Assembly (NCBI GenBank): GCA_029260965.1
Contig: JAJDCG010000001.1
Location: 184,012-248,011 of the forward strand
Direction of reading: 5' to 3'
Length of the DNA stretch: 64,000 bases
Origin: Candidatus Levyibacteriota bacterium
GTDB taxonomy: Bacteria > Patescibacteriota > Microgenomatia > Levybacterales > UBA12049
Shown one piece after another: positions 1-64,000 of the stretch. The notes under the pieces are model-generated. The model was given only the letters and a program-made list of their open reading frames with translations, was not told the origin of the DNA and ran no database searches. How positions within the stretch are numbered: the first letter of the stretch is position 1; each line of letters starts with the position of its first letter. Position numbers and translations under genes: made by a program.

Positions 1-405
1 AATCCAGGACCAAACTTTCCTCTCAGAGGTAAAGAAGTATATGGATACGATATGACTCGGATGACATCTGATTTTTTGAAGTTTATCCCGGCAGGGAAAG
101 TGGGGGTTGTATTTGGAATGTTTGGATATGATTGGGAAGTAGATGAGAATGGTAACGCATCAGGAATGGGAGAAGCACTTACCTATAAACAAATAAGGGA
201 CAAGTTTTTGGACGGTTGTGAGTTTGTTGAATGTAGTATAAAACGAAAAAATGACTCAAGAGAAACGGAGATTCAATATACTGACGAAATGGGATCAGAT
301 CATATTGTTTGGTTTGAAGATATGGAATCTGTAACTGAAAAACAAAATTACTTAAAAGAAAAGGGGATTGGTAGTTTTAGTTTTTGGGCTTATTCGTATT
401 TTTAA
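1..405 (+). CDS. Partial CDS (5' end outside window): C-terminal part of a glycoside hydrolase family 18 (chitinase/YaaH-like) domain
   Basis: Open frame from position 1 with no stop. The C-terminal motif HIVWFEDMESV...KGIGSFSFWAYSY resembles the conserved GH18 C-terminus. Identity rests on motif recall only. Confidence 0.45.
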   Translation, partial: NPGPNFPLRGKEVYGYDMTRMTSDFLKFIPAGKVGVVFGMFGYDWEVDENGNASGMGEALTYKQIRDKFLDGCEFVECSIKRKNDSRETEIQYTDEMGSDHIVWFEDMESVTEKQNYLKEKGIGSFSFWAYSYF

Positions 406-414
406 TTTTTTATT

Positions 415-2658
415 TTATTCTATGATCTCACTAACTTCAACTACCGTTAGGCCTGAGCGATGGAGTGGCTCAGATGGAAAAAGAGGATCTTTGATTTCAA
501 AATCAGGAAGACTGGATACTTGTTTGAAGTAAAATACTACATTTAGATAATTGTCAGGTGTTGGGCTGATTGATAGTGGTAGGATTCTTTTTGAAGTCTC
601 ATGATCATAGAATGATACAAACACATAAGGAGAGGTAACGTTTTCTTTCGCGAACCTAACCAGATTTGATATTTCTTTTTTGTTTAATCCTAGTCTTGTC
701 CCATAGTTATTAATTATAGAGCTGACACTTGATGTGGGAACAACCCTTCCTCTTGTCGGCTTTTCAAGCCGTCTTGAATTTGAACGGTAGTCATAGTTTA
801 GGGCATTATATACAACTCCATTTACTTCCATTGCGCCGTTTTCAAGAGTAGTAACTTCATAACCATTTCCATATTTTGGGTTGTCATTATAGACGTTGGT
901 TTGAATTTTTATGTTTACTTTTTGTCCAGGTGTGCCGTAGATATAAAGTGGAGATTTTTTACATACGGCATCTGGTGTCCCCTTGGTAGCACGGTTTGCA
1001 TCCCATGCCTTGTCATGACATCTGTCAAACGCATTCGTATCTTCTTGGAATCCTTGGGCAAGACATTGTTTTGTCGCAAGATCACGGCATGAGTTATCGG
1101 TTAGTTTTTGTTCTGGAGATGGCTCTGTTTGTTGTCGTTCTCTAATTACTGGTAATTCTGTTTTCATAAAGAATGTCTGAAGTTGGAGGTTGTTTTTATC
1201 GTTTTCCTGTTCCAGAGTAAATGTCGGATTAGCTTCCTGTGCATACGCTTTGGCACCGAGGACATTCTGGAAGTAATTATCTGGTAGTGTTGTTATAAAT
1301 TGTGCAAGAGTATTACTAAGTCTTATATTTTCTTCAGTTGATCCGTCATTTTTGTAGACAGCAGTAAGCGATGCTGCATATTCCTCTCCCAGGTTTCCTC
1401 CGCTTGAGTTTGATTCATCGATTTTCCCTATCAGTATGGTGTCGGTAGACAGGTGGGACAAAAATGAGTATGAAGAAAACTCATCTTCGGGTAGAACTAT
1501 TTCTTTTAGTGTGCCTGATGAAATATTGTATGAAAATAGTCCAGATTCACCTTCAGTTTGTGAGAGTTGAGTTATCGTAATACTTCCTGGAATTGTTTCC
1601 CATTGTACATTTGAATAGATATTTGTGTTTGGAAGATTGCCAAGTACCCGTCTTTCAAGAGTCTGTGTGTCTAGTAATTCAACAGTGTTTGGAGTTAGCA
1701 ATGCCTGACGAAAACCATCATTTAGTGATTTTCCGTCTCCTCTAGAGCCATCATAGCCAGCAAAAACAAGCGTTTTACCATCGGGAGACAGAGAGGGTTG
1801 TGTACCATATGTTCCTTCTTGCATTGATTCTACATCCTGTTTATTTCCTCCATCAAAATCTACAACGCTCATGCCATATGCCCAGCCAGCACCACTTGCA
1901 GGGTCATTTGGTAAAAATTTATCAGCAAATACCTTTCCGTCGTTAAGAACAGCTCTTGGATAATGAATTGGTTGATCTGCAACCTCATTATATAGGAGTT
2001 GTTTTTTTTCAGGATTTGAGAGATCTATCGCATAGACTCTTGAACGGCCTCCTGATAGTATTTCTGATCCATCAGCAAATGACACCTCCCAAGTTGCCAT
2101 GTACTTTTTGTTGGGAGATAGAACGTAATCATCAATTCCAAACCCATTGTCTGCTTTTACTACAGTTTCTGTTTGTCTATTTGCTATTTGATAGCTAACA
2201 ATTTGAGTGCCATGGTCGCGTTCATTAGTCTGGTCTATATATAACAGTCTCTGAGGAGAAAGCACACTAACTTTTTTGATGTTTAAAGGAAGCGTTGCCA
2301 GAGTTGTAGAATCGTTTGATTTCAGATTGACAGCCTTTATTTCTGAAGAAACCCCTGTCCACGCACCATAGATAAGTGTGTTTAGTCCACCAGCAGTAAT
2401 TGCATCAGGCACTTGTTCTCCTGCGAAGGATCCACTAGGAGTGCCAGTGTTATTATTGAGTTGATCATTGTTTTCTGTTAGAGAGCTTGCAGAATTGGAT
2501 AAAAGTAGTGCAATTGCCGTCAAAACTACAACAACAATAATTCCGATTATTATAAATAATCGTTTTTTTGAAGAACTAGGGGAGGCTGTTTGAGGCTGGT
2601 CAGGAACATCAGTTTGTATACTAGGTGTTGTATCTTGATTTTGTTGGGCAGAATCCAT
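415..2658 (-). CDS. Membrane-anchored secreted protein with PD40/TolB-like beta-propeller region and a Cys-containing C-terminal region
   Basis: 747-aa uninterrupted ORF. N-terminal Pro/Ser-rich stretch followed by a hydrophobic helix (LFIIIGIIVVVVLTAIALLL). Repeated SPDGK/SPNKK propeller-like motifs. Six Cys in the C-terminal third. Divergent from tuf. Confidence 0.6.
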   Translation of the reverse strand: MDSAQQNQDTTPSIQTDVPDQPQTASPSSSKKRLFIIIGIIVVVVLTAIALLLSNSASSLTENNDQLNNNTGTPSGSFAGEQVPDAITAGGLNTLIYGAWTGVSSEIKAVNLKSNDSTTLATLPLNIKKVSVLSPQRLLYIDQTNERDHGTQIVSYQIANRQTETVVKADNGFGIDDYVLSPNKKYMATWEVSFADGSEILSGGRSRVYAIDLSNPEKKQLLYNEVADQPIHYPRAVLNDGKVFADKFLPNDPASGAGWAYGMSVVDFDGGNKQDVESMQEGTYGTQPSLSPDGKTLVFAGYDGSRGDGKSLNDGFRQALLTPNTVELLDTQTLERRVLGNLPNTNIYSNVQWETIPGSITITQLSQTEGESGLFSYNISSGTLKEIVLPEDEFSSYSFLSHLSTDTILIGKIDESNSSGGNLGEEYAASLTAVYKNDGSTEENIRLSNTLAQFITTLPDNYFQNVLGAKAYAQEANPTFTLEQENDKNNLQLQTFFMKTELPVIRERQQTEPSPEQKLTDNSCRDLATKQCLAQGFQEDTNAFDRCHDKAWDANRATKGTPDAVCKKSPLYIYGTPGQKVNIKIQTNVYNDNPKYGNGYEVTTLENGAMEVNGVVYNALNYDYRSNSRRLEKPTRGRVVPTSSVSSIINNYGTRLGLNKKEISNLVRFAKENVTSPYVFVSFYDHETSKRILPLSISPTPDNYLNVVFYFKQVSSLPDFEIKDPLFPSEPLHRSGLTVVEVSEIIE

Positions 2659-2743
2659 CTCTACTTCATGATTATATATCGGGATACTTTTGTCAAGGGG
2701 TGGGTTGGTAAATGTGTGGTTTAAGGTAGTTTTATTTTAACTC

Positions 2744-2772
2744 TTGACGAGTAGAAAAAAATATTGTATGAT
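2744..2772 (+). promoter_or_regulatory. Candidate sigma70-type promoter for tuf (TTGACG, 17 nt spacer, TATGAT)
   Basis: Read directly: ttgacg at 2744-2749, 17-nt spacer, tatgat at 2767-2772, about 50 nt upstream of the tuf ATG. Confidence 0.35.
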
Positions 2773-2820
2773 TCATATCACGCTCATCCTAGGGATGGGA
2801 TTTATTTTTAGTCTAAAAAT

Positions 2821-4005
2821 ATGGCTGACACAAAATTCGAAAGAAATAAACCACATGTAAATATCGGAACAATTGGTCATGTCGATCATGGCAAGACAAC
2901 TCTATCTGCTGCCATTGCGACTGTTCTTTCTAAAAAGGGAGGATCAAAAGCAATGAAATATGAGGATATTGATAATGCTCCTGAAGAGAAAGCTCGTGGA
3001 GTTACTATTAATATTTCTCATCTAGAATATGAAACAGAAAAGAGGCATTATGCACATATTGATGCTCCAGGACATGCTGATTATATAAAAAATATGATTA
3101 CAGGCGCAGCTCAGATGGATGGTGCGATACTCGTTGTGTCCGCTCCGGATGGTCCAATGCCTCAGACGCGTGAGCATATTCTTTTGGCAAAGCAGGTTGG
3201 TGTGCCTTCAATTGTTGTTTTTCTCAATAAATGCGACATGGTTCAGGATGCAGAGCTACTTGATCTTGTTGAGATGGAGGTTCGTGAGCTTCTTAACAAA
3301 TATGAATACCCAGGTGATGAGACACCAATTATTCGTGGATCAGCGCTTAAAGCTCTTGAAGGAGATGCTGAGGCTGAAAAAGCAATTGAAGAATTGATGA
3401 AGACAGTTGATGACTACATCCCAACTCCTGACAGGCCACTAGATAAGCCATTTCTTATGCCTGTTGAGGATGTTTTCTCAATCAAAGGGCGTGGAACAGT
3501 TGTGACCGGCAGGATTGAGCGTGGAATTGTCAAGGTAAATGAGCCAGTATCAATTGTAGGTCTTGATAAGAACAAGGAATCAGTAGTAACTGGTGTTGAG
3601 ATGTTTAAGAAGCAGCTTGATGAAGGTCAAGCAGGGGATAATGTAGGTCTTCTTCTCCGAGGACTTGAGAAGACAGACGTTGAGCGTGGACAGGTAATCG
3701 CAAAACCTGGATCAATTACTCCTCACACAGAATTTGAGGCTGAAGCATATATTCTTACCAAAGAAGAGGGTGGTCGTCATACACCATTCTTTACTGGATA
3801 TCGTCCACAGTTTTACATCAGAACAACTGATGTTACAGGTACAGCTGAGCTTCCATCAGGAGTCGAGATGGTTATGCCTGGGGATAATACAAAGATGACT
3901 GTCAAGCTGATTGTTCCGGTTGCTCTTGAAGAGGGACTGCGATTTGCTATCCGTGAAGGCGGAAAGACAGTCGGAGCAGGAGTAATATCAAAAATAATTA
4001 AGTAA
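2821..4005 (+). CDS. tuf: Translation elongation factor Tu
   Basis: 394 aa. [10 protein letters not shown]-loop, DAPGH and NKCD G-motifs, and full-length EF-Tu architecture. Confidence 0.97.
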
Positions 4006-4058
4006 AAAAAGCCCCGATATTAGAGGGGATTGATCTTTGACAGTCTGTTGGTAAAATT

Positions 4059-4367
4059 ATGCCTAAAGGAAGAATAAGAGTCAGGTTAAAAAGCTATGAC
4101 GCACGCGTTCTTGATGCGTGTTGTCAGCAGATTTTGGATTCGGTTATAAGAACTGGGGCTAAAGTTATTGGGCCAGTTCCTCTTCCTACTGATAGATCTG
4201 TCTATGCAGTAAACAAATCACCTTTTATTGATAAAGACGCAAGAGATCATTTTGAAATCAGAGTCCACAAAAGACTTATTGATATCATGTCGCCAACGGA
4301 CAAAACTATTGACAGTTTGACAAATTTAGCACTGCCCGCAGGAGTAGACGTAGAACTTAAAATGTAA
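4059..4367 (+). CDS. rpsJ: 30S ribosomal protein S10
   Basis: 102 aa. IRVRLKSYD...GPVPLPT motif typical of uS10. First gene of the S10 operon after tuf. Confidence 0.95.
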   Translation: MPKGRIRVRLKSYDARVLDACCQQILDSVIRTGAKVIGPVPLPTDRSVYAVNKSPFIDKDARDHFEIRVHKRLIDIMSPTDKTIDSLTNLALPAGVDVELKM

Positions 4368-4501
4368 CCCATTTTGGTTACAGATTGGTAATATTGATGC
4401 CCTACATAAAAATTAAACATTCTAAATAGTTGATTGATTAAAAATGCCTGAGCTAGGCCACCCCATTTAGAGGGGCTCAAATCACAAAGTTGTGAGTATA
4501 A

Positions 4502-4528
4502 AGATAGCTTAAAGGCTATCTTTTTTTT
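4502..4528 (+). terminator. Intrinsic-terminator-like hairpin plus T8 tract 14 nt upstream of the rplC start
   Basis: agatagc-ttaaag-gctatct followed by tttttttt, read directly. It lies in an unusually long (175 nt) rpsJ-rplC spacer. Confidence 0.5.
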
Positions 4529-4542
4529 GTTTGAATAAGAAT

Positions 4543-5373
4543 ATGATTAATACATTAATAGGTAGAAAAATAAATCAGGCACAGGATTTTCTGGAAAATG
4601 GAAGAAGAATTCCCGTTACAGAGATTTCTGTAGTAGATAATGTTGTTTTGCAGGTTAAGAGCCTTGAGAAGGATGGATATGTAGCAGCGCAGCTTGGGTT
4701 TGATGCTAAAAAGAATCCACCAAAAGCTCTTCTTGGTCATGCAAAGAAGCAAGGAGTAGATAGGGCGCCTTCAAAAATTCATGAAATAAGACTCGATGGG
4801 GTAGGTGGAGATGACTTACCCAAATCAGGAGAGGTCCTGACAGTTGATTCGATTTTTAAATCTGGAGACATTGTGCAGATAAGTGGGACATCAAAAGGTA
4901 AGGGGTTTGCAGGAGTTGTAAGGCGCTACAATTTTCGTGGAGGGCCTAAGACTCACGGTCAGTCTGATAGACACCGTGCTCCTGGATCAATTGGTCAATC
5001 TACGACCCCTGGGAGGGTTTATAAAGGTAAGAGAATGGCGGGACGTATGGGTACTGATAAGGTCACCATTAAAAATCTGGTAGTCGTAGATGTTGATATA
5101 GAAAATAAGAAGCTTTTCGTTACTGGTCTAGTGCCTGGCAACAAGAATGGAGTTGTAGTTATTGAGAAGATAGGAGAAAAAAAGAAATATGTTCCGCTTG
5201 TTTCAGCTAAAGAAGCAGAGAGTGAGAAACCAGTTGAAGAGTTAGAGGCCGAGGAGAAAGTGGCAGAAAAAATTGAAGTTGAAAAAGCTGAGGAATCGGT
5301 AGAAGAAAAAAAGACGGAAGAAGTAGTAAAAGAAAATGAAGAAAAGACTGAAGAAAAGGAGGAAGTAAAATAA
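4543..5373 (+). CDS. rplC: 50S ribosomal protein L3 with an ~60-aa acidic (Glu/Lys-rich) C-terminal extension
   Basis: MINTLIGRK...QSDRHRAPGSIG uL3 core. The ORF track's start at 4531 is a TTG; the ATG at 4543 aligns with the L3 N-terminus. The tail is EEKVAEKIEVEKAEE... Confidence 0.93.
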   Translation: MINTLIGRKINQAQDFLENGRRIPVTEISVVDNVVLQVKSLEKDGYVAAQLGFDAKKNPPKALLGHAKKQGVDRAPSKIHEIRLDGVGGDDLPKSGEVLTVDSIFKSGDIVQISGTSKGKGFAGVVRRYNFRGGPKTHGQSDRHRAPGSIGQSTTPGRVYKGKRMAGRMGTDKVTIKNLVVVDVDIENKKLFVTGLVPGNKNGVVVIEKIGEKKKYVPLVSAKEAESEKPVEELEAEEKVAEKIEVEKAEESVEEKKTEEVVKENEEKTEEKEEVK

Positions 5374-5374
5374 T

Positions 5375-6076
5375 ATGGTTGACGTAAAGAAGAAAACAAC
5401 AGGTGGCAAGTCTGTTGTTAAGACATCGAGCTTATCAGCTAGTGTGTTTGATCTAAATGGTAAATCTACTGGTAAGATGACACTCTCAAAAGAGATATTT
5501 GGTGGGGTTGTTAATAAGAAGCTTTTAGCGCAAGCTGTACGTATTTATCTTGCCAACAAGAGGCAGGGAAATGCTTCAACAAAGACTAGGTCTGAGGTAG
5601 ATGGCTCATCAAGGAAAATCTATAAACAAAAAGGTACTGGACGCGCAAGGCATGGTACGCTCAGGGCTCCAATTTTTGTAAAAGGAGGAGTGGCTCATGG
5701 TCCTAAGCCTCGGGATTTTAGCCTTGATTTTCCGAAAAAGATGAGAAAAAAAGCCTTATTCTCAGCTCTTTCAGCAAAGTTTAGCGATGAAGAGATAGTA
5801 TTTGTTTCGGGTTTTGAAAAGATAAGTCCAAAGACAAAGCAATTTTCTGAGCTTTTGAAAAAACTGTCGCTAGATGATAAAAAGAAAAATTTTTTGATTG
5901 TGCGTCCAGATGGTTTTGAGAATGCTAGGCGGGCAATAGGAAATATTGAGGGAGTTAGTGAGATTTCAGCAGTCAGATTAAACGCTCTTGATGTTTTGAG
6001 GGCAAGAAAGATTATTTTTGCAAAGGAATCTATTTCCGATTTGGAGAGGACTTTTTTGAAAAAGGAAGAAAAATGA
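5375..6076 (+). CDS. rplD: 50S ribosomal protein L4
   Basis: 233 aa. KGTGRARHG motif of uL4. Position in the S10 operon. Confidence 0.93.
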   Translation: MVDVKKKTTGGKSVVKTSSLSASVFDLNGKSTGKMTLSKEIFGGVVNKKLLAQAVRIYLANKRQGNASTKTRSEVDGSSRKIYKQKGTGRARHGTLRAPIFVKGGVAHGPKPRDFSLDFPKKMRKKALFSALSAKFSDEEIVFVSGFEKISPKTKQFSELLKKLSLDDKKKNFLIVRPDGFENARRAIGNIEGVSEISAVRLNALDVLRARKIIFAKESISDLERTFLKKEEK

Positions 6077-6372
6077 AAAAAATTATAGTAAAACCAATTG
6101 TTACAGAGAAATCAATGCAAGATTCAGGTAGGAAATTTACGTTTTTGGTTGATAGATTTGCAACAAAACTAGATATCAAAAATGCAATTAAAGGGCAGTT
6201 TGGGATAATTCCACAATCTATTAAAACAATCGTTGTCAAGGGTAAGAGGACAAGAAGGGGTGTCAGAAGGATTGAGTCAATTGTGGTTGAATCAAAGAAG
6301 GCAACAATTTTTTTGAAAAAAGGAGATAAGTTGTCAATTTTTGAATCAGATTCAGATAAAAAGAAGAAATAA
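6073..6372 (+). CDS. rplW: 50S ribosomal protein L23
   Basis: 99 aa. IVKPIVTEKS uL23 N-terminus. Operon position. Confidence 0.9.
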   Translation: MKKIIVKPIVTEKSMQDSGRKFTFLVDRFATKLDIKNAIKGQFGIIPQSIKTIVVKGKRTRRGVRRIESIVVESKKATIFLKKGDKLSIFESDSDKKKK

Positions 6373-6375
6373 AAT

Positions 6376-7128
6376 ATGAGAAAATTAAAAACAATAAAGA
6401 AAAAACATTCGGGTAGAAGTGCATCAGGTCAAGTTGTTGTGCGTCATCAGGGTGGTCAGCATAAAAGATTTTTGAGAAATGTTGATTTTAAGAGAAATAA
6501 GTTTGATATAGAGGGCAAAATTATAGCTGTAGAGTATGATCCAAATAGAACTGCTGATGTAGCGCTTGTTCATTATGGTGATGGTGAAAAACGATACATA
6601 CTCTCTCCCGTTGGACTAAAGGCTGGAGATGTGGTAATATCCGGCAAGTCAGTTGATATTAAGAACGGAAATTCACTTCCTCTTTCAAAAATTCCTGTTG
6701 GGACAGTAATTCACAATATTGAATTAACGTCTGGAAAAGGAGGGCAGATGGCAAGAAGTGCTGGGACAGGTGCTATATTAACAGCTCGTGAGGGTAAGTT
6801 CGCTCATCTCAAGCTCCCATCGGGTGAAGCAAGAAAAGTAAGACTTGAGGGTTATGCTACAATCGGACAGCTTGGAAATGTTGAATGGAAGAATGAAGTA
6901 ATCGGTAAAGCAGGGCGTGCAAGGCGCATGGGTAGGAGACCTACTGTCCGTGGTGTTGCTCAAAATCCAAGATCTCATCCTCATGGAGGAGGAGAGGGCA
7001 GGTCGGGAATAGGTATGCCAGCACCTAAGACTTATGCAGGTCGAGTGGCAGTTGGGAATACAAGAAAGAAGAAAAAATACTCCGATCAATATATTTTGCA
7101 GAGAAGAAAAAATAAGAGAGGTCAATAA
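6376..7128 (+). CDS. rplB: 50S ribosomal protein L2
   Basis: 250 aa. Conserved uL2 C-terminal RNA-binding region ([23 protein letters not shown]). Confidence 0.96.
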
Positions 7129-7130
7129 TT

Positions 7131-7415
7131 ATGGGAAGAAGTGTAAAAAAAGGACCATACATAGATGAAAAGCTTTTGAAGAAGGTTCAAATGCTTAAGC
7201 AAACAGGCTCATCTGAATCTATAAAAACCTGGTCGAGAGCTTGTCAGATACCACCAGAATTTGTGGGCGTAACATTTATGGTTCACAATGGGAAACATTT
7301 TATAAAAGTATTTGTTTCTGAAAATATGGTTGGATCTCGTCTTGGGGAGTTTGCACCAACAAGGCTGTTTAGAGGTCATGGAAGAGTTGTTGCAAGAGAG
7401 ATCAGTAAAACTTAG
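7131..7415 (+). CDS. rpsS: 30S ribosomal protein S19
   Basis: 94 aa. uS19-like [15 protein letters not shown]...[31 protein letters not shown]. Confidence 0.95.
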
Positions 7416-7494
7416 TGTTTTAAATGTCTTTCTGAGGCATAGTCTAAGGATCTATTTAGGTTCTTTACTACGCTCAGAATGACATAATTAAATT

Positions 7495-7926
7495 ATGGAA
7501 GTAAAAGCAATTGCAAAAAATGTCAGAATTAGTCCAAGAAAGCTTCGGCTCATCGCGGATACGGTACGAGGATTGTCTGTGAGTCAGGCCCTTGAAGTGC
7601 TTGAAATAACTCAAAAAAGGGCAGCATCACCGATATACAAAGTGATTAAGAGTGCTATTTCAAATGCAAAAGTAAACAACAATTTAGAAGAGGAGAATTT
7701 ATTACTTTCAAGGGTTATGGTGCAGGAGGGTCAAGCACTGAAGAGATTTCACCCAGCATCTAGAGGTAGGGTTCATCCATACAAAAAGAAAGCAAGTCAT
7801 ATAGTTATAACCTTAAAAGAGAAAGATAAAACCGAAAACAAAGTAGTAGAAGAAGTAAAAGAAAAAGTTGAAGAGAAAAAAGTTGAACAATCAGCAAAGA
7901 GAGGGGGGAAGGCAAGCAGCGAATAG
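7495..7926 (+). CDS. rplV: 50S ribosomal protein L22 with Lys/Glu-rich C-terminal extension
   Basis: uL22 core (AIAKNVRISPRKLRLIADTVRG) plus an ~35 aa KE-rich tail. Confidence 0.93.
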   Translation: MEVKAIAKNVRISPRKLRLIADTVRGLSVSQALEVLEITQKRAASPIYKVIKSAISNAKVNNNLEEENLLLSRVMVQEGQALKRFHPASRGRVHPYKKKASHIVITLKEKDKTENKVVEEVKEKVEEKKVEQSAKRGGKASSE

Positions 7927-7980
7927 TATTTAGTTTGTAAAAAAAATACTAGCAATTCGCAAGGTGTCATTATTTAATTT

Positions 7981-8628
7981 ATGGGACAAAAAGTAAATCC
8001 ACATTTAATAAGGCTTAGAAATGTTTTTGACTGGAACAGCCGATGGTTTGATGAAAAAAAATATAAGGATACACTTATTGAGGATTTTTCACTCAGAAAG
8101 ATGTTGATGGATAGGCTTAAATCAGCAGGTATCGCCAGGGTTGAGATAGAACGTTCAATCAATAGTTTGAAAATTATTATCTTTGTATCTCGTCCGGGTA
8201 TTGTGATAGGACGTGGCGGATCGGGTCTTGAAGACTTAAAAAAGATTATTAATAAATTTTTTGTACGTACCAGAAAAGATGCAGCAGTACCAAAAATGGA
8301 TATTCGAGTTGAGCCGATTAAAGAACCTAATCTAGATTCATACCTGGTTGCAACGAGCATTGCGGATCAGTTGGCAAGACGTCTTCCATATAAGAGGGTG
8401 TTGAATGCAACTGCTGAGCGGGTAATGGCATCTGGTGCTAAAGGTGTTAAAATTTTACTCGCCGGAAGGATAGCAGGTTCTGAGATAGCAAGGAGAGAAA
8501 AGATTCATGTAGGTACGGTTCCATTGTCAACAATTAGAGAAAATATTCACTATACTAGTTATCCTGCTTTAACAAAAAAGGGATATATAGGAGTAAAAGT
8601 TTGGATAAATCAACCTGAGGAGAAATAA
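7981..8628 (+). CDS. rpsC: 30S ribosomal protein S3
   Basis: 215 aa. KH-like domain and uS3 C-domain ([21 protein letters not shown]). Confidence 0.95.
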
Positions 8629-8630
8629 TT

Positions 8631-9041
8631 ATGTTATCACCAAGAAAACAGAAATACAGAAAGCAAATGAGGGGTGTTATGAAGGGTAACGCTACAAGAG
8701 GAGTTAAGATTTCTTTTGGAGATTTTGGCCTTCAGTCAATGGGAACCGGCTGGGTGACATCAAGGCAAATAGAATCAGGCAGGCGCTCTATTACTCACTA
8801 TACCCAAAGAGGGGGAAGGATTTGGATCAGAATTTTTCCTGATAAACCAATCAGCAAGAAGCCAGCAGAGGTTAGGATGGGTGGCGGAAAGGGAGATACG
8901 CATGAGTTTGTGGTTGCGATAAAACCTGGAAAGGTACTCTACGAGATTTCAGGAGTTACTGAAGAGGTTGCAAAAGAGGCACTAAGACTTGCATCACATA
9001 AGATGCCTGTTAAAACAAGATTTATATCAAAAGCACACTAA
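8631..9041 (+). CDS. rplP: 50S ribosomal protein L16
   Basis: 136 aa. [15 protein letters not shown], the classic uL16 N-terminus. Confidence 0.95.
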
Positions 9042-9043
9042 AT

Positions 9044-9319
9044 ATGAAAATAAATATTAAAAAAGAATTACATGAAGAGAATGTCTTAGAACTTGAAAAG
9101 CAGCTTGTTGAGATTGAAAAAGAGTTGTCACAAATGAAACTTGATCATCAGATGGGTAGGGTTAAAAATACAAGTGGGCTAACCCTGAAAAGACAAGAGG
9201 TGGCAATTGTAAAAACAATCATAAATGAGAAGAAACTTCTTGGAGAGTTAGAAGATGTGGAAAAAATGGCAAAAGTTGAAGAGGTAAAAAAAAACAAGAG
9301 CAAAGGAGGTAGTAAATGA
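9044..9319 (+). CDS. rpmC: 50S ribosomal protein L29 (with C-terminal KE-rich extension)
   Basis: Coiled-coil uL29-like N-terminal 65 aa. Position between rplP and rpsQ. Confidence 0.85.
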   Translation: MKINIKKELHEENVLELEKQLVEIEKELSQMKLDHQMGRVKNTSGLTLKRQEVAIVKTIINEKKLLGELEDVEKMAKVEEVKKNKSKGGSK

Positions 9320-9582
9320 AAAAAATATTAATTGGAAAAATAGTTTCAATAAAAATGCAAAACACGGTAGTGGTTGAGGTCGTGCGTCGCACGCCACACA
9401 AGCTTTATGGTAAGCTTCTTAAGAAAAGTAAAAAACATAAGGTTGAGACAAATGGTGCAGAAGTAGCTGTAGGACAAGAGGTGAGAATAGTTGAGACAAA
9501 ACCTATTTCAAAAACCAAAAGATTTGAATTGTACAATAAACCCGTTAAGCAAGTCCGGGACAAGGAGGTTAAAAAATCATGA
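9316..9582 (+). CDS. rpsQ: 30S ribosomal protein S17
   Basis: 88 aa. [27 protein letters not shown] uS17 OB-fold N-terminus. Confidence 0.93.
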
Positions 9583-9953
9583 TACAACAGAGGAGTATAT
9601 TATCATCGGCTGATAATTCTGGGGCAAAGCAGTTGGTTGTTATCCAAGTTTATGGTGGATCAAAAAGAAAATTTGGTAGCATTGGTGACGTGATACACTG
9701 CGTGGTTAAAGAAGCGGCGCCAAATGGTCAGGTTAAAGATAGCGAAATGGTAAAAGCGGTGATAGTACGTACTAAAAAAGAAATTAAAAGAAACGATGGC
9801 TCTTATATAAGATTTTCAGATAACGCAGCAGTAGTAATAGATAATGCAAAAGACAAAAATGTACGCGGTACTCGTATATTTGGGCCAATTGCGAGAGAAG
9901 TCCGTGATGCAGGTTTTGCGAAGATCGCTAGTATGGCAGTGGAGGTTTTATAA
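9579..9953 (+). CDS. rplN: 50S ribosomal protein L14
   Basis: 124 aa. [17 protein letters not shown], the uL14 N-terminus. Confidence 0.96.
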
Positions 9954-9957
9954 AATT

Positions 9958-10263
9958 ATGAAATTATTAAAAGGAGATACAGTAAAGGTGATAAGAGGAA
10001 AAGACAAAGGTAAGACAGGTAATGTTGATAAGACTTTACCCAAAAAAGGTAAGGTTGTTGTGGAGGGTGTAAATCAATACAAGAGGCATGTAAAGGCAAG
10101 GACAGAGGGTCAAAAATCGGAGATAATAACACTCACAAAGCCCTTGTCAGTTATGAATGTTATTCTGGTTTGTCCAAAGTGTAAAAAGTCAACAAGAGTG
10201 GGCTACAAAGTGTTGAAGGATTCAAAAACAAGAGTTTGTAAAAAGTGTAATAAAGAAATATAA
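9958..10263 (+). CDS. rplX: 50S ribosomal protein L24 (KOW domain) carrying a C-terminal CxxC...CxxC zinc-ribbon-like motif
   Basis: The ORF track starts at an upstream out-of-context Met inside rplN. The ATG at 9958 gives MKLLKGDTVKVIRGKDKGKTG, the uL24 KOW N-terminus. C-terminus is CPKCKK...CKKCNK. Confidence 0.9.
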   Translation: MKLLKGDTVKVIRGKDKGKTGNVDKTLPKKGKVVVEGVNQYKRHVKARTEGQKSEIITLTKPLSVMNVILVCPKCKKSTRVGYKVLKDSKTRVCKKCNKEI

Positions 10264-10267
10264 AAAT

Positions 10268-10819
10268 ATGGAATTAAAAAATAGATATAAAAAAGAAATA
10301 GTTACTCTTCTTCAGAAGAATTTGGGTATTAAAAATTCTGCAGCTGTTCCCAAAATAATAAAAATTGTTGTCAATGTGGGCGTTAAGGATGCTGTTTCTG
10401 ATAAGAAAAATATAGAGCGAATGGTTCAAGTTATGTCTCAAATAACAGGACAGAAACCAAAGGTTACAAAAGCAAAAAAGGCAATTGCAGGATTTAAGTT
10501 GCGACAGGGGGATCCGATTGGTGTTGTTGTGACACTTAGGGGTGAGAGAATGTACGGATTTTTTGATAAGCTTGTGAAGATTGTTCTTCCTCGTATTAAA
10601 GATTTTAGGGGAGTAAAAAGAACAAGTTTTGATGGTTCAGGAAATTATACCTTGGGATTGCATGAATATTCTGTTTTTCCTGAAATTGATCCAGGTTCAG
10701 TTGATCGTCTCCAGGGTATTGAGGTGGTTATCGTTACAACTGCCAGAACGAATACTGAGGGAGTTGCGCTTCTGGAGTCAATTGGAATGCCTTTTGTTAA
10801 GGAGGTAAGTAAAAAATAG
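10268..10819 (+). CDS. rplE: 50S ribosomal protein L5
   Basis: 183 aa. uL5 family, spc operon position. Confidence 0.94.
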   Translation: MELKNRYKKEIVTLLQKNLGIKNSAAVPKIIKIVVNVGVKDAVSDKKNIERMVQVMSQITGQKPKVTKAKKAIAGFKLRQGDPIGVVVTLRGERMYGFFDKLVKIVLPRIKDFRGVKRTSFDGSGNYTLGLHEYSVFPEIDPGSVDRLQGIEVVIVTTARTNTEGVALLESIGMPFVKEVSKK

Positions 10820-10869
10820 GTAAATTGGTCTTAGATGTGTTATAATTCAAGGCTGGTAAATAAAATAAT

Positions 10870-11055
10870 ATGGCAAAAAAATCAAACGTAGTAAAATCAG
10901 CAATGAAACCCAAATTTTCATCTAGAAAGGTGAATAGGTGTGGGATATGTGGTCGTTATCGTGGATATATCCGTCGATTTGGACTTTGCAGAATTTGTTT
11001 TAGGGAGAGAGCCTTGAGAGGTGAGCTGCCTGGAGTTTTAAAAGCTAGTTGGTAA
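10870..11055 (+). CDS. rpsN: 30S ribosomal protein S14 type Z (zinc-binding)
   Basis: 61 aa. [23 protein letters not shown]: a short uS14 with a C4 motif. Confidence 0.93.
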
Positions 11056-11059
11056 AAAT

Positions 11060-11440
11060 ATGTATTACGATTTTATAATCAGACTTAAAAACGCATCGCT
11101 TGCAAGAAAGAAAAATCTTGTGACACCGTATGCGAATCTAAACAAAGCAATAGGAAAAGCTCTTGTTCGAGAGGGCTTCTTGGATTCCGTAAAGGATGAG
11201 ATAATTGATGGTCACAAGACATTATCTATTGATATACGCTATCAGAATAGAAGACCAGCGATAACAGATGTTTCTCTTGTATCAAAGCCCTCAATCAGGA
11301 AGTATGTTGCAAAGGATGAGATTAGGCGCGAGCAGGGATTTGGTACTGTTGTTGTACTATCAACGAATCAGGGTGTAATGACAGGGCGTGATGCCATCAA
11401 GAAAGGGATTGGAGGAGAGCTTTTATTTAAGATTTGGTAA
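11060..11440 (+). CDS. rpsH: 30S ribosomal protein S8
   Basis: 126 aa. uS8 family: NRRPAITDVSLVSKPSIRKYV...GFGTVVVLSTNQGVMTGRDAIKKGIGGELLFKIW. Confidence 0.94.
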   Translation: MYYDFIIRLKNASLARKKNLVTPYANLNKAIGKALVREGFLDSVKDEIIDGHKTLSIDIRYQNRRPAITDVSLVSKPSIRKYVAKDEIRREQGFGTVVVLSTNQGVMTGRDAIKKGIGGELLFKIW

Positions 11441-11451
11441 GTATTTAATAT

Positions 11452-11997
11452 ATGTCAAAAGTAGGAAAAGAACCGATACAGATAAAAGATGGAATAAACG
11501 TAACTGTTAATGGTCAGGATGTGGTTGTTACAGGTCCCAAGGGTAATGCTTCTTATCAGGTCTCTCAGGGAATTACGGTAAAGGTCGAGGATAGCAAGGT
11601 AATTGTCGATGCAATCCAAAAGCAAGACAAAAAAATAAGAGCACTTTTTGGGTTAACTCGTGCAATTCTTGCCAATATTATAAAAGGTGTAGATACAGGT
11701 TTTGAAAAGAAGCTAGAGCTAAAAGGTGTTGGATACAAAGCTCAGATGCAAGGAGTTGATTTGGTGTTATCACTTGGATTTGCTCATCCAGTTAAATTTA
11801 CTCCCAAACCGGGAGTAGTTGTTGCAGTTCAGGATAATGTGATTACTGTTTCGGGTCAAGATAAATCTCTTGTTGGAGATCTAGCAGACAAGATAAGGGC
11901 GGTTAAACCCCCAGAGCCGTATAAAGGGAAAGGTATCAGATATCAGGGAGAGTATATCAGAAGGAAAGCAGGAAAAGCAGTTAAGGCAGGAGCATAA
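11452..11997 (+). CDS. rplF: 50S ribosomal protein L6
   Basis: 181 aa. Two-domain uL6 (KPPEPYKGKGIRYQGE). Confidence 0.94.
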   Translation: MSKVGKEPIQIKDGINVTVNGQDVVVTGPKGNASYQVSQGITVKVEDSKVIVDAIQKQDKKIRALFGLTRAILANIIKGVDTGFEKKLELKGVGYKAQMQGVDLVLSLGFAHPVKFTPKPGVVVAVQDNVITVSGQDKSLVGDLADKIRAVKPPEPYKGKGIRYQGEYIRRKAGKAVKAGA

Positions 11998-12001
11998 AAT
12001 T

Positions 12002-12343
12002 ATGAATACTGATAAAAAAATAAGAAGACAAACAAGGATAAGAAAAAACATTGAGAATACAGCAGACAGAATGAGATTAAGCGTACATAGATCAAATCGC
12101 TATATGTATGCACAGGTTTTTGATAAATCCGGACAAGCTGTGATTGGTCTTTCTGAAAAAGTGATTGCAGGAAATGAGAAAATAAGCCCTCTGGAGAGAT
12201 CAAAAAAATTAGGCATGGAGATTGCAAAAAAAGCAGTTGCAAAAAAGATAAAAGAGGTAGCCTTTGATAAAGGTAGGTTTTCTTATCATGGAAGGGTTAA
12301 AGCTGTAGCGGAAGGAGCAAGAGAAGGAGGACTTAAGTTCTAG
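12002..12343 (+). CDS. rplR: 50S ribosomal protein L18
   Basis: 113 aa. uL18-like RLSVHRSNRYMYAQVFDKSGQAV...AFDKGRFSYHGRVKAVAEGAREGGLKF. Confidence 0.94.
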   Translation: MNTDKKIRRQTRIRKNIENTADRMRLSVHRSNRYMYAQVFDKSGQAVIGLSEKVIAGNEKISPLERSKKLGMEIAKKAVAKKIKEVAFDKGRFSYHGRVKAVAEGAREGGLKF

Positions 12344-12372
12344 GGACCAAAACTTAGAGCTAGTATAAATTT

Positions 12373-12870
12373 ATGAACGGTCAAAAAAGGTTTCAAAATC
12401 AAAGATCACAGAGCGAGTTTGATGAACAAGTTGTTCAAATAAATCGTGTTTCCAAAAAAACCAAAGGAGGCAACAAGGTTGGTTTTTCCGCACTTACAGT
12501 TGTGGGAGATAAAAAAGGTAAGGTAGGCGTAGGTCTTGGCAAGGCACCTGATGTTGCTTCTGCGATTAGAAAAGGGATGACTTATGCTAAAAAACATTTG
12601 GTGGAGGTACCTATTGTAAATGGAACTATACCCTTGAGAATTGACATTAAGCTTGGTGCAGCAAAGATTATGCTTAAGCCTGCGCCTCATGGTTCAGGTA
12701 TCATTGCTGGAGGTTCCGTGCGTTCAGTAGTTGAAGCTGCGGGAATTGAAAATATATCATCAAAAGTTTTGGGTACAAACAATAAAATAAGCAATATCTA
12801 TGCAACTCTAGAGGCGCTTAAAAAGGTAAGTAGCCAAGTTCAAAGACAGAAAGAAAGAACAGCGAAGTAG
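12373..12870 (+). CDS. rpsE: 30S ribosomal protein S5
   Basis: 165 aa. uS5 dsRBD plus C-domain (VVQINRVSKKTKGGNKVGFSALTVVGDKKGKVGVGLGKA). Confidence 0.95.
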   Translation: MNGQKRFQNQRSQSEFDEQVVQINRVSKKTKGGNKVGFSALTVVGDKKGKVGVGLGKAPDVASAIRKGMTYAKKHLVEVPIVNGTIPLRIDIKLGAAKIMLKPAPHGSGIIAGGSVRSVVEAAGIENISSKVLGTNNKISNIYATLEALKKVSSQVQRQKERTAK

Positions 12871-12892
12871 ATAGTATCAGAAGTTATTAATT

Positions 12893-13336
12893 ATGAATTT
12901 GAATAGTATAGAAAAGCTAAAAACTAAAAAGAAAAAACGGTTAGGTCTTGGTCATGGGTCAGGTCGTGGTAAGACATCGGGTCGTGGGACCAAGGGTCAA
13001 AAGGCAAGAAATAGCATACCACTTGATTTTGAAGGAGGTGCGCTCCCATTAACAAAACGGCTTCCATTTCTGAGAGGCAAAGGACGTAATAAGTCTCTTA
13101 GCAAAAACCCGTATATACTAAATGTAGGACTATTGAATATTTTCCCAAAAGGAAGTTCTATTGATATAGATTCATTAGCAAAAAAAAACTTGGTTGAGAT
13201 GGGGATAGCAAAAAAAGTTGGAGTTAAGATACTGGGAAGTGGAGATTTGAAAGTTGCATTAAAAGTAAAACTCTCCGTATCTAAAGGAGCAGAAGAAAAG
13301 ATTAAGAAAGCTGGAGGAGAGGTGCTGCAGTCTTAA
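12893..13336 (+). CDS. rplO: 50S ribosomal protein L15
   Basis: 147 aa. Gly/Arg-rich uL15 N-terminus ([23 protein letters not shown]). No L30 gene between rpsE and this gene. Confidence 0.93.
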
Positions 13337-13355
13337 TACTTTAGTTGGTGTAAGC

Positions 13356-14651
13356 ATGTATAGTTTTTTAGATACACTTAAAAAAAGCGTCAAATCGCCT
13401 GAGGTGAGGCGTAAGATACTATTTACCTTAGGAATATTTTTGTTATTCCGTTTTTTAGCACATATACCTGTTGCTGGTGTGGATCTGGGGCAGTTAAAAA
13501 ACCTTTTTGCTGGTAATCAATTCCTCGGTCTTCTTAATATATTCTCAGGTGGGACGCTAGCCAATTTTTCCATAATGGCACTGGGTCTTGGTCCATATAT
13601 TAACGCAAGCATTATTATGCAGCTTTTGACAATGGTATTTCCAAAGCTTGAAGAGATGCAACAGGAGGGAGAATCGGGTCGTAAAAAAATTAGTCAATAT
13701 ACAAGATTTCTAACAATACCTTTGAGTGTACTTCAAACTATCGGAATGTATGCGCTCCTCAGATCGCAAGGGATTATAGGAGATTTATCACCTCTTTCAA
13801 TGATTTCATTTATTCTGACCATGACTGCGGGAACTATGCTCCTTGTTTGGTTGGGAGAGTTGATAACCCAGAAAGGGATTGGCAATGGAATTTCGCTTCT
13901 TATTTTTGGAGGAATAGTTGGTCAATTTCCTGTTGTTGTAGCACAAACTTTTTCAACAATTACACCTGAAACTATGACAAATACTTTGACATTTGTTGCG
14001 TTGGGTCTTGTGGTTATAGCAGCAGTTGTATTTATGACGGAGGCAACTAGACAGATTCCTGTTTATTATGCAAAGCGTGTTCGCGGGAATAGAGATCAGG
14101 GTGGAGAGGCAACTTATTTGCCTTTGAGACTTAATCAGGCAGGGGTAATCCCAATTATCTTTGCTGTCTCAATTGTTCTTCTTCCATCTCTTTTTGCTAA
14201 TTTTTTTGCCAGTTCTTCAAACGCAACCCTTGCAGGAATTGCCCGTAACCTGAATATTTGGTTTGCGCCAACTGGTATTTTTTATAATGTGTTTTATTTT
14301 CTTTTGGTTGTAGGATTTACATTTTTCTATACTGCAATTGTATTTAATCCCAAAAAAATCTCAGAACAAATTCAAAAACATGGTGGATTCATACCAGGAG
14401 TTAGGCCTGGTAGTCCAACTACAAAGTACCTTAATTATATTTTGACCCGTATTACCTTGGTGGGAGCTAGCTTTTTAGGCATGGTTGCTATACTTCCTGG
14501 GATTGCCAACGCCCTGACAGGCGTTCAGACACTGCTGCTTGGTGGTACAAGTATATTAATCGTGGTTGCGGTTGTCCTGGAAACATTTAAGGCAATTGAG
14601 GCAAATCTTGTGATGCGTAGCTACGATTCATACCTCGTAAATAAAAAATAA
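13356..14651 (+). CDS. secY: Preprotein translocase subunit SecY
   Basis: 431 aa, 10-TM architecture. SecY signature segments (GIMPYI-like [17 protein letters not shown]). Position after rplO. Confidence 0.95.
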
Positions 14652-14656
14652 TATTC

Positions 14657-15196
14657 ATGAAAATAATTTTAATTGGAGTACAAGGATCAGGCAAATCAAC
14701 GCAGGGAAATCTATTAAGCAAAAAACTTTCAGTTCCTTATGTGTCTATGGGTAGTATCTTTCGTGATATAGCCAGCAAGGATTCATCCTTAGGTAGAGAA
14801 ATAAAAAATACCATGAATGAAGGATTTCTAATTCCTGATGAGAAGACTATAGAAGTGTTGAGAGACTATTTGTCCAGCCCTGAGTACTCAAGTGGATATA
14901 TTTTGGATGGTTTTCCGAGAACGGTTGTTCAGGCAAAGGCTTTTGAGAGTGGTATTGATAGAGCTGTGTATCTGGAGCTTTCTGATGAGATTGCGCTTAA
15001 AAGGATCTCGGAAAGGTCAGAAAAGCGTGATGACGAGACACCAGGCGCAATCAAAAAAAGAATTGATTCCTTCCACAAATTTACCGAACCTGTTCTACAC
15101 CACCTTGAGGATAAAGGAATCCTTATAAGGGTTGATGGAGAGCAAAGCGTTGAAAAAATACACCAACATATAATTAAGGAGCTGGGTATTGCATGA
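14657..15196 (+). CDS. adk: Adenylate kinase (short form, no Zn lid)
   Basis: 179 aa. P-loop GVQGSGKSTQ and an NMP-binding region. Position after secY. Confidence 0.9.
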   Translation: MKIILIGVQGSGKSTQGNLLSKKLSVPYVSMGSIFRDIASKDSSLGREIKNTMNEGFLIPDEKTIEVLRDYLSSPEYSSGYILDGFPRTVVQAKAFESGIDRAVYLELSDEIALKRISERSEKRDDETPGAIKKRIDSFHKFTEPVLHHLEDKGILIRVDGEQSVEKIHQHIIKELGIA

Positions 15197-15876
15197 AGAA
15201 TGGATTTGTAATCGCAATAGATGGACCAGTTGCATCAGGCAAGGGTACTATTGCCAGAAAACTTTCTCAAAAAATAGATGCATTCTATCTTCATTCAGGT
15301 GCTATGTATAGGGTGGTTGCCTTGTTGGTGATAAGAAAAAATCTGAATTTGTTCGAAGAAGTGGAGGTTGAGTCGGTTTTTAATGATTTTGATATAAATC
15401 TTATTGGAGACAAAATTTTTATTAAAAATGAGGATGTCACAAGTAGAATAATAGAACCAGATACGTCAGAGGGCGCATCAGTTGTAGGAGTTTATCCAAA
15501 AGTTAGAAAATTTTTGGTTAGCAAACAGCGTCAGATAGGTCAGGAGTATGTAGCCAGAGGACAAATTGTGGTTGCAGAAGGTCGAGATATGGGAACAGTT
15601 GTTTTTCCTGATGCAAGATTTAAATTTTTTTTGACAGCTGATTTTGAGATTCGTGCCAGAAGGCGTTTTGAAGATTATCAAAAACGAGGGATCAACAAAA
15701 CCCTTTCTCAGATTATCGATGATCTAAAAATTCGGGATGAACGTGATACATATCGTAAATTGGGTGCACTTTCCAATGAGCCTGAAAGGGATGGATACGT
15801 AGTAGTTGATAGTTCAGCTATGAGTGTCACCGAGACGCTTGAGACGATATGGAATAAAATAAAGGAAGAAAATTAA
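15193..15876 (+). CDS. cmk: Cytidylate kinase
   Basis: 227 aa. IAIDGPVASGKGTIARKLS, the N-terminal signature of Cmk. Confidence 0.88.
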   Translation: MKNGFVIAIDGPVASGKGTIARKLSQKIDAFYLHSGAMYRVVALLVIRKNLNLFEEVEVESVFNDFDINLIGDKIFIKNEDVTSRIIEPDTSEGASVVGVYPKVRKFLVSKQRQIGQEYVARGQIVVAEGRDMGTVVFPDARFKFFLTADFEIRARRRFEDYQKRGINKTLSQIIDDLKIRDERDTYRKLGALSNEPERDGYVVVDSSAMSVTETLETIWNKIKEEN

Positions 15877-15877
15877 T

Positions 15878-16636
15878 ATGATAAAGTACAAAACCAAAGA
15901 AGAGGTTAAGGTAATGATCGAAGGGGGGCATATTTTGGCTGAGGTTGTCGCGCATGTCATGAATGCAATAAAGCCAGGTGTAACAGAGCTAGAGATAGAT
16001 ACCTTAGCAGAGAAGCTTATACGTGAGCGTGGTGGTGAGCCGGGTTTTAAGCGAGTTGAGGGTTATAAGCATAGTATTTGCATGTCAACAAATGATGTTG
16101 TAGTCCATGGAATACCTGGAGATTATGCATTCAAAGAGGGAGATGTGGTTGGGGTTGATTGCGGAGTTTTTTATAATGGATTTCATACAGACATGGCGGA
16201 AACCCTTCGGGTTTCCGAAAGCAAAAAGCAGGATGAAGTAGATAAATTTCTGGCGGTTGGAAAAGAAGCTCTGAATGCAGGAATTGCTGCTGCAAAGTTG
16301 GGGAACAGAGTTGGTCATATTTCAAAGACAATTCAGGATATCATTGAAAAGAAAAATAATTATTCTGTGGTTCGATCTCTGATCGGACATGGCGTAGGTC
16401 AAGACTTGCATGAGGATCCTGAAGTGCCTGGATATCTGCATGGCAGCATTGATCGTACTCCAATTTTGAAAGAGGGTATGACAATTGCAGTTGAGGTTAT
16501 CTACAATATGGGAAGTGGGGAAGTGGCTTTAGATTCTGATGGATGGACTATCAGATCCGAGGATGGGAAATTGGCGGGTCTTTTTGAACGCACTATAGCA
16601 ATAACCCAGAGTGGCCCCGTAATAATCACTGCCTAA
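15878..16636 (+). CDS. map: Methionine aminopeptidase type I
   Basis: 252 aa. Pita-bread fold metal-ligand motifs: D...D (GVDCGVFYNGFHTDMAETL), H (IGHGVGQDLHE), E. Confidence 0.93.
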   Translation: MIKYKTKEEVKVMIEGGHILAEVVAHVMNAIKPGVTELEIDTLAEKLIRERGGEPGFKRVEGYKHSICMSTNDVVVHGIPGDYAFKEGDVVGVDCGVFYNGFHTDMAETLRVSESKKQDEVDKFLAVGKEALNAGIAAAKLGNRVGHISKTIQDIIEKKNNYSVVRSLIGHGVGQDLHEDPEVPGYLHGSIDRTPILKEGMTIAVEVIYNMGSGEVALDSDGWTIRSEDGKLAGLFERTIAITQSGPVIITA

Positions 16637-16655
16637 AAATATACATTTGTGCATG

Positions 16656-16684
16656 TTGCTCTTTTGAGGCTGATTTGTTATAAT
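16656..16684 (+). promoter_or_regulatory. Candidate sigma70-type promoter upstream of infA (TTGCTC, 17 nt spacer, TATAAT)
   Basis: Read directly: ttgctc at 16656-16661, 17-nt spacer, tataat at 16679-16684, in the 66-nt map-infA gap. Confidence 0.4.
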
Positions 16685-16702
16685 GCTTGAATATATTAAT
16701 TT

Positions 16703-16921
16703 ATGGCTCATCAAGGCTCGTTTGAGACAGATGGAAAAGTGCTTGAAGCTTTGCCCAATACTCTTTTCAGGGTTGAGCTGGAAGATGGGTCTATAGTTGT
16801 TTGTCATTTATCTGGTAAGATGCGGATGCATTTTATAAAAATTTTACCAGGAGATCGCGTGAAGCTAGAAATGACCCCTTATGATCCTGGGAAAGGACGA
16901 ATAACATTTCGCTATCGCTAA
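16703..16921 (+). CDS. infA: Translation initiation factor IF-1
   Basis: 72 aa S1-like OB fold: [31 protein letters not shown]. Confidence 0.95.
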
Positions 16922-16981
16922 TGCGAATATATTGGGATTATTATCACGAATAAATACAAATATTTGTGTTAATTTATTATT

Positions 16982-17095
16982 ATGAAAGTTCAGGCTAGTG
17001 TTAAAAAAAGATGTTTAAAGTGTAAGATTGTAAAAAGACGCGGAGTTGTCAGGGTTACTTGCAGTAATCCACGGCATAAACAACGTCAGGGGTAA
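16982..17095 (+). CDS. rpmJ: 50S ribosomal protein L36
   Basis: Not in the ORF track (37 aa). [37 protein letters not shown] translated by eye, with a C-x2-C...C...H zinc motif, between infA and rpsM. Confidence 0.9.
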
Positions 17096-17100
17096 TTTAT

Positions 17101-17514
17101 ATGAGAATTTCAGGAGTCACAATACCAGATGACAAACGAGTTGATATTGCTCTTACCTATATCTATGGAATAGGAAGGAGTAATGTGGGTCCAGTTCTTG
17201 CTGCAGCAAATCTAGATGGTGCCAAGAGAGCAAAGACTTTGACAGAGGATGAAGTAAAAAGTCTTACTAAGGTGCTTGAGAAATATAAAATTGAAGGAGA
17301 TTTAAGAGCAGATATTGCAGCAGACTTAAGACGTCTTAAAGAATCGGGAAGTTATAGAGGTGTTCGACATACTAGGGGTCTTCCATCTCGTGGCCAGCGA
17401 ACTCGTTCGAATGCAAGAACCAAAAGAGGAAAGAGGGTAACAATAGGTGCGATTAAGAAAGAGGTAGCAGCAAAGATGGAGACAGCTCAAAAATCAAAGG
17501 AGTCAGGTAAGTAA
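17101..17514 (+). CDS. rpsM: 30S ribosomal protein S13
   Basis: 137 aa. MRISGVTIPDDKRVDIALTYIYGIG, the uS13 N-terminus. Confidence 0.95.
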   Translation: MRISGVTIPDDKRVDIALTYIYGIGRSNVGPVLAAANLDGAKRAKTLTEDEVKSLTKVLEKYKIEGDLRADIAADLRRLKESGSYRGVRHTRGLPSRGQRTRSNARTKRGKRVTIGAIKKEVAAKMETAQKSKESGK

Positions 17515-17515
17515 T

Positions 17516-17920
17516 ATGGCAACAAAGCAGACAAAAAAAACAACAAAAACAAAAAAGAAAACAAGCGTAGTTGTTGGCGATCTTGGCAGAGTTTATGTGA
17601 CTTCGACCTTTAACAATACGCTCATAACAGTAACAAATGATAAGGGGGATACGCTTGGATGGAGTTCTTCAGGTCACAAGGGTTTTAAGGGCGCACGTAA
17701 GTCAACTCCATATGCTGCTAGTCTTGCAGCAGAAGAGTTATTGAGAAAGATTATAGCAAAAGGACTTAAGGCTGTAGATGTTTTTATAAAAGGACCAGGG
17801 AATGGTAGAGAGTCATCGCTCCGAGGCATAAAAGCAGCAGGTATAACAATAAATTCGATTTCAGACATAACACCTATGCCACATAATGGGCCAAGGGCAA
17901 AGAATAAAAGAAGGGTATAG
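17516..17920 (+). CDS. rpsK: 30S ribosomal protein S11
   Basis: 134 aa. uS11 core (GRVYVTSTFNNTLITVTNDKGDTLGWSSSG). Confidence 0.95.
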   Translation: MATKQTKKTTKTKKKTSVVVGDLGRVYVTSTFNNTLITVTNDKGDTLGWSSSGHKGFKGARKSTPYAASLAAEELLRKIIAKGLKAVDVFIKGPGNGRESSLRGIKAAGITINSISDITPMPHNGPRAKNKRRV

Positions 17921-17964
17921 TTTGTGGGTGTAAAGTTGAGAAGATTACAAATTATAATTTAATT

Positions 17965-18567
17965 ATGGCAAGATATACAGGACCAAAACATAAAATCGCA
18001 AGAAGAGAGGGTATTAATATACTTGAGAAGACTTCTGCTTCCTTAATGAGGAGGCTCAATACTCCACCTGGTGTTCATGGTGGAAAAAGAAGAAGACGAC
18101 TGTCTGAGTTTGGTACGCAGTTGAGAGAAAAACAAAAAGCAAAAGCGATGTATGGACTTTTAGAGAAACAGTTTAAAAAGTTGGTTTTGGAGGTTTCTTC
18201 GCAAAAAGGAGACACAGAAGAGTTGCTAATAGGGTTTTTAGAAACAAGGCTTGATAATCTGGTTTATAGGTTGGGTCTTGCCAGGTCAAGGATGATGGCA
18301 AGACAAGCTGTTACCCATGGCCATGTGTTAGTGAACAACAAGAAGATGACCATCCCATCATATACAGTAAAAGCTGGGGATGTGGTTTCTATTGGTGATA
18401 AAATGCAGAAAAATCCTGATATAGAAAATCTTATTGCAGAGAAAAACGAGCCACTTTCTTTCTTGGAAAAGAAAGGTTTTGTAGGTAGGTTAAAAAGAAT
18501 GCCAAGCGTTGAAGATGTCAAGCCGCCATTTAGTACAAGACAGATTATTGAATATTATTCAAGATAG
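17965..18567 (+). CDS. rpsD: 30S ribosomal protein S4
   Basis: 200 aa. MARYTGPKHKIARREG N-terminus and an S4 RNA-binding domain. Confidence 0.95.
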   Translation: MARYTGPKHKIARREGINILEKTSASLMRRLNTPPGVHGGKRRRRLSEFGTQLREKQKAKAMYGLLEKQFKKLVLEVSSQKGDTEELLIGFLETRLDNLVYRLGLARSRMMARQAVTHGHVLVNNKKMTIPSYTVKAGDVVSIGDKMQKNPDIENLIAEKNEPLSFLEKKGFVGRLKRMPSVEDVKPPFSTRQIIEYYSR

Positions 18568-18585
18568 TGTTACAATACAATCCTT

Positions 18586-19515
18586 ATGAATGATTTAGAT
18601 TTTAAAGTTAAACAAATTTCTGATAATCCCGATTTCGGGGAATTCGTTGTAGAACCCCTTGAGCCAGGTTATGGTCATACGATGGGAAATGCTTTAAGAC
18701 GTGTACTCTATGCGTCAATTCCTGGAGCGGCTGTTACGCAGGTTAGGATAGCTGGTGTTAAACATAAGTTTTCAACGCTTACAGGATTGAGAGAAAATAT
18801 AGTTGATCTTCTTCTCAATGTTAAAGAATTAAATTTTAAAATGGATGGTAATAAGACAGAGGCTGTTATTAAGCTCTCTGCAAAAGGCACAAAGAATGTA
18901 ACAGCGAAAGATCTTCAACTTCCAGATGGTGTTGAGGTGATTAATAAAGATCAGCATATAGCATCTCTTTCTGGTGATAAAGCAAAGTTGGAGATGGAGT
19001 TAACCCTTGAGAAGGGTTATGGTTTTTCTTTAGCAGAGGAGAGAAAAGCAGAAACACTGGGTACCATTACAACTGATGCTGTATTTACTCCTGTGAAGCG
19101 TGTGACTTACGAGGTTGTTGCAACTCGTGTGGGACGTAGGACTGACCTTGATAAATTGGTTTTGAAAATCTGGACCAACGGTGGTGTAGTTGCAAAGGAA
19201 GCACTTGAGACAGCTTCCAAAGTTCTTGCTTCTCATTTTACACAGGTATTCGAGCCTACCAAGGCTGAAAAGACTGAAGAAAAGAAGGAATCTTCATCTT
19301 CGATATCAGCAGAGCTTTTGAATATGACAATAGATGAATTGGATCTTCCTACTCGTATATACAATAGTCTTAGAAACGGTGGAATTGAGACAATTGAGCA
19401 GCTTCTAGCACTGCCTAGAAAAGAGCTTATTACCATGCGTAACATGGGCGGTAAATCAATAGGAGTAATCGAAGGAAAACTCAAAGAGCGAGGAATCAGT
19501 TTAGAAAACAACTAA
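18586..19515 (+). CDS. rpoA: DNA-directed RNA polymerase subunit alpha
   Basis: 309 aa. N-terminal dimerisation domain (FVVEPLEPGYGHTMGNALRRVL) and C-terminal alphaCTD (IDELDLPTRIYNSLRNGGIETIEQLL). Confidence 0.95.
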   Translation: MNDLDFKVKQISDNPDFGEFVVEPLEPGYGHTMGNALRRVLYASIPGAAVTQVRIAGVKHKFSTLTGLRENIVDLLLNVKELNFKMDGNKTEAVIKLSAKGTKNVTAKDLQLPDGVEVINKDQHIASLSGDKAKLEMELTLEKGYGFSLAEERKAETLGTITTDAVFTPVKRVTYEVVATRVGRRTDLDKLVLKIWTNGGVVAKEALETASKVLASHFTQVFEPTKAEKTEEKKESSSSISAELLNMTIDELDLPTRIYNSLRNGGIETIEQLLALPRKELITMRNMGGKSIGVIEGKLKERGISLENN

Positions 19516-19598
19516 AGTTAAATCCGAAATCCGAAATTCTGAAAAGGACCTGCCGAAATAGCAGTCAAAAGGTTTCGTGCTTCGGATTTTTGTTTATT

Positions 19599-20144
19599 AT
19601 GAAAAAAAAAGTTTTTGGAAGACAATTTAGAAGAGATGCCAATGAGCGCAAAGCGCTTTTTAAGAACCTTTTGACGTCTCTTGTCATAAATGAGAGGATA
19701 AGAACAACTGAGGCAAAGGCAAAGTCTATCAAAGGAGCTGCTGACAAGCTCATTACAAAAGCCAAAAAAGGTGGTTCGAATGCGTACAGAAATATTCATC
19801 CTGATGTTAATCAAAATGCAGCTGAAAAGCTTATAAAAGAAATTGCACCAAGGTTTGATAAGAGAAGTGGTGGATATACAAGGATTATAAAAATTGCTAA
19901 AAATAGAGTAGCAGATGGTGCGAAAATGGTTTATTTAGAATGGACCGAGAGACCGATTGTTGTAGCGGATTCTAAAAAAGCTGATGCAAAGACAAAAAAG
20001 ACAGTAAAGAAAGTGACAGGTAAAAAAAGCACGAAGACACAGAAGAGCATACCTGTTGCTCCAAAGTTAACGAAGAAAAAGGAGCCCCAAAAAAATCAAG
20101 GAGGCTTCTTGAAACAATTGGTTTCCAGACAGAAGAAAGGATAG
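19599..20144 (+). CDS. rplQ: 50S ribosomal protein L17 with Lys-rich C-terminal extension
   Basis: bL17 core (RTTEAKAKSIKGAADKLITKAKKGG...RSGGYTRIIKI). An alternative start at 19590 (MFIM) is possible. Confidence 0.9.
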   Translation: MKKKVFGRQFRRDANERKALFKNLLTSLVINERIRTTEAKAKSIKGAADKLITKAKKGGSNAYRNIHPDVNQNAAEKLIKEIAPRFDKRSGGYTRIIKIAKNRVADGAKMVYLEWTERPIVVADSKKADAKTKKTVKKVTGKKSTKTQKSIPVAPKLTKKKEPQKNQGGFLKQLVSRQKKG

Positions 20145-20145
20145 T

Positions 20146-20565
20146 ATGATACAAACAAAAGCAACCAGCATAAATGATGTTCAGAGGAAATGGCACCTCG
20201 TGGATGTTAATGATCAGGTTCTCGGCCGAATTGCGACTGTGATTGCACATAAGCTCATGGGCAAGAGTAAACCTTATTTTGTTCGCAATCTTGACTGTGG
20301 GGACTATGTAGTTGTCACAAATGCAGCATTTGTAAAAGTAACAGGCAACAAAGAAGAGCAAAAAAATTATTATCGTCATTCAGGATATCCAGGAGGATTT
20401 AGAAAAGAAACGCTCAAGGAGCTCAGAGCTAGAAAACCAGAGGATATAATAAAGCATGCGGTTAAAGGCATGTTGCCTCAAAATAAGCTACGTGATCGCA
20501 TGATGACAAGACTATTTGTTTTTGCTGGCGTTGAGCATAAATATGGAGATAAATTTAAAAATTAA
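20146..20565 (+). CDS. rplM: 50S ribosomal protein L13
   Basis: 139 aa. uL13-like KWHLVDVNDQVLGRIATVIAHKLMGK. Confidence 0.95.
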   Translation: MIQTKATSINDVQRKWHLVDVNDQVLGRIATVIAHKLMGKSKPYFVRNLDCGDYVVVTNAAFVKVTGNKEEQKNYYRHSGYPGGFRKETLKELRARKPEDIIKHAVKGMLPQNKLRDRMMTRLFVFAGVEHKYGDKFKN

Positions 20566-20567
20566 TT

Positions 20568-21056
20568 ATGGATGAAAATAACGTATCGATAAAAAAATCA
20601 AACAAAGAAAGAGCTCACAAAAAAGAGTATGTTCATTCTGTGGGTAGAAGGAAAGAGGCAGTTGCTCGTGTCAGGCTTTATAAAAGTGTTAAGCCTGATC
20701 TAGTCTGGGGTCAGACTGCTGTTAAAAAAGGAGAGATTCTTGTGAACGAAAATCCGATTGCAGATTATTTCCCTAGCGAAATTGAAAGAATGCGCTATAC
20801 AGAGCCATTGAGAATAACTAATGCTCATCAACAAAATTATGCTATGACCATTCGTGTTACAGGTGGGGGTAGAGCTGCACAACTGGATGCTGTGATAGCA
20901 GGTATTGCAAAGGCTCTGAATGAACTAGACAGAGAAAAACATCGACCAATCCTCAAGAAAAAAGGCTTCCTCACGCGGGATGCTAGAGTCCGTCAGCGAC
21001 GCAATGTCGGAACTGGTGGAAAAGCACGTCGCAAGAAACAATCACCAAAGAGGTAG
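20568..21056 (+). CDS. rpsI: 30S ribosomal protein S9 (with ~30 aa N-terminal extension)
   Basis: uS9 C-terminus: GGGRAAQLDAVIAGIAKAL...TRDARVRQRRNVGTGGKARRKKQSPKR. Confidence 0.94.
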   Translation: MDENNVSIKKSNKERAHKKEYVHSVGRRKEAVARVRLYKSVKPDLVWGQTAVKKGEILVNENPIADYFPSEIERMRYTEPLRITNAHQQNYAMTIRVTGGGRAAQLDAVIAGIAKALNELDREKHRPILKKKGFLTRDARVRQRRNVGTGGKARRKKQSPKR

Positions 21057-21125
21057 ATTTCAGCCTCATAAAAATTTTTTCAGCTTGACAGTACACCCCT
21101 TATAAACTATCGTTTATATAACCAC

Positions 21126-21434
21126 ATGAATGATAATGAGGAATTGATATCAGAAGAATTCGTGCCTAAAGTCTACAAAGTGTTGGCTGAGGCCATGCTT
21201 GCAGCGCTTGAGAATGGTCAAATGCTGGTCGAAGAATCCAAATATTCATCCCAGTTTATTATAGATAAGATGCCAGAGATAAAGACAAAATCCGAATTGA
21301 TTGTTTTTCTGGACGAGCTGAGCAGTAGATGGTCTGCTTATGCTGATGCAGTAAATGTGCTCAAAAATGAGATGATAGATACACAGAAATTACAAGACGT
21401 GGAAGAGAAACTTGATGAGATGAGCAATCAGTAA
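21126..21434 (+). CDS. Hypothetical small acidic alpha-helical protein
   Basis: 102-aa ORF immediately upstream of the 688-aa hypothetical, co-oriented, 4-nt gap. No recognisable motif. Confidence 0.5.
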   Translation: MNDNEELISEEFVPKVYKVLAEAMLAALENGQMLVEESKYSSQFIIDKMPEIKTKSELIVFLDELSSRWSAYADAVNVLKNEMIDTQKLQDVEEKLDEMSNQ

Positions 21435-21438
21435 TATT

Positions 21439-23505
21439 ATGGCAGAAACACGTGATATAGAAATAACACCCACAGATGCTCTGCATTTTGGAGGAGAAGT
21501 AGACCATAGGATACTGGCAGGAGTTCTAAACCCGGAGCGCAAAAAATTGCAAGACTCTCGTGATTGGGCAGCAGAACTTCGTAAGTTGACCGACCAAGCA
21601 GGAGAAAAGACATTTAGGGAGGTCTTAAGAAGAAGTAGAGAACGATATCTTGATCAGACACAAATAGACAACCTCAAACTCATATTTGGTGGAGGATTTG
21701 CCAAGAGAGAAGAAGATGGCTCTATCAGCTTTTCTGATGATGTACCAAGGGAAGCTGAAGCTACACACGCAGAAGCAATCAGGTCAATGGAGATACCTCT
21801 TGCTTATCTGAAGTATGCAGATGTTATCAAGCGTGCAAAAGTTGAGGGTAGGAGGCCTGAAGACCTAGGAGGCTTAGACTGGACAAGTGTAAGAGAAAAG
21901 GCAATTGATGGGATAATCGGCATTGACGGCGTAAGGGATATTTTTCCTGAACTTTCTTATTTTGGTACTGATCGCCAAAAAAGAGACTATATAGAAATAA
22001 CACTTGCAAGAGACCCAGCTTTTGCAGAGAAGGTCAACACAAGTATGACCAGCATTGTAGAAGCGGCAAAAAGTCTTCCGCAGGCTCAAGAAGATCCAGA
22101 AACTGCTACAGCAAAAATTAAAAAAGAGAATGCGGAGCAGCGCTTAAATCAGGCAATGATGCAGGTATTAACTGAGATTAAAGCATTGGGCTTTGATGGA
22201 GTTGATGACGCATTTATGGATGGTCTTAAGAGCAGCATTGAGTCGCGTATTAGAACAGGTGCGAGTACAGAAATTGAGTCTGCGTTGCATATGGTTAGGG
22301 ATAAGTTGCAGCATAGCGATAAAGGTGTTTTGAAAGTTTTGGAAATAGATCAGTTAGATAGTCGTATTAAGAGGCTTACGGATGAGAGGCAAAAAGCTAA
22401 TGAATCAAAAAATACAGACAGAGCCCAAAAGCTTACTCAAGAAATAAATAATTCAGAAAGTGCTAGAGCCAAAATGGTTGATTCTTTTGGTGATGTTGAG
22501 AATATTGAGGCTGCAGAGCAGAAGATGAAAAGAATAGATTCTCTGACATCTGTAAATAAATTACCAACTGGAGAGTTTTCAAGTCAGCTTGCTCATGAGT
22601 TGCTGCAGGTAAGTAATGCGAAAAAAGAGATGGTAGAGGCAGATGAGGTAATTGTCGCGCGAGAATCTGAGGCAGGGGAACGTATGAAGCATCAGGTTGC
22701 AGATAGGCTTATTGCTGAAAGGGCATTGATAGATAGACTTGAGAGCATAATGCCAGATGCACTGAGTGATATTTTGGATGAACGATATGCTGAGATGCTT
22801 GTTAGGGAGAATAAAAGATTGGATATGATAGATAGGGAAAATAAAGAAGAGCTAGATGAGAAGACAGCAGCATATTTAAAATGGGTTGATCATGCTATAA
22901 AGACCAAATGGATAGAGAATGCAACAAGTAGAAAAAAAATCATTCATAAAGATCAAATAGGCAAAGATATTCTTCGGGCAACGTATCATGGAGATGAGGG
23001 TATACAGAGAATGATACTTCGTGATCTGAATTTAGGAATTGATTGGCAGCACATTGACCTTGAAACAGGTCTTACTGACGAACAAAAGCATATATTTAGT
23101 GAAGCTATGAATAGATATAAGCAGTCTTATCAAGAAAAATTGTTCTCAAGTTTTTTTGAGGCTAGGACCAGACGAGATGAAAAGATCATGAAGGAAAGTG
23201 GGAGAGGGGGCAAGCTTTCTCTGAAAGAACACGAATGGCAGCTCTTGCAGAAAAATTTTGGGTCACAGCTTGAATCAGGATTGAATGCATCCAAAGAAGG
23301 CAAGGCTGTTCTTGATGCACTTGCTTCAAGAGGCATTACCAAAGAAAGCTCAAGAGGAGATTGGATAAAATATCTCTTGGCTGCTCTTGGTGGAGGATTG
23401 ATATTAGCATCTGTGGCGCTTCCGGCTGCATTAGGGGTAGGTTCTGCAGTCGCTGGATCCGGTAGTTTAGGTGCTGCTTTTGGGTTAAATAATCGAAAAT
23501 CTTAG
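21439..23505 (+). CDS. Hypothetical large charged/coiled-coil protein with C-terminal Gly/Ala-rich hydrophobic anchor (tail-anchored topology predicted)
   Basis: 688 aa uninterrupted ORF. Highly charged helical sequence. C-terminus LLAALGGGLILASVALPAALGVGSAVAGSGSLGAAFGL. No P-loop or other catalytic motif recognised. Confidence 0.65.
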   Translation: MAETRDIEITPTDALHFGGEVDHRILAGVLNPERKKLQDSRDWAAELRKLTDQAGEKTFREVLRRSRERYLDQTQIDNLKLIFGGGFAKREEDGSISFSDDVPREAEATHAEAIRSMEIPLAYLKYADVIKRAKVEGRRPEDLGGLDWTSVREKAIDGIIGIDGVRDIFPELSYFGTDRQKRDYIEITLARDPAFAEKVNTSMTSIVEAAKSLPQAQEDPETATAKIKKENAEQRLNQAMMQVLTEIKALGFDGVDDAFMDGLKSSIESRIRTGASTEIESALHMVRDKLQHSDKGVLKVLEIDQLDSRIKRLTDERQKANESKNTDRAQKLTQEINNSESARAKMVDSFGDVENIEAAEQKMKRIDSLTSVNKLPTGEFSSQLAHELLQVSNAKKEMVEADEVIVARESEAGERMKHQVADRLIAERALIDRLESIMPDALSDILDERYAEMLVRENKRLDMIDRENKEELDEKTAAYLKWVDHAIKTKWIENATSRKKIIHKDQIGKDILRATYHGDEGIQRMILRDLNLGIDWQHIDLETGLTDEQKHIFSEAMNRYKQSYQEKLFSSFFEARTRRDEKIMKESGRGGKLSLKEHEWQLLQKNFGSQLESGLNASKEGKAVLDALASRGITKESSRGDWIKYLLAALGGGLILASVALPAALGVGSAVAGSGSLGAAFGLNNRKS

Positions 23506-24062
23506 TCAGGGATTGGTTGGGAATTTTCTCCGAAATGATTTATTATATCTTTTAAACCCTCAGGCTTCATTTTTGAGATTTCTATTTCCTCACGATACAT
23601 CATCATGAGTGCTTTTAAGATTTTTTGAGCCTGCATGGCGTCAGTGTAGCTTAGTTTTTCAGTTTTGCATTCTATTGGTTCTCTGATTCCGACGTTTTCG
23701 GTTTTGGGAAGATAAGTGATATAGAGGGTTGCAAGAAATAGCGTTCTTTCCACGATCACATCAGCCAGATCTTTTATATTTATAATTATTTTTTCTTCTG
23801 TTGCTAAAAATTTTCGATGATTGATGAACAGTTTCATTGGATCGATCACAATTAAATCTGGGAAAAAATCAAAGGGAAACATCGTCTGTATTTCTAGAAG
23901 AATTGTGTTTCCATGCCTTTTGATTCCGCCCAGTTTTTCTCTAATTTCCTGTTTTTGTTGTCTTTTGTCACGGTTTTCGTATGTGTAATTGTCATCCAAA
24001 ATGTTGTCTTTTTTATTTTTAAATCCGTTTTGCATAAAACTCCTTTCCATTACCTGTAGCAT
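23502..24062 (-). CDS. Hypothetical protein
   Basis: 186-aa ORF convergent with the 688-aa gene (4-nt overlap). No motif recognised. Confidence 0.45.
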   Translation of the reverse strand: MLQVMERSFMQNGFKNKKDNILDDNYTYENRDKRQQKQEIREKLGGIKRHGNTILLEIQTMFPFDFFPDLIVIDPMKLFINHRKFLATEEKIIINIKDLADVIVERTLFLATLYITYLPKTENVGIREPIECKTEKLSYTDAMQAQKILKALMMMYREEIEISKMKPEGLKDIINHFGENSQPIPD

Positions 24063-24144
24063 ACTAGGTGGATATATGACAGAAGATAAGATCGGGTAAG
24101 AGTTTGATAAGAAAAAACTTACAGGTTTCTTACTGGTCTGGAAA

Positions 24145-24504
24145 GTGATTAACAGTTATAATATATTTATGGTAGATAAAAATAATCTCAAAATAGAAGA
24201 TCTCAAAAAAGGAACAGGGGATGAACTTAAAGATGGAGATCTGGCGGTTGTTCACTATACAGGTTGGTTGATGGATGGTACAAAGTTTGATTCCTCGCAT
24301 GATAGAGATGAAGCGTTTGAAGTGAGAATTGGTGGGGGCTATGTGATTAAAGGCTGGGATATGGGCTTGCCGGGTATGAAGGTGGGAGGCAAGAGGCGGC
24401 TTACAATTCCTCCAGAGTTGGGGTATGGAAGATATGGTGTTGATCCTGATATACCAGGAGACGCAGTCCTCATATTTGAGGTCGAGCTTATTGAGGTTAA
24501 GTAA
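24145..24504 (+). CDS. FKBP-type peptidyl-prolyl cis-trans isomerase
   Basis: 119 aa. FKBP core (VHYTGWLMDGTKFDSS...GWDMGLPGMKVGGKRRLTIPPELGYG...LIFEVELIEV). Confidence 0.9.
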   Translation: MINSYNIFMVDKNNLKIEDLKKGTGDELKDGDLAVVHYTGWLMDGTKFDSSHDRDEAFEVRIGGGYVIKGWDMGLPGMKVGGKRRLTIPPELGYGRYGVDPDIPGDAVLIFEVELIEVK

Positions 24505-25167
24505 TCAAAATAGAGTTTCCTGAGATTCTTCCTCCTCATTATCATCTGGCATTTTTTCAAAAGTCATTTTGTAGTAGACCTTACGTGTTAACTCGACGTC
24601 CTTCATGCAGTATTTGTTGATTTCATCAATTCTACCCTCCTTGTAGTATGGCCAAACCATTGATCCATCCATTTCATCTTTTGATGTTGGAAGTCCCAAG
24701 ACCTTAGCCAGGGTGTCTAGTTTTTGGCTTTTGCCGAAATTCCAAAGATCCCACTCACACATGGTGTCATAGATTGGTAAATTACGGTAACGAGCCATAT
24801 TCAAAAATCGAGGTTTTACTCCATGAATTATTGATCTCTTGTAGATAAAAGGAAGGTCAAATGCCCAGATGTTATGTCCGATAAAACGGTCTACGTCCAT
24901 ACTTATTTCCCAAAATCTTTCAAGCATTTCTTTCTCGGATCCAGAGAAAACCTGCTTACTTATTATTTCTGTATCATTTTCTTTGATAATGCCTATAGAG
25001 CATATACGGCCAAATGTACCCTCAAAGGAGGTCATAGCATGGAGCGCCTTTTCTGATTTTGGAGCCGTTTTTCCATTATCAGATTTTTTTTTCAGGATCT
25101 CGTGGTGTGTTTTCCAGTCTTCTTCACTCGAGGGTATGGTCTCTATGTCAAAAAAAAGTTTTATCAT
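24505..25167 (-). CDS. Stand-alone DEDD-type 3'-5' exonuclease (PolB-exonuclease-like/RNase H fold)
   Basis: FDIETIP (Exo I D-x-E), HNIWAFDLPFI (Exo II), YCMKDVELTRKVY (Exo III Y-x3-D). Confidence 0.7.
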   Translation of the reverse strand: MIKLFFDIETIPSSEEDWKTHHEILKKKSDNGKTAPKSEKALHAMTSFEGTFGRICSIGIIKENDTEIISKQVFSGSEKEMLERFWEISMDVDRFIGHNIWAFDLPFIYKRSIIHGVKPRFLNMARYRNLPIYDTMCEWDLWNFGKSQKLDTLAKVLGLPTSKDEMDGSMVWPYYKEGRIDEINKYCMKDVELTRKVYYKMTFEKMPDDNEEEESQETLF

Positions 25168-25265
25168 TGATTTATATATTATAGCAGATAGATGGTGTGT
25201 TTATGGATAGGCTTGACATGTATTATTTTTGGTGGGACACTGTTAATAGGAAGGAGGTGATACAT

Positions 25266-25475
25266 ATGAAGATGTTACACATGGTTGCATTTGTATTAGT
25301 TGTCGCAGGCGGTTTAAATTGGGGTCTTGTCGGATTTTTCGATTTTAATTTAGTCGAGGCTTTAGTCGGTGGCGCAGCAAATGTGGTATATATGCTTGTC
25401 GGTGTAGCGACAGTTTATGTTACATTTACGCATGGTAAAACATGCACAGTTTGTGCAGGAAAGGCTGATAAGTAG
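25266..25475 (+). CDS. DUF378-family small membrane protein
   Basis: Start reassigned to the ATG at 25266, which follows an aggaggtg RBS. MKMLHMVAFVLVVAGGLNWGLVGFFDFNLVEALVGG matches the DUF378 GLNWGL signature. Confidence 0.7.
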   Translation: MKMLHMVAFVLVVAGGLNWGLVGFFDFNLVEALVGGAANVVYMLVGVATVYVTFTHGKTCTVCAGKADK

Positions 25476-25580
25476 TATTTGAATTTATATTCATCAATAG
25501 CTCCTAAATCGAAAGACGCAGGAGTTATTGGTTTTTAAAAATAAAGAATCATTAGCGGATAGACCGATTCATCGCAAAAG

Positions 25581-26033
25581 GTGTATTATAAGAATATGGG
25601 ATTTTTGCATATCAAAGGAAAAATATTTTTACGCATATCATTAGGAGTTGTATTTTTTTGGTTTGGTGTTCTTAAATTATTTGCATCCGGTACGGATCTT
25701 GCTCTAATCCAGAATTCATTATCATATGAGCTTGCTACATCACAGATTCTCAGTATAATCATTGCATTTCTTGAAATTCTCCTGGGCACGTTATTTTTTT
25801 CAAATAGGTTTGTACGAATTACTGCGATTATTGCCATAGTTTATCTTGCTATTATTTCACTTTTAGTCTTGGCCACTCAAGGATTTGATCCGAGATTTCC
25901 TGTTTTATCTCTCGCAGGTGAGGCGATGATTCGTAATCTGGTGCTTATTGCTGCATTAGTTTCTCTCGCTTTAGACAACAAAGCCGAATCATCACAAGAG
26001 CAAACAAATCGCAAAACTTCTAAAGTGCTGTAG
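25581..26033 (+). CDS. DoxX/DUF417-like small integral membrane protein
   Basis: 150 aa, four hydrophobic helices, ISLGVVFFWFGVLKLF N-terminal helix. Family assignment from motif recall only. Confidence 0.5.
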   Translation: MYYKNMGFLHIKGKIFLRISLGVVFFWFGVLKLFASGTDLALIQNSLSYELATSQILSIIIAFLEILLGTLFFSNRFVRITAIIAIVYLAIISLLVLATQGFDPRFPVLSLAGEAMIRNLVLIAALVSLALDNKAESSQEQTNRKTSKVL

Positions 26034-26103
26034 TCTAGGGCTTTTTTGCCTCTTGCAAAAAAGCAAAAGTTTGTTCTATTATAGAGATAAGGTCGATAAA
26101 ATT

Positions 26104-26724
26104 ATGCCCAAAAAAACACTTGCCCTAATATCAATCCTTGTATTAATAACAGTAATACTTTTTGTAGTTGCTCTTAGATCTGGTCAAACTAAGCCCTCAG
26201 GAGATGAAACAGCAGCAACTCAATCTGAAGAACCTACACCAACTCAAGCAGCAAAATCCGTGCTTACATTGTCACCAAACCCTGTTACTGTATCTCCTGG
26301 TGGGAAGGGAGAGGTAGATGTAGTTATAAATACAGACGAGAATGCTGTAACAGCAGTACAACTTGAAGTTTCTTATGATCCAAGAGTGGTGACAAACGTT
26401 GATGTGGTTCCTGGTCCTCTTTTCTCCAACGCAGTAGTTTTGATCGATAACAATGATGCTCAGACTGGGCGTCTTACATATGCATTTGGTATTACTCCAA
26501 ATAGTCCAACAATTCAAGGAACAGGTACTGTTGCAACGATTACATTTACTGCAACGGGTACACAGGGTCAGCAATCAGAGATTGCTCTTCTTCCAGAGAC
26601 ATTAGTTACGGCCCGTGGAGTAGCAACATCTGTTCTCAAATCAGCAACGGGTGCTCAGGTTATCATAAGCGGTACAGAGAGAGCACCAACAGTCCAGCAG
26701 GGATCCCCATCAGCAGGTTTCTAA
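26104..26724 (+). CDS. Secreted/membrane-anchored protein with cohesin-like beta-sandwich domain
   Basis: Signal-anchor (LALISILVLITVILFVVAL), a Thr/Pro linker, then TLSPNPVTVSPGGKGEVDVVINTDENAVTAVQLEVSYDPRVV, which is a cohesin-like pattern. The track start at 26053 is probably upstream of the true start. Confidence 0.55.
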   Translation: MPKKTLALISILVLITVILFVVALRSGQTKPSGDETAATQSEEPTPTQAAKSVLTLSPNPVTVSPGGKGEVDVVINTDENAVTAVQLEVSYDPRVVTNVDVVPGPLFSNAVVLIDNNDAQTGRLTYAFGITPNSPTIQGTGTVATITFTATGTQGQQSEIALLPETLVTARGVATSVLKSATGAQVIISGTERAPTVQQGSPSAGF

Positions 26725-26782
26725 TAAAATTCCTTTTCCTAAAAACAGAAGATGACCTGAGGTTCAGGTGGGTGGATGAGGA

Positions 26783-27868
26783 TTATTTCTCTTCTTTTTC
26801 ACCTCCGACTACGATTGGTGAGGGACGACCATCTTTGTTTTGTGCCATTATTTTTGCAACAATATCTTTTGATAGCCCTGCGTCTTCCTTGAGTTTTTCC
26901 ATCGTTGCAGCCTTTCCCTGTCCCATCATCTCGTCATTGTATCGGTAAAATGCTCCCGCTTTATCTATAATGCCCATCTCAACAGCAACATCTACTATCC
27001 CTCCCTCTCTGGAAATACCATCCCCAGATACGTCAAATTCTGCCAATCTAAAAGGTGAGGCAATCTTGTTTTTAACTATTTTTACTCTATGTCGTGATCC
27101 AACTACTCTATCTCCGTCTTTGAGCGTTTCAATTTTTCGAATATCCATTCTGACTGATGCATAAAACTTAAGTGCAAGACCACCTGTTGTAGTTTCGGGA
27201 TTGCCAAACATCACACCAATCTTTTGTCTGAGCTGATTGGTAAAAATCACAACCGTTTTGGATTTAGAGATAACACCTGTGAGCTTCCTGAGTGCTTGAG
27301 ACATAAGACGTGCCTGAAGACCCATGACAGAATCACCCATATCCCCCTCGATCTCAGCGCGTGGTACAAGCGCTGCCACGGAGTCGACAACTAACACGTC
27401 GATACCACCTGATCTTATCAAACTTTCTGTTATTTCAAGCGCCTGCTCTCCAGTGTCTGGTTGTGAAATAAGAAGCTCGTCAAGTTTTACTCCTAGTCGT
27501 TCTGCCCAGAGTGGGTCAAGTGCGTGCTCTGCGTCAATAAATGCAGCAACGCCACCATGTTTTTGCGCCTGTGCAATGGTTGATAAACAAACAGTTGTTT
27601 TTCCTGATGCCTCAGGTCCATAGATTTCAATAATTCTACCTCTTGGAAGACCGCCAGCACCAAGCGCCAAATCAAGAGGAAGACAGCCTGTTGATATAAC
27701 TGAGATATCAAATTTCTGACCTGATTCACCAAAACGCATGATAGATCCTTTTCCATATTGTTTTTCAATTTGATCCATTGCCATGCGGATTGATTCGAGC
27801 TTTTGCTTGTTGTCAGTTTGTTCTCGAACTGGAGTAGAAGATTTTGAATTAGCTTGTGTTTTCGCCAT
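26783..27868 (-). CDS. recA: Recombinase RecA
   Basis: 361 aa. Walker [11 protein letters not shown]1/L2 loops, and full-length RecA homology. Confidence 0.97.
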
Positions 27869-28147
27869 AATTGATTAACATTATAATAACAAGGTTCTAT
27901 GATAAAATACAAGAGGCAATTTTGCTTGAAAACAAAATTAGCTGTTTGCAATTTACTGCTAGCTCTTAGCTTATGTATAAGTTTGAAAAATACCGAGTTT
28001 ACAATAACGCAATGATGTAGACATTACCATACCGCTTAATAAGTGTAGTATAGTGGGTAAAGAGCTTAACGTATTAATTCAATAAATAAATCAAATAGTA
28101 AAAACTAATAAGGCCAATAGCTAAATGCTAAAAGCCAAAAGCTATCT

Positions 28148-28218
28148 CGGGGTGTAGTTTAACGGTAGAATGTGCGGCTGGGGGCCGTATGGCTGGAGTT
28201 CGACTCTCCGCACCCCGA
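28148..28218 (+). tRNA. tRNA-Pro (anticodon GGG), C1:G72 acceptor pair, no encoded CCA
   Basis: Folded by eye. Acceptor cggggtg/caccccg, anticodon stem tgcgg/ccgta with loop ctGGGgg, T-arm tggag-ttcgact-ctccg, discriminator A. The D-arm is weak (G-U pairs). Confidence 0.75.
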
Positions 28219-28224
28219 CAATTT

Positions 28225-28701
28225 ATGGATGATTTTAATAAATATCTGGATAAGGCATTTAAATTTTTATCTTATCGTCCCAGATCTGAGAAAGAACTCA
28301 GAGACCGTCTGAAGCTGAAAAAAGCACCTGTTGATATTATTGAGCGGATTGTCAAAAGCCTTAAAGAACAAAATTTCTTAAATGATCGTGATTTTGCCTG
28401 TTGGTTTATTGAGCAGAGAACTCGCTTTGCTCCGAAGGCCTGGAGGATGATTGAGCTGGAGTTGCGGTCAAAAGGAATAGATAAGGAATTAATCGAAGAA
28501 TTGCGAATTAAGAAGCATGAGTTAAGAGGAAGTGAGGAGATTGACATCGCGATGAAAATTGTTGAGAGAAAAATTGATAAATACAAAAATTTGGATAAGC
28601 AAGAAGTATATATGAGGCTTGGTGGGTACCTTGCAAGACGTGGATTTGACTGGTATACGATCAAAAAAGCGATTGACTCGACTCTGGGAAAAAAGGTATA
28701 A
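28225..28701 (+). CDS. recX: Regulatory protein RecX
   Basis: The track start at 28189 overlaps the tRNA. The ATG at 28225 gives MDDFNKYLDKAFKFLSYRPRSEKELRDRL..., the RecX three-helix-repeat pattern. Confidence 0.8.
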   Translation: MDDFNKYLDKAFKFLSYRPRSEKELRDRLKLKKAPVDIIERIVKSLKEQNFLNDRDFACWFIEQRTRFAPKAWRMIELELRSKGIDKELIEELRIKKHELRGSEEIDIAMKIVERKIDKYKNLDKQEVYMRLGGYLARRGFDWYTIKKAIDSTLGKKV

Positions 28702-28811
28702 TAAAATATAGCAATAGAAGTAAGTGTTTCTATGAAGCAATTTAAATTCACCTTCACTAGATTGATATAAATGAGCGCAGAATTTTGCGCTTGTCTTCTA
28801 TAGCTACTAAA

Positions 28812-30095
28812 TATTTATATATGGCAGATTCAACACAGCAAGATTTAATTGGTCTTGAAAAAAAACTCCTTGAGAGACAGGATAAGCTTGACGTGCTCCG
28901 TGAGAAGCTAGATCATGAAAAAGAGGATCTAGATAAAAAAAGACAGGAATATCTCAGGAAAATAGAAAAACTTGCCAGCATGACTGCTGAGGAAGCAAAC
29001 AGTGAAGTTCTCAAAGAAACAGAGAAAGACGCCAGCGCGCAAATGGCGAAGATTATCAAGGAAAAAGAAGAAGAAGCACGGATAACTGCTGACAAGAAAG
29101 CTCAGGAGATAGTTCTTGACAGTATCAAACACGGTGCGTTGAATATGATTCCAGAATATACAGTATCTGTTGTGAAGGTAGCAGAAGAGGATCTAAAAGG
29201 ACGAATTATAGGAAAAGAAGGTAGAAATATCAGGGCTTTTGAACAGGCCACGGGTGTAGATGTAGATCTGGATGAAGAAGGTATAATTAGACTGTCGTCT
29301 TTTGATCAGGTGAGACGTGAGGTTGCCAGGCGAGCGCTTGAGGTGCTGCTCAAAGATACCAGGATTCAGCCATTTCGTATAGAAGAAGTAGTTGAACAAA
29401 CTCGCAAAGAACTTGAGAAAATAATGTTTCAAGAAGGAGAAAGGGTAGCACAAGAGGTGCAGGTTTTTAATCTACCATCAGATCTCTATCCGATTTTGGG
29501 ACGGATGAAATTCAGGACTTCATATGGACAAAATTTGTTGGTTCACTCGCTTGAGATAACAAAAATAGCTGTTCATATGGCTCAGGAGATTGGAGCGAAT
29601 GTTGATATTGTTAGGCTTGGAGCGCTATTTCATGATATTGGAAAAGTATTGGAGGGTGAGGGCTCACATGTAACTCTTGGTGTTGAACTTTTGAAGAAAT
29701 ATAATTTTCCAGAACCTGTTATAAATGCTGTGGCTGAGCACCATGAAGACAAGCCTTTTTCATCAGTTGAGTCAATAATAGTTCATGTTGCCGATGCAAT
29801 ATCCGCTGCAAGACCTGGCGCTAGATATGAAGATTTACAAAAATATGGTCAGCGATTGTCTGAGATGGAAAAGATTGCCAAAAATTACGAAGGAGTAGAG
29901 GATGCGTATGCATTTGAGGCAGGACGTGAGCTGAGAGTTATTATAAATCCAGGAAGACTTAGTGATGATGAGACAGTCATTCTTTCAAGAAAAATTCAGG
30001 AAGAGGTAAGCCGCTCTCAAGCTGTTCCAGGCGTTGTAAAAGTAACTGCAATTCGTGAATTCCGTTCTATTTATCCAGAAACCCCGACTTCATAA
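28812..30095 (+). CDS. rny: Ribonuclease Y (KH + HD domains)
   Basis: KH motif (IIGKEGRNIRAFEQATGV) and HD domain (HSLEITKIAVHMA...LFHDIGK). No N-terminal TM helix is evident. Start taken at MADSTQQ; the track's 28785 is also possible. Confidence 0.9.
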   Translation, partial: YLYMADSTQQDLIGLEKKLLERQDKLDVLREKLDHEKEDLDKKRQEYLRKIEKLASMTAEEANSEVLKETEKDASAQMAKIIKEKEEEARITADKKAQEIVLDSIKHGALNMIPEYTVSVVKVAEEDLKGRIIGKEGRNIRAFEQATGVDVDLDEEGIIRLSSFDQVRREVARRALEVLLKDTRIQPFRIEEVVEQTRKELEKIMFQEGERVAQEVQVFNLPSDLYPILGRMKFRTSYGQNLLVHSLEITKIAVHMAQEIGANVDIVRLGALFHDIGKVLEGEGSHVTLGVELLKKYNFPEPVINAVAEHHEDKPFSSVESIIVHVADAISAARPGARYEDLQKYGQRLSEMEKIAKNYEGVEDAYAFEAGRELRVIINPGRLSDDETVILSRKIQEEVSRSQAVPGVVKVTAIREFRSIYPETPTS

Positions 30096-30104
30096 GCTAA
30101 ACCC

Positions 30105-30133
30105 TTGACAAGATTTCTTTTTACTTGTATTGT
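30105..30133 (+). promoter_or_regulatory. Candidate sigma70-type promoter for the HU gene (TTGACA, 17 nt spacer, TATTGT)
   Basis: Read directly. Followed by an agggggtga RBS and the ATG at 30166. Confidence 0.4.
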
Positions 30134-30165
30134 AGATCTAATCGTACAAAGGGGGTGATTTATTT

Positions 30166-30438
30166 ATGACAAAGAAAGATCTAATTGAAGTGGTTGCAAA
30201 AAAAGCAAACCTTACTAACAAGGCGTCTAGGGATGCAGTCCAGACAACACTCAATACAATCCGTGATTCTCTAAAAAGAGGAGAGAAAGTTGTATTAACT
30301 GGTTTTGGTACATTTAGTATCAGGTCTCGTCAGCAAAGAGTTGGACGAAATCCAAAGACAGGTGAGAAAATAACACTTTCTGCTCGCAAAGCACCAGGAT
30401 TTACAGCGGGAAAAACACTTAAAAAAGCTGTAAGGTAA
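30166..30438 (+). CDS. hup: DNA-binding protein HU
   Basis: 90 aa. HU/IHF fold: GFGTFSIRSRQQRVGRNPKTGEKITLSARKAPGF. Confidence 0.95.
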   Translation: MTKKDLIEVVAKKANLTNKASRDAVQTTLNTIRDSLKRGEKVVLTGFGTFSIRSRQQRVGRNPKTGEKITLSARKAPGFTAGKTLKKAVR

Positions 30439-30508
30439 TTCAAATTAGTTTTGTCAATAAAAAGAAGTTCTCTGGTCTCAGGGGACTTCTTTTGTGTATA
30501 ATAGTTCC

Positions 30509-31486
30509 ATGATTATAAAAGTTGATCATTTGACAAAGTATTATAAAATTCATCAAAAAGAACCAGGATTTATGGGCTCACTTAGATCGCTTGTAAATAG
30601 AAAATATTATGATGCAAGGGCTGTCGAGGATGTTTCTTTTACGATTGATGAAGGAGAGCTTGTCGGTTTTATCGGGCCAAATGGTGCAGGAAAGACCACT
30701 ACCTTGAAATGTCTCTCAGGTCTTTTATATCCTACATCTGGAAATGTTGAAGTGCTTGGATTTAATCCTTTTGAACGGAAGCATGATTTTCTAAAAAAGA
30801 TTTCGCTTGTCATGGGACAAAAAAACCAGCTCTGGTGGGACTTGCCTGCGATGGATTCATTTCTTCTCAATAAAGAAATTTATGAAGTTTCAGACAGCTC
30901 TTACAAAAAAACAATAGGTGAGCTGATAGATCTTCTTGATGTAAAAGATATAGTTAATGTACAGGTAAGAAAACTCTCTCTAGGCCAAAGGATGAAATGT
31001 GAGCTGATAGCAGCCCTAATCCATGAACCAAAAGTGCTTTTCTTGGATGAGCCGACAATAGGGCTTGATGTGGTGATGCAGCAAAATCTCAGGGACTTCG
31101 TCAAAGAATATAATAAGAAGTTTGATGCCACAATTATTTTGACCAGCCATTACATGCGAGATGTGGAGCAGCTTTGTAAAAGGATAATTATGATAGATCA
31201 TGGAAAAGTTCTTTATGATGGAAATCTTTCAGAAATTGTGAAGAAGTATGCAACCCACAAAGAGCTTCGGATTGTTTTTCAGAAACCAATTGAAAAGAGG
31301 GAGCTTGCAAGACTTGGTAAAATCACTGAAATGAATGGTACAAGAGTTGTTATTTCAGTTGAGCGTACAAAGTCAAATCATGTAGCAGCAGAAATTTTAA
31401 AGAAATATGATATAGAGGATTTTAATATAGAGGAAGCAGGCATTGAAGAAATAATCCGTGATGTTTTCTCAAACAAGAATAAATAA
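30509..31486 (+). CDS. ABC transporter ATP-binding protein (COG4586-like, uncharacterised ABC-2-type system)
   Basis: Walker A GPNGAGKTT, LSLGQR signature, Walker B LFLDEP, H-loop. N-terminal GFMGSLRSLVNRKY and QLWWDLP motifs are typical of this ATPase family. Start could be 30494. Confidence 0.9.
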   Translation: MIIKVDHLTKYYKIHQKEPGFMGSLRSLVNRKYYDARAVEDVSFTIDEGELVGFIGPNGAGKTTTLKCLSGLLYPTSGNVEVLGFNPFERKHDFLKKISLVMGQKNQLWWDLPAMDSFLLNKEIYEVSDSSYKKTIGELIDLLDVKDIVNVQVRKLSLGQRMKCELIAALIHEPKVLFLDEPTIGLDVVMQQNLRDFVKEYNKKFDATIILTSHYMRDVEQLCKRIIMIDHGKVLYDGNLSEIVKKYATHKELRIVFQKPIEKRELARLGKITEMNGTRVVISVERTKSNHVAAEILKKYDIEDFNIEEAGIEEIIRDVFSNKNK

Positions 31487-31493
31487 TCTTATG

Positions 31494-32288
31494 CGACTTT
31501 TACGGATTTTTTTACTCCACTTTCAATATCTCCTATCACACCCGAGCAGATCATTTGTATTTATTTATACATACACTTTTTTATCACTTCTTTATCTGGC
31601 ATTTATAAGAGGAGTTTTTCTTCAAAATGGAGGAGATCTTGGAGGTTGGACATTGTCATCTGTTTCATCATATTATTTTTTGATTATAGTTGCACCAGCA
31701 CTTCTCATGACACATCCTGAGCACCCGGTTCTCAGGGATGATATTGAAAATGGTGAGTTATCGGGAAGACTTTTGAAACCTTTTTCTTATTATTGGCAAA
31801 GATTTTTTCATGAATTACCATATAGATTATTTCAGGGTCTCATTGCAACAATCATATTTATAGTACTTTCTGTTTTATTTAATAATTATATTGAATTTAG
31901 ATTATCCGTGTTACAAGTGATGCTAATTGTAATTATGCTACCACTTGCCTATATGCTAAGTTTTACTTTTAAAATGATACTTGCTATCACGGGACTTTGG
32001 ACAACAGACATAAGAGGAGCCCGTGAGCTAGTTGAGATATTAATCATTATCTTTGCAGGATTTATTGTGCCGGTTAACCTACTTCCTGGAATTCTTGAAA
32101 ATCTTGCCTACTTTTTACCATTTGCATATATGATTTATTTTCCTGTTGTTGCGGTCCAGGGACAATTATCTGTAAACGCTCTCATGTCTGTAATTAGTGT
32201 TCAGATTTTGTGGTTATCTATTTTGTATTTACTCTTTAGAAAAGTATGGAAAAAAGGATTGATGAGATTTACAGATCTTGGACACTAA
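31494..32288 (+). CDS. ABC-2-type permease paralogue 1 (6 TM)
   Basis: Polytopic membrane protein directly after the ATPase. Conserved C-terminal motif KVWKKGLMRFTDLGH. Start ambiguous (31458 or 31494). Confidence 0.75.
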   Translation, partial: RLLRIFLLHFQYLLSHPSRSFVFIYTYTFLSLLYLAFIRGVFLQNGGDLGGWTLSSVSSYYFLIIVAPALLMTHPEHPVLRDDIENGELSGRLLKPFSYYWQRFFHELPYRLFQGLIATIIFIVLSVLFNNYIEFRLSVLQVMLIVIMLPLAYMLSFTFKMILAITGLWTTDIRGARELVEILIIIFAGFIVPVNLLPGILENLAYFLPFAYMIYFPVVAVQGQLSVNALMSVISVQILWLSILYLLFRKVWKKGLMRFTDLGH

Positions 32289-33081
32289 TATGAAAAGATA
32301 CGTAAAAATTTATATTTTATTTATTAGGCTTAATTATCGTAGAGCATCTCTTCATATGGGAAATTTTATGACAGGACTTTTCGGAAACGTAGCTTGGGGA
32401 ATATTTTCGATTTTAGCAATTTATATTTTGAGTGCCAGGAGCACCTCAATTTTCGGATGGAGTAGAGAGGAGCTATTTGTCTTGGCAGGAACTTATAATA
32501 TATTGGTGGGGGGTTCTTTTAGGATGCTTTTTGCCCGGAATTTTGAAAATATGATAAATCTTATCAGGCTTGGAGGACTGGATGGAGTTCTGTTAAAACC
32601 TCTTAATTCGCAGTTTGGTGTTAGCACTGGACACTTGAGTATTTATTCTATGGCAAGAATTGTATTGTCTGTTATTTATGTATTTATAGTCATGAGCATA
32701 GCAGGAATTGAAATTGGAATAATAAATATTGTAAGTTTTTTAATTTTTGGATTTTTTGGTTTAATTGCACTTTATGCGTTTTGGTTTATTATTATGTCGT
32801 TTATTATCTGGTTTCCCGATTTATATAATATTGACGAAATACCATACTCAACGGATAACTTAGCAAGATATCCTCCGCAAATACTTTGGGCTATGAAGAT
32901 GTTTATTTTTCTATTCGCTTTTCCTGTATCACTTGTTGTTTCAACTCCAACAAAAGCGCTTATAGATAAGCTAACATTGTTTGATGCGGGCTTGTTGATT
33001 GCAGTTGCGCTAGGACTTCTTTTTGTATCAAGTAAATTCTGGAAATTTTCTCTAAGAAATTATACAAGCGCGAGCAGTTGA
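32278..33081 (+). CDS. ABC-2-type permease paralogue 2 (6 TM)
   Basis: Membrane protein. C-terminal motif KFWKFSLRNYTSASS, shared with paralogue 4. Confidence 0.75.
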   Translation: MDTNMKRYVKIYILFIRLNYRRASLHMGNFMTGLFGNVAWGIFSILAIYILSARSTSIFGWSREELFVLAGTYNILVGGSFRMLFARNFENMINLIRLGGLDGVLLKPLNSQFGVSTGHLSIYSMARIVLSVIYVFIVMSIAGIEIGIINIVSFLIFGFFGLIALYAFWFIIMSFIIWFPDLYNIDEIPYSTDNLARYPPQILWAMKMFIFLFAFPVSLVVSTPTKALIDKLTLFDAGLLIAVALGLLFVSSKFWKFSLRNYTSASS

Positions 33082-33884
33082 GAATTATGAATAAATATTT
33101 TTTGGTTGGGAAAAATTTGGTCAGTGAGATATTTACATATCGGCTTAATTTTGTCATGTGGAGGGTAAGAATGATACTTTCTCTTCTGACAATTTATTTT
33201 CTTTGGAGCGCACTCATTCCTGAAGGCAGAGAGCTTTTTGGCTATACGAATTCATCAATTTTAACATATATTATCTTGGTTCATCTAACTTACTCATTTG
33301 TTGTTGCTAGTAGGAGTTATGCAGTAGGAGAAGATATTATCCAGGGAAATTTATCTAATTTTTTACTTAAACCTTTCAATTATTTTACATATTTATTTTC
33401 AAAAGATGTTGGTGACAAATTTATGAATATAAGTCTAACAGTTATTGAACTTTCAATTCTTTTTGTTATCCTAAAACCTCCGATATTTATTCAAACAGAT
33501 TTATTATTGTTACTTTTAACAGCACTTAGCATTTTGAGCGGTATAGGAATAATGTTTTTTATCTATGTACTTTTAGGATCAATAGGGTTCTGGAGTCAAG
33601 AAGTCTGGGCTCCTAGGTTTATTTTTTTTACAATCATATTAAATTTTTTTACTGGTTTTCTTTTTCCATTAGATATCCTGCCAAAGCCTATTTTTGATTT
33701 TATTCAATTTCTTCCCTTTTCGTATCTTCTATATTTTCCAGTTAAAATTTATCTGGGGCAAATGGCAATAGATCAGATATTAATGGGAACTAGCATTTCC
33801 CTTTTTTGGGTTGTTGTGTTTCATTTGTTGCTAAAAAAAGTATGGACTAAAGGTCTTCAAATTTATGGGGCATACGGTAGATAG
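33078..33884 (+). CDS. ABC-2-type permease paralogue 3 (6 TM)
   Basis: Membrane protein. C-terminal motif KVWTKGLQIYGAYGR, resembling paralogue 1. Confidence 0.75.
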   Translation: MRIMNKYFLVGKNLVSEIFTYRLNFVMWRVRMILSLLTIYFLWSALIPEGRELFGYTNSSILTYIILVHLTYSFVVASRSYAVGEDIIQGNLSNFLLKPFNYFTYLFSKDVGDKFMNISLTVIELSILFVILKPPIFIQTDLLLLLLTALSILSGIGIMFFIYVLLGSIGFWSQEVWAPRFIFFTIILNFFTGFLFPLDILPKPIFDFIQFLPFSYLLYFPVKIYLGQMAIDQILMGTSISLFWVVVFHLLLKKVWTKGLQIYGAYGR

Positions 33885-33886
33885 TT

Positions 33887-34672
33887 ATGATTAATAAATA
33901 TTTTAAAGTGTGGTGGATTTTGACAACCAAAGCAGCGCAAATTGCACTTGAATCAAGATTTGGATCAACAATGTTCATACTGGGAAAAATTCTTAGGTTT
34001 GCTTTTCTCCTCATTTTTATTGTGATAGTTGCTACAGGAGCAGAGACTATAGCAGGATACGACACTTGGCAAGTAATACTTTTTTTTGCAACATTTAACT
34101 TGATTGATAGTGTACCTCAGTTTTTCTTTCGAGAGGTTTATAGATTTAGGCTATATGTAGTTTCAGGGGATTTTGATTATTTTCTGGTGAAACCCTTATC
34201 GCCACTTTTCAGATCACTTTTTGGCGGCGCTGACATACTTGATAGTTTTACAATAATAATTGCAGTAGTGCTATTGATAGTAGCAACTAGCAATATCAAT
34301 GGTGTGACAGTTGTTGGGATAAGTATTTATATAATACTTATTATAAACGCGTTTTTGATTACTACAGCGCTTCATATCTTTGTTTTGGCACTTGGGGTTA
34401 TCACAACAGAGATCGATAGCGCGCTTTGGATTTATAAGGATCTGACAGCGATGGGTAGATTTCCGATTGATATTTATAAAGAGCCCTTGAGAGGATTTAT
34501 AACTTTTGTGGTACCGATTGGGATTATGATCAGTTTTCCTCCAATGGCACTTTTGGGATTTTTGTCAGCTCAAATAATATTGTTTGCTATGGCAGTAGGA
34601 ATAAGCATTTTCCTTTTGAGTTTGAAGGTGTGGAAATTTGCGTTAAGAAAATATTCAAGCGCCAGTAGTTGA
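33887..34672 (+). CDS. ABC-2-type permease paralogue 4 (6 TM)
   Basis: Membrane protein. C-terminal motif KVWKFALRKYSSASS, resembling paralogue 2. Confidence 0.75.
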   Translation: MINKYFKVWWILTTKAAQIALESRFGSTMFILGKILRFAFLLIFIVIVATGAETIAGYDTWQVILFFATFNLIDSVPQFFFREVYRFRLYVVSGDFDYFLVKPLSPLFRSLFGGADILDSFTIIIAVVLLIVATSNINGVTVVGISIYIILIINAFLITTALHIFVLALGVITTEIDSALWIYKDLTAMGRFPIDIYKEPLRGFITFVVPIGIMISFPPMALLGFLSAQIILFAMAVGISIFLLSLKVWKFALRKYSSASS

Positions 34673-34705
34673 GTTGAAGTTTTTGTAAAAATAATATAAA
34701 ATATA

Positions 34706-35083
34706 GGCTCCTAGGAGGAAGGACCGCTATTTCGATTTTATATCGGAAAGGAAAGTCCAGACAGCAGTAAGAAGGGGACGGAGTTTACGCTCCGACTAGT
34801 AATAGCTGGTGTCTTAATGCTTCACTCACATAGGCATTAAGAACAGATTTTGAATTGACAAAATTTGAGAGTAGCAGAAACGAGTGAGTTTGAAACGGAC
34901 AATCCCACCTGCTGCAACCTCCGATTGGCACGCTTGAGGATTCTTACCCGAGTGCCGAAGTTTGAGGGCATCCGCCAACCAGCGGACAGAAGATGACATA
35001 AATATCATCACTGAGATAAATTGCGGTTAACCCTGTGCTTAACGGGGTAAAACAGAATCTGGCTTACTCTCCTCCTAGGAAAT
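34706..35083 (+). ncRNA. rnpB: RNase P RNA, bacterial type A
   Basis: GGAAAGUCCagaC near the 5' end and ACAGAAUCuGGCUUA near the 3' end. CCAG/CUGG covariation maintains P4. P1 is formed by cctaggagga (34710-34719) pairing with tcctcctagg (35070-35079). It fills an otherwise empty 410-nt gap. Confidence 0.8.
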
Positions 35084-38011
35084 TTAAGAAACTGTATTGC
35101 AAAGCATTTTGTATTCGCAGTTTTTGCAGAATCTTCCACCATTACATTTAAATTCACTAATTTTTATCTCATCTACAAGTGACAATATCTTTTTTTTCGT
35201 TTCATTTAATTCTTCTGACGAACGGGTAGTGGATAGTTTTTGACCTGTCTCTAGATAATAAAGAGTGAGTTTTACGTCATCGGGATTTTTATGCAAAATA
35301 GGGTCGTTAATCTCTGTTGCAGCTAGTGCATAGAAAGAAAGCTGAAAATCGTTTTTAAGTTTTTTCTCATCTGGTATATTTGGTCCAGTTTTGTAATCAA
35401 TAATTTCAATTTTTTTGTCAGAGAGTTTGTCGATGCGATCAATTTTGCCTCCAATCTTAATTTCTTTATTAAGCCAAAAATTGAATGGTAATTCAATAGC
35501 TAGTGTGTCAGGATTGCTTTTTTTGTAGTCTGTGTAAAAATTATCAAGCATTTTTTGTGCTTGTTCAAATGTTTGTTTTTCGTGAATTTTACCCGTGTAT
35601 CCTTCTTTTATCCAATTCTTCTCCAAAAGATTTTTTATAACGGAAGTACTTATTTTTTCACCCTTCTTATCAAGCAGAACTAGATCACGAAGTGCGCTGT
35701 GGACACTAATTCCATAGCTGAGCGCTGCAATTGGCGGAGAAGGAAAATTAAGAATATATCTTAGTTTATAGTGAAGAGGACACATCTGAAAGGTATGAAG
35801 TTGAGAGTAGGATATATATGAAATTTGGTTCTTTGTTCCTTGATCTTTGTTTTGTGATTTGTTGGTGTCTATAATTTGGGATTGAGCGTTGGCAAGATCA
35901 AGTAATGTTAGCTGTTCCCCTATTGGTTGTTCGTCATGTTTATTGATAATATTTAGAATTTCTTCGCCAAGAGCTTCTACAACAAAGGGAGAAATTTTAC
36001 GTGGTCTTTTTGCTTCGCCGTAAAATTTGCTAGCTGTTAAAAAAAGTTTGTCTTTAGCACGGGTTGAAGCAACATAAAAAAGTCTTCGCTCCTCTTGTAT
36101 GTTTTCATCACCAGTGGGTAAGAGTTCTCGGATGAGATCCTCAGGCACGGGGATTGGCTCTCTTCTGTCGCGTCCTGGGAAACGTTGGGTTACGAGATTT
36201 ACCACAAAAACAACAGGAAACTCAAGACCTTTACTTGAATGAACTGTAAGTATATTAACTGCATTGTTTTGTGACCAATCAATGTCAGCAGCAAGCGGGC
36301 TTTCGCCAAGCTGCATTGAGAGATCTATCCAGTCAACTATTGCAAAAACTGATGCATCTTCTCTGTTTGTTGCGAAATTTTGGAGTTTTTCAAAAAATTT
36401 GGCAATGTTTTGTGCTTCCTTTTCTGTTCTTGGGGTTTTAGGATCCAGGTAGTGTCCCAAGAGTCCAGAATCATCGAAAAAGTAATAGAGTATTTGCCCT
36501 GCTGTTTCTAGAGGAACTTTTTCAAGATGACGCTTTATCATTTTTATTAATCGATTTATTTTTTCTTTACCTTCAGTTGTTAGATTGGAAGCATCAATAT
36601 TTTCCATAGCTTCAAAAAGTGACTGATTATTTTTTTTTGCATGATTCATGGTAGCTGCTACATCACGTGCAGCAATTCCGAAAATAGGAAGCGTCATGAC
36701 GCGGTAGAGTGATGACGTATCTTCAAAATTTGATAAAACATTTAGGTATGCAATAAGATCTTTTATTTCATTCTGCTGGAAAAGTCTTCCAGGACCGAGG
36801 AATTGATAAGGAATTTTTTTTCTTTCCATTGCTTTTTGAAAGGGTAGTGCATGATCATTAGCACGAACCAATATGGCGAAGTCATTATAGTTTAGTGCTG
36901 GTTTTTTTTTCTTTTCCTCTATTATTCTTAAGGCAACTTCCTCTGCTTCATCCTCAACCTTATTGGTATAAACTAGCTCTATTTCTTCACCTTTGGTTTC
37001 CCTCATTGAGGTTAGTTTCTTGTCTATTTTTTCTTTCACCTCAAGTCTATCTGGATTGTTGTTTTGAATTAATTGATATGCTCCGTCTAAAATTTTTTGT
37101 GTTGAGCGATAGTTTTTGGTAAGAGAGATTATTTTACTTTTGGGAAAGTGTTTTTTGAATTGAATCATATTTGAAATAGCAGCACCTCTCCATCTGTAAA
37201 TGCTTTGATCGTCATCGCCTACAACTGTTATATTTTTGTCCTGTCCTGCCAAAAGAATTGCCAATTCGTTTTGGGCGTAATTTGTGTCTTGGAATTCATC
37301 TACCAAAATATATTTGAACATTTTTTGATAATCCTTGAGTATATTTTCTCGAGTTCTAAAAAGCTTGAGGGTGTTACTTATGAGGTCAGAAAAGTCCATC
37401 ATTCCTGATTCTGCTTTTAGTTCTTCATATGTTTTATAGGCAGTTGCCAGTTCAAGTGTCTTTTTAATTTCATCTTTATTAATTTCAGGTGTTTGGGTTG
37501 AGTGGATGAGCTTTTTAGCGTAATTAAGATATTCTTGGGGAGTGATGTCATCATCTCGGAGGCGAGAGAAGTGGGTAATCATCGCACTTAAAAATTTCAT
37601 GGGATTTCCAAGAGGCCGAAAGTATGAAAGTTCAAACTTGAATAAGTTTTTTTTAAGAAAGAGTAATGTATCAGCCTCAGTCATGAGTGAAAATGAGGGA
37701 TTAAGTCCTATATGGATTGCTTCATGGCGAAGAACACGATCGCAAAATGCATGGAAGGTTTCAATCCACATTTGGGTATAGCCATAGGGAAGAGCAAGAT
37801 CGACTCGTTCCTCCATTTCGTTGGCTGCTTTTTCTGTGAAAGTAAGAGCCAGTATTTCAGATGGCAATATATCCTTTTTTTGAATCAGATATTTTATCCG
37901 TTCAGTCACAACGGTAGTTTTCCCGGTGCCAGCACCAGCTATGATTAAAAGTGGACCACTACCATGATTTACAGCCGAGAGCTGCTCGCTGTTCAGTCTT
38001 GTCTCACTCAT
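35084..38011 (-). CDS. UvrD/PcrA-family ATP-dependent DNA helicase fused to a C-terminal Cas4/AddB-type PD-(D/E)xK nuclease with 4-Cys (Fe-S) motif
   Basis: 975 aa. N-terminal AGAGTGKTT Walker A and UvrD motifs. C-terminal Cys ...C-x2-C-x5-C (CKNCEYKMLC) plus upstream QMCPLHY, and IDYKTG nuclease motif III. Confidence 0.85.
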   Translation of the reverse strand: MSETRLNSEQLSAVNHGSGPLLIIAGAGTGKTTVVTERIKYLIQKKDILPSEILALTFTEKAANEMEERVDLALPYGYTQMWIETFHAFCDRVLRHEAIHIGLNPSFSLMTEADTLLFLKKNLFKFELSYFRPLGNPMKFLSAMITHFSRLRDDDITPQEYLNYAKKLIHSTQTPEINKDEIKKTLELATAYKTYEELKAESGMMDFSDLISNTLKLFRTRENILKDYQKMFKYILVDEFQDTNYAQNELAILLAGQDKNITVVGDDDQSIYRWRGAAISNMIQFKKHFPKSKIISLTKNYRSTQKILDGAYQLIQNNNPDRLEVKEKIDKKLTSMRETKGEEIELVYTNKVEDEAEEVALRIIEEKKKKPALNYNDFAILVRANDHALPFQKAMERKKIPYQFLGPGRLFQQNEIKDLIAYLNVLSNFEDTSSLYRVMTLPIFGIAARDVAATMNHAKKNNQSLFEAMENIDASNLTTEGKEKINRLIKMIKRHLEKVPLETAGQILYYFFDDSGLLGHYLDPKTPRTEKEAQNIAKFFEKLQNFATNREDASVFAIVDWIDLSMQLGESPLAADIDWSQNNAVNILTVHSSKGLEFPVVFVVNLVTQRFPGRDRREPIPVPEDLIRELLPTGDENIQEERRLFYVASTRAKDKLFLTASKFYGEAKRPRKISPFVVEALGEEILNIINKHDEQPIGEQLTLLDLANAQSQIIDTNKSQNKDQGTKNQISYISYSQLHTFQMCPLHYKLRYILNFPSPPIAALSYGISVHSALRDLVLLDKKGEKISTSVIKNLLEKNWIKEGYTGKIHEKQTFEQAQKMLDNFYTDYKKSNPDTLAIELPFNFWLNKEIKIGGKIDRIDKLSDKKIEIIDYKTGPNIPDEKKLKNDFQLSFYALAATEINDPILHKNPDDVKLTLYYLETGQKLSTTRSSEELNETKKKILSLVDEIKISEFKCNGGRFCKNCEYKMLCNTVS

Positions 38012-38018
38012 TTAGTAG

Positions 38019-38480
38019 TCATTCTACCACAATGGTACCTAGGCGTTGTGGATTGAGATGATCGTGGTATCCATATGTTCCGGGTTGATCAATCACAACG
38101 CTTAATTCTTCACCATCTCCAAATCTTCCAAGGTTTAGAAGATCATTGTCGAGGTGGGTTGGATGATCGTCGGAATTGACAGTTGCAACATCACCGCTCT
38201 CGTTTAGCCATACGATTTTTGTACCTGCCTTAACTGTTAGGTTTGCTGGTTCAAAGCCCTCTTCGGTCAGAGTGACGGTTGTCTCTTCTTTTTCCATCAT
38301 GGCGTCATCTTCATGCTCTGTTACTTCATCGCTGTCTGATTTTTTTTCCATGGATTCTTCTGTATTTGTTCCACTATCTACGGGATTATTAGATTTTGAA
38401 GCATTCTGATTATTCACCAAAACAACACCAACAATTATTACTAAAACAACTACGAGTATTACTAGTATGTTTTTATTCAA
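38019..38480 (-). CDS. Membrane-anchored secreted protein with degenerate cupredoxin-like C-terminal domain
   Basis: N-terminal TM helix, acidic linker, then LTVKAGTKIVWLNES...YGYHDHLNPQ. This resembles the plastocyanin fold, but the Cys ligand position holds Tyr. Assignment tentative. Confidence 0.4.
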   Translation of the reverse strand: MNKNILVILVVVLVIIVGVVLVNNQNASKSNNPVDSGTNTEESMEKKSDSDEVTEHEDDAMMEKEETTVTLTEEGFEPANLTVKAGTKIVWLNESGDVATVNSDDHPTHLDNDLLNLGRFGDGEELSVVIDQPGTYGYHDHLNPQRLGTIVVE

Positions 38481-38572
38481 TTATATATCACCTCCTCTCA
38501 TGTTAGAGTATGTTACAATATCCAAACCCATTAGGGCAATAGATTATTGCATTTCTTACACATTTCTTAAAT

Positions 38573-39259
38573 ATGAAAAGTAAAGCAAAAGAATTCGTAT
38601 TGACATTTACAAGAAAAGAAAAACTCGCTGACAATATCTATACTTTTTATTTCTTAAAAAATGAAGATTTTGATTTTTTGCCAGGTCAGTATGTACGTGT
38701 TACTTTACCTCATGAAGATTCGGACAATAGGGGCATGCATAGATATTTTACGATTTGTTCATCTCCCCTTGAAAAGTATTTAACAATCTCTACGAAGCTA
38801 GTTAAAAGTACATTCAAAAAGAAGATCTTTGCTCTTAGAAAAGGAGATGAAGTTACTTTTTTTGGGCCGATGGGAAATTTGGTTTTGGATGAGAGGGAAA
38901 GTGCCTCGCTGGTTTTCTTGGCAGGAGGTATGGGAATAACTCCTTTTAGGAGTATGGTAAAGTATGTCTCTGATAAAGATTTTAAAACTCAAATCACACT
39001 GATTGTGTCTCAAAAAGAAAACGCTAGAATTTTTCAGAAAGAGCTTGAGGAGACAGCTGCTAAGCATAAAAATATAAGAGTGTTTTTTACTGACAAAAAA
39101 ATAGATAAGAAATTGATAGCGCAAAATATTTCCAACTTAAACAATCAGAAATTTTTTGTGGTTGGCCCGCCAATGATGGTTGAGGATACAAAAAAAGTTT
39201 TGCAGGAAATGGGTGTATCAGGTGACAAAATCTTCTTTGAAGACTTCACGGGGTATTAG
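38573..39259 (+). CDS. Ferredoxin-NADP reductase-like FAD/NAD(P)-binding oxidoreductase
   Basis: 228 aa. R-x-Y-T/S FAD motif (RYFTICSSP) and GGMGITP NAD(P)-binding motif. Confidence 0.75.
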   Translation: MKSKAKEFVLTFTRKEKLADNIYTFYFLKNEDFDFLPGQYVRVTLPHEDSDNRGMHRYFTICSSPLEKYLTISTKLVKSTFKKKIFALRKGDEVTFFGPMGNLVLDERESASLVFLAGGMGITPFRSMVKYVSDKDFKTQITLIVSQKENARIFQKELEETAAKHKNIRVFFTDKKIDKKLIAQNISNLNNQKFFVVGPPMMVEDTKKVLQEMGVSGDKIFFEDFTGY

Positions 39260-39306
39260 CTAAAATCCCAATTAAAATATTTTAGAGAGCAAGAATCACA
39301 TAAGTA

Positions 39307-40284
39307 TTATTCTAGTTCTTTTTTTACTTGTTCACTGAGGCTTCTTGCGCTTGTTATTTTTTGACCTAGTGTATTAAAACCCTTATTTACATTTGCATAT
39401 TGATTTGAAGCATTGCCTATGTGTTTGCCAAGCGTGTCCATAGAATCACTTACCTTTCCATAATCAATTTGAAGCGCTCTTAAAAGTCTGAAAATCTCAC
39501 GTGATTCTGACTCAATTTTTTTACCTTCAAAAGAGAGAAGAATTGTCTGAAGATGAGCATAGAGAGTGCTGGGGGATACTATATAAATCCGATGTTGTCT
39601 AGCATGTTCGGAGATGTCCTCCATGTTAACAATTTCATAAAACACTGATTCGCTTGGTACATACATCAGTGCAAAATCCATAGTTCCTTCATCTGGAAGA
39701 ATATATTTTTGGGCGATTGAATCAATATGTTTTTTGACATCTTTTGAAAATTCTCTTCTGTATAGTTTTATTTCATTTTCTGTTTTGGCCCTGGAAAGTT
39801 TTTGAAAATTTTCCATAGGAAATTTAGAATCAATAGGGAGTATGCCTGCATCTGTTTTAATAGCCGCATCTACCTTCTCGCCCGATTTGAATGTGTACTG
39901 AAGATTAAAACTATTTTTGGGGAAAATTTGAGTTATCAAATCCTTTAATACTTGTTCGCCAATATTTCCTCTGAGTTTTGGGGATTTAAGAAAATCCTGA
40001 AGTTCCTGCATGCTGCGGCCTATCTCACTCATTTTGCCCACTTCTTCACCAACTCCTCTTATGACAGATGCTGCCTTATCAAGTCTTTCGTTTAATTGTT
40101 TGGAATTCTCCTGAAGAGTGCGGACTGTATTTTCCGATTGGGAGTCAATTGTTTTTTGCATTGATTTCAGCCATTCAAGAAGTGTTGCATCTGTTTGTTT
40201 TTGGCTAAGTTTTTTATTAAGAAGATAAATAATAATTCCAAAGCCTATTACAAGTATTATTAAGATAGGCAGTAGTGTATCCAT
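39307..40284 (-). CDS. rmuC: DNA recombination protein RmuC
   Basis: 325 aa. N-terminal TM, long coiled coil, and a C-terminal RmuC nuclease-like region. Confidence 0.8.
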   Translation of the reverse strand: MDTLLPILIILVIGFGIIIYLLNKKLSQKQTDATLLEWLKSMQKTIDSQSENTVRTLQENSKQLNERLDKAASVIRGVGEEVGKMSEIGRSMQELQDFLKSPKLRGNIGEQVLKDLITQIFPKNSFNLQYTFKSGEKVDAAIKTDAGILPIDSKFPMENFQKLSRAKTENEIKLYRREFSKDVKKHIDSIAQKYILPDEGTMDFALMYVPSESVFYEIVNMEDISEHARQHRIYIVSPSTLYAHLQTILLSFEGKKIESESREIFRLLRALQIDYGKVSDSMDTLGKHIGNASNQYANVNKGFNTLGQKITSARSLSEQVKKELE

Positions 40285-40344
40285 ATTTCAAATATTGTAC
40301 CACAAAGTTTTTTTATTTTTAGTCTAATGATTTAGATCATTAGA

Positions 40345-41418
40345 CTATTTTGTATCGAAGTATAATTCAGGATTGACTGATACTTCATTCCAGCTTTTTG
40401 GTTTTTGATTAAAATAAGCAGCGGTTGCGATCATAGCAGCATTATCTGTGCAGAGAGATTTTTGAGGAACAAAAATCTCAGCTTTTAGCTTTTGGCTTTT
40501 AGCATTTAGAATCAATTTATCTCTGAGTTTTTGATTGGCGGCAACACCTCCTGAGATGAGGATTGATCTGGCATCATATTTTTGTGCTGCTTTGAGAGTT
40601 TTTTTTATCAATACATCAATTATGGCGTCCTGAGCTGCTAAAGCAATGTCTGATGTTGTTTGTTTATCAAGGCTTTTTATTTTTTGAGTTTCTCGAAGGA
40701 CAGCTGTTTTAAGACCTGAGAAGCTAAAGTCAAAATCAGTTGATCCGATAAGTGGGCGGGGGAAACGGAAGCGTTTTGGATTACCACTTTTTGCAGCTTT
40801 TTCGATCTCAGGTCCGCCTGGATAGGCAAGATTGAGAAGTCTTCCTATTTTATCAAACGCCTCACCTGCTGCGTCATCGCGCGTTCCACCAAGTAGTTTA
40901 TACTCCCCATGATTTTTAAATAGTAAAAGATCAGTATGTCCACCTGAGACAACGAGAGCAATGGCGGGAAATTGGATATTAGTTCCTGGTTCTTGGTTAT
41001 TGGATCCTAGTTTTGGGTTTTTAGTTTTAATTTTTGAGTCTTCTGTAACGAAGTTTGCATAAACATGTCCGAGCATATGATTAACTGGAATTATTGGTTT
41101 ATTTAAAACGTATGCAATGGTTTTGACAGTTTCAACCCCGACCAGCAATGATCCGATAAGACCAGGGCCGTAAGTAACAGCCAGATAATCAATATCATCA
41201 AGTTTTGTGTTTGCTTTTTCAAGTGAATCTTGAATAACTGGAATAATAAATTTTATTTGCTCACGCGCAGCGTTTTCGGGAATTATACCGCCTGTTTTGA
41301 TATGCGTTTCCATAGAAGAAGAAACGATATTTGATTTTAAAAAGACCTTATTTGCCAGTCCTTCAATTATGCTTGCTGATGTTTCATCGCATGAGGTTTC
41401 AATTCCTAGAATTATCAT
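40345..41418 (-). CDS. tsaD: tRNA N6-adenosine threonylcarbamoyltransferase TsaD (Kae1/Gcp family)
   Basis: MIILGIETSCDETSASII N-terminus. Metal-binding HxxH (HMLGHVY). ASKH-fold glycine motifs. Confidence 0.93.
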   Translation of the reverse strand: MIILGIETSCDETSASIIEGLANKVFLKSNIVSSSMETHIKTGGIIPENAAREQIKFIIPVIQDSLEKANTKLDDIDYLAVTYGPGLIGSLLVGVETVKTIAYVLNKPIIPVNHMLGHVYANFVTEDSKIKTKNPKLGSNNQEPGTNIQFPAIALVVSGGHTDLLLFKNHGEYKLLGGTRDDAAGEAFDKIGRLLNLAYPGGPEIEKAAKSGNPKRFRFPRPLIGSTDFDFSFSGLKTAVLRETQKIKSLDKQTTSDIALAAQDAIIDVLIKKTLKAAQKYDARSILISGGVAANQKLRDKLILNAKSQKLKAEIFVPQKSLCTDNAAMIATAAYFNQKPKSWNEVSVNPELYFDTK

Positions 41419-41894
41419 TCTGCCAGTTTGATTTCAACAGTGTCGCCTTCTTTAAATCCGTATTTTTCAGATAGACCTGCATTGATCTCAAAGACTTTGT
41501 CTGCTGGTGAGCTGGGTTGGTAGAGTGGCAGGTTGGTGCTGTTGTTTTCGGGTACTTCAGCATCTTTAAATATAGTTACGATTTTATCGTCTTTTATAAA
41601 GATAATGTCAATAGAAAATTTCATATCTTTCATCCAAAATGCATAAAGGTCTGCACGGGGGAAAATAAAAAGTAATCCATTATCTTCTGGAAATGTTTCA
41701 CGTCCTGAAAGTCCGACTTGTTGTTGTGCTGAGGTAGTTGCCAGTTCTGTTTTGAATTCTTGATTTTTTATGGTGACTTTAGAATTTGCATCAGGGTTTT
41801 TGTTGCTTTGATTGTTTTTAAATTGAAAAAATACAAAGCCTGCAAATGCAAGTAATATTATCGCGAAGATTATTATTATTTTATTGAAATTCAT
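41415..41894 (-). CDS. DUF192 (COG1430) family secreted protein
   Basis: 159 aa. N-terminal TM/signal. The LLFIFPRADLYAFWMKDMKFSIDIIFI core resembles DUF192. Confidence 0.65.
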   Translation of the reverse strand: MNFNKIIIIFAIILLAFAGFVFFQFKNNQSNKNPDANSKVTIKNQEFKTELATTSAQQQVGLSGRETFPEDNGLLFIFPRADLYAFWMKDMKFSIDIIFIKDDKIVTIFKDAEVPENNSTNLPLYQPSSPADKVFEINAGLSEKYGFKEGDTVEIKLAE

Positions 41895-42412
41895 ATTAAT
41901 TTTTTCAAGAGTTTTACCAGTTTTGACGTTGATTGGTTTTTCACAATACCAGTAACATCAATTACTTTTGCGCCGATTTTTTTTGCTTGTCGTTTTTTAT
42001 GAAAAATGTAGTTATCGGCTTTCGTGGTTGCAATTATAGCAGGTTTTAGGGAAATTACCAGTTTGTCATAATCCTCGTCGGTTTTGAAGCAAGGGAGTTT
42101 TATTATGTAGTCAACAATATCCAAGTGGGAAAGAATTTTTGCTCTGTCTTCCTGTCTATTGATTGGTCTGTTGCTTGTTTTAAGTTTTTTTATGTTTTCA
42201 TCCGATTCAAGGAGTGCAAACAATACATCGCCTTGTTTTTTTGCATTTGCTAGATATGCTATATGTCCGACATGTAAAATATCAAAACACCCACCAGCCA
42301 GAACGATAGTTCTTCCCTTTATGTTTAGTTCTTTAGTAAGTTTTACTGCATCCCCAATTTTTAATATTTTTCCCACCATAGTTTTGGAATAATCAAACAA
42401 TACCAATTTCAA
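41891..42412 (-). CDS. Cytidylyltransferase-like nucleotidyltransferase (HxGH family)
   Basis: 173 aa. GGCFDILHVGHIAYL, the H-x-G-H signature of the nucleotidylyltransferase alpha/beta phosphodiesterase superfamily. Confidence 0.65.
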   Translation of the reverse strand: MKLVLFDYSKTMVGKILKIGDAVKLTKELNIKGRTIVLAGGCFDILHVGHIAYLANAKKQGDVLFALLESDENIKKLKTSNRPINRQEDRAKILSHLDIVDYIIKLPCFKTDEDYDKLVISLKPAIIATTKADNYIFHKKRQAKKIGAKVIDVTGIVKNQSTSKLVKLLKKLI

Positions 42413-42447
42413 ATATCTAATTATAATTAGTAATTATTTAAAATTTA

Positions 42448-43902
42448 CTACTCCTTTGTTCCGCGTAGGTAAACTGCTTTCCAGGGGCGGAAGTTGGAGG
42501 AGAATTTGTTATCTTGTATAATTTCTCCATTTCTTTTGACAATTCTTGTGAAATAGACATTGGCGCCAGCTGCGGCAAAATCGATCTGTTTTATCTCACC
42601 TTTTGGCAGTTCTGGATCATCAATATATTCTGCTTCAGGAGCTGGAGACGTGCTGAGTATTACCGGTTCATTTATTATTACTTCACGGTTATCGTGGGTT
42701 CCATAAAGTTCAAAGGTCAGGGTGTAATTGATCATATCGGGATATGCTTGTACAAGTATGTGTTTATTTGTATCGTTTTTAAATTTTAAATCAACGCTGG
42801 GAGTATATATTGCAGCATCAACTCCTGGGCCACGGTCTTGTTCATAATATCCAACTCGATATGCATGTTGATTTCGCTCTACAATCGGAAGGCCTGCATT
42901 TAGAGCAGCTCTGAAAAGAGTTGTAGATACTTGGCAGACTCCGCCTCCGTCTCCAAGTATGGTTTTACCACCTGATATAACATATGCTTGTTTGTATCCA
43001 GTAAGACCAGATATGTCTCCAACTGTTTGGTTAAATGAAAAGACTTCACCTGGAGCAATGAGAGCGCCGTTTATTCGAGAGGCTGCTAGGTTGATGTTGT
43101 AGGCGCGGTTCTCAATTGATCCTGCAAAAGAAGATGTGCCTCTTGCGATAAGCTCTCTTATTCCGTAGTTATTTATTTTTTCTGTTGAAACTTTTGGCTC
43201 CAGGACTCTTACAGGAACTGGTAATTTGAATGTTTTAGCTTTGCCATTTTTTCCAACTTCTGACATTTTTGTGACAATTTCTTTTTTGAGTTTCTGGACA
43301 TCAACCTCTTGACCGTTTTTTGAAAGCTTGAATGCAGTAACGCGCCCGTTTTGAAAATTAAAAATTCCCTCTATGGGGTTGACATTGAATTTCGTAGCAA
43401 AAGGAGTAATCATTTCATCAAGCATTTTTTCTTCATATTTTATTGCTGTTGGTAAATTTATACCTGTAATATATGCTTGGAGGGCAAGGCGCATGTCAGG
43501 TAGTAGGTTTCCAGATTTACCGATTGACATTGCTTGGGTTGCAAGAAGTTCTTTGTCATAACCAAATCCGATCTGTTTTGCCGATATAGTGGCTATAGCT
43601 TCATCTGATGCAATAAAGAAGGTGGTATCTTGGATTATTTTATTTCTATCTTCAAAATATTTCTCAACTTCATCTTTTGTTTTACCACCAAATTCTATAT
43701 TGTCTATCATAACACCAGCATAAACACGGTTCTCGTTTTTATTGCGATAGAGAAGATAGAGTGAACTTACAAAAAATAAAAATCCTATTATTGCACCTAT
43801 AGTGAACCAAAAAATCATTTTTAATCCACGGTTAATGTGGTGCTTTTTTGGAACTGGGATATTCTTTGCCAAATTAGGAAGCTTTTGCGATAGGATTGCC
43901 AT
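42448..43902 (-). CDS. VanW-family protein (membrane-anchored)
   Basis: 484 aa. N-terminal TM. VanW-like core (GGGVCQVSTTLFRAALNAGLPIVERNQHAY). Confidence 0.8.
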   Translation of the reverse strand: MAILSQKLPNLAKNIPVPKKHHINRGLKMIFWFTIGAIIGFLFFVSSLYLLYRNKNENRVYAGVMIDNIEFGGKTKDEVEKYFEDRNKIIQDTTFFIASDEAIATISAKQIGFGYDKELLATQAMSIGKSGNLLPDMRLALQAYITGINLPTAIKYEEKMLDEMITPFATKFNVNPIEGIFNFQNGRVTAFKLSKNGQEVDVQKLKKEIVTKMSEVGKNGKAKTFKLPVPVRVLEPKVSTEKINNYGIRELIARGTSSFAGSIENRAYNINLAASRINGALIAPGEVFSFNQTVGDISGLTGYKQAYVISGGKTILGDGGGVCQVSTTLFRAALNAGLPIVERNQHAYRVGYYEQDRGPGVDAAIYTPSVDLKFKNDTNKHILVQAYPDMINYTLTFELYGTHDNREVIINEPVILSTSPAPEAEYIDDPELPKGEIKQIDFAAAGANVYFTRIVKRNGEIIQDNKFSSNFRPWKAVYLRGTKE

Positions 43903-43931
43903 AGTTTACTCTCCCGTATTATACTATAAAT

Positions 43932-45482
43932 ATGAACCAAGATGAAAACATAGTTTATGAGGGCCTTGGGGGAGTGGAGCAGAATCCTCAATCACAAGAT
44001 CAGACTGCGCCTGTTGGTCAAGAGTCGTCCCAACAACCACCCCAGCCTGAGTCTCCTCAGAATCCGTTAGATAGCACCCCTCCTGTTGTTGTTAATCCGT
44101 TAGATGTTCCTCAAGGAGTTCAGGATTCTTCTCAAGCTCAGCCACCATCTAGTCCACCTCCTCCTATAAAAACAGGTATTCTAGGAGGAGGTCTTTTGAA
44201 GAAAGTATTAATTGGTTTGGGTGTTTTGGTTTTGATAATTATTATTGTGGTTATTTTTGCGCCAAAAGATAAGACCCCTGAAGATGCGAGTCTTATTTGG
44301 TGGGGGCTCTGGGAGGATCAGGCAGTAGTAGAGCCATTGATAGATGATTTTCAAAAAGAAAATCCAAACATTACTGTAAATTACATCAAGCAGGACCCGC
44401 AACAATATAGGGAAAAGTTGGTTGCAAGGATAAGCAACAATACTGAAGACGCGCCTGATATATTTCGTTTCCATAACACATGGGTTCCCATGCTGTCTGA
44501 TTTTCTGCTCCCGTTATCAGATGATGTTATAAATCCTGACGACTTCAAGAAAAGTTTTTATCCAGTTATGCAGAGTGATCTTGTGCAAAACGGTGCGATA
44601 TATGGTATTCCCTTGGGAGCTGATACTTTGGCCCTTTTTATCAACACTGAGCTCCTTGAAGCATCTGGGGAAGATGCTCCAGATAACTGGGATGACTTTA
44701 TAAAGACAGCAAGAGCCATGACCGTAAAAGACAGCGATGGGCGTATCATAACAGCAGGTGCGGCACTTGGGACATATAACAATGTTACTCATGCGCCTGA
44801 CATAATTTCTCTCTTAATGGTTCAGCAAGGAGTGGATATGAGAAAGTTTCCTGAATCAAGTGCTGACAAGGTGGGGACATTGGATTTTTACACCTCTTTT
44901 GCAACTGGAAGTCAGAATGTTTGGGATAGCACGCTTGATGATTCAATTGTTGCTTTTGCTGGGGGAAGGCTGGCTATGTATATCGGCTATTCATGGGATA
45001 TTTTCACAATACAGGGTTTGAATCCCGATCTTGGATTTCAGGTCTATCCAGTTCCTCAGCTGCCTGGCACAGAAACAACGATTGCGAGTTATTGGGTAGA
45101 GGGGATTTCATCCAAAAGTCAGAATCAAGATGCCGCGCTTTTGTTTATGAAATATCTGGCTCAAAAAGAAACAGCGGAGAAATTCTATACAACCGTTGCT
45201 AAGACAAGGGCCTTTGGTGAATTGTATGCCAGAACTGACCTGGCTGAATCTCTTTCAGATAATCCACTGATTTTTCCTTTTGTGTCTCAGTTAGATAAAG
45301 CGCAGTCGTCATTTTTTGTAGGTAATACACAGGATGGAGAGGGAGGGATAAATTCAAGCAGCAATGTTTACATAGAAAATGCTGTAAATAGTATTACTAA
45401 TGAGGGCGCTTCTGTGCAAACAGTTATTGAAACATTAAATTCAGGTATTGGTCAGGTCTATGAAAAATATGGCGTCCGTTAA
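43932..45482 (+). CDS. Extracellular solute-binding protein (ABC family-1 sugar-binding type) with Pro/Gln-rich N-terminal low-complexity region
   Basis: 516 aa. TM anchor after a PQ-rich head. SBP motifs (LIWWGLWEDQAVVEPLIDDF..., FRFHNTWVP). Confidence 0.75.
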   Translation: MNQDENIVYEGLGGVEQNPQSQDQTAPVGQESSQQPPQPESPQNPLDSTPPVVVNPLDVPQGVQDSSQAQPPSSPPPPIKTGILGGGLLKKVLIGLGVLVLIIIIVVIFAPKDKTPEDASLIWWGLWEDQAVVEPLIDDFQKENPNITVNYIKQDPQQYREKLVARISNNTEDAPDIFRFHNTWVPMLSDFLLPLSDDVINPDDFKKSFYPVMQSDLVQNGAIYGIPLGADTLALFINTELLEASGEDAPDNWDDFIKTARAMTVKDSDGRIITAGAALGTYNNVTHAPDIISLLMVQQGVDMRKFPESSADKVGTLDFYTSFATGSQNVWDSTLDDSIVAFAGGRLAMYIGYSWDIFTIQGLNPDLGFQVYPVPQLPGTETTIASYWVEGISSKSQNQDAALLFMKYLAQKETAEKFYTTVAKTRAFGELYARTDLAESLSDNPLIFPFVSQLDKAQSSFFVGNTQDGEGGINSSSNVYIENAVNSITNEGASVQTVIETLNSGIGQVYEKYGVR

Positions 45483-46377
45483 AGATTCGATACTAAAAAC
45501 ATTGATTTATAGTGATATTTTCAGTTTTCCCTTGAGTCGCGGGGAGCTCTGGGAATATTTAGTGAGTGATAAAAAAATTACACAAAACGAATTTAATCAA
45601 GGGCTTTTGGAACTTATTAATAAAAAAATGATAGTTTATGAAAAAGGTTTTTATGCATTTTCCACTAAGCGTTCAAATATCGACAGAAGGTTGTTTAATC
45701 TACCTGAAGTTTCCCAAAAAATAAACATTGCTCAAAAAACCGTGAAGGTTATTTCATGTATACCTACGATCAAGCTAATTGGTTTAAGCGGAGGTTTGGC
45801 TATGTATGATGCAGACAGTGAGGATGATATTGATTTATTTGTTGTCGCTTCTAAAAAAACTGTATTTGTAACCAGATTTTGGATATTGTTTGCGCTCCAG
45901 ATCATGGGTTTGAGAAGAACTAGATTTGATAAAAATCCAGCCGATAAAATATGTGTGAACATGGTGATTGATGAGGAAAGTTTGAGTTGGAGTCAGGCTG
46001 ATAGGGACATCTATACAGCTCATGAAATAGTACAGTTGAAACCACTTTTTGAGAGAGATTGTACATATTCAAGATTTGTCAGTAAAAATAAATGGATTAA
46101 CAAATTTTTCCCAAATTTTTCTATAGAGAAGACAGACAAAAGCATTTACATTACAGGAAGAGACAATTTGTTATTTAGGATGACAGGTGCTATCTTTGGT
46201 TGTTCTTTTTTTGAATTTATCCTGAGGAAGTTCCAGGAATCATTGATTCAAAGGAATAAGACGCGGGAAAAAGTAGATATTGGAGTTTTAGCACTGCATC
46301 CGGTTGACTATAGGGCTGATACACTATATAAATTAAGGCTGAAATTTCTGGAATTAGGTTTATTGACAAAGCTTTGA
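45469..46377 (+). CDS. Nucleotidyltransferase-fold protein (minimal NTase motif)
   Basis: GLSGGLAMYDADSEDDIDLFVV fits the hG[GS]x9-13[DE]h[DE]h pattern. Start taken at MASVK to avoid a long overlap with the preceding gene. Confidence 0.55.
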   Translation: MASVKDSILKTLIYSDIFSFPLSRGELWEYLVSDKKITQNEFNQGLLELINKKMIVYEKGFYAFSTKRSNIDRRLFNLPEVSQKINIAQKTVKVISCIPTIKLIGLSGGLAMYDADSEDDIDLFVVASKKTVFVTRFWILFALQIMGLRRTRFDKNPADKICVNMVIDEESLSWSQADRDIYTAHEIVQLKPLFERDCTYSRFVSKNKWINKFFPNFSIEKTDKSIYITGRDNLLFRMTGAIFGCSFFEFILRKFQESLIQRNKTREKVDIGVLALHPVDYRADTLYKLRLKFLELGLLTKL

Positions 46378-46455
46378 ATATCTTTTATACTTTCTCACAA
46401 TTGATCAAATCTGTTTCCCTCAATTTAATGGTTGAGGGATTTTTAATATAAATAT

Positions 46456-46929
46456 ATGAGTCTTGATAATAAAAAAATGTATCTTACCCCAAAGGGGCTT
46501 GAGAATCTCAAAAAAGAGCATGAGGATCTAGTGAATAAAAGGAGGCCCGAGGTAATTGAACGGCTTTCAACTGCTCGTGAGATGGGAGATTTGTCAGAAA
46601 ACGCTGAGTATACCGCTGCGCGTGAGGAGCTATCATTCATAGATGGCAGGATTGAGGAGTTGGAGTCTTTTATTAAGCAGGCAGTGATCATAGACGAGGC
46701 AAATCACAAGACAAAATCAGTTGATTTGGGGTCTGAGGTAACAGTGAAGGTAAAAGGCAAAAAAGAAATATTTACACTAGTGGGTGAGTGGGAGGCAGAT
46801 CCGCAGGAGAAAAAAATATCCCATGAGTCACCACTTGGCAAGGCGCTTATTGGAAAAACTGTCGGTGATGACATAGAGGTAGAGGCACCTGCAGGGAAAA
46901 TGGTCTACACAATCGTCTCCATAGGTTAG
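46456..46929 (+). CDS. greA: Transcription elongation factor GreA
   Basis: 157 aa. N-terminal coiled coil with acidic tip (GDLSENAEY) and a C-terminal FKBP-like domain. Confidence 0.92.
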   Translation: MSLDNKKMYLTPKGLENLKKEHEDLVNKRRPEVIERLSTAREMGDLSENAEYTAAREELSFIDGRIEELESFIKQAVIIDEANHKTKSVDLGSEVTVKVKGKKEIFTLVGEWEADPQEKKISHESPLGKALIGKTVGDDIEVEAPAGKMVYTIVSIG

Positions 46930-47293
46930 TAGTTTGATTCGTTCTTCGTCTAAAATATAATATAAAAGAAAAGCAGAATTTGTAGATTAAGCTAGTCTAG
47001 GAGCATTTGACTGTGTTCTCCTTGGGGTAAAGTCTCTTCTTGGGGGTGGTCCTCCGTCAGTATCCATTCTTGCAATTTGAGCCTCGTCCGATAAAGGGTC
47101 ATAAGCGCCTCCGGAATTTCCGGTTGTACCTTCTTTATCTGCCCATTTACCAATAGTATCATCTGGAGCAAATCTAATAGAAGAAAATTCAGGACCATTT
47201 CTCATAGATTACGTGCAATATATATAATATTTGACAGTTTGTCAACAGGTATTTGCTCTCTGAGCCTATTTCACCTATAATTAAGTCCTATCT

Positions 47294-48478
47294 ATGGCCA
47301 GAAAGAAGCTTAGTGAGTATCGTGCAAAGATCCTGTTGTCAGAAGAGCTTGGAAAAGATTATGCAGGTATTTCATTTGATGCATCAAGAGATGATTTTAG
47401 CAAACTCAGAGAGTTGGATCAGTCAAAATCCTATGTAATCAAAATCGATGAAGGTATAAAAAAAAGGATGAAAAAAGGGTTGGTCGTTCTTAACAAAAGA
47501 CCAACAGATTTGAAAGAAGAGATAGGAAAGTTCTCCAAGTTGGGATATAAACATTTTATAATCGAACCATTTATTCAGCACGATTCTTCATCAGAGAAAT
47601 ACTTTTCCATTGAACGAGTGAGAGACGGATATCAAGTGCTTTATTCAGAAAGAGGAGGAATCGATATAGAGGAAAATCAGAGTGGGGTAAAAAAAGCATT
47701 AATTACGAGTGAAGAATCGTTTGAAGAAATTAATTCTGGTATCAAATTGCCAAGAGGGATATTGAGTAAAATTGTTCAAGCATTTGATAAGTATTATTTT
47801 TCTTTTTTGGAGATAAACCCTCTGGTTGTTGAGAATGGAAGTTTTCATTTTCTTGATATAGCATCAACTGTTGATAGCGCAGGGCAGTTTTTCGTTAAAA
47901 ACGCATGGGATGAGCGCAATCTTAGAACAGGAGAGATCAAAGCAAAAACTAATGAAGAAAAAAAGATTGCAGAGTTGTCTGCGAAATCTCAGGCATCATT
48001 TGCATTTGATTTTCTCAATCCTGACGGTTCGATTTTCGTACTCCTCTCAGGAGGCGGTGCTAGCGTAGTTCTTGCAGACGAGGTATACAACCTTGGCTTT
48101 GGACGCGACCTTGCTAACTATGGGGACTATAGTGGAAATCCCAATGCTGAGGAGACATATATTTATACCCGAAATATTCTTAGTCTTCTTCTCAAATCAA
48201 AGGCCAAGAAAAAAGTTTTTGTCATCGCTGGTGGAGTTGCCAATTTCACAGATATACGTATAACTTTCAAGGGAGTTATAAAAGCGCTATCTGAGTATGA
48301 AAAAGAATTAAAAAAACAAAATGTAAAAATATTTGTTCGTCGTGGAGGTCCGCATCAGGAGGAAGGAATAATAGATATGGAAAAGTTTCTTTTGAAAGCA
48401 GGTTTAGGCGGAGTTGTGTCTGGTCCAGAGATGAAATTGCCAGAGGTGGTGTCGGTTGCGATAAGTGCGTTAAAGTAA
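47294..48478 (+). CDS. aclB: ATP-citrate lyase small (beta) subunit, ATP-grasp/citrate-binding part
   Basis: 394 aa. Alignable along its full length to the N-terminal 420 aa of eukaryotic ACLY (FLEINPLVV, LNPDG..., GGGASVV..D, ANYGEYSG, GGxANFT..V..TFKG, VRRGGP). Confidence 0.85.
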   Translation: MARKKLSEYRAKILLSEELGKDYAGISFDASRDDFSKLRELDQSKSYVIKIDEGIKKRMKKGLVVLNKRPTDLKEEIGKFSKLGYKHFIIEPFIQHDSSSEKYFSIERVRDGYQVLYSERGGIDIEENQSGVKKALITSEESFEEINSGIKLPRGILSKIVQAFDKYYFSFLEINPLVVENGSFHFLDIASTVDSAGQFFVKNAWDERNLRTGEIKAKTNEEKKIAELSAKSQASFAFDFLNPDGSIFVLLSGGGASVVLADEVYNLGFGRDLANYGDYSGNPNAEETYIYTRNILSLLLKSKAKKKVFVIAGGVANFTDIRITFKGVIKALSEYEKELKKQNVKIFVRRGGPHQEEGIIDMEKFLLKAGLGGVVSGPEMKLPEVVSVAISALK

Positions 48479-48480
48479 AT

Positions 48481-50286
48481 ATGCTAGATATAGATTTTTT
48501 AAGAAAAAAAGATTTTAAGATAGTAACTGTTGGGAGTCATCCTGGCATCATCCAGTCAATCCTTGATTTTGATTATTTGGCTGGTAAAAAAGAACCAAGC
48601 CTGATTGGGATAATTGCAAACGGGAGAAAATTTGAGAGATATTTTTTTGGTAAAAAAGAAGTGCTTATTCCTGTTTTTGCAACAGTTAGTGATATCTCAG
48701 AACATCTAAAAAAGGAAATTTCGCTGTTCTTAAATTTTTCCTCAGGTCGACGTGTTTTTTCATCCACTATGGAGGTTTTGGAGACATTTCCAAATCTTTT
48801 GGGAGGATCAATATTTGCAGAAAATGTACCCGAGATTCATTCACTAAAAACCTGGGCAAAGATAAAAAACAAAGACATTTTCATAATTGGTCCTGCAAGT
48901 GTGGGATTGATCATACCAGGGTTTCTCAAGATGGGTGCAGCAGGAGGAGTTAATTATAGGCAGCTTATTAACGCGAAGCTTTTGGATCAGGGCTCGGTTG
49001 CGGTATTATCTGGATCAGGAGGGATGACAAATGAAATCATAAATACGGTGACAGGATTTGGTGGTAGAGTATCGTTTGCGCTTTCTTTTGGGGGTGAAAG
49101 ATTTCCTATTCTTTCACCAGAAAATGCTTTTTTGGCAGCTGAGCGTGATCCTGCAACAAAAATTGTTGTGTATTTTGGTGAATTGGGGGGTACCGACGAG
49201 TATGATCTAAGTGAGCTTCTGAAGTCAAAAAAAGTCAGTAAAAAGGTTGTTTGTTATATCGCAGGGTCTGTTGCTGAGATGTTTGATGCTCCACCCCAAT
49301 TTGGTCATGCTAAAGCACTAGCAGAAAGTCAGGAGGAAACAGCTCGGGGAAAAAGAGAAATTCTTAAAAAGGCAGGGGCAAAAGTTGCCCAAACTTATCA
49401 GGAGTTTCTGGATTATATAAAGGATGAGACAGAGGTTTATGACACGCCTAAAAAAGAGTATAATACTCATATGGTTGAGCTGAATGATAGAAAAAAAGCA
49501 CTCGTGACAAGTGGCATCTCAGGTGATAAAAACGGTAATCCACAGCTTTTGGGAGAGGATCTTTTGGAATTTGCGAGCAAAAATTCATTTGCTAGTATTG
49601 CTTCTTCTCTTTTTCTCGGAAAAAAAATAAAATCCAAAGAACTCGAGGAATTTGTTGACTTTGTTTTAAGACTTTTGGTAGATCATGGACCATATGTTTC
49701 AGGTGCTGTTAATACTATTGTCACAGCACGTGCAGGGCGAGATCTTGTCTCATCTCTAGCAGCTGGTCTTCTGACAATAGGACCGAGATTTGGCGGAGCA
49801 ATAAATGAGGCAGCTGGTAACTGGTTGTTGGGTGTTAAAAGTGGGAAAAGTGTCGTGGATTTTGTTGAAGGGTTTGCTAGTAGAAAAGTCTATATTTCAG
49901 GAATCGGTCATAAAAAGTATAGGTCTGATTTTCCTGATCCTAGAGTCGCTGAGCTTTTGAAATTCGCGGACAAACTTTCAGAAAAAAGATTTACAAAATT
50001 TGCACTCGATGTGGAGAAGACAACAACTGCCAAAAAAGGAAACCTCATTCTCAATGTAGATGGTGCGATCGCTGCGGTGATGCTTGATATATTGTCTGAT
50101 AAAGAGAAAATGTCTGATGAGGAGCTGCAAAAACTTGCAGATATAGAGTTTTTTAATTCAATTTTTGTTCTTTCTCGCTCGGTTGGATTTATCTCACACT
50201 TTTTGGATCAAAAAAGGCTTGATGAGGGAATCTTCAGGCTCCCCGAGGATATGGTTCTTGAGACCGATGTGCTCAGGAAGAAATAG
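48481..50286 (+). CDS. aclA: ATP-citrate lyase large (alpha) subunit: CoA-binding/phosphohistidine domain plus citrate-synthase-like domain
   Basis: 601 aa. LDFDY, IIGPA.VG, QFGHA (phospho-His motif). C-terminal HGPYVSGAVNTIVTARAGRDLVSSLAAGLLTIGPRFGGA ... LILNVDGAIA ... FISHFLDQKRL match the ACLY CS-like domain to its end. Confidence 0.85.
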   Translation: MLDIDFLRKKDFKIVTVGSHPGIIQSILDFDYLAGKKEPSLIGIIANGRKFERYFFGKKEVLIPVFATVSDISEHLKKEISLFLNFSSGRRVFSSTMEVLETFPNLLGGSIFAENVPEIHSLKTWAKIKNKDIFIIGPASVGLIIPGFLKMGAAGGVNYRQLINAKLLDQGSVAVLSGSGGMTNEIINTVTGFGGRVSFALSFGGERFPILSPENAFLAAERDPATKIVVYFGELGGTDEYDLSELLKSKKVSKKVVCYIAGSVAEMFDAPPQFGHAKALAESQEETARGKREILKKAGAKVAQTYQEFLDYIKDETEVYDTPKKEYNTHMVELNDRKKALVTSGISGDKNGNPQLLGEDLLEFASKNSFASIASSLFLGKKIKSKELEEFVDFVLRLLVDHGPYVSGAVNTIVTARAGRDLVSSLAAGLLTIGPRFGGAINEAAGNWLLGVKSGKSVVDFVEGFASRKVYISGIGHKKYRSDFPDPRVAELLKFADKLSEKRFTKFALDVEKTTTAKKGNLILNVDGAIAAVMLDILSDKEKMSDEELQKLADIEFFNSIFVLSRSVGFISHFLDQKRLDEGIFRLPEDMVLETDVLRKK

Positions 50287-50298
50287 AGCTTCAATGTC

Positions 50299-51261
50299 AT
50301 GATTATTCACGAAAATTTTCCAATTTCAGATATTACATGGTATGAGATTGGTGGTAAAGCGCGTTATTTGATTGTTTGTAAGAGTAAGACTGACATTCTA
50401 GAAGCATTCGACTTTGTTAAAGAAAAGAAGGCAAAGAAATTTTTTGTCTTTGGCATGGGAACGAATCTCATTTTTACAGATGGGTATTTTGATGGGGTAG
50501 TAATTAAGCTAGATTCTTCAGACCAGAATGACATCAGTATAGAAAACGAAGAGGTTGAGGTTTTTGCAGGAGTTGAGTTTGATGATTTGATTCAGTTTTC
50601 ATTCAGTCATAATTTAACAGGGCTTGAATGGGGAGGAGGACTTCCAGGAACTGTTGGTGGGGCAGTCAGGGGAAATGCAGGTGCGTATGGTGGCGAGGTA
50701 AAGGATAATTTGGAGTCAATCCAAGCACTAGACATCACAGCAAAGATTCCGGAGTTGAGAACTCTAACAAATAAGGATCTTGATTTTTCCTATAGAAATA
50801 GTTTTATCAAACAAAATAGAAATCTGATTGTGATTTCCGCGAAATTTCGTTTGAAAAAAGTTGATAACACTGATCTGGATGAATCAAGACAAACATATGA
50901 AAAAAATATCCAGACACGAAAAGAAAAACATCCCCTGGAGTATCCCAATACAGGATCAGTTTTTATAAATCCTAGAACACAAGAAGAGATAGGGAGGATA
51001 ATGTCAGTTTATCCAGACTTGCGAGAAAGCGTAGAAAATAGATGGTATGGAAAAGTGGCAGTTGCATCATTAATCGATAGATGGGGTCTAAAAGGTCTTC
51101 GTATTGGGAATGCTCAGATTTCTAAAAAGCATGCTTTATTTATAGTCAATTTAGGCGGAGCTAGGGCTGCAGATGTGCTTGAGATTATAGATACAGTTAA
51201 GAAAAAGTTTTTTGCGACATTTGGATTTGAGCTCAAGACTGAGGTTGAGATAGTAATTTAG
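50299..51261 (+). CDS. murB: UDP-N-acetylenolpyruvoylglucosamine reductase MurB
   Basis: 320 aa. FAD-binding N-domain (GGKARYLI, FVFGMGTNL) and GLEWGGGLPGTVGGAV motif. Confidence 0.9.
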   Translation: MIIHENFPISDITWYEIGGKARYLIVCKSKTDILEAFDFVKEKKAKKFFVFGMGTNLIFTDGYFDGVVIKLDSSDQNDISIENEEVEVFAGVEFDDLIQFSFSHNLTGLEWGGGLPGTVGGAVRGNAGAYGGEVKDNLESIQALDITAKIPELRTLTNKDLDFSYRNSFIKQNRNLIVISAKFRLKKVDNTDLDESRQTYEKNIQTRKEKHPLEYPNTGSVFINPRTQEEIGRIMSVYPDLRESVENRWYGKVAVASLIDRWGLKGLRIGNAQISKKHALFIVNLGGARAADVLEIIDTVKKKFFATFGFELKTEVEIVI

Positions 51262-51346
51262 ACCATTGCAATCATAAAATTTATCTGATAATATTTATCC
51301 AGATCATGAAATCAATATTCGTTTATCCAGTCATCGCAAAGAAGAA

Positions 51347-51417
51347 CCTCTCTCTGAGAGGGTAGCTTTGTTGGTGATTTTCAAGAAATGCTACCCCTCA
51401 CTAAAGAGGGGTTTTTT
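51347..51417 (+). promoter_or_regulatory. Leader with mutually exclusive hairpins (terminator cccctc-actaaa-gagggg-TTTTTT at 51394-51417 plus upstream antiterminator-like pairing)
   Basis: Segments read directly: A cctctctc, B gagagggtagc, C gctacccctc, D gagggg+T6. A pairs with B, B with C, and C with D. It lies 35 nt upstream of the 51456 gene and the lysK fusion. Confidence 0.45.
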
Positions 51418-51455
51418 AGTGGTAAGTTTTGGGGCAAAAAAGGCGGTGAAGGTTT

Positions 51456-51818
51456 ATGTTAAATATACAAATGCAAAAAAAAGACGACGGACGAGATCAT
51501 GTCTTGATAAATGCTCACAAGCTATTAAGGCAGGAATTTGAAATGTTGGAGAATTTTGCTGATAAAACCCTTGCGGGTGAAAGAGTAAAGAAATTAGTTA
51601 AAAACCATATAGCAAATTACCTGGGGGAGGGTAGTAGTCGTGGGTTTATTTCATTTATATATGGAGGAGTTGAAAAATTTTTGAGTTTGAGAGATGGTGA
51701 AATATATGCTTTGAACCCTGCAATTGACATGGGAAAAATTGAGCCTTTATCGCATGAAGAATGGTTTGATGCCAGGGAGGAAATTTTGGAACAGATTACT
51801 TCATTAAAATATTACTGA
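51456..51818 (+). CDS. Hypothetical protein
   Basis: 120-aa ORF with a ggtgaagg RBS. First gene after the leader structure. No motif recognised. Confidence 0.55.
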   Translation: MLNIQMQKKDDGRDHVLINAHKLLRQEFEMLENFADKTLAGERVKKLVKNHIANYLGEGSSRGFISFIYGGVEKFLSLRDGEIYALNPAIDMGKIEPLSHEEWFDAREEILEQITSLKYY

Positions 51819-51860
51819 TTTTCCCTGCCTTAACAAAGATAGGTATTTCAACTATAATCA

Positions 51861-54107
51861 ATGCATATGTTCTGGGCTGATGAATTATTGGGAAACAGAA
51901 AAGGTGATGAGTGGGTTAATGATGCATGGACACCATCGGGCATTGTGCATATGGGAGGCCTAAAAGGCCCTATGATCCATGATGTTTTGAGTCGCATCTT
52001 AAAGGATAAAAAAGTTAAGACAAAATATACATTTGGATTTGATGATATGGATCCAATTGACGGATTGCCTCAAGATCTTCATGAGTCGCATGAGAAATAC
52101 ATGGGAATGCCAATTTATATTGCTCCTGGACCAGATGGGAAGGGAACATTTGGGGAGTATTACAGCAACAAAATGAGCCATCTTTTCAAATTGCTAGGAA
52201 TTGAAGCAGAGATATATTTGGCTCATGAATACTACAAAAAGGGAATCTATAACGATGCGATTAAATTGGTATTAGATAATTCAGGAAAAGTTAGGAAAGT
52301 TTATGAAGAGATGTATAAAAAATCCATAAGTAATGATTGGTATCCTTTTCAGATAATTTGTCCGGAGTGTGGTAAGTTGGGAACGACAAAAGTAGTCGGA
52401 TGGGATGGTAAGGAGGTTGAATTTGTCTGCTCAGAGGATCTTGTCAAATGGGCACATGGTTGCGGAGCAGAGGGTAGAATTTCACCATTTAATGGTAATG
52501 GAAAAATTCCATTCAAGGTCGAGTGGGCTGCAAAGTGGTGGGTGTTTGGAGTGACGATTGAAGGTGCTGGAAAAGATCATGCTTCCGCAGGAGGCACTTA
52601 TGATGTAGCAAGAAAAATTGTCAAAGACGTTTTTGGTAAGGATCCACCCCTAAAGCTTCCTTATGAGTTTTTTTTATCACATGGGAGAAAAATGTCATCG
52701 TCAAAAGGACTAGGCCTTACAGGAGAAGAGCTTTTGGAAGTTTTGCCGGCTGAGTTGGTAAGATTTTTGATGATAAAGAATCATCCAAACAGAGCAGTTG
52801 AATTTGAACCAAAAGGAACGGATATAATTCCTAAATTGTATGATGATTATCAAAAAGCAGCGGATGCATATTTTGAAAAAACAGATGAGGATCTTGCTCG
52901 TATTTTTGAACTTTCACAAATAGGTGAGGTTAAAAAACCGCCGAGCGTTCGGTTTTCGGCTCTGGCTCAATGGGTGCAGATGCCCAATATGAGTGGTGCG
53001 ATAAAAAAAGAAAATGCAGAAGAATGGGCAAAGTATGCAAGAGTTTGGATTGAGAAATTTGCGCCCGAGTCAGAAAAGTTTGTTGTCTCGGAAAGTCTTC
53101 CCGAATTAGCAAAAGAGCTAACTGAACAGCAAAAAAATTTATTGAAAAAAATAGCAGAAGAGCTTGACAAAGACTGGGATGCAGAAGAGTTCCAGACAAA
53201 AATTTATGATTTAGGAAAAGAACTTAGCCTAAAAGGTAAAGAGACTTTTTCGGCAATTTATTTGTCATTAATAGGCAAAGATCACGGACCAAAGGCAGCA
53301 TGGCTCATCCTCTCTCTTGATAAAGATTTTGTGAAAAAAAGATTTAATGAAACAGCGGTGAAGGTTGAAAAGTTAAACATTAAAGATGAAGAAAATACTA
53401 ATATTGAATTTTTAAAAAAGCCTGAAATTTTTTCTATAGATTTAGGATTGTTTGAAAAGCATCCATCAATTTCTGTCGGAGTAGCTCTCATAAAAGGTGT
53501 TAGAATTGAAAAAACAAATCCGGATCTCGAGAAGGAGAAAAGCCAGTTCTTAAATTCTCTGACTGGATTGACTACCCAAGAGTTGGGACAGTATCCAGAA
53601 ATTGTTAGTTATCGTAATCTTTATAAAGAAATGGGGGTTGACTGGCACTCCAGGCGTCCAAGTCCTGAAGCGCTTCTACGTCGGGTAGCTTTGAACAAAG
53701 GCTTATACACTATAAATACAGCAGTCGATGCCTATAATCTGGTAGTTATGAAGCATAGAGTTTCAATTGGTGCCTTTGATCTGGACAAGCTAGAATTTCC
53801 GACAGTGCTGAGATTTGCAGGGGAGGGTGAGGAGATACATCTTCTTGGAGATAAAGAGCCTACCGCATACAAAGAAGGAGAAATAGCTTATTTTGATCAA
53901 AATGGTGGATTTAATATGGACTTTAATTATCGTGATGCCAAAAGAACCGCAGTTACAGAATCTACGAAGAATCTTTATATAAATGTTGATGGAGCTTATG
54001 ACATTTCTCCTAAAAAAGTTGAAGAAGTTCTAAGAGATGCAATTGAGATAATTATAAAATACTGCGGTGGAGAATTAGAAGTATTTGGACTTGAAAAAAT
54101 ACATTAG
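51861..54107 (+). CDS. lysK: Class I lysyl-tRNA synthetase fused to a C-terminal B3/4-like (COG3382-type) domain
   Basis: The N-terminal ~520 aa match archaeal-type LysRS-I (FWADELLG, TPSGIVHMGG [HIGH-like], CPECG zinc motif, EGAGKDH, KMSSSKG [KMSKS]). The C-terminal ~220 aa (PSPEALLRRVALNKGLYTINTAVDAYN...) resemble the PheT B3/4 domain family. Confidence 0.85.
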   Translation: MHMFWADELLGNRKGDEWVNDAWTPSGIVHMGGLKGPMIHDVLSRILKDKKVKTKYTFGFDDMDPIDGLPQDLHESHEKYMGMPIYIAPGPDGKGTFGEYYSNKMSHLFKLLGIEAEIYLAHEYYKKGIYNDAIKLVLDNSGKVRKVYEEMYKKSISNDWYPFQIICPECGKLGTTKVVGWDGKEVEFVCSEDLVKWAHGCGAEGRISPFNGNGKIPFKVEWAAKWWVFGVTIEGAGKDHASAGGTYDVARKIVKDVFGKDPPLKLPYEFFLSHGRKMSSSKGLGLTGEELLEVLPAELVRFLMIKNHPNRAVEFEPKGTDIIPKLYDDYQKAADAYFEKTDEDLARIFELSQIGEVKKPPSVRFSALAQWVQMPNMSGAIKKENAEEWAKYARVWIEKFAPESEKFVVSESLPELAKELTEQQKNLLKKIAEELDKDWDAEEFQTKIYDLGKELSLKGKETFSAIYLSLIGKDHGPKAAWLILSLDKDFVKKRFNETAVKVEKLNIKDEENTNIEFLKKPEIFSIDLGLFEKHPSISVGVALIKGVRIEKTNPDLEKEKSQFLNSLTGLTTQELGQYPEIVSYRNLYKEMGVDWHSRRPSPEALLRRVALNKGLYTINTAVDAYNLVVMKHRVSIGAFDLDKLEFPTVLRFAGEGEEIHLLGDKEPTAYKEGEIAYFDQNGGFNMDFNYRDAKRTAVTESTKNLYINVDGAYDISPKKVEEVLRDAIEIIIKYCGGELEVFGLEKIH

Positions 54108-54114
54108 TAATGAT

Positions 54115-54140
54115 ACTCTAATACTGCGCCGTATTAGAGT
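54115..54140. repeat. 26-bp repeat copy 1; contains a perfect palindrome ctctaatac-tgcgcc-gtattagag
   Basis: Read directly: actctaatactgcgccgtattagagt, starting 8 nt after the lysK stop. Confidence 0.9.
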
Positions 54141-54150
54141 GTAGCAAACT

Positions 54151-54618
54151 ATGCCTAAAGTATCTCGTATTAAAATTGATTCCAAGCATATGGGATATTA
54201 TATTAATAACTTCTGGAGCCTTATTACGCATCTTGAAAACAAGGAACAAGTCAAAATCTTTCTCAAAGATCTTCTTACTCATACTGAAATGAAAATGCTT
54301 TCCAAAAGAATCCAGATAGCAAAAATGCTTCTTGAAGGATACACATATCAGGAAATAAAAGGATATGTAAAGGTTACAGATTCAACAATTTCAAAAATAA
54401 ACAACATTTTGTCTGTTGATGGTGAAGGGTTAAAAACGGCAGTCAAATATTTGCATAAGATTGAAATGGATATAGAAAGGAAAATGATGCAATCAGGATC
54501 AAGTGTAAAAGAAAAATACCCGGAATATTTTTTACTTGATAGACTAGTACAGGGTGCCGGAAAAGAGTTAAAAAAGCGTAAGAAAAGAAAATCTGCCGTA
54601 AAAGATTTATCACTCTAA
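54151..54618 (+). CDS. TrpR/YerC-YecD-family helix-turn-helix protein (extended, 155 aa)
   Basis: LTHTEMKMLSKRIQIAKMLLEGYTYQEIKGYVKVTDSTISKINN matches the TrpR-like YerC/YecD HTH region. Basic C-terminal tail. Confidence 0.6.
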   Translation: MPKVSRIKIDSKHMGYYINNFWSLITHLENKEQVKIFLKDLLTHTEMKMLSKRIQIAKMLLEGYTYQEIKGYVKVTDSTISKINNILSVDGEGLKTAVKYLHKIEMDIERKMMQSGSSVKEKYPEYFLLDRLVQGAGKELKKRKKRKSAVKDLSL

Positions 54619-54637
54619 TACTGCGCCGTATTAGAGT
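54612..54637. repeat. 26-bp repeat copy 2 (identical to 54115-54140), overlapping the stop codon of the YerC-like gene
   Basis: Read directly: identical 26-mer actctaatactgcgccgtattagagt. Confidence 0.9.
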
Positions 54638-54703
54638 ATAACGAGTCTGGGATGTTGCAGTGATGATTAAGATTGGAGATTATACTAATATGTTGATAAT
54701 AAG

Positions 54704-55303
54704 ATGAAGAAACTTTTGATTGCGACTTTTAATAATGGGAAAATAAAAGATTACAAAGAATTTCTTTCCGATTTACCCTTAGCACTTGTAACGCTATCGG
54801 ATCTGGGAATCCAACAGGATTTTGATGAGGTGTTTGATACCTTTGAAGAAAATGCTCGTGCTAAGGCGGAGTTTTATGCAAAACTTTCAGGACTACCCGC
54901 ACTTTCTGATGACAGTGGTATTGAGATACCCTATTACGACATGGGCCCTGGTGTGCATACCAAGAGATGGAATGGTGATGATTTTGATGAAGAACGCTAT
55001 ATTAATTTTATAGTCAATAAAATAAAGGCTATACCTGCAGACAGACGAGAAGCACAATTAAGGGCAGTTCTAGCACTATATATAAACGGCAAAATTTACC
55101 TATCAGAAACAAAGATAAAGGGTTATTTGACGCCTGTTGTTTATAAAGGGTCTACAAAGGATTATCCATGGGATAAAGTATTTATAATACCTGAGGAAAA
55201 TAAATATTATGAAGAATTGGATGATGAAGAAAACTACAAGTATAGCCACCGCCGGATTGGGCTTGAGAGACTACAAAACACTATAAAGGAGGAACTGCTA
55301 TGA
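54704..55303 (+). CDS. rdgB: Non-canonical purine NTP pyrophosphatase (Ham1/RdgB family)
   Basis: 199 aa. ATFNNGKIKDYKEF N-terminal motif. TFEENARAKA and SDDSGIEI motifs of the ITPase family. Confidence 0.85.
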   Translation: MKKLLIATFNNGKIKDYKEFLSDLPLALVTLSDLGIQQDFDEVFDTFEENARAKAEFYAKLSGLPALSDDSGIEIPYYDMGPGVHTKRWNGDDFDEERYINFIVNKIKAIPADRREAQLRAVLALYINGKIYLSETKIKGYLTPVVYKGSTKDYPWDKVFIIPEENKYYEELDDEENYKYSHRRIGLERLQNTIKEELL

Positions 55304-55878
55304 AAGAAGTTGCGTTTATCATCCCGGGGTTTGGGTAGGGTTCAAGCGATCCTATATATAAAAAGATTGCCTCGTTTTTTGCAGAGAAAGGAATAGAACC
55401 AATTCCTGTAAGAATTGATTGGAAAAATAGAGTGATGTCTGACTATGTTGAAGAATTTCTAAAAAAGTATGAAGAAAGTTCAGCAGATAAGATATATTTT
55501 TTCGGATTTTCATTTGGTGCATACATTGCCCTTGTTGCATCAAGTAGGGTAAGGGTAGATGCGCAAATACTTTGCTCTATTTCTCCATATTTTATAGAAG
55601 ATATCCCTTATCTTAAAAGCTCATGGAAGAAATTATTTGGCAAGAACAGAATAAAGGATTTTAAGAAATTTAAGTCATCTGATATAGCATCAAATGTTAA
55701 TACTGATACCTTCATGCTTTATGGAGATAATGAAGTTAGCATGGTTAAGACTAGGGCTCTGGATATACATAAAAGCCTAAAGTGTGATAAGCATGTTGTT
55801 TCTGTGACTGATGCAAGGCACGATCTTGAAAGCGGAAAATACCTTAGGGAAATAGAGAGGATTATTAGAAGTTTATAA
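55300..55878 (+). pseudogene. Alpha/beta-hydrolase gene interrupted by an in-frame TAG at 55336-55338 (12 codons after the start)
   Basis: The ATG at 55300 (ATGA overlap with the rdgB stop) gives MKEVAFIIPGFG-TAG-GSSDPIYKK..., continuing in the same frame into the track ORF 55432..55878 (FFGFSFGAYIAL nucleophile-elbow-like). Confidence 0.55.
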
Positions 55879-56066
55879 TTGTAATTTGTGAATGTTTTTT
55901 TTCTTTTCTCTCATCTGTAAAAAGGAACATTGTCAATGCAACAGTAGTTAGCGTCATAAATGTTGCCCGGCTATTGAATATTTTGATAAAAGTCATTCTG
56001 TTCTATTTATTAACTTCTCGATAGATTGTCAATCGTGCTCAGGTTTGATAACATAGATTATCAGCC

Positions 56067-56903
56067 ATGAAAAAAGTTTTCCTTATTCTGATCCTTTCAT
56101 TTTTTATATCAATTTTTCTCTTCTTTGCCTTTAGATATTTTATCTCAACAACATCACCCAGAGGAGCACTACAGGTGACTTCGTCACCACAAGCACGGGT
56201 ATATCTGGATGATCAGTTTATAGGCGAAACACCCCTTTGCAGGTGCGAAGCCGATGAGATGGTTGAATCAGGAGATTACACGATCAGATTGGAACCGATT
56301 GGGAGCGGGTTGGCCCAGTTCCAGGAAAAAATTAATGTTTCAAAAGGTGTTTTGACAGTAGTTGATAGGACATTTGGTAAGGGAAGCCTCTCTGAGGGAA
56401 GTGTTATATCCCTGTCACCAATATTGGAAAAGGAAAAAACAGAATTGCTCGTAGTTTCGTTTCCTGAAGGCTCAACAGCCCTTCTAGATAATAGTGAGAT
56501 AGGGAAGACACCATTGCTTTTTGAAAACCCTACTGAGTCAGACCATATTCTCACTATCAAAAAGGAGGGATACTCCGAGAAGACTATCAGGGTAAGGACC
56601 CCTAAAGGATACAAGCTTACTGTTGCTGTGTATTTAAGCACAGGAGAAAAGGGAGTGAATAATGTGATTAATGAATCCCCGTCTGTAGCTTCTGATATAG
56701 TGACAGAAAAAGTAATAATCCTGCAGACACCTACAGGATTTTTAAGGGTCAGGTCATCAGGTGGTCTTAATTCTTCTGAAATCGGTCAGGTTAAACCTGG
56801 TGAAGTGCTTGATTTGATAAGTGAAGAAAATGGTTGGTACCAGATAAAATTATCAGATGGAAGCGTAGGGTGGGTTAGTAGTGATTATGCTGAAAAGGAA
56901 TAG
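56067..56903 (+). CDS. Membrane-anchored protein with two PEGA-like domains and a C-terminal bacterial SH3 (SH3b) domain
   Basis: N-terminal TM. ARVYLDDQFIGETPL and STALLDNSEIGKTPLLF (PEGA-like). C-terminal GWYQIKLSDGSVGWVSSDY (SH3b-like). Confidence 0.65.
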   Translation: MKKVFLILILSFFISIFLFFAFRYFISTTSPRGALQVTSSPQARVYLDDQFIGETPLCRCEADEMVESGDYTIRLEPIGSGLAQFQEKINVSKGVLTVVDRTFGKGSLSEGSVISLSPILEKEKTELLVVSFPEGSTALLDNSEIGKTPLLFENPTESDHILTIKKEGYSEKTIRVRTPKGYKLTVAVYLSTGEKGVNNVINESPSVASDIVTEKVIILQTPTGFLRVRSSGGLNSSEIGQVKPGEVLDLISEENGWYQIKLSDGSVGWVSSDYAEKE

Positions 56904-56912
56904 AGGCTTGAC

Positions 56913-57848
56913 TTAAGAATAAATTATCAAAATCACAAGAGCTGCCCATACGACAACTGACGTGAGAAGAGCTCTATCTGAGAATAGTACTCTCTCTGGA
57001 GATTCTCCTTCCTGGTTTTCATAAATCCTCTGGAGGTAGCGCATGATTCCATATACTACAGGAATAATTGTTATCATCAGCCATTTTTTCTGAAGGTAAT
57101 TACCCAATATTTCAACAGGTAAGATATCAAATGGAAAAAGATATCCTTGTGGATTTACAAGAAATGTGAACAATGAATAGAAGACAAAGGTTGAGGTTGC
57201 AAATATTGAAAGATATACGTCAAGGAGTTTTTCTGAGTAATGAGATAAAGTAATCCTTATTGTTTTTACTTTTGATACTGAGGATCTGGCAAGAAGAGAA
57301 AGTTCTGAACGCCTTTTTCCAATAGCAAGGAAAAGTGACAGTGCAATTGTTGTGAGTAGAAGCCATGCTGAAATATGAAAGCTTGTTGTTACTTCTCCAG
57401 CATAAACTCTGAGTATATATCCTCCTGCTAGTGTAAGTATGTCAAGTATCTCAATGTTTTTTAGAAATGCAGAATACGCAATATGCATAGAAAAGAAAAT
57501 GATTGTTATGAGAAAAAATCCTGGTGCGACAAAATAGCTTGTAAATATTGCCCCAAAAGCTAGGATCATGGCTATGATAAATGCATTCTTAATAGATATA
57601 TCTTTATTGGCAAGTGGTCTGAATTTTTTGAATGGATGGACTCTGTCTTTTTCTACATCAAAAATGTCATTTATTATATAGATTGATGATGAGATGGCGC
57701 AGAAAACCAAGAATCCCAGGAAGACATTTTGCAGTATAGCTAGATCAAAGAGTCTTCCGCTGAAAATAAGTGCCGCGAAAATAGCAAAATTTTTGATCCA
57801 CTGCCTTGGTCTTAAAAGTCTCAAGATGTTCCGCATTTTTTTATTCAT
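56913..57848 (-). CDS. UbiA-family prenyltransferase (decaprenyl-phosphate phosphoribosyltransferase-like)
   Basis: 311 aa polytopic. LRPRQWIKN start. Asp-rich motif NDIFDVEKD. Confidence 0.8.
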   Translation of the reverse strand: MNKKMRNILRLLRPRQWIKNFAIFAALIFSGRLFDLAILQNVFLGFLVFCAISSSIYIINDIFDVEKDRVHPFKKFRPLANKDISIKNAFIIAMILAFGAIFTSYFVAPGFFLITIIFFSMHIAYSAFLKNIEILDILTLAGGYILRVYAGEVTTSFHISAWLLLTTIALSLFLAIGKRRSELSLLARSSVSKVKTIRITLSHYSEKLLDVYLSIFATSTFVFYSLFTFLVNPQGYLFPFDILPVEILGNYLQKKWLMITIIPVVYGIMRYLQRIYENQEGESPERVLFSDRALLTSVVVWAALVILIIYS

Positions 57849-58908
57849 TATTTTTGTCTATTACCGAATGTAAAAAAACAAGTATGCCACTAGCGATTAC
57901 CAGCATCATAACTACTGCAAATACTTTACTTCTACTGCTTATTGTTAAAGAAATTAAACCTAATATAGCAGAGATAGACCAATAAAACAACGCAACTTGC
58001 CTCTGGGTATAGCCAAGTTTCAAAAATAAATGATGTAGATGTTTGTTGTCACCATGGAAGGGAGATTTTTTATTGGCAATTCTTCTGATGATTGTAAATA
58101 CGAAATCAACAAGAGGAACACCCATTACAAGTACAGCAGTTGCTAGTTTAGCGCCTGAAAGTATAGATGCGATGCCGAGAAGAAGGTAGATGCTTGTTGC
58201 TCCGTATCCAGGAAATATTTTTGCAGGATGAAAATTGAAAAACAGAAAACCGATTGCAGAGCCTGCTATTATGAAAGAAAGCTGAGCGTCAAGAAAGTTT
58301 GAATCTGGATTCAGTCTGAGACTTAGTATTCCAATTACTATTGCAGAAATAGCCACAATTCCTGGCATTTGCCCATCAACACCCTTGCTCCAGTTGATCA
58401 TGTTCATGATCCAGATAAGCCAAAGAACTGAAATTATGTCTGATATAGGAATACTAATAAATGGCAAAAAAATACTATCAAGACGCAGAATCCCACCAGT
58501 GAAAGGATTGGTAATGAAGCTGATTGTAACACCGCTTATGACAACAATCGATGCAGTGAGAATGTTAAATAATAAACGAATGTATGGTGACAGGTCTCTT
58601 GATTGAGCGTTAAGCTTGTCGTCGATAACACCAATCAAAAGAGCAATAAAAGAGGCAGCATAGATTGAAATTGTTTGTTGATTTATTGGCAAAAAAACAA
58701 TGCCTGTAATAAAAGCGCCTAAAAAAAGAGGTATTCCACCACCCCTTGGTATTGGTTTTTTATGAATAATTCCTGGATGCTTATGTTTTTTGGGATCATC
58801 AACAAGACCCAATTTTTTGATAATAGGTATTAAAATAGGGGTTATGAGTGTGGTAATAAATAGTGCTAAGATAAATGGTGCGAACGGAATGTTTAGGAAA
58901 TTATACAT
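57841..58908 (-). CDS. Glycosyltransferase family 4 polyprenyl-phosphate sugar-1-phosphate transferase (MraY/WecA-like)
   Basis: 355 aa, ~10 TM. GLVDDP..., PRGGGIP, and IDD motifs characteristic of the MraY/WecA family. Confidence 0.8.
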   Translation of the reverse strand: MYNFLNIPFAPFILALFITTLITPILIPIIKKLGLVDDPKKHKHPGIIHKKPIPRGGGIPLFLGAFITGIVFLPINQQTISIYAASFIALLIGVIDDKLNAQSRDLSPYIRLLFNILTASIVVISGVTISFITNPFTGGILRLDSIFLPFISIPISDIISVLWLIWIMNMINWSKGVDGQMPGIVAISAIVIGILSLRLNPDSNFLDAQLSFIIAGSAIGFLFFNFHPAKIFPGYGATSIYLLLGIASILSGAKLATAVLVMGVPLVDFVFTIIRRIANKKSPFHGDNKHLHHLFLKLGYTQRQVALFYWSISAILGLISLTISSRSKVFAVVMMLVIASGILVFLHSVIDKNNE

Positions 58909-59261
58909 TAGCTTATAAGGTAAATTGTACGGGATGCAAAAATAAAAGAAAGTATTGATATCAGCAATGTTGTTATGGCGGTAATACGTGCAAGTAGGGG
59001 ATTTTTTTCATAAATCCTCACAATGAAATAGAAATTTCCGAAAAAAATAACAAGTGCTAGACCAGCAGGTAAGAAGATGCCGATCCTTGGCGAAATCCTT
59101 GCCTCCCCCCAAGGGAGCTGGTTAAAAAGCGGAATAAAAGGCTGAAGTGAGAAGTAAAATATTAGAATATATATTGTTTCAAAAAGAAGAAGTCCGCTTG
59201 AGAATACAAGTCCCCATTTGACTATCTTGTCAGCAAAAATAACTTTAGTTGTTTCGTTCAT
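58908..59261 (-). CDS. Small 4-TM membrane protein (GtrA-like?)
   Basis: ORF between the GT4 and GT-C genes. Start moved to an internal Met (MNETTKV) to limit overlap with the upstream gene. Function not supported by motifs. Confidence 0.45.
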   Translation of the reverse strand: MNETTKVIFADKIVKWGLVFSSGLLLFETIYILIFYFSLQPFIPLFNQLPWGEARISPRIGIFLPAGLALVIFFGNFYFIVRIYEKNPLLARITAITTLLISILSFIFASRTIYLIS

Positions 59262-60744
59262 ATATGTCTGTTCCTTCAAAAGAAAAAACGAGTGAGTAAT
59301 TGGATAGTGCAAAAGGAAACATTGAGGATTCTTTTAATATGACGATATATTTAGGACGTTTTTTAAATATTGCAATTTGCGTTTCGCGCAATGCGTTTGG
59401 ATACTGTTTTATGTGATAAGAAACAGTATATCTGCCCGGTGGCGTTTTGTCTGATAACGCGTATATTTGTGCACTATCTCCCCATATGAAGATACTATCA
59501 TCCGGACGAGAGTGCTGCCTAATAAAAGAAGAGATGATATAGTCTCTGGGAGTTTTTTGATCAAAAAACGATTTATAGCTCTCCACACTTTTTTGGTTAG
59601 TTAGGAACATGAACGCGTTTTGATAGTAATCTAAGGATTTTTTAAAATTGGGCTTGAATGTAGAACCGATTATTAAAATTATTATTGCAAAAAATAAGAC
59701 CAGGTATGGTCTTATTTTAGTTTCTTTTGTTGAAACAATTAATCCAAAAAGTATCAAAAATGCTGGTAATCCAAGAAGTGCATAATGTGTGTATGGGCGG
59801 CCTGAAAAGAACACGCTAAACATAGAAAATCCGAGCCAGAGTGTTGAGAATATCAGCGGTTTGCTAAGGCTTCCCCTTTTTGAATAGGTGATATAAACAA
59901 GAATTGATAAGAGTAGCAACTTAAAGATCAGAAAGCCTTGGGGGATCAGGAGGGCGTTTTTCCAACCAACATAATTGATGTTGCTAACCAGTGTTGCTTT
60001 TATGAAATCGGACAAGGCATTGTTCGCTGCGAAGTAAATGATGGTTATGCTAAGAGGTAGAAGGAATCCAGATATAAATGGTAGAAGTTTTTTTATTGCT
60101 TTTTTAACGACGTCTACCATTTTATTTTTGGGAAGCTTTGTCGGTAAGTTCACTATGAGCATGAAGATCAAGAATGCTCCGAAGTCAAATATTGCTACAG
60201 TTTTGAATAGGAATGCAAGACCCAGAAGTAATCCTCCCAAGAATAATTGATTTGAATTTGTGATTTTTTGATTTTTATTATTTGCGAGTTTGTATACGAT
60301 TAGTGCAGCAGTAATTACAAAAGGCAACATGAAATTCTCCGCATTTGCTATGTTTCCTTCAAGAACCGGAAGTCCAAAGAGGATTACAAACAGCGATGAT
60401 GCCATAATAGATGACTTTAGATTTCTAAACACAGATCTGCATAGATAAAAGAATGAGCTAATGGCGATAATCCCTGTAAATAGAGATAATAGTCTGACAT
60501 GGAACTGATTGCTATCAAATAGCGCATAGGTCGTATATAAAAGAGGAGGTTTGTTATCAAAAATTTGTGAGTAAAGAAGGCGACCATCATTTATGGCAAT
60601 TCCGATTACTTGATATATTCCTTCGTCTCCATACCAATGAGGTTCAATAAGGGACGGTAATCTTAGGATGAAAAATATAACGGTAGCGATAAGAAGAAAC
60701 CAAAATGATTTGCTATTTTCAATTTTTGTTAATAGTTTTTTCAT
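59245..60744 (-). CDS. GT-C fold glycosyltransferase (ArnT/PMT-like, GT39/83 family)
   Basis: 499 aa polytopic. N-terminal loop YGDEGIY (the DE motif of GT-C mannosyl/arabinosyl transferases). Confidence 0.75.
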   Translation of the reverse strand: MKKLLTKIENSKSFWFLLIATVIFFILRLPSLIEPHWYGDEGIYQVIGIAINDGRLLYSQIFDNKPPLLYTTYALFDSNQFHVRLLSLFTGIIAISSFFYLCRSVFRNLKSSIMASSLFVILFGLPVLEGNIANAENFMLPFVITAALIVYKLANNKNQKITNSNQLFLGGLLLGLAFLFKTVAIFDFGAFLIFMLIVNLPTKLPKNKMVDVVKKAIKKLLPFISGFLLPLSITIIYFAANNALSDFIKATLVSNINYVGWKNALLIPQGFLIFKLLLLSILVYITYSKRGSLSKPLIFSTLWLGFSMFSVFFSGRPYTHYALLGLPAFLILFGLIVSTKETKIRPYLVLFFAIIILIIGSTFKPNFKKSLDYYQNAFMFLTNQKSVESYKSFFDQKTPRDYIISSFIRQHSRPDDSIFIWGDSAQIYALSDKTPPGRYTVSYHIKQYPNALRETQIAIFKKRPKYIVILKESSMFPFALSNYSLVFSFEGTDIYERNN

Positions 60745-60790
60745 GATTTAACAGATTTTTTGACTTGAATAGATCAGGAAGACAAAAAAT

Positions 60791-62284
60791 CTAAACTTTT
60801 TCTGTCACCTTATATTCAAGTCTCTTATTAAACATGAGTTGAGTGTGGGATATAAGAGCCGGGAGTGCTGAGAGGAAAAAACCCACAAGAGGCATGAGTA
60901 GGAATTCAAATGGAAAAAGAATTTTACGACTGAGACTCAGGTTTTGATTTGCAGGTCTAATTTTGTACTCTAGATACATCATGCCAAGCAGCGCTAGTGT
61001 ACAGAAGCTGAGGATAAATCCCGCCAATTGCGGTAGTTGAAAGCCTAGTGATGTTCTGGAGAAAACTGGATTTAAAAATGCCATTATATTGGCAGCAACG
61101 GTTATGATAAACCAATTGGTCGGCCAGAGAATGTGATCGAGAAATACATTGAATGTGAGAACAGTCTTTTTATAAAAAGGAACTCCGGGTACTGTAAACC
61201 ACCATTTTATAAATAATGGGTTGTCTGATACGCCCCATGACCAACGTCTTTCCTGGGAGTATTTATTTTTAAGACTTTTCATATATGTTGTCGAGTGGGC
61301 AGCATCCATGGATGTTCTCAGGAAGATCGGATCGACCGTAACGCGACCTTTGGTTTTGAAGAATGCTTTGAAGAAGATTCGATAATCCTCTGGTATAACA
61401 TCCACATCCCAGTACCCTATCTTTTTCAAAAGCTTAAATGACAGTGAGTAGGTGGCATGAGTGGTGAGTCTGTCTTTTTGAATAAGCAGAGCTGTTCTCC
61501 AGAGACTGCCAAAGAATGAAATTATGCGGATAGGGGATGGTACTTTCCATATATTGTTGTAGTAAACAACAGCAGATTGCCAGAATCTATAGTGTCTTTC
61601 TGGACTTTTAAGAAATGCATGACTCAAAAAGGCAAAGTGTTCTTTGTGAAATATTGAGTCAGCATCAACTGATGAAACAGTTGCGTAGTCAAGATCAAGT
61701 TTCCCATCAACAAAAAGTTTTTTGTAAGCAACTCGTCCAGCGTATGCTTCATTTGAGGATTTACCTTTTACTTCACCTTCTACGTCAGGATGAAAGGTCA
61801 CGAAAAGACTTCCAAATTTTCCTTTAAATCTTTTTAAGAGAATTTCTGCTCTTTCTTTTGCTTCATGCTCCCGTTCTTCCATTGCGAGGATGATGTGAAT
61901 ATATTTCTTGGGAAGCGATTGTCTCGTTAAGGCTTCAAGGGTGGTACCAACCTTTGCAGCGCTTTCACCAAAATTTGGAATTACAAGTACATGATGGACT
62001 TTGTCAAAGTCTTTGAGTTTTTTTGCTTTAATATACCAGTTTTTTTCCTCTGCTGCCTTTACCTTTTTTGCGGCCAGAGATGTTAAGATTATTAGAGATA
62101 TAGATTTATATAGCCAGTACATATCGAAAAAAAGTATGAAGTAGGCAGTGGCTGTCGGGAGAAATAGAGACCCCCAAATTGGAGACAATACAATTGTCCA
62201 TACGAGCATTCCTGGTAGAAGTTCAAGAGTTCTTCTGGTTTTTATAGGGTAGCGTGTAAAGATTTTTTCAAAAAAGCTAGTCAT
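60791..62284 (-). CDS. Membrane-embedded family-2 glycosyltransferase (processive, cellulose/chitin-synthase-like)
   Basis: 497 aa. VLVIPNFGE, DAD (VDADSIF), and QERRWSWG (the Q-x2-RW motif). Flanking TM helices. Confidence 0.8.
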   Translation of the reverse strand: MTSFFEKIFTRYPIKTRRTLELLPGMLVWTIVLSPIWGSLFLPTATAYFILFFDMYWLYKSISLIILTSLAAKKVKAAEEKNWYIKAKKLKDFDKVHHVLVIPNFGESAAKVGTTLEALTRQSLPKKYIHIILAMEEREHEAKERAEILLKRFKGKFGSLFVTFHPDVEGEVKGKSSNEAYAGRVAYKKLFVDGKLDLDYATVSSVDADSIFHKEHFAFLSHAFLKSPERHYRFWQSAVVYYNNIWKVPSPIRIISFFGSLWRTALLIQKDRLTTHATYSLSFKLLKKIGYWDVDVIPEDYRIFFKAFFKTKGRVTVDPIFLRTSMDAAHSTTYMKSLKNKYSQERRWSWGVSDNPLFIKWWFTVPGVPFYKKTVLTFNVFLDHILWPTNWFIITVAANIMAFLNPVFSRTSLGFQLPQLAGFILSFCTLALLGMMYLEYKIRPANQNLSLSRKILFPFEFLLMPLVGFFLSALPALISHTQLMFNKRLEYKVTEKV

Positions 62285-62327
62285 TTTTTTGTATAAAAAA
62301 TAAAGTATGAAATTTTAGAATTGAGAC

Positions 62328-63134
62328 TTACTTTAATTTGCTAAATAATTTCTTAGTATTTTTGTTTGTTTGTTGTTCAAATTCCTCAAACGATATGCCT
62401 TTTAAATCAGCTATATATTGTCCAGTAATTATAGCATATCGGGGTTCATTTCTCTCTCCCCTGTGGGGTATTGGTGTAAGGTAGGGACTATCTGTCTCAA
62501 TGACAATTCGATCAACTGGTGTTATTTTAGCCAGTTGAGGTAGGGCAATCGTCTCGCCGGGTGCAACTCCTTTGTAGGTAATGTTGCCATCAAACCCGAT
62601 ATAAAATCCTAGCTCGAGTGCATCTTTAAGAACTTGTTTTGATCCAGCAAAGCAGTGAAACATGCCCGGCGCGTTTTGTAATTTATGTTTGTTCGTTTTT
62701 AAAATCTTAATTACATCTTCTCCAGCATGGCGATTATGGATCTGAAGAGGAAGTTTTAATTTGTTGGCAAGATCAATTTGTGCTTGAAAAACTTCTTTTT
62801 GCAGAACGGGATCAACGATCCCATTTGATGAATATGAATAATAATCAAGTCCTATTTCTCCAATTGCCAGAGTTTTTGGATTTTGGCAAAGTTTTTCAAG
62901 TTTCTCAAGCCAATCTGATGGGAGATCAATCTTGTCCGCATGATGCGGATGTACGCCGACTATTGCAAAAAGATTTTTATAGTTATTGGCTAATTCCACA
63001 GCTTTTTCACTTGATGAAACTTGCGTCCCGACATTGATGATTTTGGTAACGCCCGCACTAAATGCTTTTTTGATTACATTATCAAAGTCCTCTTCAAATT
63101 TATGAAAGTTGAGGTGAGCGTGAACGTCTATCAT
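62328..63134 (-). CDS. tatD: TatD-family metal-dependent DNase/hydrolase
   Basis: 268 aa. MIDVHAHLN N-terminus, and GEIGLDY, HCF and ETDSPYL motifs. Confidence 0.9.
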   Translation of the reverse strand: MIDVHAHLNFHKFEEDFDNVIKKAFSAGVTKIINVGTQVSSSEKAVELANNYKNLFAIVGVHPHHADKIDLPSDWLEKLEKLCQNPKTLAIGEIGLDYYSYSSNGIVDPVLQKEVFQAQIDLANKLKLPLQIHNRHAGEDVIKILKTNKHKLQNAPGMFHCFAGSKQVLKDALELGFYIGFDGNITYKGVAPGETIALPQLAKITPVDRIVIETDSPYLTPIPHRGERNEPRYAIITGQYIADLKGISFEEFEQQTNKNTKKLFSKLK

Positions 63135-63207
63135 ATATTTAGATTTACTATTTAAGTAGTATGATTAAAGAAAATTTCATAAATCTTAAGTCATACGTTT
63201 TAAATCT

Positions 63208-64000
63208 TTATGCGATTCTAGGAAATAACGGTTGACCTGAAACTATCTCCGGGCCTTTGAATTGCTCTGCTATTTTTTCAGAGGTTTCAGGCATGAATGG
63301 TGTCAAAAGTATCGCAATTTCCTGTATTTGATCAACACAGTGAGCAAGAATGCTCTTGCATCTGTCAACATCTGTTTTTGCAAGTACCCAAGGTTTTTCT
63401 TCATTTATAAATTGATCTACCCTGGTGATTTTTTGCCAGATAAAAAATAAAGCTTCGTTAAATTTGTATTCGTTGATTGCATTTGTGTAGCCTGAGCTGT
63501 CAGAGACATGCTCGATTGTGTTTTTTGTGGTTTTCATTTGTTTGTATTCGACTGACTCACAGAGTTTGGCAACTCGGGAAACCAGATTTCCAAGTCCGTT
63601 TGCCAGATCGGAGTTGTAGGCTTCTTTTAATCTTTCCTCAGAAAAATCCCCGTCACTGTATGGTGAAAATTTGGCTAGAAAATAATAGCGAATAGTGTCA
63701 GCTGTATATTTATCAGCAAGTGCGATTGGGTTAACTACATTGCCAAGAGTTTTGCTCATTTTTTTTCCATCAACAGTAAAGTATTCATGAACAAAAATTC
63801 CCTTTGGTAGATCAAGTCCTGCAGACATCAGAATAGCTGGCCAGTAAATTGCATGAAATCGGATAATACCTTTTCCAATCACATGAAGATCAGCAGGCCA
63901 CCACTTGTTGTATTTTTCATCCTGAGTTCCAAAACCTGTACCGCTCTGATAGATATTTAAGGCATCAAACCAGACATACATTCTTTGATTATCATCACCA
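63208..64000 (-). CDS. metG: Methionyl-tRNA synthetase, C-terminal part (5' end beyond window end)
   Basis: KMSKTLGNVV (KMSKS) motif and anticodon-binding helical domain. The reading frame stays open to the window edge. Confidence 0.9.
   Translation of the reverse strand, partial: GDDNQRMYVWFDALNIYQSGTGFGTQDEKYNKWWPADLHVIGKGIIRFHAIYWPAILMSAGLDLPKGIFVHEYFTVDGKKMSKTLGNVVNPIALADKYTADTIRYYFLAKFSPYSDGDFSEERLKEAYNSDLANGLGNLVSRVAKLCESVEYKQMKTTKNTIEHVSDSSGYTNAINEYKFNEALFFIWQKITRVDQFINEEKPWVLAKTDVDRCKSILAHCVDQIQEIAILLTPFMPETSEKIAEQFKGPEIVSGQPLFPRIA

Follow-up and report, generated by a model that had tools for sequence, protein, structure and literature searches.

A native two-subunit ATP-citrate lyase of a CPR-specific clade in a Levybacteria-type genome, with a probable role in acetyl-CoA supply from scavenged citrate

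Two adjacent genes of a Levybacteria-type bacterium, aclB and aclA, are confirmed by domain and structure matches as encoding a predicted full-length, two-subunit ATP-citrate lyase (ACL; EC 2.3.3.8). On the joint evidence, it is probable that this is a functional ACL, native to the genome and of a clade specific to CPR bacteria, which forms a unit with murB and cleaves scavenged citrate to supply acetyl-CoA rather than serving the reductive TCA (rTCA) cycle. The window, that is, the whole 64-kb stretch of DNA analysed, includes the following features.

46456-46929: greA, upstream of aclB, by Pfam
46987-47205, minus strand: 72-aa ORF between greA and aclB, with zero Pfam matches
47199..47228, plus strand: promoter-like site TTCTCA-18-TATAAT in the 88-nt gap 5' of aclB, weak, a consensus match only
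47231-47245: perfect inverted repeat TTGACAgttTGTCAA in the gap upstream of aclB, read from the sequence
47294..48478, plus strand: aclB, ACL beta subunit with ATP-grasp and citrate-binding domains, 394 aa (Pfam PF24948 and PF16114, PDB match)
48239..48250, plus strand: ANFT citrate-binding loop, AclB residues 316-319 (human 345-348), by alignment
48481..50286, plus strand: aclA, ACL alpha subunit with CoA-ligase/phospho-His and citrate-synthase-homology domains, 601 aa (Pfam PF00549 and PF00285, PDB match)
49297..49317, plus strand: QFGHAKA phospho-histidine loop of AclA, with H276 at 49306-49308 and K278 at 49312-49314
50299..51261, plus strand: murB, UDP-N-acetylenolpyruvoylglucosamine reductase (Pfam MurB_C and FAD_binding_4)
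51393..51412, plus strand: terminator-like hairpin followed by a T-run, a consensus match only

The aclB and aclA reading frames are intact, co-oriented and 2 nt apart, and their adjacency recurs in nearly all of 81 loci, both CPR and non-CPR. Only 12 nt separate aclA from murB; in 10 Levybacteria-like loci murB likewise follows aclA within three genes, a link that could represent one inherited arrangement in Levybacteria. In a consensus scan, the hairpin at 51393..51412 is the earliest terminator-like site on the plus strand past aclB-aclA-murB. The initial annotation had described an aclB-aclA operon, and the adjacent pair stands, but murB is probably co-transcribed with aclA, and a three-gene unit, aclB-aclA-murB, is likelier than the pair by itself. 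The position assigned to the pair, between greA and murB, is upheld by Pfam matches to both neighbors, with the 72-aa minus-strand ORF also lying between greA and aclB. Rfam and tRNA scans returned no element relevant to the acl locus.

Identification of the enzyme is based on Pfam and the PDB, not on the NCBIfam/TIGRFAM library, in which no ACL-specific model matched and the only matches, to succinyl-CoA synthetase (SCS), CCL and CS models, were far below cutoffs. In Pfam, AclB residues 3-205 match the ATP-citrate synthase ATP-grasp family PF24948 (115 bits, cutoff 83) and residues 218-391 the ACL citrate-binding family PF16114 (E 1.4e-54, 185 bits, cutoff 27), while AclA matches Ligase_CoA (PF00549) and, at residues 369-586, the citrate synthase C-terminal family PF00285 (E 3.4e-20). 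In PDB searches, AclB residues 44-390 align with human ACLY residues 52-419 (E 7e-64), and AclA residues 12-591, of 601, with human ACLY residues 497-1090 (E 1e-104); AclA matches Methanosaeta concilii ACLY-B at E 3e-103 and Chlorobium AclA, more weakly, at E 6e-63. The likeness to eukaryotic and Chlorobium ACL first noted therefore needs some adjustment, in that both align but the human and Methanosaeta proteins match better than Chlorobium. The other structural observations, namely two full-length subunits and a complete citrate-synthase-like domain, are borne out by matches along both subunits, by PF00285 with the His and Asp of that domain conserved, and by the alignment reaching residue 591. 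An SCS identity was rejected, as the scores against NCBIfam SCS models (SucC/SucD) are 52-112 bits against cutoffs of 336-375 and extra citrate-binding and citrate-synthase-like domains are present. Structures of citryl-CoA synthetase, citryl-CoA lyase and SCS match at E 1e-14 to 1e-20, far below ACL. The synthetase/lyase pair was likewise rejected, since the lyase is here fused to the alpha subunit and the E-values are 1e-14 to 1e-18, against 1e-64 to 1e-104 for ACL. Phylogenetic placement against Chlorobium, eukaryotic and citryl-CoA synthetase/lyase types confirmed ACL, and neither a top-match pattern of synthetases without the citrate-synthase-like domain nor loss of the catalytic His was observed.

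Residues with functional roles in human ACLY (PMC10115795) offer a finer comparison: 17 functional positions are conserved in AclB and AclA of the window, 16 of them also in 52-54 of the 52-54 CPR sequences scored. AclB keeps equivalents of human K58, K64, R66, N203 and D216, which contact the nucleotide, and of G309, N346, F347, T348 and R379, which contact citrate; these binding residues are conserved in 51-52 of 52 CPR AclB sequences. AclA residues E114, H276, H402, H477, D527 and R566 correspond to human E599, H760, H900, H975, D1026 and R1065. Both the catalytic Glu, E114, and the phospho-His, H276, are invariant, the latter within the QFGHA motif (residues 273-277, nt 49297-49311) that had been recognized at the outset. 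All residues of the citrate-synthase-homology (CSH) domain are conserved in the CPR sequences (52-54 scored), the R976 position apart, which is Lys in 37 and Arg in 17 of 54 CPR sequences and Lys in AclA of the window. We rejected this substitution as a defect, given that Lys is the CPR majority and is frequent in fused eukaryote-type enzymes (7 of 18 fused ACL sequences).

To judge from alignments and trees, ACL with the GHAKA motif appears to be an old, monophyletic lineage specific to CPR. Relatives at 44-66% identity occur in 55 Patescibacteria loci, the next relatives being at 39% or less, and more than 120 clusters (drawn at 90% identity) are found at 60% identity or above. Bootstrap support for the clade is 100 in the AclA tree and 92 in the AclB tree; at the deeper nodes of the NJ tree, which bear on the sister group, the origin and the relation to eukaryotic ACLY, it is below 55. 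At the second position after the phospho-His, AclA carries Lys in 57 of 59 clade members and in 0 of 58 other sequences, where Gly (GHAGA) is near-invariant. Loop deletions make CPR-clade AclB some 30-35 residues shorter, and it has a diagnostic Ser ahead of the GGGAS loop, with only two diagnostic columns per subunit overall. Presented at first as a peculiarity of one genome, ACL is instead a clade-wide trait in many Patescibacteria, spanning about 55 species-level genomes from Levybacteria, Saccharimonadia and others. Neither the enzyme family nor its use outside autotrophy is new; it was already known from some CPR, and in 2025 aclAB was reported for Saccharimonadia. A literature search found nothing joining Levybacteria with citrate lyase, and the papers on rTCA and ACL phylogeny leave CPR unmentioned.

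The genes around acl were compared in 55 CPR and 26 non-CPR loci. GNAT is the commonest Pfam family in the nearest flanking genes of the CPR loci, at 15/105 against no more than 2/150 at six to seven genes away (Fisher p 9e-7 to 5e-5, values that overstate independence because the loci are phylogenetically related), and the GNATs belong to three unrelated families in several arrangements. MurB is found in 10 and GlmS in 7 CPR acl loci, the gene immediately 5' of aclB encodes an acetate-CoA ligase (812 bits, cutoff 729) in 2 loci, and a Tdh-like/Kbl-like pair, assigned at the family level only, with scores short of the equivalog cutoffs, is found in 3; 22 of the 55 have no acetyl-CoA-linked neighbor within 10 kb. 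A GNA1-like (glucosamine-6-phosphate N-acetyltransferase) identity for the small GNATs near acl and GlmS is unsupported, as these give generic, sub-cutoff GNAT matches that point to no particular substrate, with no GNA1 among the PDB matches. Because GNAT, MurB, GlmS and acetate-CoA ligase are enriched near CPR acl, we favor acetyl-CoA supply: the organism, without a TCA cycle, would cleave citrate from the host or environment and use the acetyl-CoA for N-acetylation (by GNATs, and of amino-sugar and peptidoglycan precursors). Weighing against this reading, the 64-kb window has neither a citrate transporter nor an oxaloacetate-consuming enzyme, and MDH, malic enzyme, PFOR, Pta/Ack and GlmU were likewise looked for in it and not found. 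The earlier suggestion that scavenged citrate provides acetyl-CoA or oxaloacetate is plausible and fits this gene neighborhood; a citrate-scavenging acetyl-CoA model was already proposed for Gracilibacterium in 2019 (PMC6851277).

On the pattern of the homologous human ACLY, H276 on the mobile loop of AclA would be phosphorylated by MgATP held in the ATP-grasp domain of AclB. The phosphoryl group would pass to citrate held at the AclB ANFT/R350 site, attack by CoA would give citryl-CoA, and cleavage of the latter to acetyl-CoA and oxaloacetate would be aided by E114 and the CSH module (H402, H477, D527 and R566). We infer from sequence an ATP- and CoA-dependent citrate-cleaving activity for AclBA, and likewise infer which way the reaction runs, where the citrate comes from, what becomes of the oxaloacetate and which acetylations are served.

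With acetyl-CoA and oxaloacetate formed in equal amounts, the product that counts may instead be oxaloacetate, as a C4 skeleton for aspartate and asparagine, for PEP via PEPCK, or for malate and pyruvate in redox balance, in a cell without a TCA cycle or anaplerotic carboxylase. Related Microgenomates reportedly make neither acetyl-CoA nor oxaloacetate (PMC6064768), and the Gracilibacterium model draws on both products (PMC6851277). However, no oxaloacetate- or aspartate-handling gene is recurrent beside CPR acl, where the recurrent neighbors are acetyl-CoA users or producers, and we regard a primary oxaloacetate role as unlikely.

If ACL ran backwards, it would act as a citrate synthase that generates ATP (acetyl-CoA + oxaloacetate + ADP + Pi -> citrate + CoA + ATP) and conserve the energy of the thioester through substrate-level phosphorylation; such a reaction is reported from Desulfobacter postgatei. 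The chemistry is reversible, citryl-CoA being formed from the products (PMC10115795), the neighboring Acs and Tdh-like/Kbl-like genes produce acetyl-CoA, and the clade-specific Lys by the phospho-His could shift the phosphoryl-transfer equilibrium. Reversal nevertheless seems quite unlikely, as none of the 55 loci has a nearby aconitase or IDH to consume the citrate, no source of the required oxaloacetate is known in TCA-less CPR, and the GNAT, GlmS and MurB neighbors are acetyl-CoA consumers.

The replacement of Gly by Lys beside the phospho-His could change kinetics or direction; literature searches turned up no report on human G762 or the Gly of GHAGA. As a natural variant, on the swinging phospho-histidine loop, of an enzyme family that is a drug target, it could inform mechanism. 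A more radical proposal is that the GHAKA clade has altered chemistry, acting on another acid or having only a citryl-CoA synthetase or regulatory role, and the near-exclusive Lys, the shortened AclB and the Ser ahead of GGGAS lend it some substance. It is improbable, in that the citrate-binding and CSH-domain residues are all conserved in the CPR sequences and the diagnostic columns are so few.

ACL is a textbook marker of the rTCA cycle, in which it is the citrate-cleaving step and CO2 is fixed, and in non-CPR relatives acl is indeed linked with aconitase and IDH. In tblastn searches within 10 kb, however, aconitase was found in 13/26 non-CPR but 0/55 CPR loci (p 3e-8), and IDH in 11/26 and 0/55, respectively. 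No TCA gene, aconitase and IDH included, is found in the 64-kb window, as the initial annotation had remarked of the genes in view; nor does the window contain 2-oxoglutarate:ferredoxin oxidoreductase, fumarate reductase or PFOR. Because aconitase and IDH are missing near CPR acl and TCA genes from the window, and because related Microgenomates (PMC6064768), like CPR in general (PMC8407418), are reported to lack a TCA cycle, a place in rTCA carbon fixation is very improbable, the more so in a streamlined-looking genome.

The genes for L18, S5, L15 and SecY are contiguous in the window, with a gap of 22 nt and no L30 between S5 and L15; absence of L30 is reportedly a marker of CPR. Because L30 is missing there and the closest relatives, by ACL sequence and flanking synteny, are MAGs labelled Levybacteria or Patescibacteria, a Levybacteria-type CPR host with a streamlined-looking genome is supported, in agreement with the CPR-like character first proposed. 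The acl genes are native to this genome. The acl segment has a tetranucleotide correlation of 0.943 (rank 29 of 62 windows), a codon-usage correlation of 0.90 against 0.83 for reference genes, and a GC3 of 0.30-0.31, all in line with the window as a whole. The gene order is identical in a Logan assembly of SRR15505512 made independently (an 18.7-kb contig), and other Levybacteria loci have in common SBP, an unknown gene and GreA on the upstream side and LysRS and glycan genes on the downstream side. On these grounds, which include the compositional check called for at the outset, we rejected chimeric assembly and recent transfer. The idea of a mis-assembly or a contaminating piece of a non-CPR contig draws on odd labels among several database relatives (e.g. 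'uncultured Gammaproteobacteria') and otherwise on prior suspicion alone, and is barely credible against this evidence and a CPR-specific ACL clade.

We tentatively suggest, as a possibility short of probable, that a single, ancient ACL lineage specific to CPR, with the GHAKA loop and shortened AclB, serves Levybacteria and Saccharimonadia as a core module for making acetyl-CoA from host citrate, kept beside GNAT and amino-sugar/peptidoglycan genes. If so, bacteria would have their own equivalent of the eukaryotic ACLY-to-acetyltransferase axis, and citrate would be a key currency of episymbiosis. Metagenome surveys widely take AclB as evidence of rTCA autotrophy (e.g. the marker set in bioRxiv 10.1101/2020.08.06.239558); a large heterotrophic CPR clade would lead to false autotrophy calls, and, if the suggestion above holds, AclB-based 'rTCA carbon fixation' would be systematically inflated where CPR are abundant. 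Screening for GHAKA would be a simple way to filter out such calls. The proposed role also gives a concrete, testable entry of carbon and acetyl groups into organisms almost without central metabolism, and predicts a specific host-derived nutrient, citrate.

Among known systems, eukaryotic ACLY and Methanosaeta (Methanothrix) concilii ACLY-A/B (PDB 6hxh, 6poe, 6hxi) are the best sequence matches, at 354 and 350 bits, respectively, for AclA and 216-220 and 212 bits for AclB. Domain order and the catalytic, ATP-binding, citrate-binding and CSH-domain residues are shared, and eukaryotic ACLY supplies acetyl-CoA for acetylation and biosynthesis without CO2 fixation, as proposed here. Identity is only 37-39%, however, and the CPR enzymes differ in the shorter AclB, in GHAKA for GHAGA and in the commoner Lys at the R976 position; unlike fused eukaryotic ACLY, the enzyme consists of two polypeptides and hence has no linker with regulatory phosphosites. 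The two-subunit ACL of Gracilibacterium (BD1-5; Sieber et al. 2019, mBio, PMC6851277) also belongs to a CPR bacterium without a TCA cycle, but is reportedly of GHAGA type, most similar to archaeal proteins and laterally transferred, and judged from this description it probably lies outside the GHAKA clade; the same paper calls ACL 'rarely detected in CPR', against the roughly 55 species-level genomes of that clade. Chlorobium limicola AclBA (PDB 6hxj) is also heteromeric with the same domains but is far more distant (217 + 126 bits) and serves the autotrophic rTCA cycle. SucCD has the ATP-grasp, CoA-ligase and phospho-His core in common but no citrate-binding or CS-homology domain. The citryl-CoA synthetase and lyase of Hydrogenobacter (PDB 6hxq, 6hxp) carry out the same two half-reactions with homologous modules, the lyase being a separate protein there and fused to the alpha subunit here.

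The initial annotation had recognized in two ORFs the two subunits of ATP-citrate lyase (ACL), and this was borne out: aclB and aclA lie on the forward strand with 2 nt between them, and all four of their Pfam domains score above gathering thresholds.

47294-48478 (+), aclB, 394 aa, with the ACL-specific ATP-grasp (PF24948) and ACL citrate-binding (PF16114, E-value 1.4e-54) domains
48481-50286 (+), aclA, 601 aa, with Ligase_CoA and the citrate-synthase C-terminal domain (PF00285)

In comparisons with solved structures, residues 12-591 of AclA match human ACLY 497-1090 (E-value 1e-104, 354 bits), and Methanosaeta concilii ACLY-B (350 bits) and Chlorobium AclA (217 bits) rank ahead of citryl-CoA lyase (CCL), citryl-CoA synthetase (CCS) and succinyl-CoA synthetase (SCS), which reach 58-75 bits. 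The ranking for AclB is the same. No ACL model in NCBIfam matches either protein, and the SCS, CCL and CS models score far under their own cutoffs. Taken together, the Pfam domains, structure scores and NCBIfam results identify the pair as ACL of the eukaryote/Methanosaeta-like type, and as neither SCS nor CCS/CCL.

Residue roles were taken from Wei et al. 2023 (PMC10115795) and transferred through structure alignments of both subunits. AclA E114, H276, H402, H477, D527 and R566 align with human E599, H760, H900, H975, D1026 and R1065, respectively. AclB possesses equivalents of human K58, K64, R66, N203 and D216 in the nucleotide site and of G309, N346, F347, T348 and R379 in the citrate site. 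All of these are kept in 51-54 of 52-54 homologues from Patescibacteria hosts (CPR). The position of human R976 is Lys in the window; since this is the majority CPR state (37 Lys, 17 Arg) and is also frequent in fused eukaryote-type enzymes, its reading as a lesion was rejected.

The phospho-histidine loop reads GHAKA in 57 of 59 members of the CPR clade. Of 58 other ACLs, which include two-subunit and fused forms and the nearest outgroups, 55 have GHAGA and none has Lys. The distance to downstream residues is the same in both groups, which makes the change a genuine replacement of Gly by Lys at His+2, the residue being K278 in the window. Strictly diagnostic columns number just two per subunit: K278 is one of those in AclA, and those in AclB are Ser252, which directly precedes the GGGAS loop, and Val315, which directly precedes the ANFT citrate loop. 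CPR AclB is shorter as well, about 391 aa versus about 426 aa elsewhere, with some 30 residues of loop deletions. The loop bearing His760 in the human enzyme moves between the pockets for ATP and citrate (PMC11365397), and the clade Lys therefore sits on a moving catalytic element. We found no literature on the Gly/Lys position at His+2 of this loop.

Searched exhaustively with HMMER (E ≤ 1e-30), 1.84 billion representatives yielded only 144 clusters at 50% identity, with the clade of the window forming a single cluster. Scanning GTDB with a single genome per species gave 594 ACL-encoding stretches. Among the best 80 of these, 54 are Patescibacteria-type contigs (44-66% identity) labelled Levybacteria, Saccharibacteria/Saccharimonadales, Magasanikbacteria, Kaiserbacteria or Paceibacterota, along with several obviously mislabelled MAGs; the next matches fall sharply to 39% identity or less (Micrarchaeota, Thermoplasmatota, Methanotrichaceae, Aquificota, Desulfobacterota and others). 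In neighbor-joining trees CPR sequences are monophyletic for AclA (117 sequences, 587 columns, bootstrap 100/100) and AclB (89 sequences, 383 columns, bootstrap 92/100), and those of the window nest within Levybacteria-like sequences. These are distance trees with low resolution at deep nodes, including the placement of eukaryotic fused enzymes, so their deep topology should not be over-read.

Several MAG contigs carry labels at odds with an ACL of the CPR clade: loci L003, L007-L010, L012, L014, L016-L018 and L054 ('uncultured Gammaproteobacteria'), L039 ('Dormiibacterota'), L050 ('Gemmatimonadetes') and L046 ('Pseudomonadales'). Most share Levybacteria or Saccharimonadales synteny (L039, for instance, has five neighbor clusters in common with Saccharimonadales L024 and L027), and all of these contigs are probably mislabelled or mis-binned. 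Separately, many ACL-like fusion proteins, about 990-1080 aa long (representatives P0151-P0165, P0178, P0181, P0188 and P0201), group apart from animal-type fused ACLY (P0136, P0142), and in the neighbor-joining tree they are intermingled with two-subunit forms; ACL may have undergone several independent fusions.

ORFs were called on 81 acl loci and clustered, and recurrent neighbors were then annotated. By tblastn, aconitase occurs at 13 of 26 non-CPR loci versus 0 of 55 CPR loci, and isocitrate dehydrogenase at 11 of 26 versus 0 of 55. CPR loci feature small GNAT acetyltransferases of three unrelated families (18 loci), MurB (10, every one Levybacteria-like), GlmS (7, Saccharimonadia), a Tdh-like/Kbl-like pair (3) and a bona fide acetate-CoA ligase directly 5' of aclB (2). 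When the closest ORFs of 100 aa or more on both flanks of acl were tallied by Pfam family in an unbiased census, GNAT ranked first (15/105) and MurB second (7/105); among 150 ORFs six to seven genes away, GNAT fell outside the top 25 families and hence had at most two members (Fisher p from 9e-7 to 5e-5, values that overstate independence because the loci are related). Even so, the GNATs lie on either side and either strand, in several subclades of the ACL tree. Their assignment as GNA1-type GlcN-6-P acetyltransferases was unsupported. These neighbors share the theme of making and using acetyl-CoA, above all for N-acetylation and for building amino-sugar or peptidoglycan precursors.

Two elements flank the acl genes of the window.

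47231-47245, upstream region of aclB, perfect inverted repeat TTGACAgttTGTCAA
51393-51412 (+), terminator-like hairpin by consensus match only, the first on this strand and past murB

Promoter-like hexamers, again consensus matches only, lie in the 88-nt gap 5' of aclB, murB starts 12 nt after aclA, and the first hairpin lies beyond murB, from which aclB-aclA-murB is probably a single transcript. The right arm of TTGACAgttTGTCAA is the -35-like hexamer of a promoter-like site at 47245-47217 (-) facing a 72-aa ORF at 46987-47205; the repeat may serve as an operator or as a divergent promoter. Loci L002 and L004, from two close relatives of the window, have a full-length gene for acetate-CoA ligase directly 5' of aclB (6979-8733 and 7072-8811, respectively; NF003313 above its cutoff at 812 bits), where the window has just the 72-aa minus-strand ORF. 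This gene may have been lost recently in the lineage of the window.

CPR and Microgenomates are reported to lack a TCA cycle (PMC8407418, PMC6064768). Given this and the acetyl-CoA-themed neighbors, the best-supported model is that imported citrate would be cleaved as a source of acetyl-CoA, oxaloacetate being the co-product. A role centred instead on oxaloacetate is unlikely, and operation in reverse, in the ATP-yielding direction, somewhat more so. That the GHAKA clade has altered chemistry is conceivable though improbable, because the citrate site is fully conserved. Autotrophy by the reductive TCA cycle is effectively excluded, its probability being very small, as is an assembly artefact, the least credible reading of all.

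The window has the ribosomal order L18-S5-L15-SecY, with an S5-L15 gap of 22 nt and therefore no L30, and also encodes EF-Tu, RecA, RNase Y, TsaD, class-I LysRS and cell-envelope glycosyltransferases; no central-metabolism genes were found within its 64 kb. The closest ACL homologues (more than 120 clusters) show 60-69% identity, some labelled Candidatus Levybacteria. The compositional check for a chimera, proposed at the outset, found the acl region typical in tetranucleotides (r = 0.943, rank 29 of 62 windows), GC (0.384 versus 0.375), codon usage (r = 0.90) and GC3 (0.30-0.31). An independent Logan assembly of SRR15505512 gives the order SBP, unknown gene, greA, small ORF, aclB, aclA, murB, unknown gene, lysS, and synteny with other Levybacteria-like loci extends to either side of acl. 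Composition, second assembly and two-sided synteny exclude chimerism or recent transfer for practical purposes.

Other features of the window were noted. A 748-aa class-I lysyl-tRNA synthetase (PF01921) at 51861-54107 (+) ends in a B3/B4 domain (PF03483), which is usually a part of the PheRS beta subunit; its gene cluster, c23, recurs 3' of acl in five Levybacteria-like loci. A cupredoxin-like copper protein, 38019-38480 (-), adjoins an FAD/NAD(P)-binding oxidoreductase, 38573-39259 (+), redox proteins unexpected for a presumed fermentative CPR genome. An ABC ATPase gene and, after it, a tandem array of four paralogous genes for ABC-2 family permeases (PF06182) occupy 30494-34672 (+), and 35084-38011 (-) encodes a 975-aa AddA/AddB-like UvrD/Rep helicase fused to a C-terminal PD-(D/E)XK (Cas4-like) nuclease. 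Pfam gave no significant domain in the large ORFs 415-2658 (-, 747 aa), 21439-23505 (+, 688 aa) and 60791-62284 (-, 497 aa).

Our literature search found nothing on Levybacteria ACL or a CPR-specific ACL clade, nor on the GHAKA motif or GNAT/MurB/GlmS linkage to acl. Sieber et al. 2019 described a two-subunit ACL, 'rarely detected in CPR', in a closed Gracilibacteria genome (PMC6851277), a 2025 survey found aclAB enriched in Saccharimonadia (PMC12577380), and a 2022 preprint placed CPR sequences among misannotated citrate-cleaving enzymes. The ACL of the window is thus a correctly identified enzyme of ordinary mechanism, in a host group where ACL has been noticed before but is under-appreciated. 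What makes the finding valuable is how widely the clade extends, its diagnostic motif, its uncoupling from TCA genes and the caution that it implies for AclB-based calls of autotrophy. The citrate-scavenging role proposed here is the same as that already put forward for the Gracilibacteria enzyme; the latter, however, is reported to have GHAGA and archaeal affinity (PMC6851277), whereas the ACL of the window has GHAKA.

Follow-up and report, generated by a model that had tools for sequence, protein, structure and literature searches.

Fusion of a CtdA-like B3/4 module, a predicted tethered editing domain for tRNA(Lys), to class I lysyl-tRNA synthetase in Microgenomates

The 64,000-nucleotide stretch of DNA analysed here (the window) encodes a class I lysyl-tRNA synthetase (LysRS) that bears at its C-terminus a complete domain with the predicted fold of CtdA, a canavanyl-tRNA(Arg) deacylase. 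The fusion is lineage-wide and widespread in Microgenomates of the candidate phyla radiation (CPR). At a probability of roughly 0.6, we predict that the added module edits tRNA(Lys) after transfer and, while tethered to the synthetase, strips it of a non-cognate amino acid of basic character; owing to this tether it would work either in cis or as an attached factor, and not in ‘trans’, which the first-pass annotation had raised as a possibility. A wider proposition, for which the odds appear about even, is that Microgenomates hold the first LysRS with dedicated post-transfer editing, in the form of a CtdA-family deacylase with an acidic pocket. On this view it would take Arg, ornithine (Orn) or an antimetabolite of lysine off tRNA(Lys), and the module would have been kept or exchanged during changes of the synthetase body from one LysRS class to the other. 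A full-text literature search found no description of a LysRS–B3/4 fusion, and there is no mention of LysRS or of fusions in the CtdA papers or in the 2026 tRNA-deacylase mining paper. The arrangement suggests a way of proofreading lysine tRNA that has not been described for any LysRS.

Residues 1-500 are a class I LysRS. The NCBIfam model TIGR00467 (lysS_arch) matches residues 4-496 and scores 341 bits, well over its cut-off of 147.55, and the structure 1irx is matched over residues 6-495 by phmmer (E 2.9e-69, 31% identity) and by Foldseek (E 1.2e-38, TM 0.81 when normalised by target length), with the Anticodon_2 region aligning to the C-terminal part of 1irx. The class I signatures that had been read from the sequence at first pass were all recovered, namely the HIGH-like HMGG (30-33), CPECG (167-171), EGAGKDH (234-240) and KMSSSKG (277-283). 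Among 48 homologues, G32, K277, M278, S281, K282 and G283 are invariant, as are the four cysteines of the cluster C167, C170, C190 and C201, and H30 is nearly so (at least 90%). The body looks active, a prediction made from the equivalog score above cut-off, the invariant catalytic motifs and the 1IRX fold. The coordinates of the features are collected in Table 1.

Table 1. Features of the fusion gene and its upstream region, in window coordinates.
Feature	Position (nt)	Strand	Basis or remark
Promoter-like site TTAACA-17-TATAAT	51830..51858	+	11/12 consensus matches; consensus match only
Complete ORF, class I LysRS plus CtdA-like B3/4 module	51861..54107	+	748 aa plus stop
Class I LysRS catalytic (Rossmann) domain, residues 14-354	51900..52922	+	Pfam PF01921 tRNA-synt_1f, E 5.3e-87
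Helical anticodon-binding domain, residues 415-497	53103..53351	+	Pfam PF19269 Anticodon_2, E 1.8e-08
Flexible inter-domain linker, residues ~501-522	53361..53426	+	AlphaFold2 pLDDT <50 at 501-513
CtdA-like B3/4 module (putative deacylase unit), residues ~523-748 (226 aa)	53427..54104	+	PF03483, AlphaFold2 and Foldseek

A database protein (P0001) is 100% identical to the product of the open reading frame (ORF) and carries the same set of four Pfam domains. Translation probably begins at M3, the ATG at 51867, because the consensus of the homologues opens with MFWAD and M3 is invariant. The promoter-like site ends 3 nt upstream of the ATG at 51861 and 9 nt upstream of that at 51867, a proximity that suggests a leaderless or near-leaderless mRNA, and the total count of promoter-like sites in the region does not exceed the shuffled expectation. 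A tblastn search for a class II lysS within the 64-kb window returned nothing except the match of the B3/4 module itself.

The C-terminal ~220 residues had been proposed to form an independent B3/4-type domain, and Pfam B3_4 (PF03483) does match there, at residues 584-736 (nt 53610-54068), with E 2.5e-24, a score of 86.3 bits that exceeds the gathering score of 29.3, and coverage of profile positions 2-174 of 174. AlphaFold2 places the domain boundary at the disordered linker. The module extends beyond the Pfam match by an N-terminal helical part of CtdA type, and when modelled alone it reaches a pLDDT of 96 and a pTM of 0.92; for the whole protein, the pTM is 0.61 and the inter-domain geometry is undefined. 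The best Foldseek matches of the module are the CtdA structures 9mkl and 9f7e (E ~1e-16, TM 0.82-0.84, 233/235 columns), with the family-specific helical insert present, as against a TM of ~0.6 for the editing domains of PheRS beta. The earlier comparison with the B3/4 domain of PheRS beta stands as regards the B3_4 family, but not as regards the nearest relative: a plain PheRS-type B3/4 domain was rejected because CtdA ranks first. On these models the module is a complete, putative CtdA-like aminoacyl-tRNA deacylase unit. Identity as a CtdA orthologue was also rejected, as three pocket residues do not match. CtdA-1 is a free-standing protein of ~230 aa, whereas the module is fused to LysRS-I.

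The fusion is uninterrupted in nearly all relatives. In 77 of 82 related loci, the junction lies inside an unbroken ORF of 700 aa or more, three of the remaining five being truncated by contig ends, and the stop or frameshift at the junction that had been named as a possible sign of two genes wrongly joined was looked for in these relatives and not found. LysRS-I is fused to the module in 75 of the best 80 GTDB species loci kept, and the survey of related genomes proposed at first pass yields at least 75 species-level genomes with the same architecture, and more than 120 full-length homologues (55-70% identity) all contain both domains. A split version in which lysS(II) and B3_4 are overlapping genes (L001), and the many short B3_4-only database entries derived from short contigs, might suggest that the fusion arose in assembly or gene calling or is a remnant in decay; against this, the 82 loci are independent, the full-length homologues are numerous and the module is rich in invariant columns, and the artefact reading, whether as frameshift or as misassembly, is effectively refuted already. 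Invariant columns make up 36% of B3_4 versus 14% of the synthetase body, with 0/22 in the linker, and mean pairwise identity is 0.71 for the module and 0.57 for the body. Across the GTDB loci the body drops to 35-40% identity while the module holds 62-70%. From these alignments, the module appears to be under stronger purifying selection than the synthetase to which it is attached.

Conservation within the module extends to its putative active site. Its motifs are RPSPEALLRR (599-608), VDAYN (622-626; the AVDAYN-type motif of the first-pass annotation), GAFD (637-640) and GFNMDFNYRD (683-692). N626 and G637 correspond to CtdA N105 and G116, and are conserved at 98-100% in 158 class-I-fused modules and at 95-100% in 104 class-II-fused modules. 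In CtdA, N105A, G116H and G116W each abolish activity; nevertheless, the N254A mutant of PheRS, in which the equivalent Asn is replaced, retains most activity (PMC12449066), and conservation of the Asn thus does not establish catalysis. At the positions that set specificity in CtdA-1, E118, C166 and Q173 (or E) have given way to F639, N685 and D692 respectively, and CtdA activity is for that reason not transferable by homology. In Lys-fused modules of both LysRS classes, the position of Q173 is D in 98-99% and that of E118 is F in 90-96%, so that, as judged by alignment, the Lys-linked modules have a common pocket of their own (F639, N/T685, D687, N689, D692). ArgRS-fused modules retain the CtdA-1 pattern TCRRWN(W/Y)R(Q/E), i.e. 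the E/C/Q-E positions. Of the PheRS editing-site residues H265, G318 and E334 none was found, H265 and G318 being represented by G637 and D692, and the only PheRS residues common to the module are N254 (N626) and F267 (F639).

The same module occurs on other proteins. In sister bacteria, it is borne by the C-terminus of class II LysRS with 60-71% identity; a stand-alone copy (L002), 58% identical to the module of the window, is found in related bacteria, and ArgRS, with which the characterised CtdA is paired, carries CtdA-1-type modules in fusion. Class I and class II LysRS are structurally unrelated, and the presence of the module on both links it to lysine or tRNA(Lys) rather than to a synthetase scaffold; of all the evidence, this distribution speaks most strongly for a role specific to lysine or tRNA(Lys). 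Two further arrangements, LysRS-II + tRNA_bind + B3_4 + HD (P0364) and B3_4 + tRNA_bind (P0381), include a dedicated tRNA_bind domain, which argues that B3_4 is not merely a tRNA-binding part. The correspondence between pocket type and partner synthetase is imperfect, given an N-terminal fusion of the module to LysRS-II that has a CtdA-1-like pocket (P0438). In addition, LysRS-II without the module is found in other Microgenomates, e.g. Woesebacteria, and the function of the module is therefore not universally required, while LysRS-II of sister lineages has HD or DUF2000 at the site of the module. DUF2000, which may have a PTH2-like fold, has as its sole PDB relative the uncharacterised 2GAX (E 0.033), and a literature search on it brought up nothing. 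Among stand-alone relatives, the closest to be found are two archaeal proteins (P0230 and P0231; 34% identity, with the same YRD motif), which may belong to the uncharacterised ‘CtdA-2’ clade (PMC12449066). The class-II-fused modules are basal in a bootstrap tree of the modules, from which, its internal nodes being poorly supported, only this placement and a 100% clade were relied upon.

According to a review, LysRS editing is known as pre-transfer only, and in class II only, and the same review mentions no post-transfer domain for LysRS (PMC7373986). The E. coli enzyme reportedly attaches Arg, Thr, Met and other amino acids to tRNA(Lys) and leaves the products uncleared (PMC5370406), which, by analogy, would present a known and unfilled need for editing. 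We infer that the module is hydrolytic and that tRNA(Lys) is its substrate. In the proposed mechanism, the synthetase body would charge tRNA(Lys), and the module, carried on a flexible linker of ~20 residues, would sample the 3' aminoacyl end as it leaves the synthetic site or, alternatively, rebind tRNA(Lys) before its capture by EF-Tu. The ester bond would be cleaved if the attached residue were a basic amino acid other than the cognate one that escapes rejection by LysRS, and Lys-tRNA(Lys) would be spared. N626 could serve as the Asn that positions the hydrolytic water and G637 as the Gly that gives space in the pocket, both on a scaffold common to CtdA and PheRS, while specificity would come from the polar/acidic pocket of the Lys clade. 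Our guess at the substrate places Arg-tRNA(Lys) before ornithine or other shorter basic analogues, with natural lysine antimetabolites, e.g. thia- or oxa-lysine, last. The C-terminus occupies a different position with respect to the acceptor end in class I LysRS than in class II LysRS, and as the AlphaFold2 geometry is also undefined, the shuttling of the CCA end in cis is put forward as a proposal only.

Other roles for the module have to be weighed against tethered editing. An appendage without catalytic function, which binds tRNA or handles its 3' end and either raises the affinity for tRNA(Lys), in the manner of Trbp111/EMAPII-type domains of other synthetases, or protects or hands over Lys-tRNA(Lys), is unlikely but deserves consideration. 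Class I LysRS activates lysine only with tRNA bound (PMC7373986), so that extra affinity could help; the invariant basic motif RPSPEALLRR, with R599, R607 and R608, could touch RNA, and the pocket residues are unlike those of both characterised relatives. However, conservation is not confined to basic surface residues but is centred on the equivalents of the CtdA/PheRS aminoacyl pocket (N626, G637, F639, N685, D687, N689 and D692), some relatives have a separate tRNA_bind domain beside B3_4, and one of the domains that occupy the place of the module in sister LysRS-II, HD, is of a hydrolase family, DUF2000 being the other.

An ordinary CtdA-type deacylase that acts in trans on another tRNA, e.g. 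canavanyl-tRNA(Arg), with the fusion serving co-expression or stability, is improbable. The characterised family members do all act on tRNA(Arg) (PMC10018355; PMC12449066), and a stand-alone copy does exist in related bacteria, yet the three CtdA-1 specificity residues that are kept in ArgRS-fused modules have all been replaced, and fusions to LysRS of both classes number in the hundreds, with a split operon in addition. It is also quite improbable that the module acts on correct Lys-tRNA(Lys), either to adjust its level through regulated hydrolysis or to pass lysine to an acceptor outside the ribosome. LysX, a fusion of MprF and LysRS, delivers Lys-tRNA to such an acceptor. The invariant acidic residues D687 and D692 could bind the ammonium group of lysine, and the strong conservation of the module relative to the body would fit an action of this kind; nevertheless, the B3/B4 fold has no known transferase activity, by constantly hydrolysing what it had made the enzyme would run a futile cycle, and the neighbouring genes (MurB, TrpR-like, Ham1 and an ATP-citrate-lyase-like pair) suggest no acceptor pathway.

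If the wider proposition is correct, the retention or exchange of the module through switching between class I and class II would make the proofreading module more indispensable than the choice of LysRS. The conservation of the module above that of the body, its presence on both LysRS classes and its kinship with CtdA, an enzyme of canavanine defence characterised only recently, together point to a particular danger to the accurate translation of lysine codons in these ultra-small bacteria, which scavenge amino acids. It can now be tested which amino acid endangers lysine decoding, whether uncharacterised CtdA-like clades act on other substrates, and how one editing module serves two synthetase scaffolds of different geometry. 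Moreover, ArgRS-linked and LysRS-linked modules provide a natural set of pocket variants for the engineering of deacylase specificity.

Among known systems, the canonical class I LysRS (Pyrococcus horikoshii 1IRX; TIGR00467) matches residues 1-500 over its full length and with all motifs, but stops at ~residue 520 without an editing domain. ThrRS N2, the AlaRS editing domain and AlaX, ProRS INS and CP1 of Ile/Val/LeuRS likewise separate a hydrolytic site from the synthetic site within one polypeptide, and these appended or inserted domains have free-standing paralogues (AlaX, ProX and ThrRS-ed); however, their folds differ from that of the module and none is found on LysRS. We know of no editing domain of these types that is common to two structurally unrelated synthetases of one amino acid. 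ProXp-ST1 and ProXp-ST2 are members of the YbaK/INS superfamily by fold. They hydrolyse Ser- and Thr-tRNAs mischarged by several synthetases including LysRS (PMC7373986), and tRNA(Lys) mischarging is thus physiologically corrected in some bacteria, although these enzymes are free-standing, have small polar targets and are unrelated in fold to the module. The B3/B4 domain of PheRS beta, which hydrolyses Tyr- and m-Tyr-tRNA(Phe), shares its Pfam family and core fold with the module and is likewise part of a synthetase, but it is embedded in the chain, whereas the module is terminal on a flexible linker; the flanking B1/B2/B5 domains and PheRS-specific helices are absent from the protein of the window, and PheRS R244 is replaced by Y616. 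The closest comparison is with stand-alone CtdA (9mkl, 9f7e; PMC10018355, PMC12449066), which resembles the module in the fold of the whole unit, helical insert included, and in the motif E-A-L-x-(K/R)-R, although sequence identity is only 18-19% and CtdA is free-standing and paired with ArgRS, whereas the module is fused to LysRS. If the wider proposition holds, the LysRS-linked modules and the CtdA-ArgRS fusions would make up one family of modules that edit in cis for the basic amino acids.

The LysRS gene (window 51861-54107, plus strand) is one uninterrupted ORF of 748 codons, and every motif quoted by the first-pass annotation is present in it (see table). The class I identity proposed there for the N-terminal part holds, with a tRNA-synt_1f match, a score of 341 bits for the archaeal-type LysRS equivalog TIGR00467 of NCBIfam (cut-off 147.55) and end-to-end alignment of the N-terminal 495 residues with Pyrococcus horikoshii class I LysRS 1IRX (E 2.9e-69); the C-terminal part matches Pfam B3_4. 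On the strength of these matches and motifs, the union of LysRS-I with B3_4 is therefore correct, far beyond chance. The real start is probably ATG 51867, the codon of the invariant M3, at which homologues begin (MFWAD). A promoter-like site ends just ahead of it, no Shine-Dalgarno-like purine run is found in the intervening 9 nt, and the mRNA may be leaderless. Further upstream lies an ATP-citrate-lyase-like gene pair, which would be an unusual central-carbon enzyme for a seemingly small CPR (Levybacteria-like) genome.

Features of the LysRS fusion protein (residues), its CtdA-equivalent positions, and other features of the window (nucleotides)
Feature	Location	Details
HMGG	residues 30-33	
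CPECG	residues 167-171	
EGAGKDH	residues 234-240	
KMSSSKG	residues 277-283	
RPSPEALLRR	residues 599-608	module
VDAYN	residues 622-626	module
tRNA-synt_1f	residues 14-354	Pfam, E 5.3e-87
Anticodon_2	residues 415-497	Pfam
B3_4	residues 584-736	Pfam, E 2.5e-24, 86.3 bits (gathering score 29.3)
CtdA N105 (PheRS N254)	N626	99-100% in Lys-fused modules
CtdA G116	G637	95-98% in Lys-fused modules
CtdA E118, specificity	F639	90-96% in Lys-fused modules
CtdA C166, specificity	N685	N 89% in class I fusions; T 75% in class II fusions
CtdA Q173, specificity	D692	98-99% in Lys-fused modules
Promoter-like TTAACA-17-TATAAT	window 51830-51867 region	11/12 consensus; ends 9 nt before ATG 51867
120-aa ORF	window 51456-51818 (+)	directly upstream of LysRS gene; no Pfam match
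Terminator-like GC hairpin and T-run	window 51393-51412	closes murB gene, precedes 120-aa ORF
ATP-grasp Citrate_synth_N + Citrate_bind	window 47294-48478 (+)	resembles ATP-citrate lyase subunit
CoA-ligase + citrate-synthase C-terminal domain	window 48481-50286 (+)	adjacent; resembles other ATP-citrate lyase subunit
747-aa ORF	window 415-2658 (-)	no Pfam match at E 1e-5
688-aa ORF	window 21439-23505 (+)	no Pfam match at E 1e-5
497-aa ORF	window 60791-62284 (-)	no Pfam match at E 1e-5

All 120 of the best database homologues carry both PF01921 and PF03483, at 55-70% identity; except for two truncated entries they are 717-776 aa long and, where named, are 'lysine--tRNA ligase' of Levybacteria, Microgenomates or Patescibacteria. 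A scan of GTDB with one genome per species found module relatives in 334 genomes, named hosts being Levy-, Gottesman-, Davies- and Roizmanbacteria. Among the best 80 loci, an in-frame class I LysRS body lies directly upstream in 75 and a class II body in five. As evidence against a fusion, the first-pass annotation had named an interruption at the junction, by a stop codon or a frameshift, in related strains. An unbroken ORF of at least 700 aa crosses the junction at 77 of 82 loci (the others comprise three cut by contig ends, one pair of overlapping genes and one true stand-alone gene); this test is therefore negative, and the reading of the fusion as an artefact is refuted. At locus L001 (3647-5699), a class II lysS (455 aa) and a B3/4 gene (232 aa) are separate with a 14-nt overlap, as a split operon or as the result of a frameshift, and at L002 (5001-5714) a 237-aa module stands truly alone among unrelated neighbours. 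Many MAG records with this Microgenomates-type gene (loci L003, L005, L008, L011, L014-L016 and others) carry implausible labels such as Gammaproteobacteria, Lysobacterales, Limnocylindrales, Methylomirabilota or Acidiferrales, probably reflecting generic or wrong taxonomy, or mis-binned contigs.

AlphaFold2, run with an alignment of 48 sequences, models the full-length protein with a mean pLDDT of 88, a pTM of 0.61 and a single disordered stretch, residues 501-513, that separates two folded bodies, as two well-folded units on a flexible tether would give. In Foldseek comparisons the N-terminal body resembles 1IRX, with a TM of 0.81 when normalised to the target's length; the C-terminal one resembles CtdA (TM 0.82). 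Modelled separately, residues 514-748 (pLDDT 96, pTM 0.92) find as best PDB matches the CtdA of S. enterica (9mkl) and of P. canavaninivorans (9f7e), with E ~1e-16, TM 0.82-0.84 and 233 of 235 columns aligned; the editing domains of PheRS beta subunits come next (TM ~0.6), and sequence searches rank the relatives likewise. The module begins ~60 residues ahead of the Pfam match and contains both the B3/B4 core and the N-terminal helical part that is CtdA-specific (PMC12449066). It is thus a complete CtdA-like unit, nearer in fold to CtdA than to PheRS beta.

In the class I fusions conservation is higher in the module than in the synthetase carrying it, with mean pairwise identities of 0.71 and 0.57, respectively, and invariant columns making up 36% of B3_4, 14% of the catalytic domain and none (0%) of the linker. 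Gottesmanbacteria loci are 37-44% identical to the window protein in the LysRS body and 63-70% in the module. Such conservation would not be expected of a decaying or merely structural appendage. Alignment of 386 modules with CtdA and PheRS fragments, read against published mutants (PMC12449066), places N626 at the residue that positions the hydrolytic water in PheRS, where N105A kills CtdA, and G637 where G116H and G116W do so (PMC12449066). These are kept in Lys-fused modules, the three CtdA specificity residues are replaced, and D687 and N689 are near-invariant as well; ArgRS-fused modules retain the CtdA-1 pattern ...GVTCRRWN(W/Y)R(Q/E)... The catalytic scaffold is thus retained, and the specificity pocket changes with the partner synthetase, with one exception, P0438 (764 aa). 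This protein, like P0451, carries at the N-terminus of LysRS-II a B3/4 module whose pocket (VLCKAWNWRE) is CtdA-1-like.

When only the module served as query, the hits included proteins that begin with the C-terminus of a class II LysRS. They show its motif-3 region (GxPPxxGxGxGxDRLxM...FP), and the module that comes next shares 60-71% identity with that of the window. A further search added dozens of full-length examples (715-740 aa; OB-fold anticodon domain, tRNA-synt_2 and B3_4) in Microgenomates and Patescibacteria. Neighbour joining of 119 modules (distance-based, bootstrapped, with archaeal stand-alone relatives as the root) places all class-I-fused modules, nine class-II-fused ones and the stand-alone forms in one clade of 100% support. 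The rest of the class-II-fused modules lie outside this clade; as internal nodes have little support, only this coarse result is used. The module has moved between two synthetases of unrelated structure with nothing but substrates in common, or has outlived a switch from one to the other, which points to a function tied to lysine or tRNA(Lys) and not to a protein scaffold.

An exhaustive profile search gave 5,483 cluster representatives (E <1e-3), mainly stand-alone proteins of 215-240 aa. Longer architectures include LysRS-II + B3_4 + DUF2000, LysRS-II + tRNA_bind + B3_4 + HD, B3_4 + tRNA_bind, free-standing B3_4 + DUF2000, and B3_4 N-terminal to ArgRS or to LysRS-II. Sister lineages carry DUF2000 or HD alone at the same C-terminal site of LysRS-II; among sister Microgenomates (P0325, P0335, P0357, P0364 and P0214, all outside the window), LysRS-II C-terminal modules (DUF2000, HD, B3_4+DUF2000, tRNA_bind+B3_4+HD) and free B3_4+DUF2000 are seen. 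The sole PDB relative of DUF2000 is the uncharacterised 2GAX. CtdA-1-type modules are fused to the ArgRS N-terminus at locus L083 (4001-6676) and in P0485, P0456 and P0378, the last with two copies; such a fusion would place the known canavanyl-tRNA(Arg) deacylase in cis.

Sequence comparison and modelling together show an intact LysRS-I joined by a predicted flexible tether to a strongly constrained CtdA-type module with a LysRS-partner-specific pocket. Editing of mischarged tRNA(Lys) by the module is our main reading, with a probability of about 0.6. The module would hydrolyse tRNA(Lys) bearing a non-cognate basic amino acid, acting on the charged product on its way out of the synthetic site or ahead of EF-Tu capture. 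Tethered trans-editing is favoured over a fixed CCA-shuttling geometry, given the disordered linker and the differing positions of the C-terminus in class I and class II LysRS. A non-catalytic aid to tRNA binding seems unlikely, since conservation centres on the pocket and B3_4 co-occurs with dedicated tRNA_bind domains. It is very improbable that the module is a trans-acting canavanyl-tRNA(Arg) deacylase merely co-expressed with LysRS, given its replaced specificity residues and its association with both LysRS classes. Action on cognate Lys-tRNA(Lys), in regulation or transfer, is speculative and is given slightly less credence still.

For the editing reading, Arg-tRNA(Lys) is a first guess at the substrate, held well below the confidence in editing itself, because the family is built around arginine-like side chains and two Asp residues of the pocket are invariant. 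Alternative guesses are, by double-sieve logic, ornithine or another shorter basic analogue, and naturally occurring antimetabolites of lysine (for example thia- or oxa-lysine); any single substrate merits much less confidence than editing as such. The literature points to one concrete gap. In E. coli, pre-transfer editing by LysRS-II eliminates Hcy, Hse and Orn, but the enzyme is reported to mischarge tRNA(Lys) with Arg, Thr, Met and others and to leave these products uncleared (PMC5370406).

Full-text searches of the literature library consulted found no publication on a LysRS-B3_4 fusion, the CtdA papers of 2023-2025 make no mention of synthetase fusions (ArgRS-CtdA-1 included), and sources that give the fusion proteins a name have plain 'lysine--tRNA ligase' or 'lysyl-tRNA synthetase'. 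Each part belongs to a known family, LysRS-I and the Pfam B3_4/CtdA superfamily. The module differs from CtdA-1 at three pocket residues and in architecture, so it is best regarded as a Lys-associated clade of its own. The review PMC7373986 presents LysRS solely as a pre-transfer editor and mentions no editing domain in it; here LysRS, for which none is known, would have acquired a known editing fold, and in both of its structural classes.
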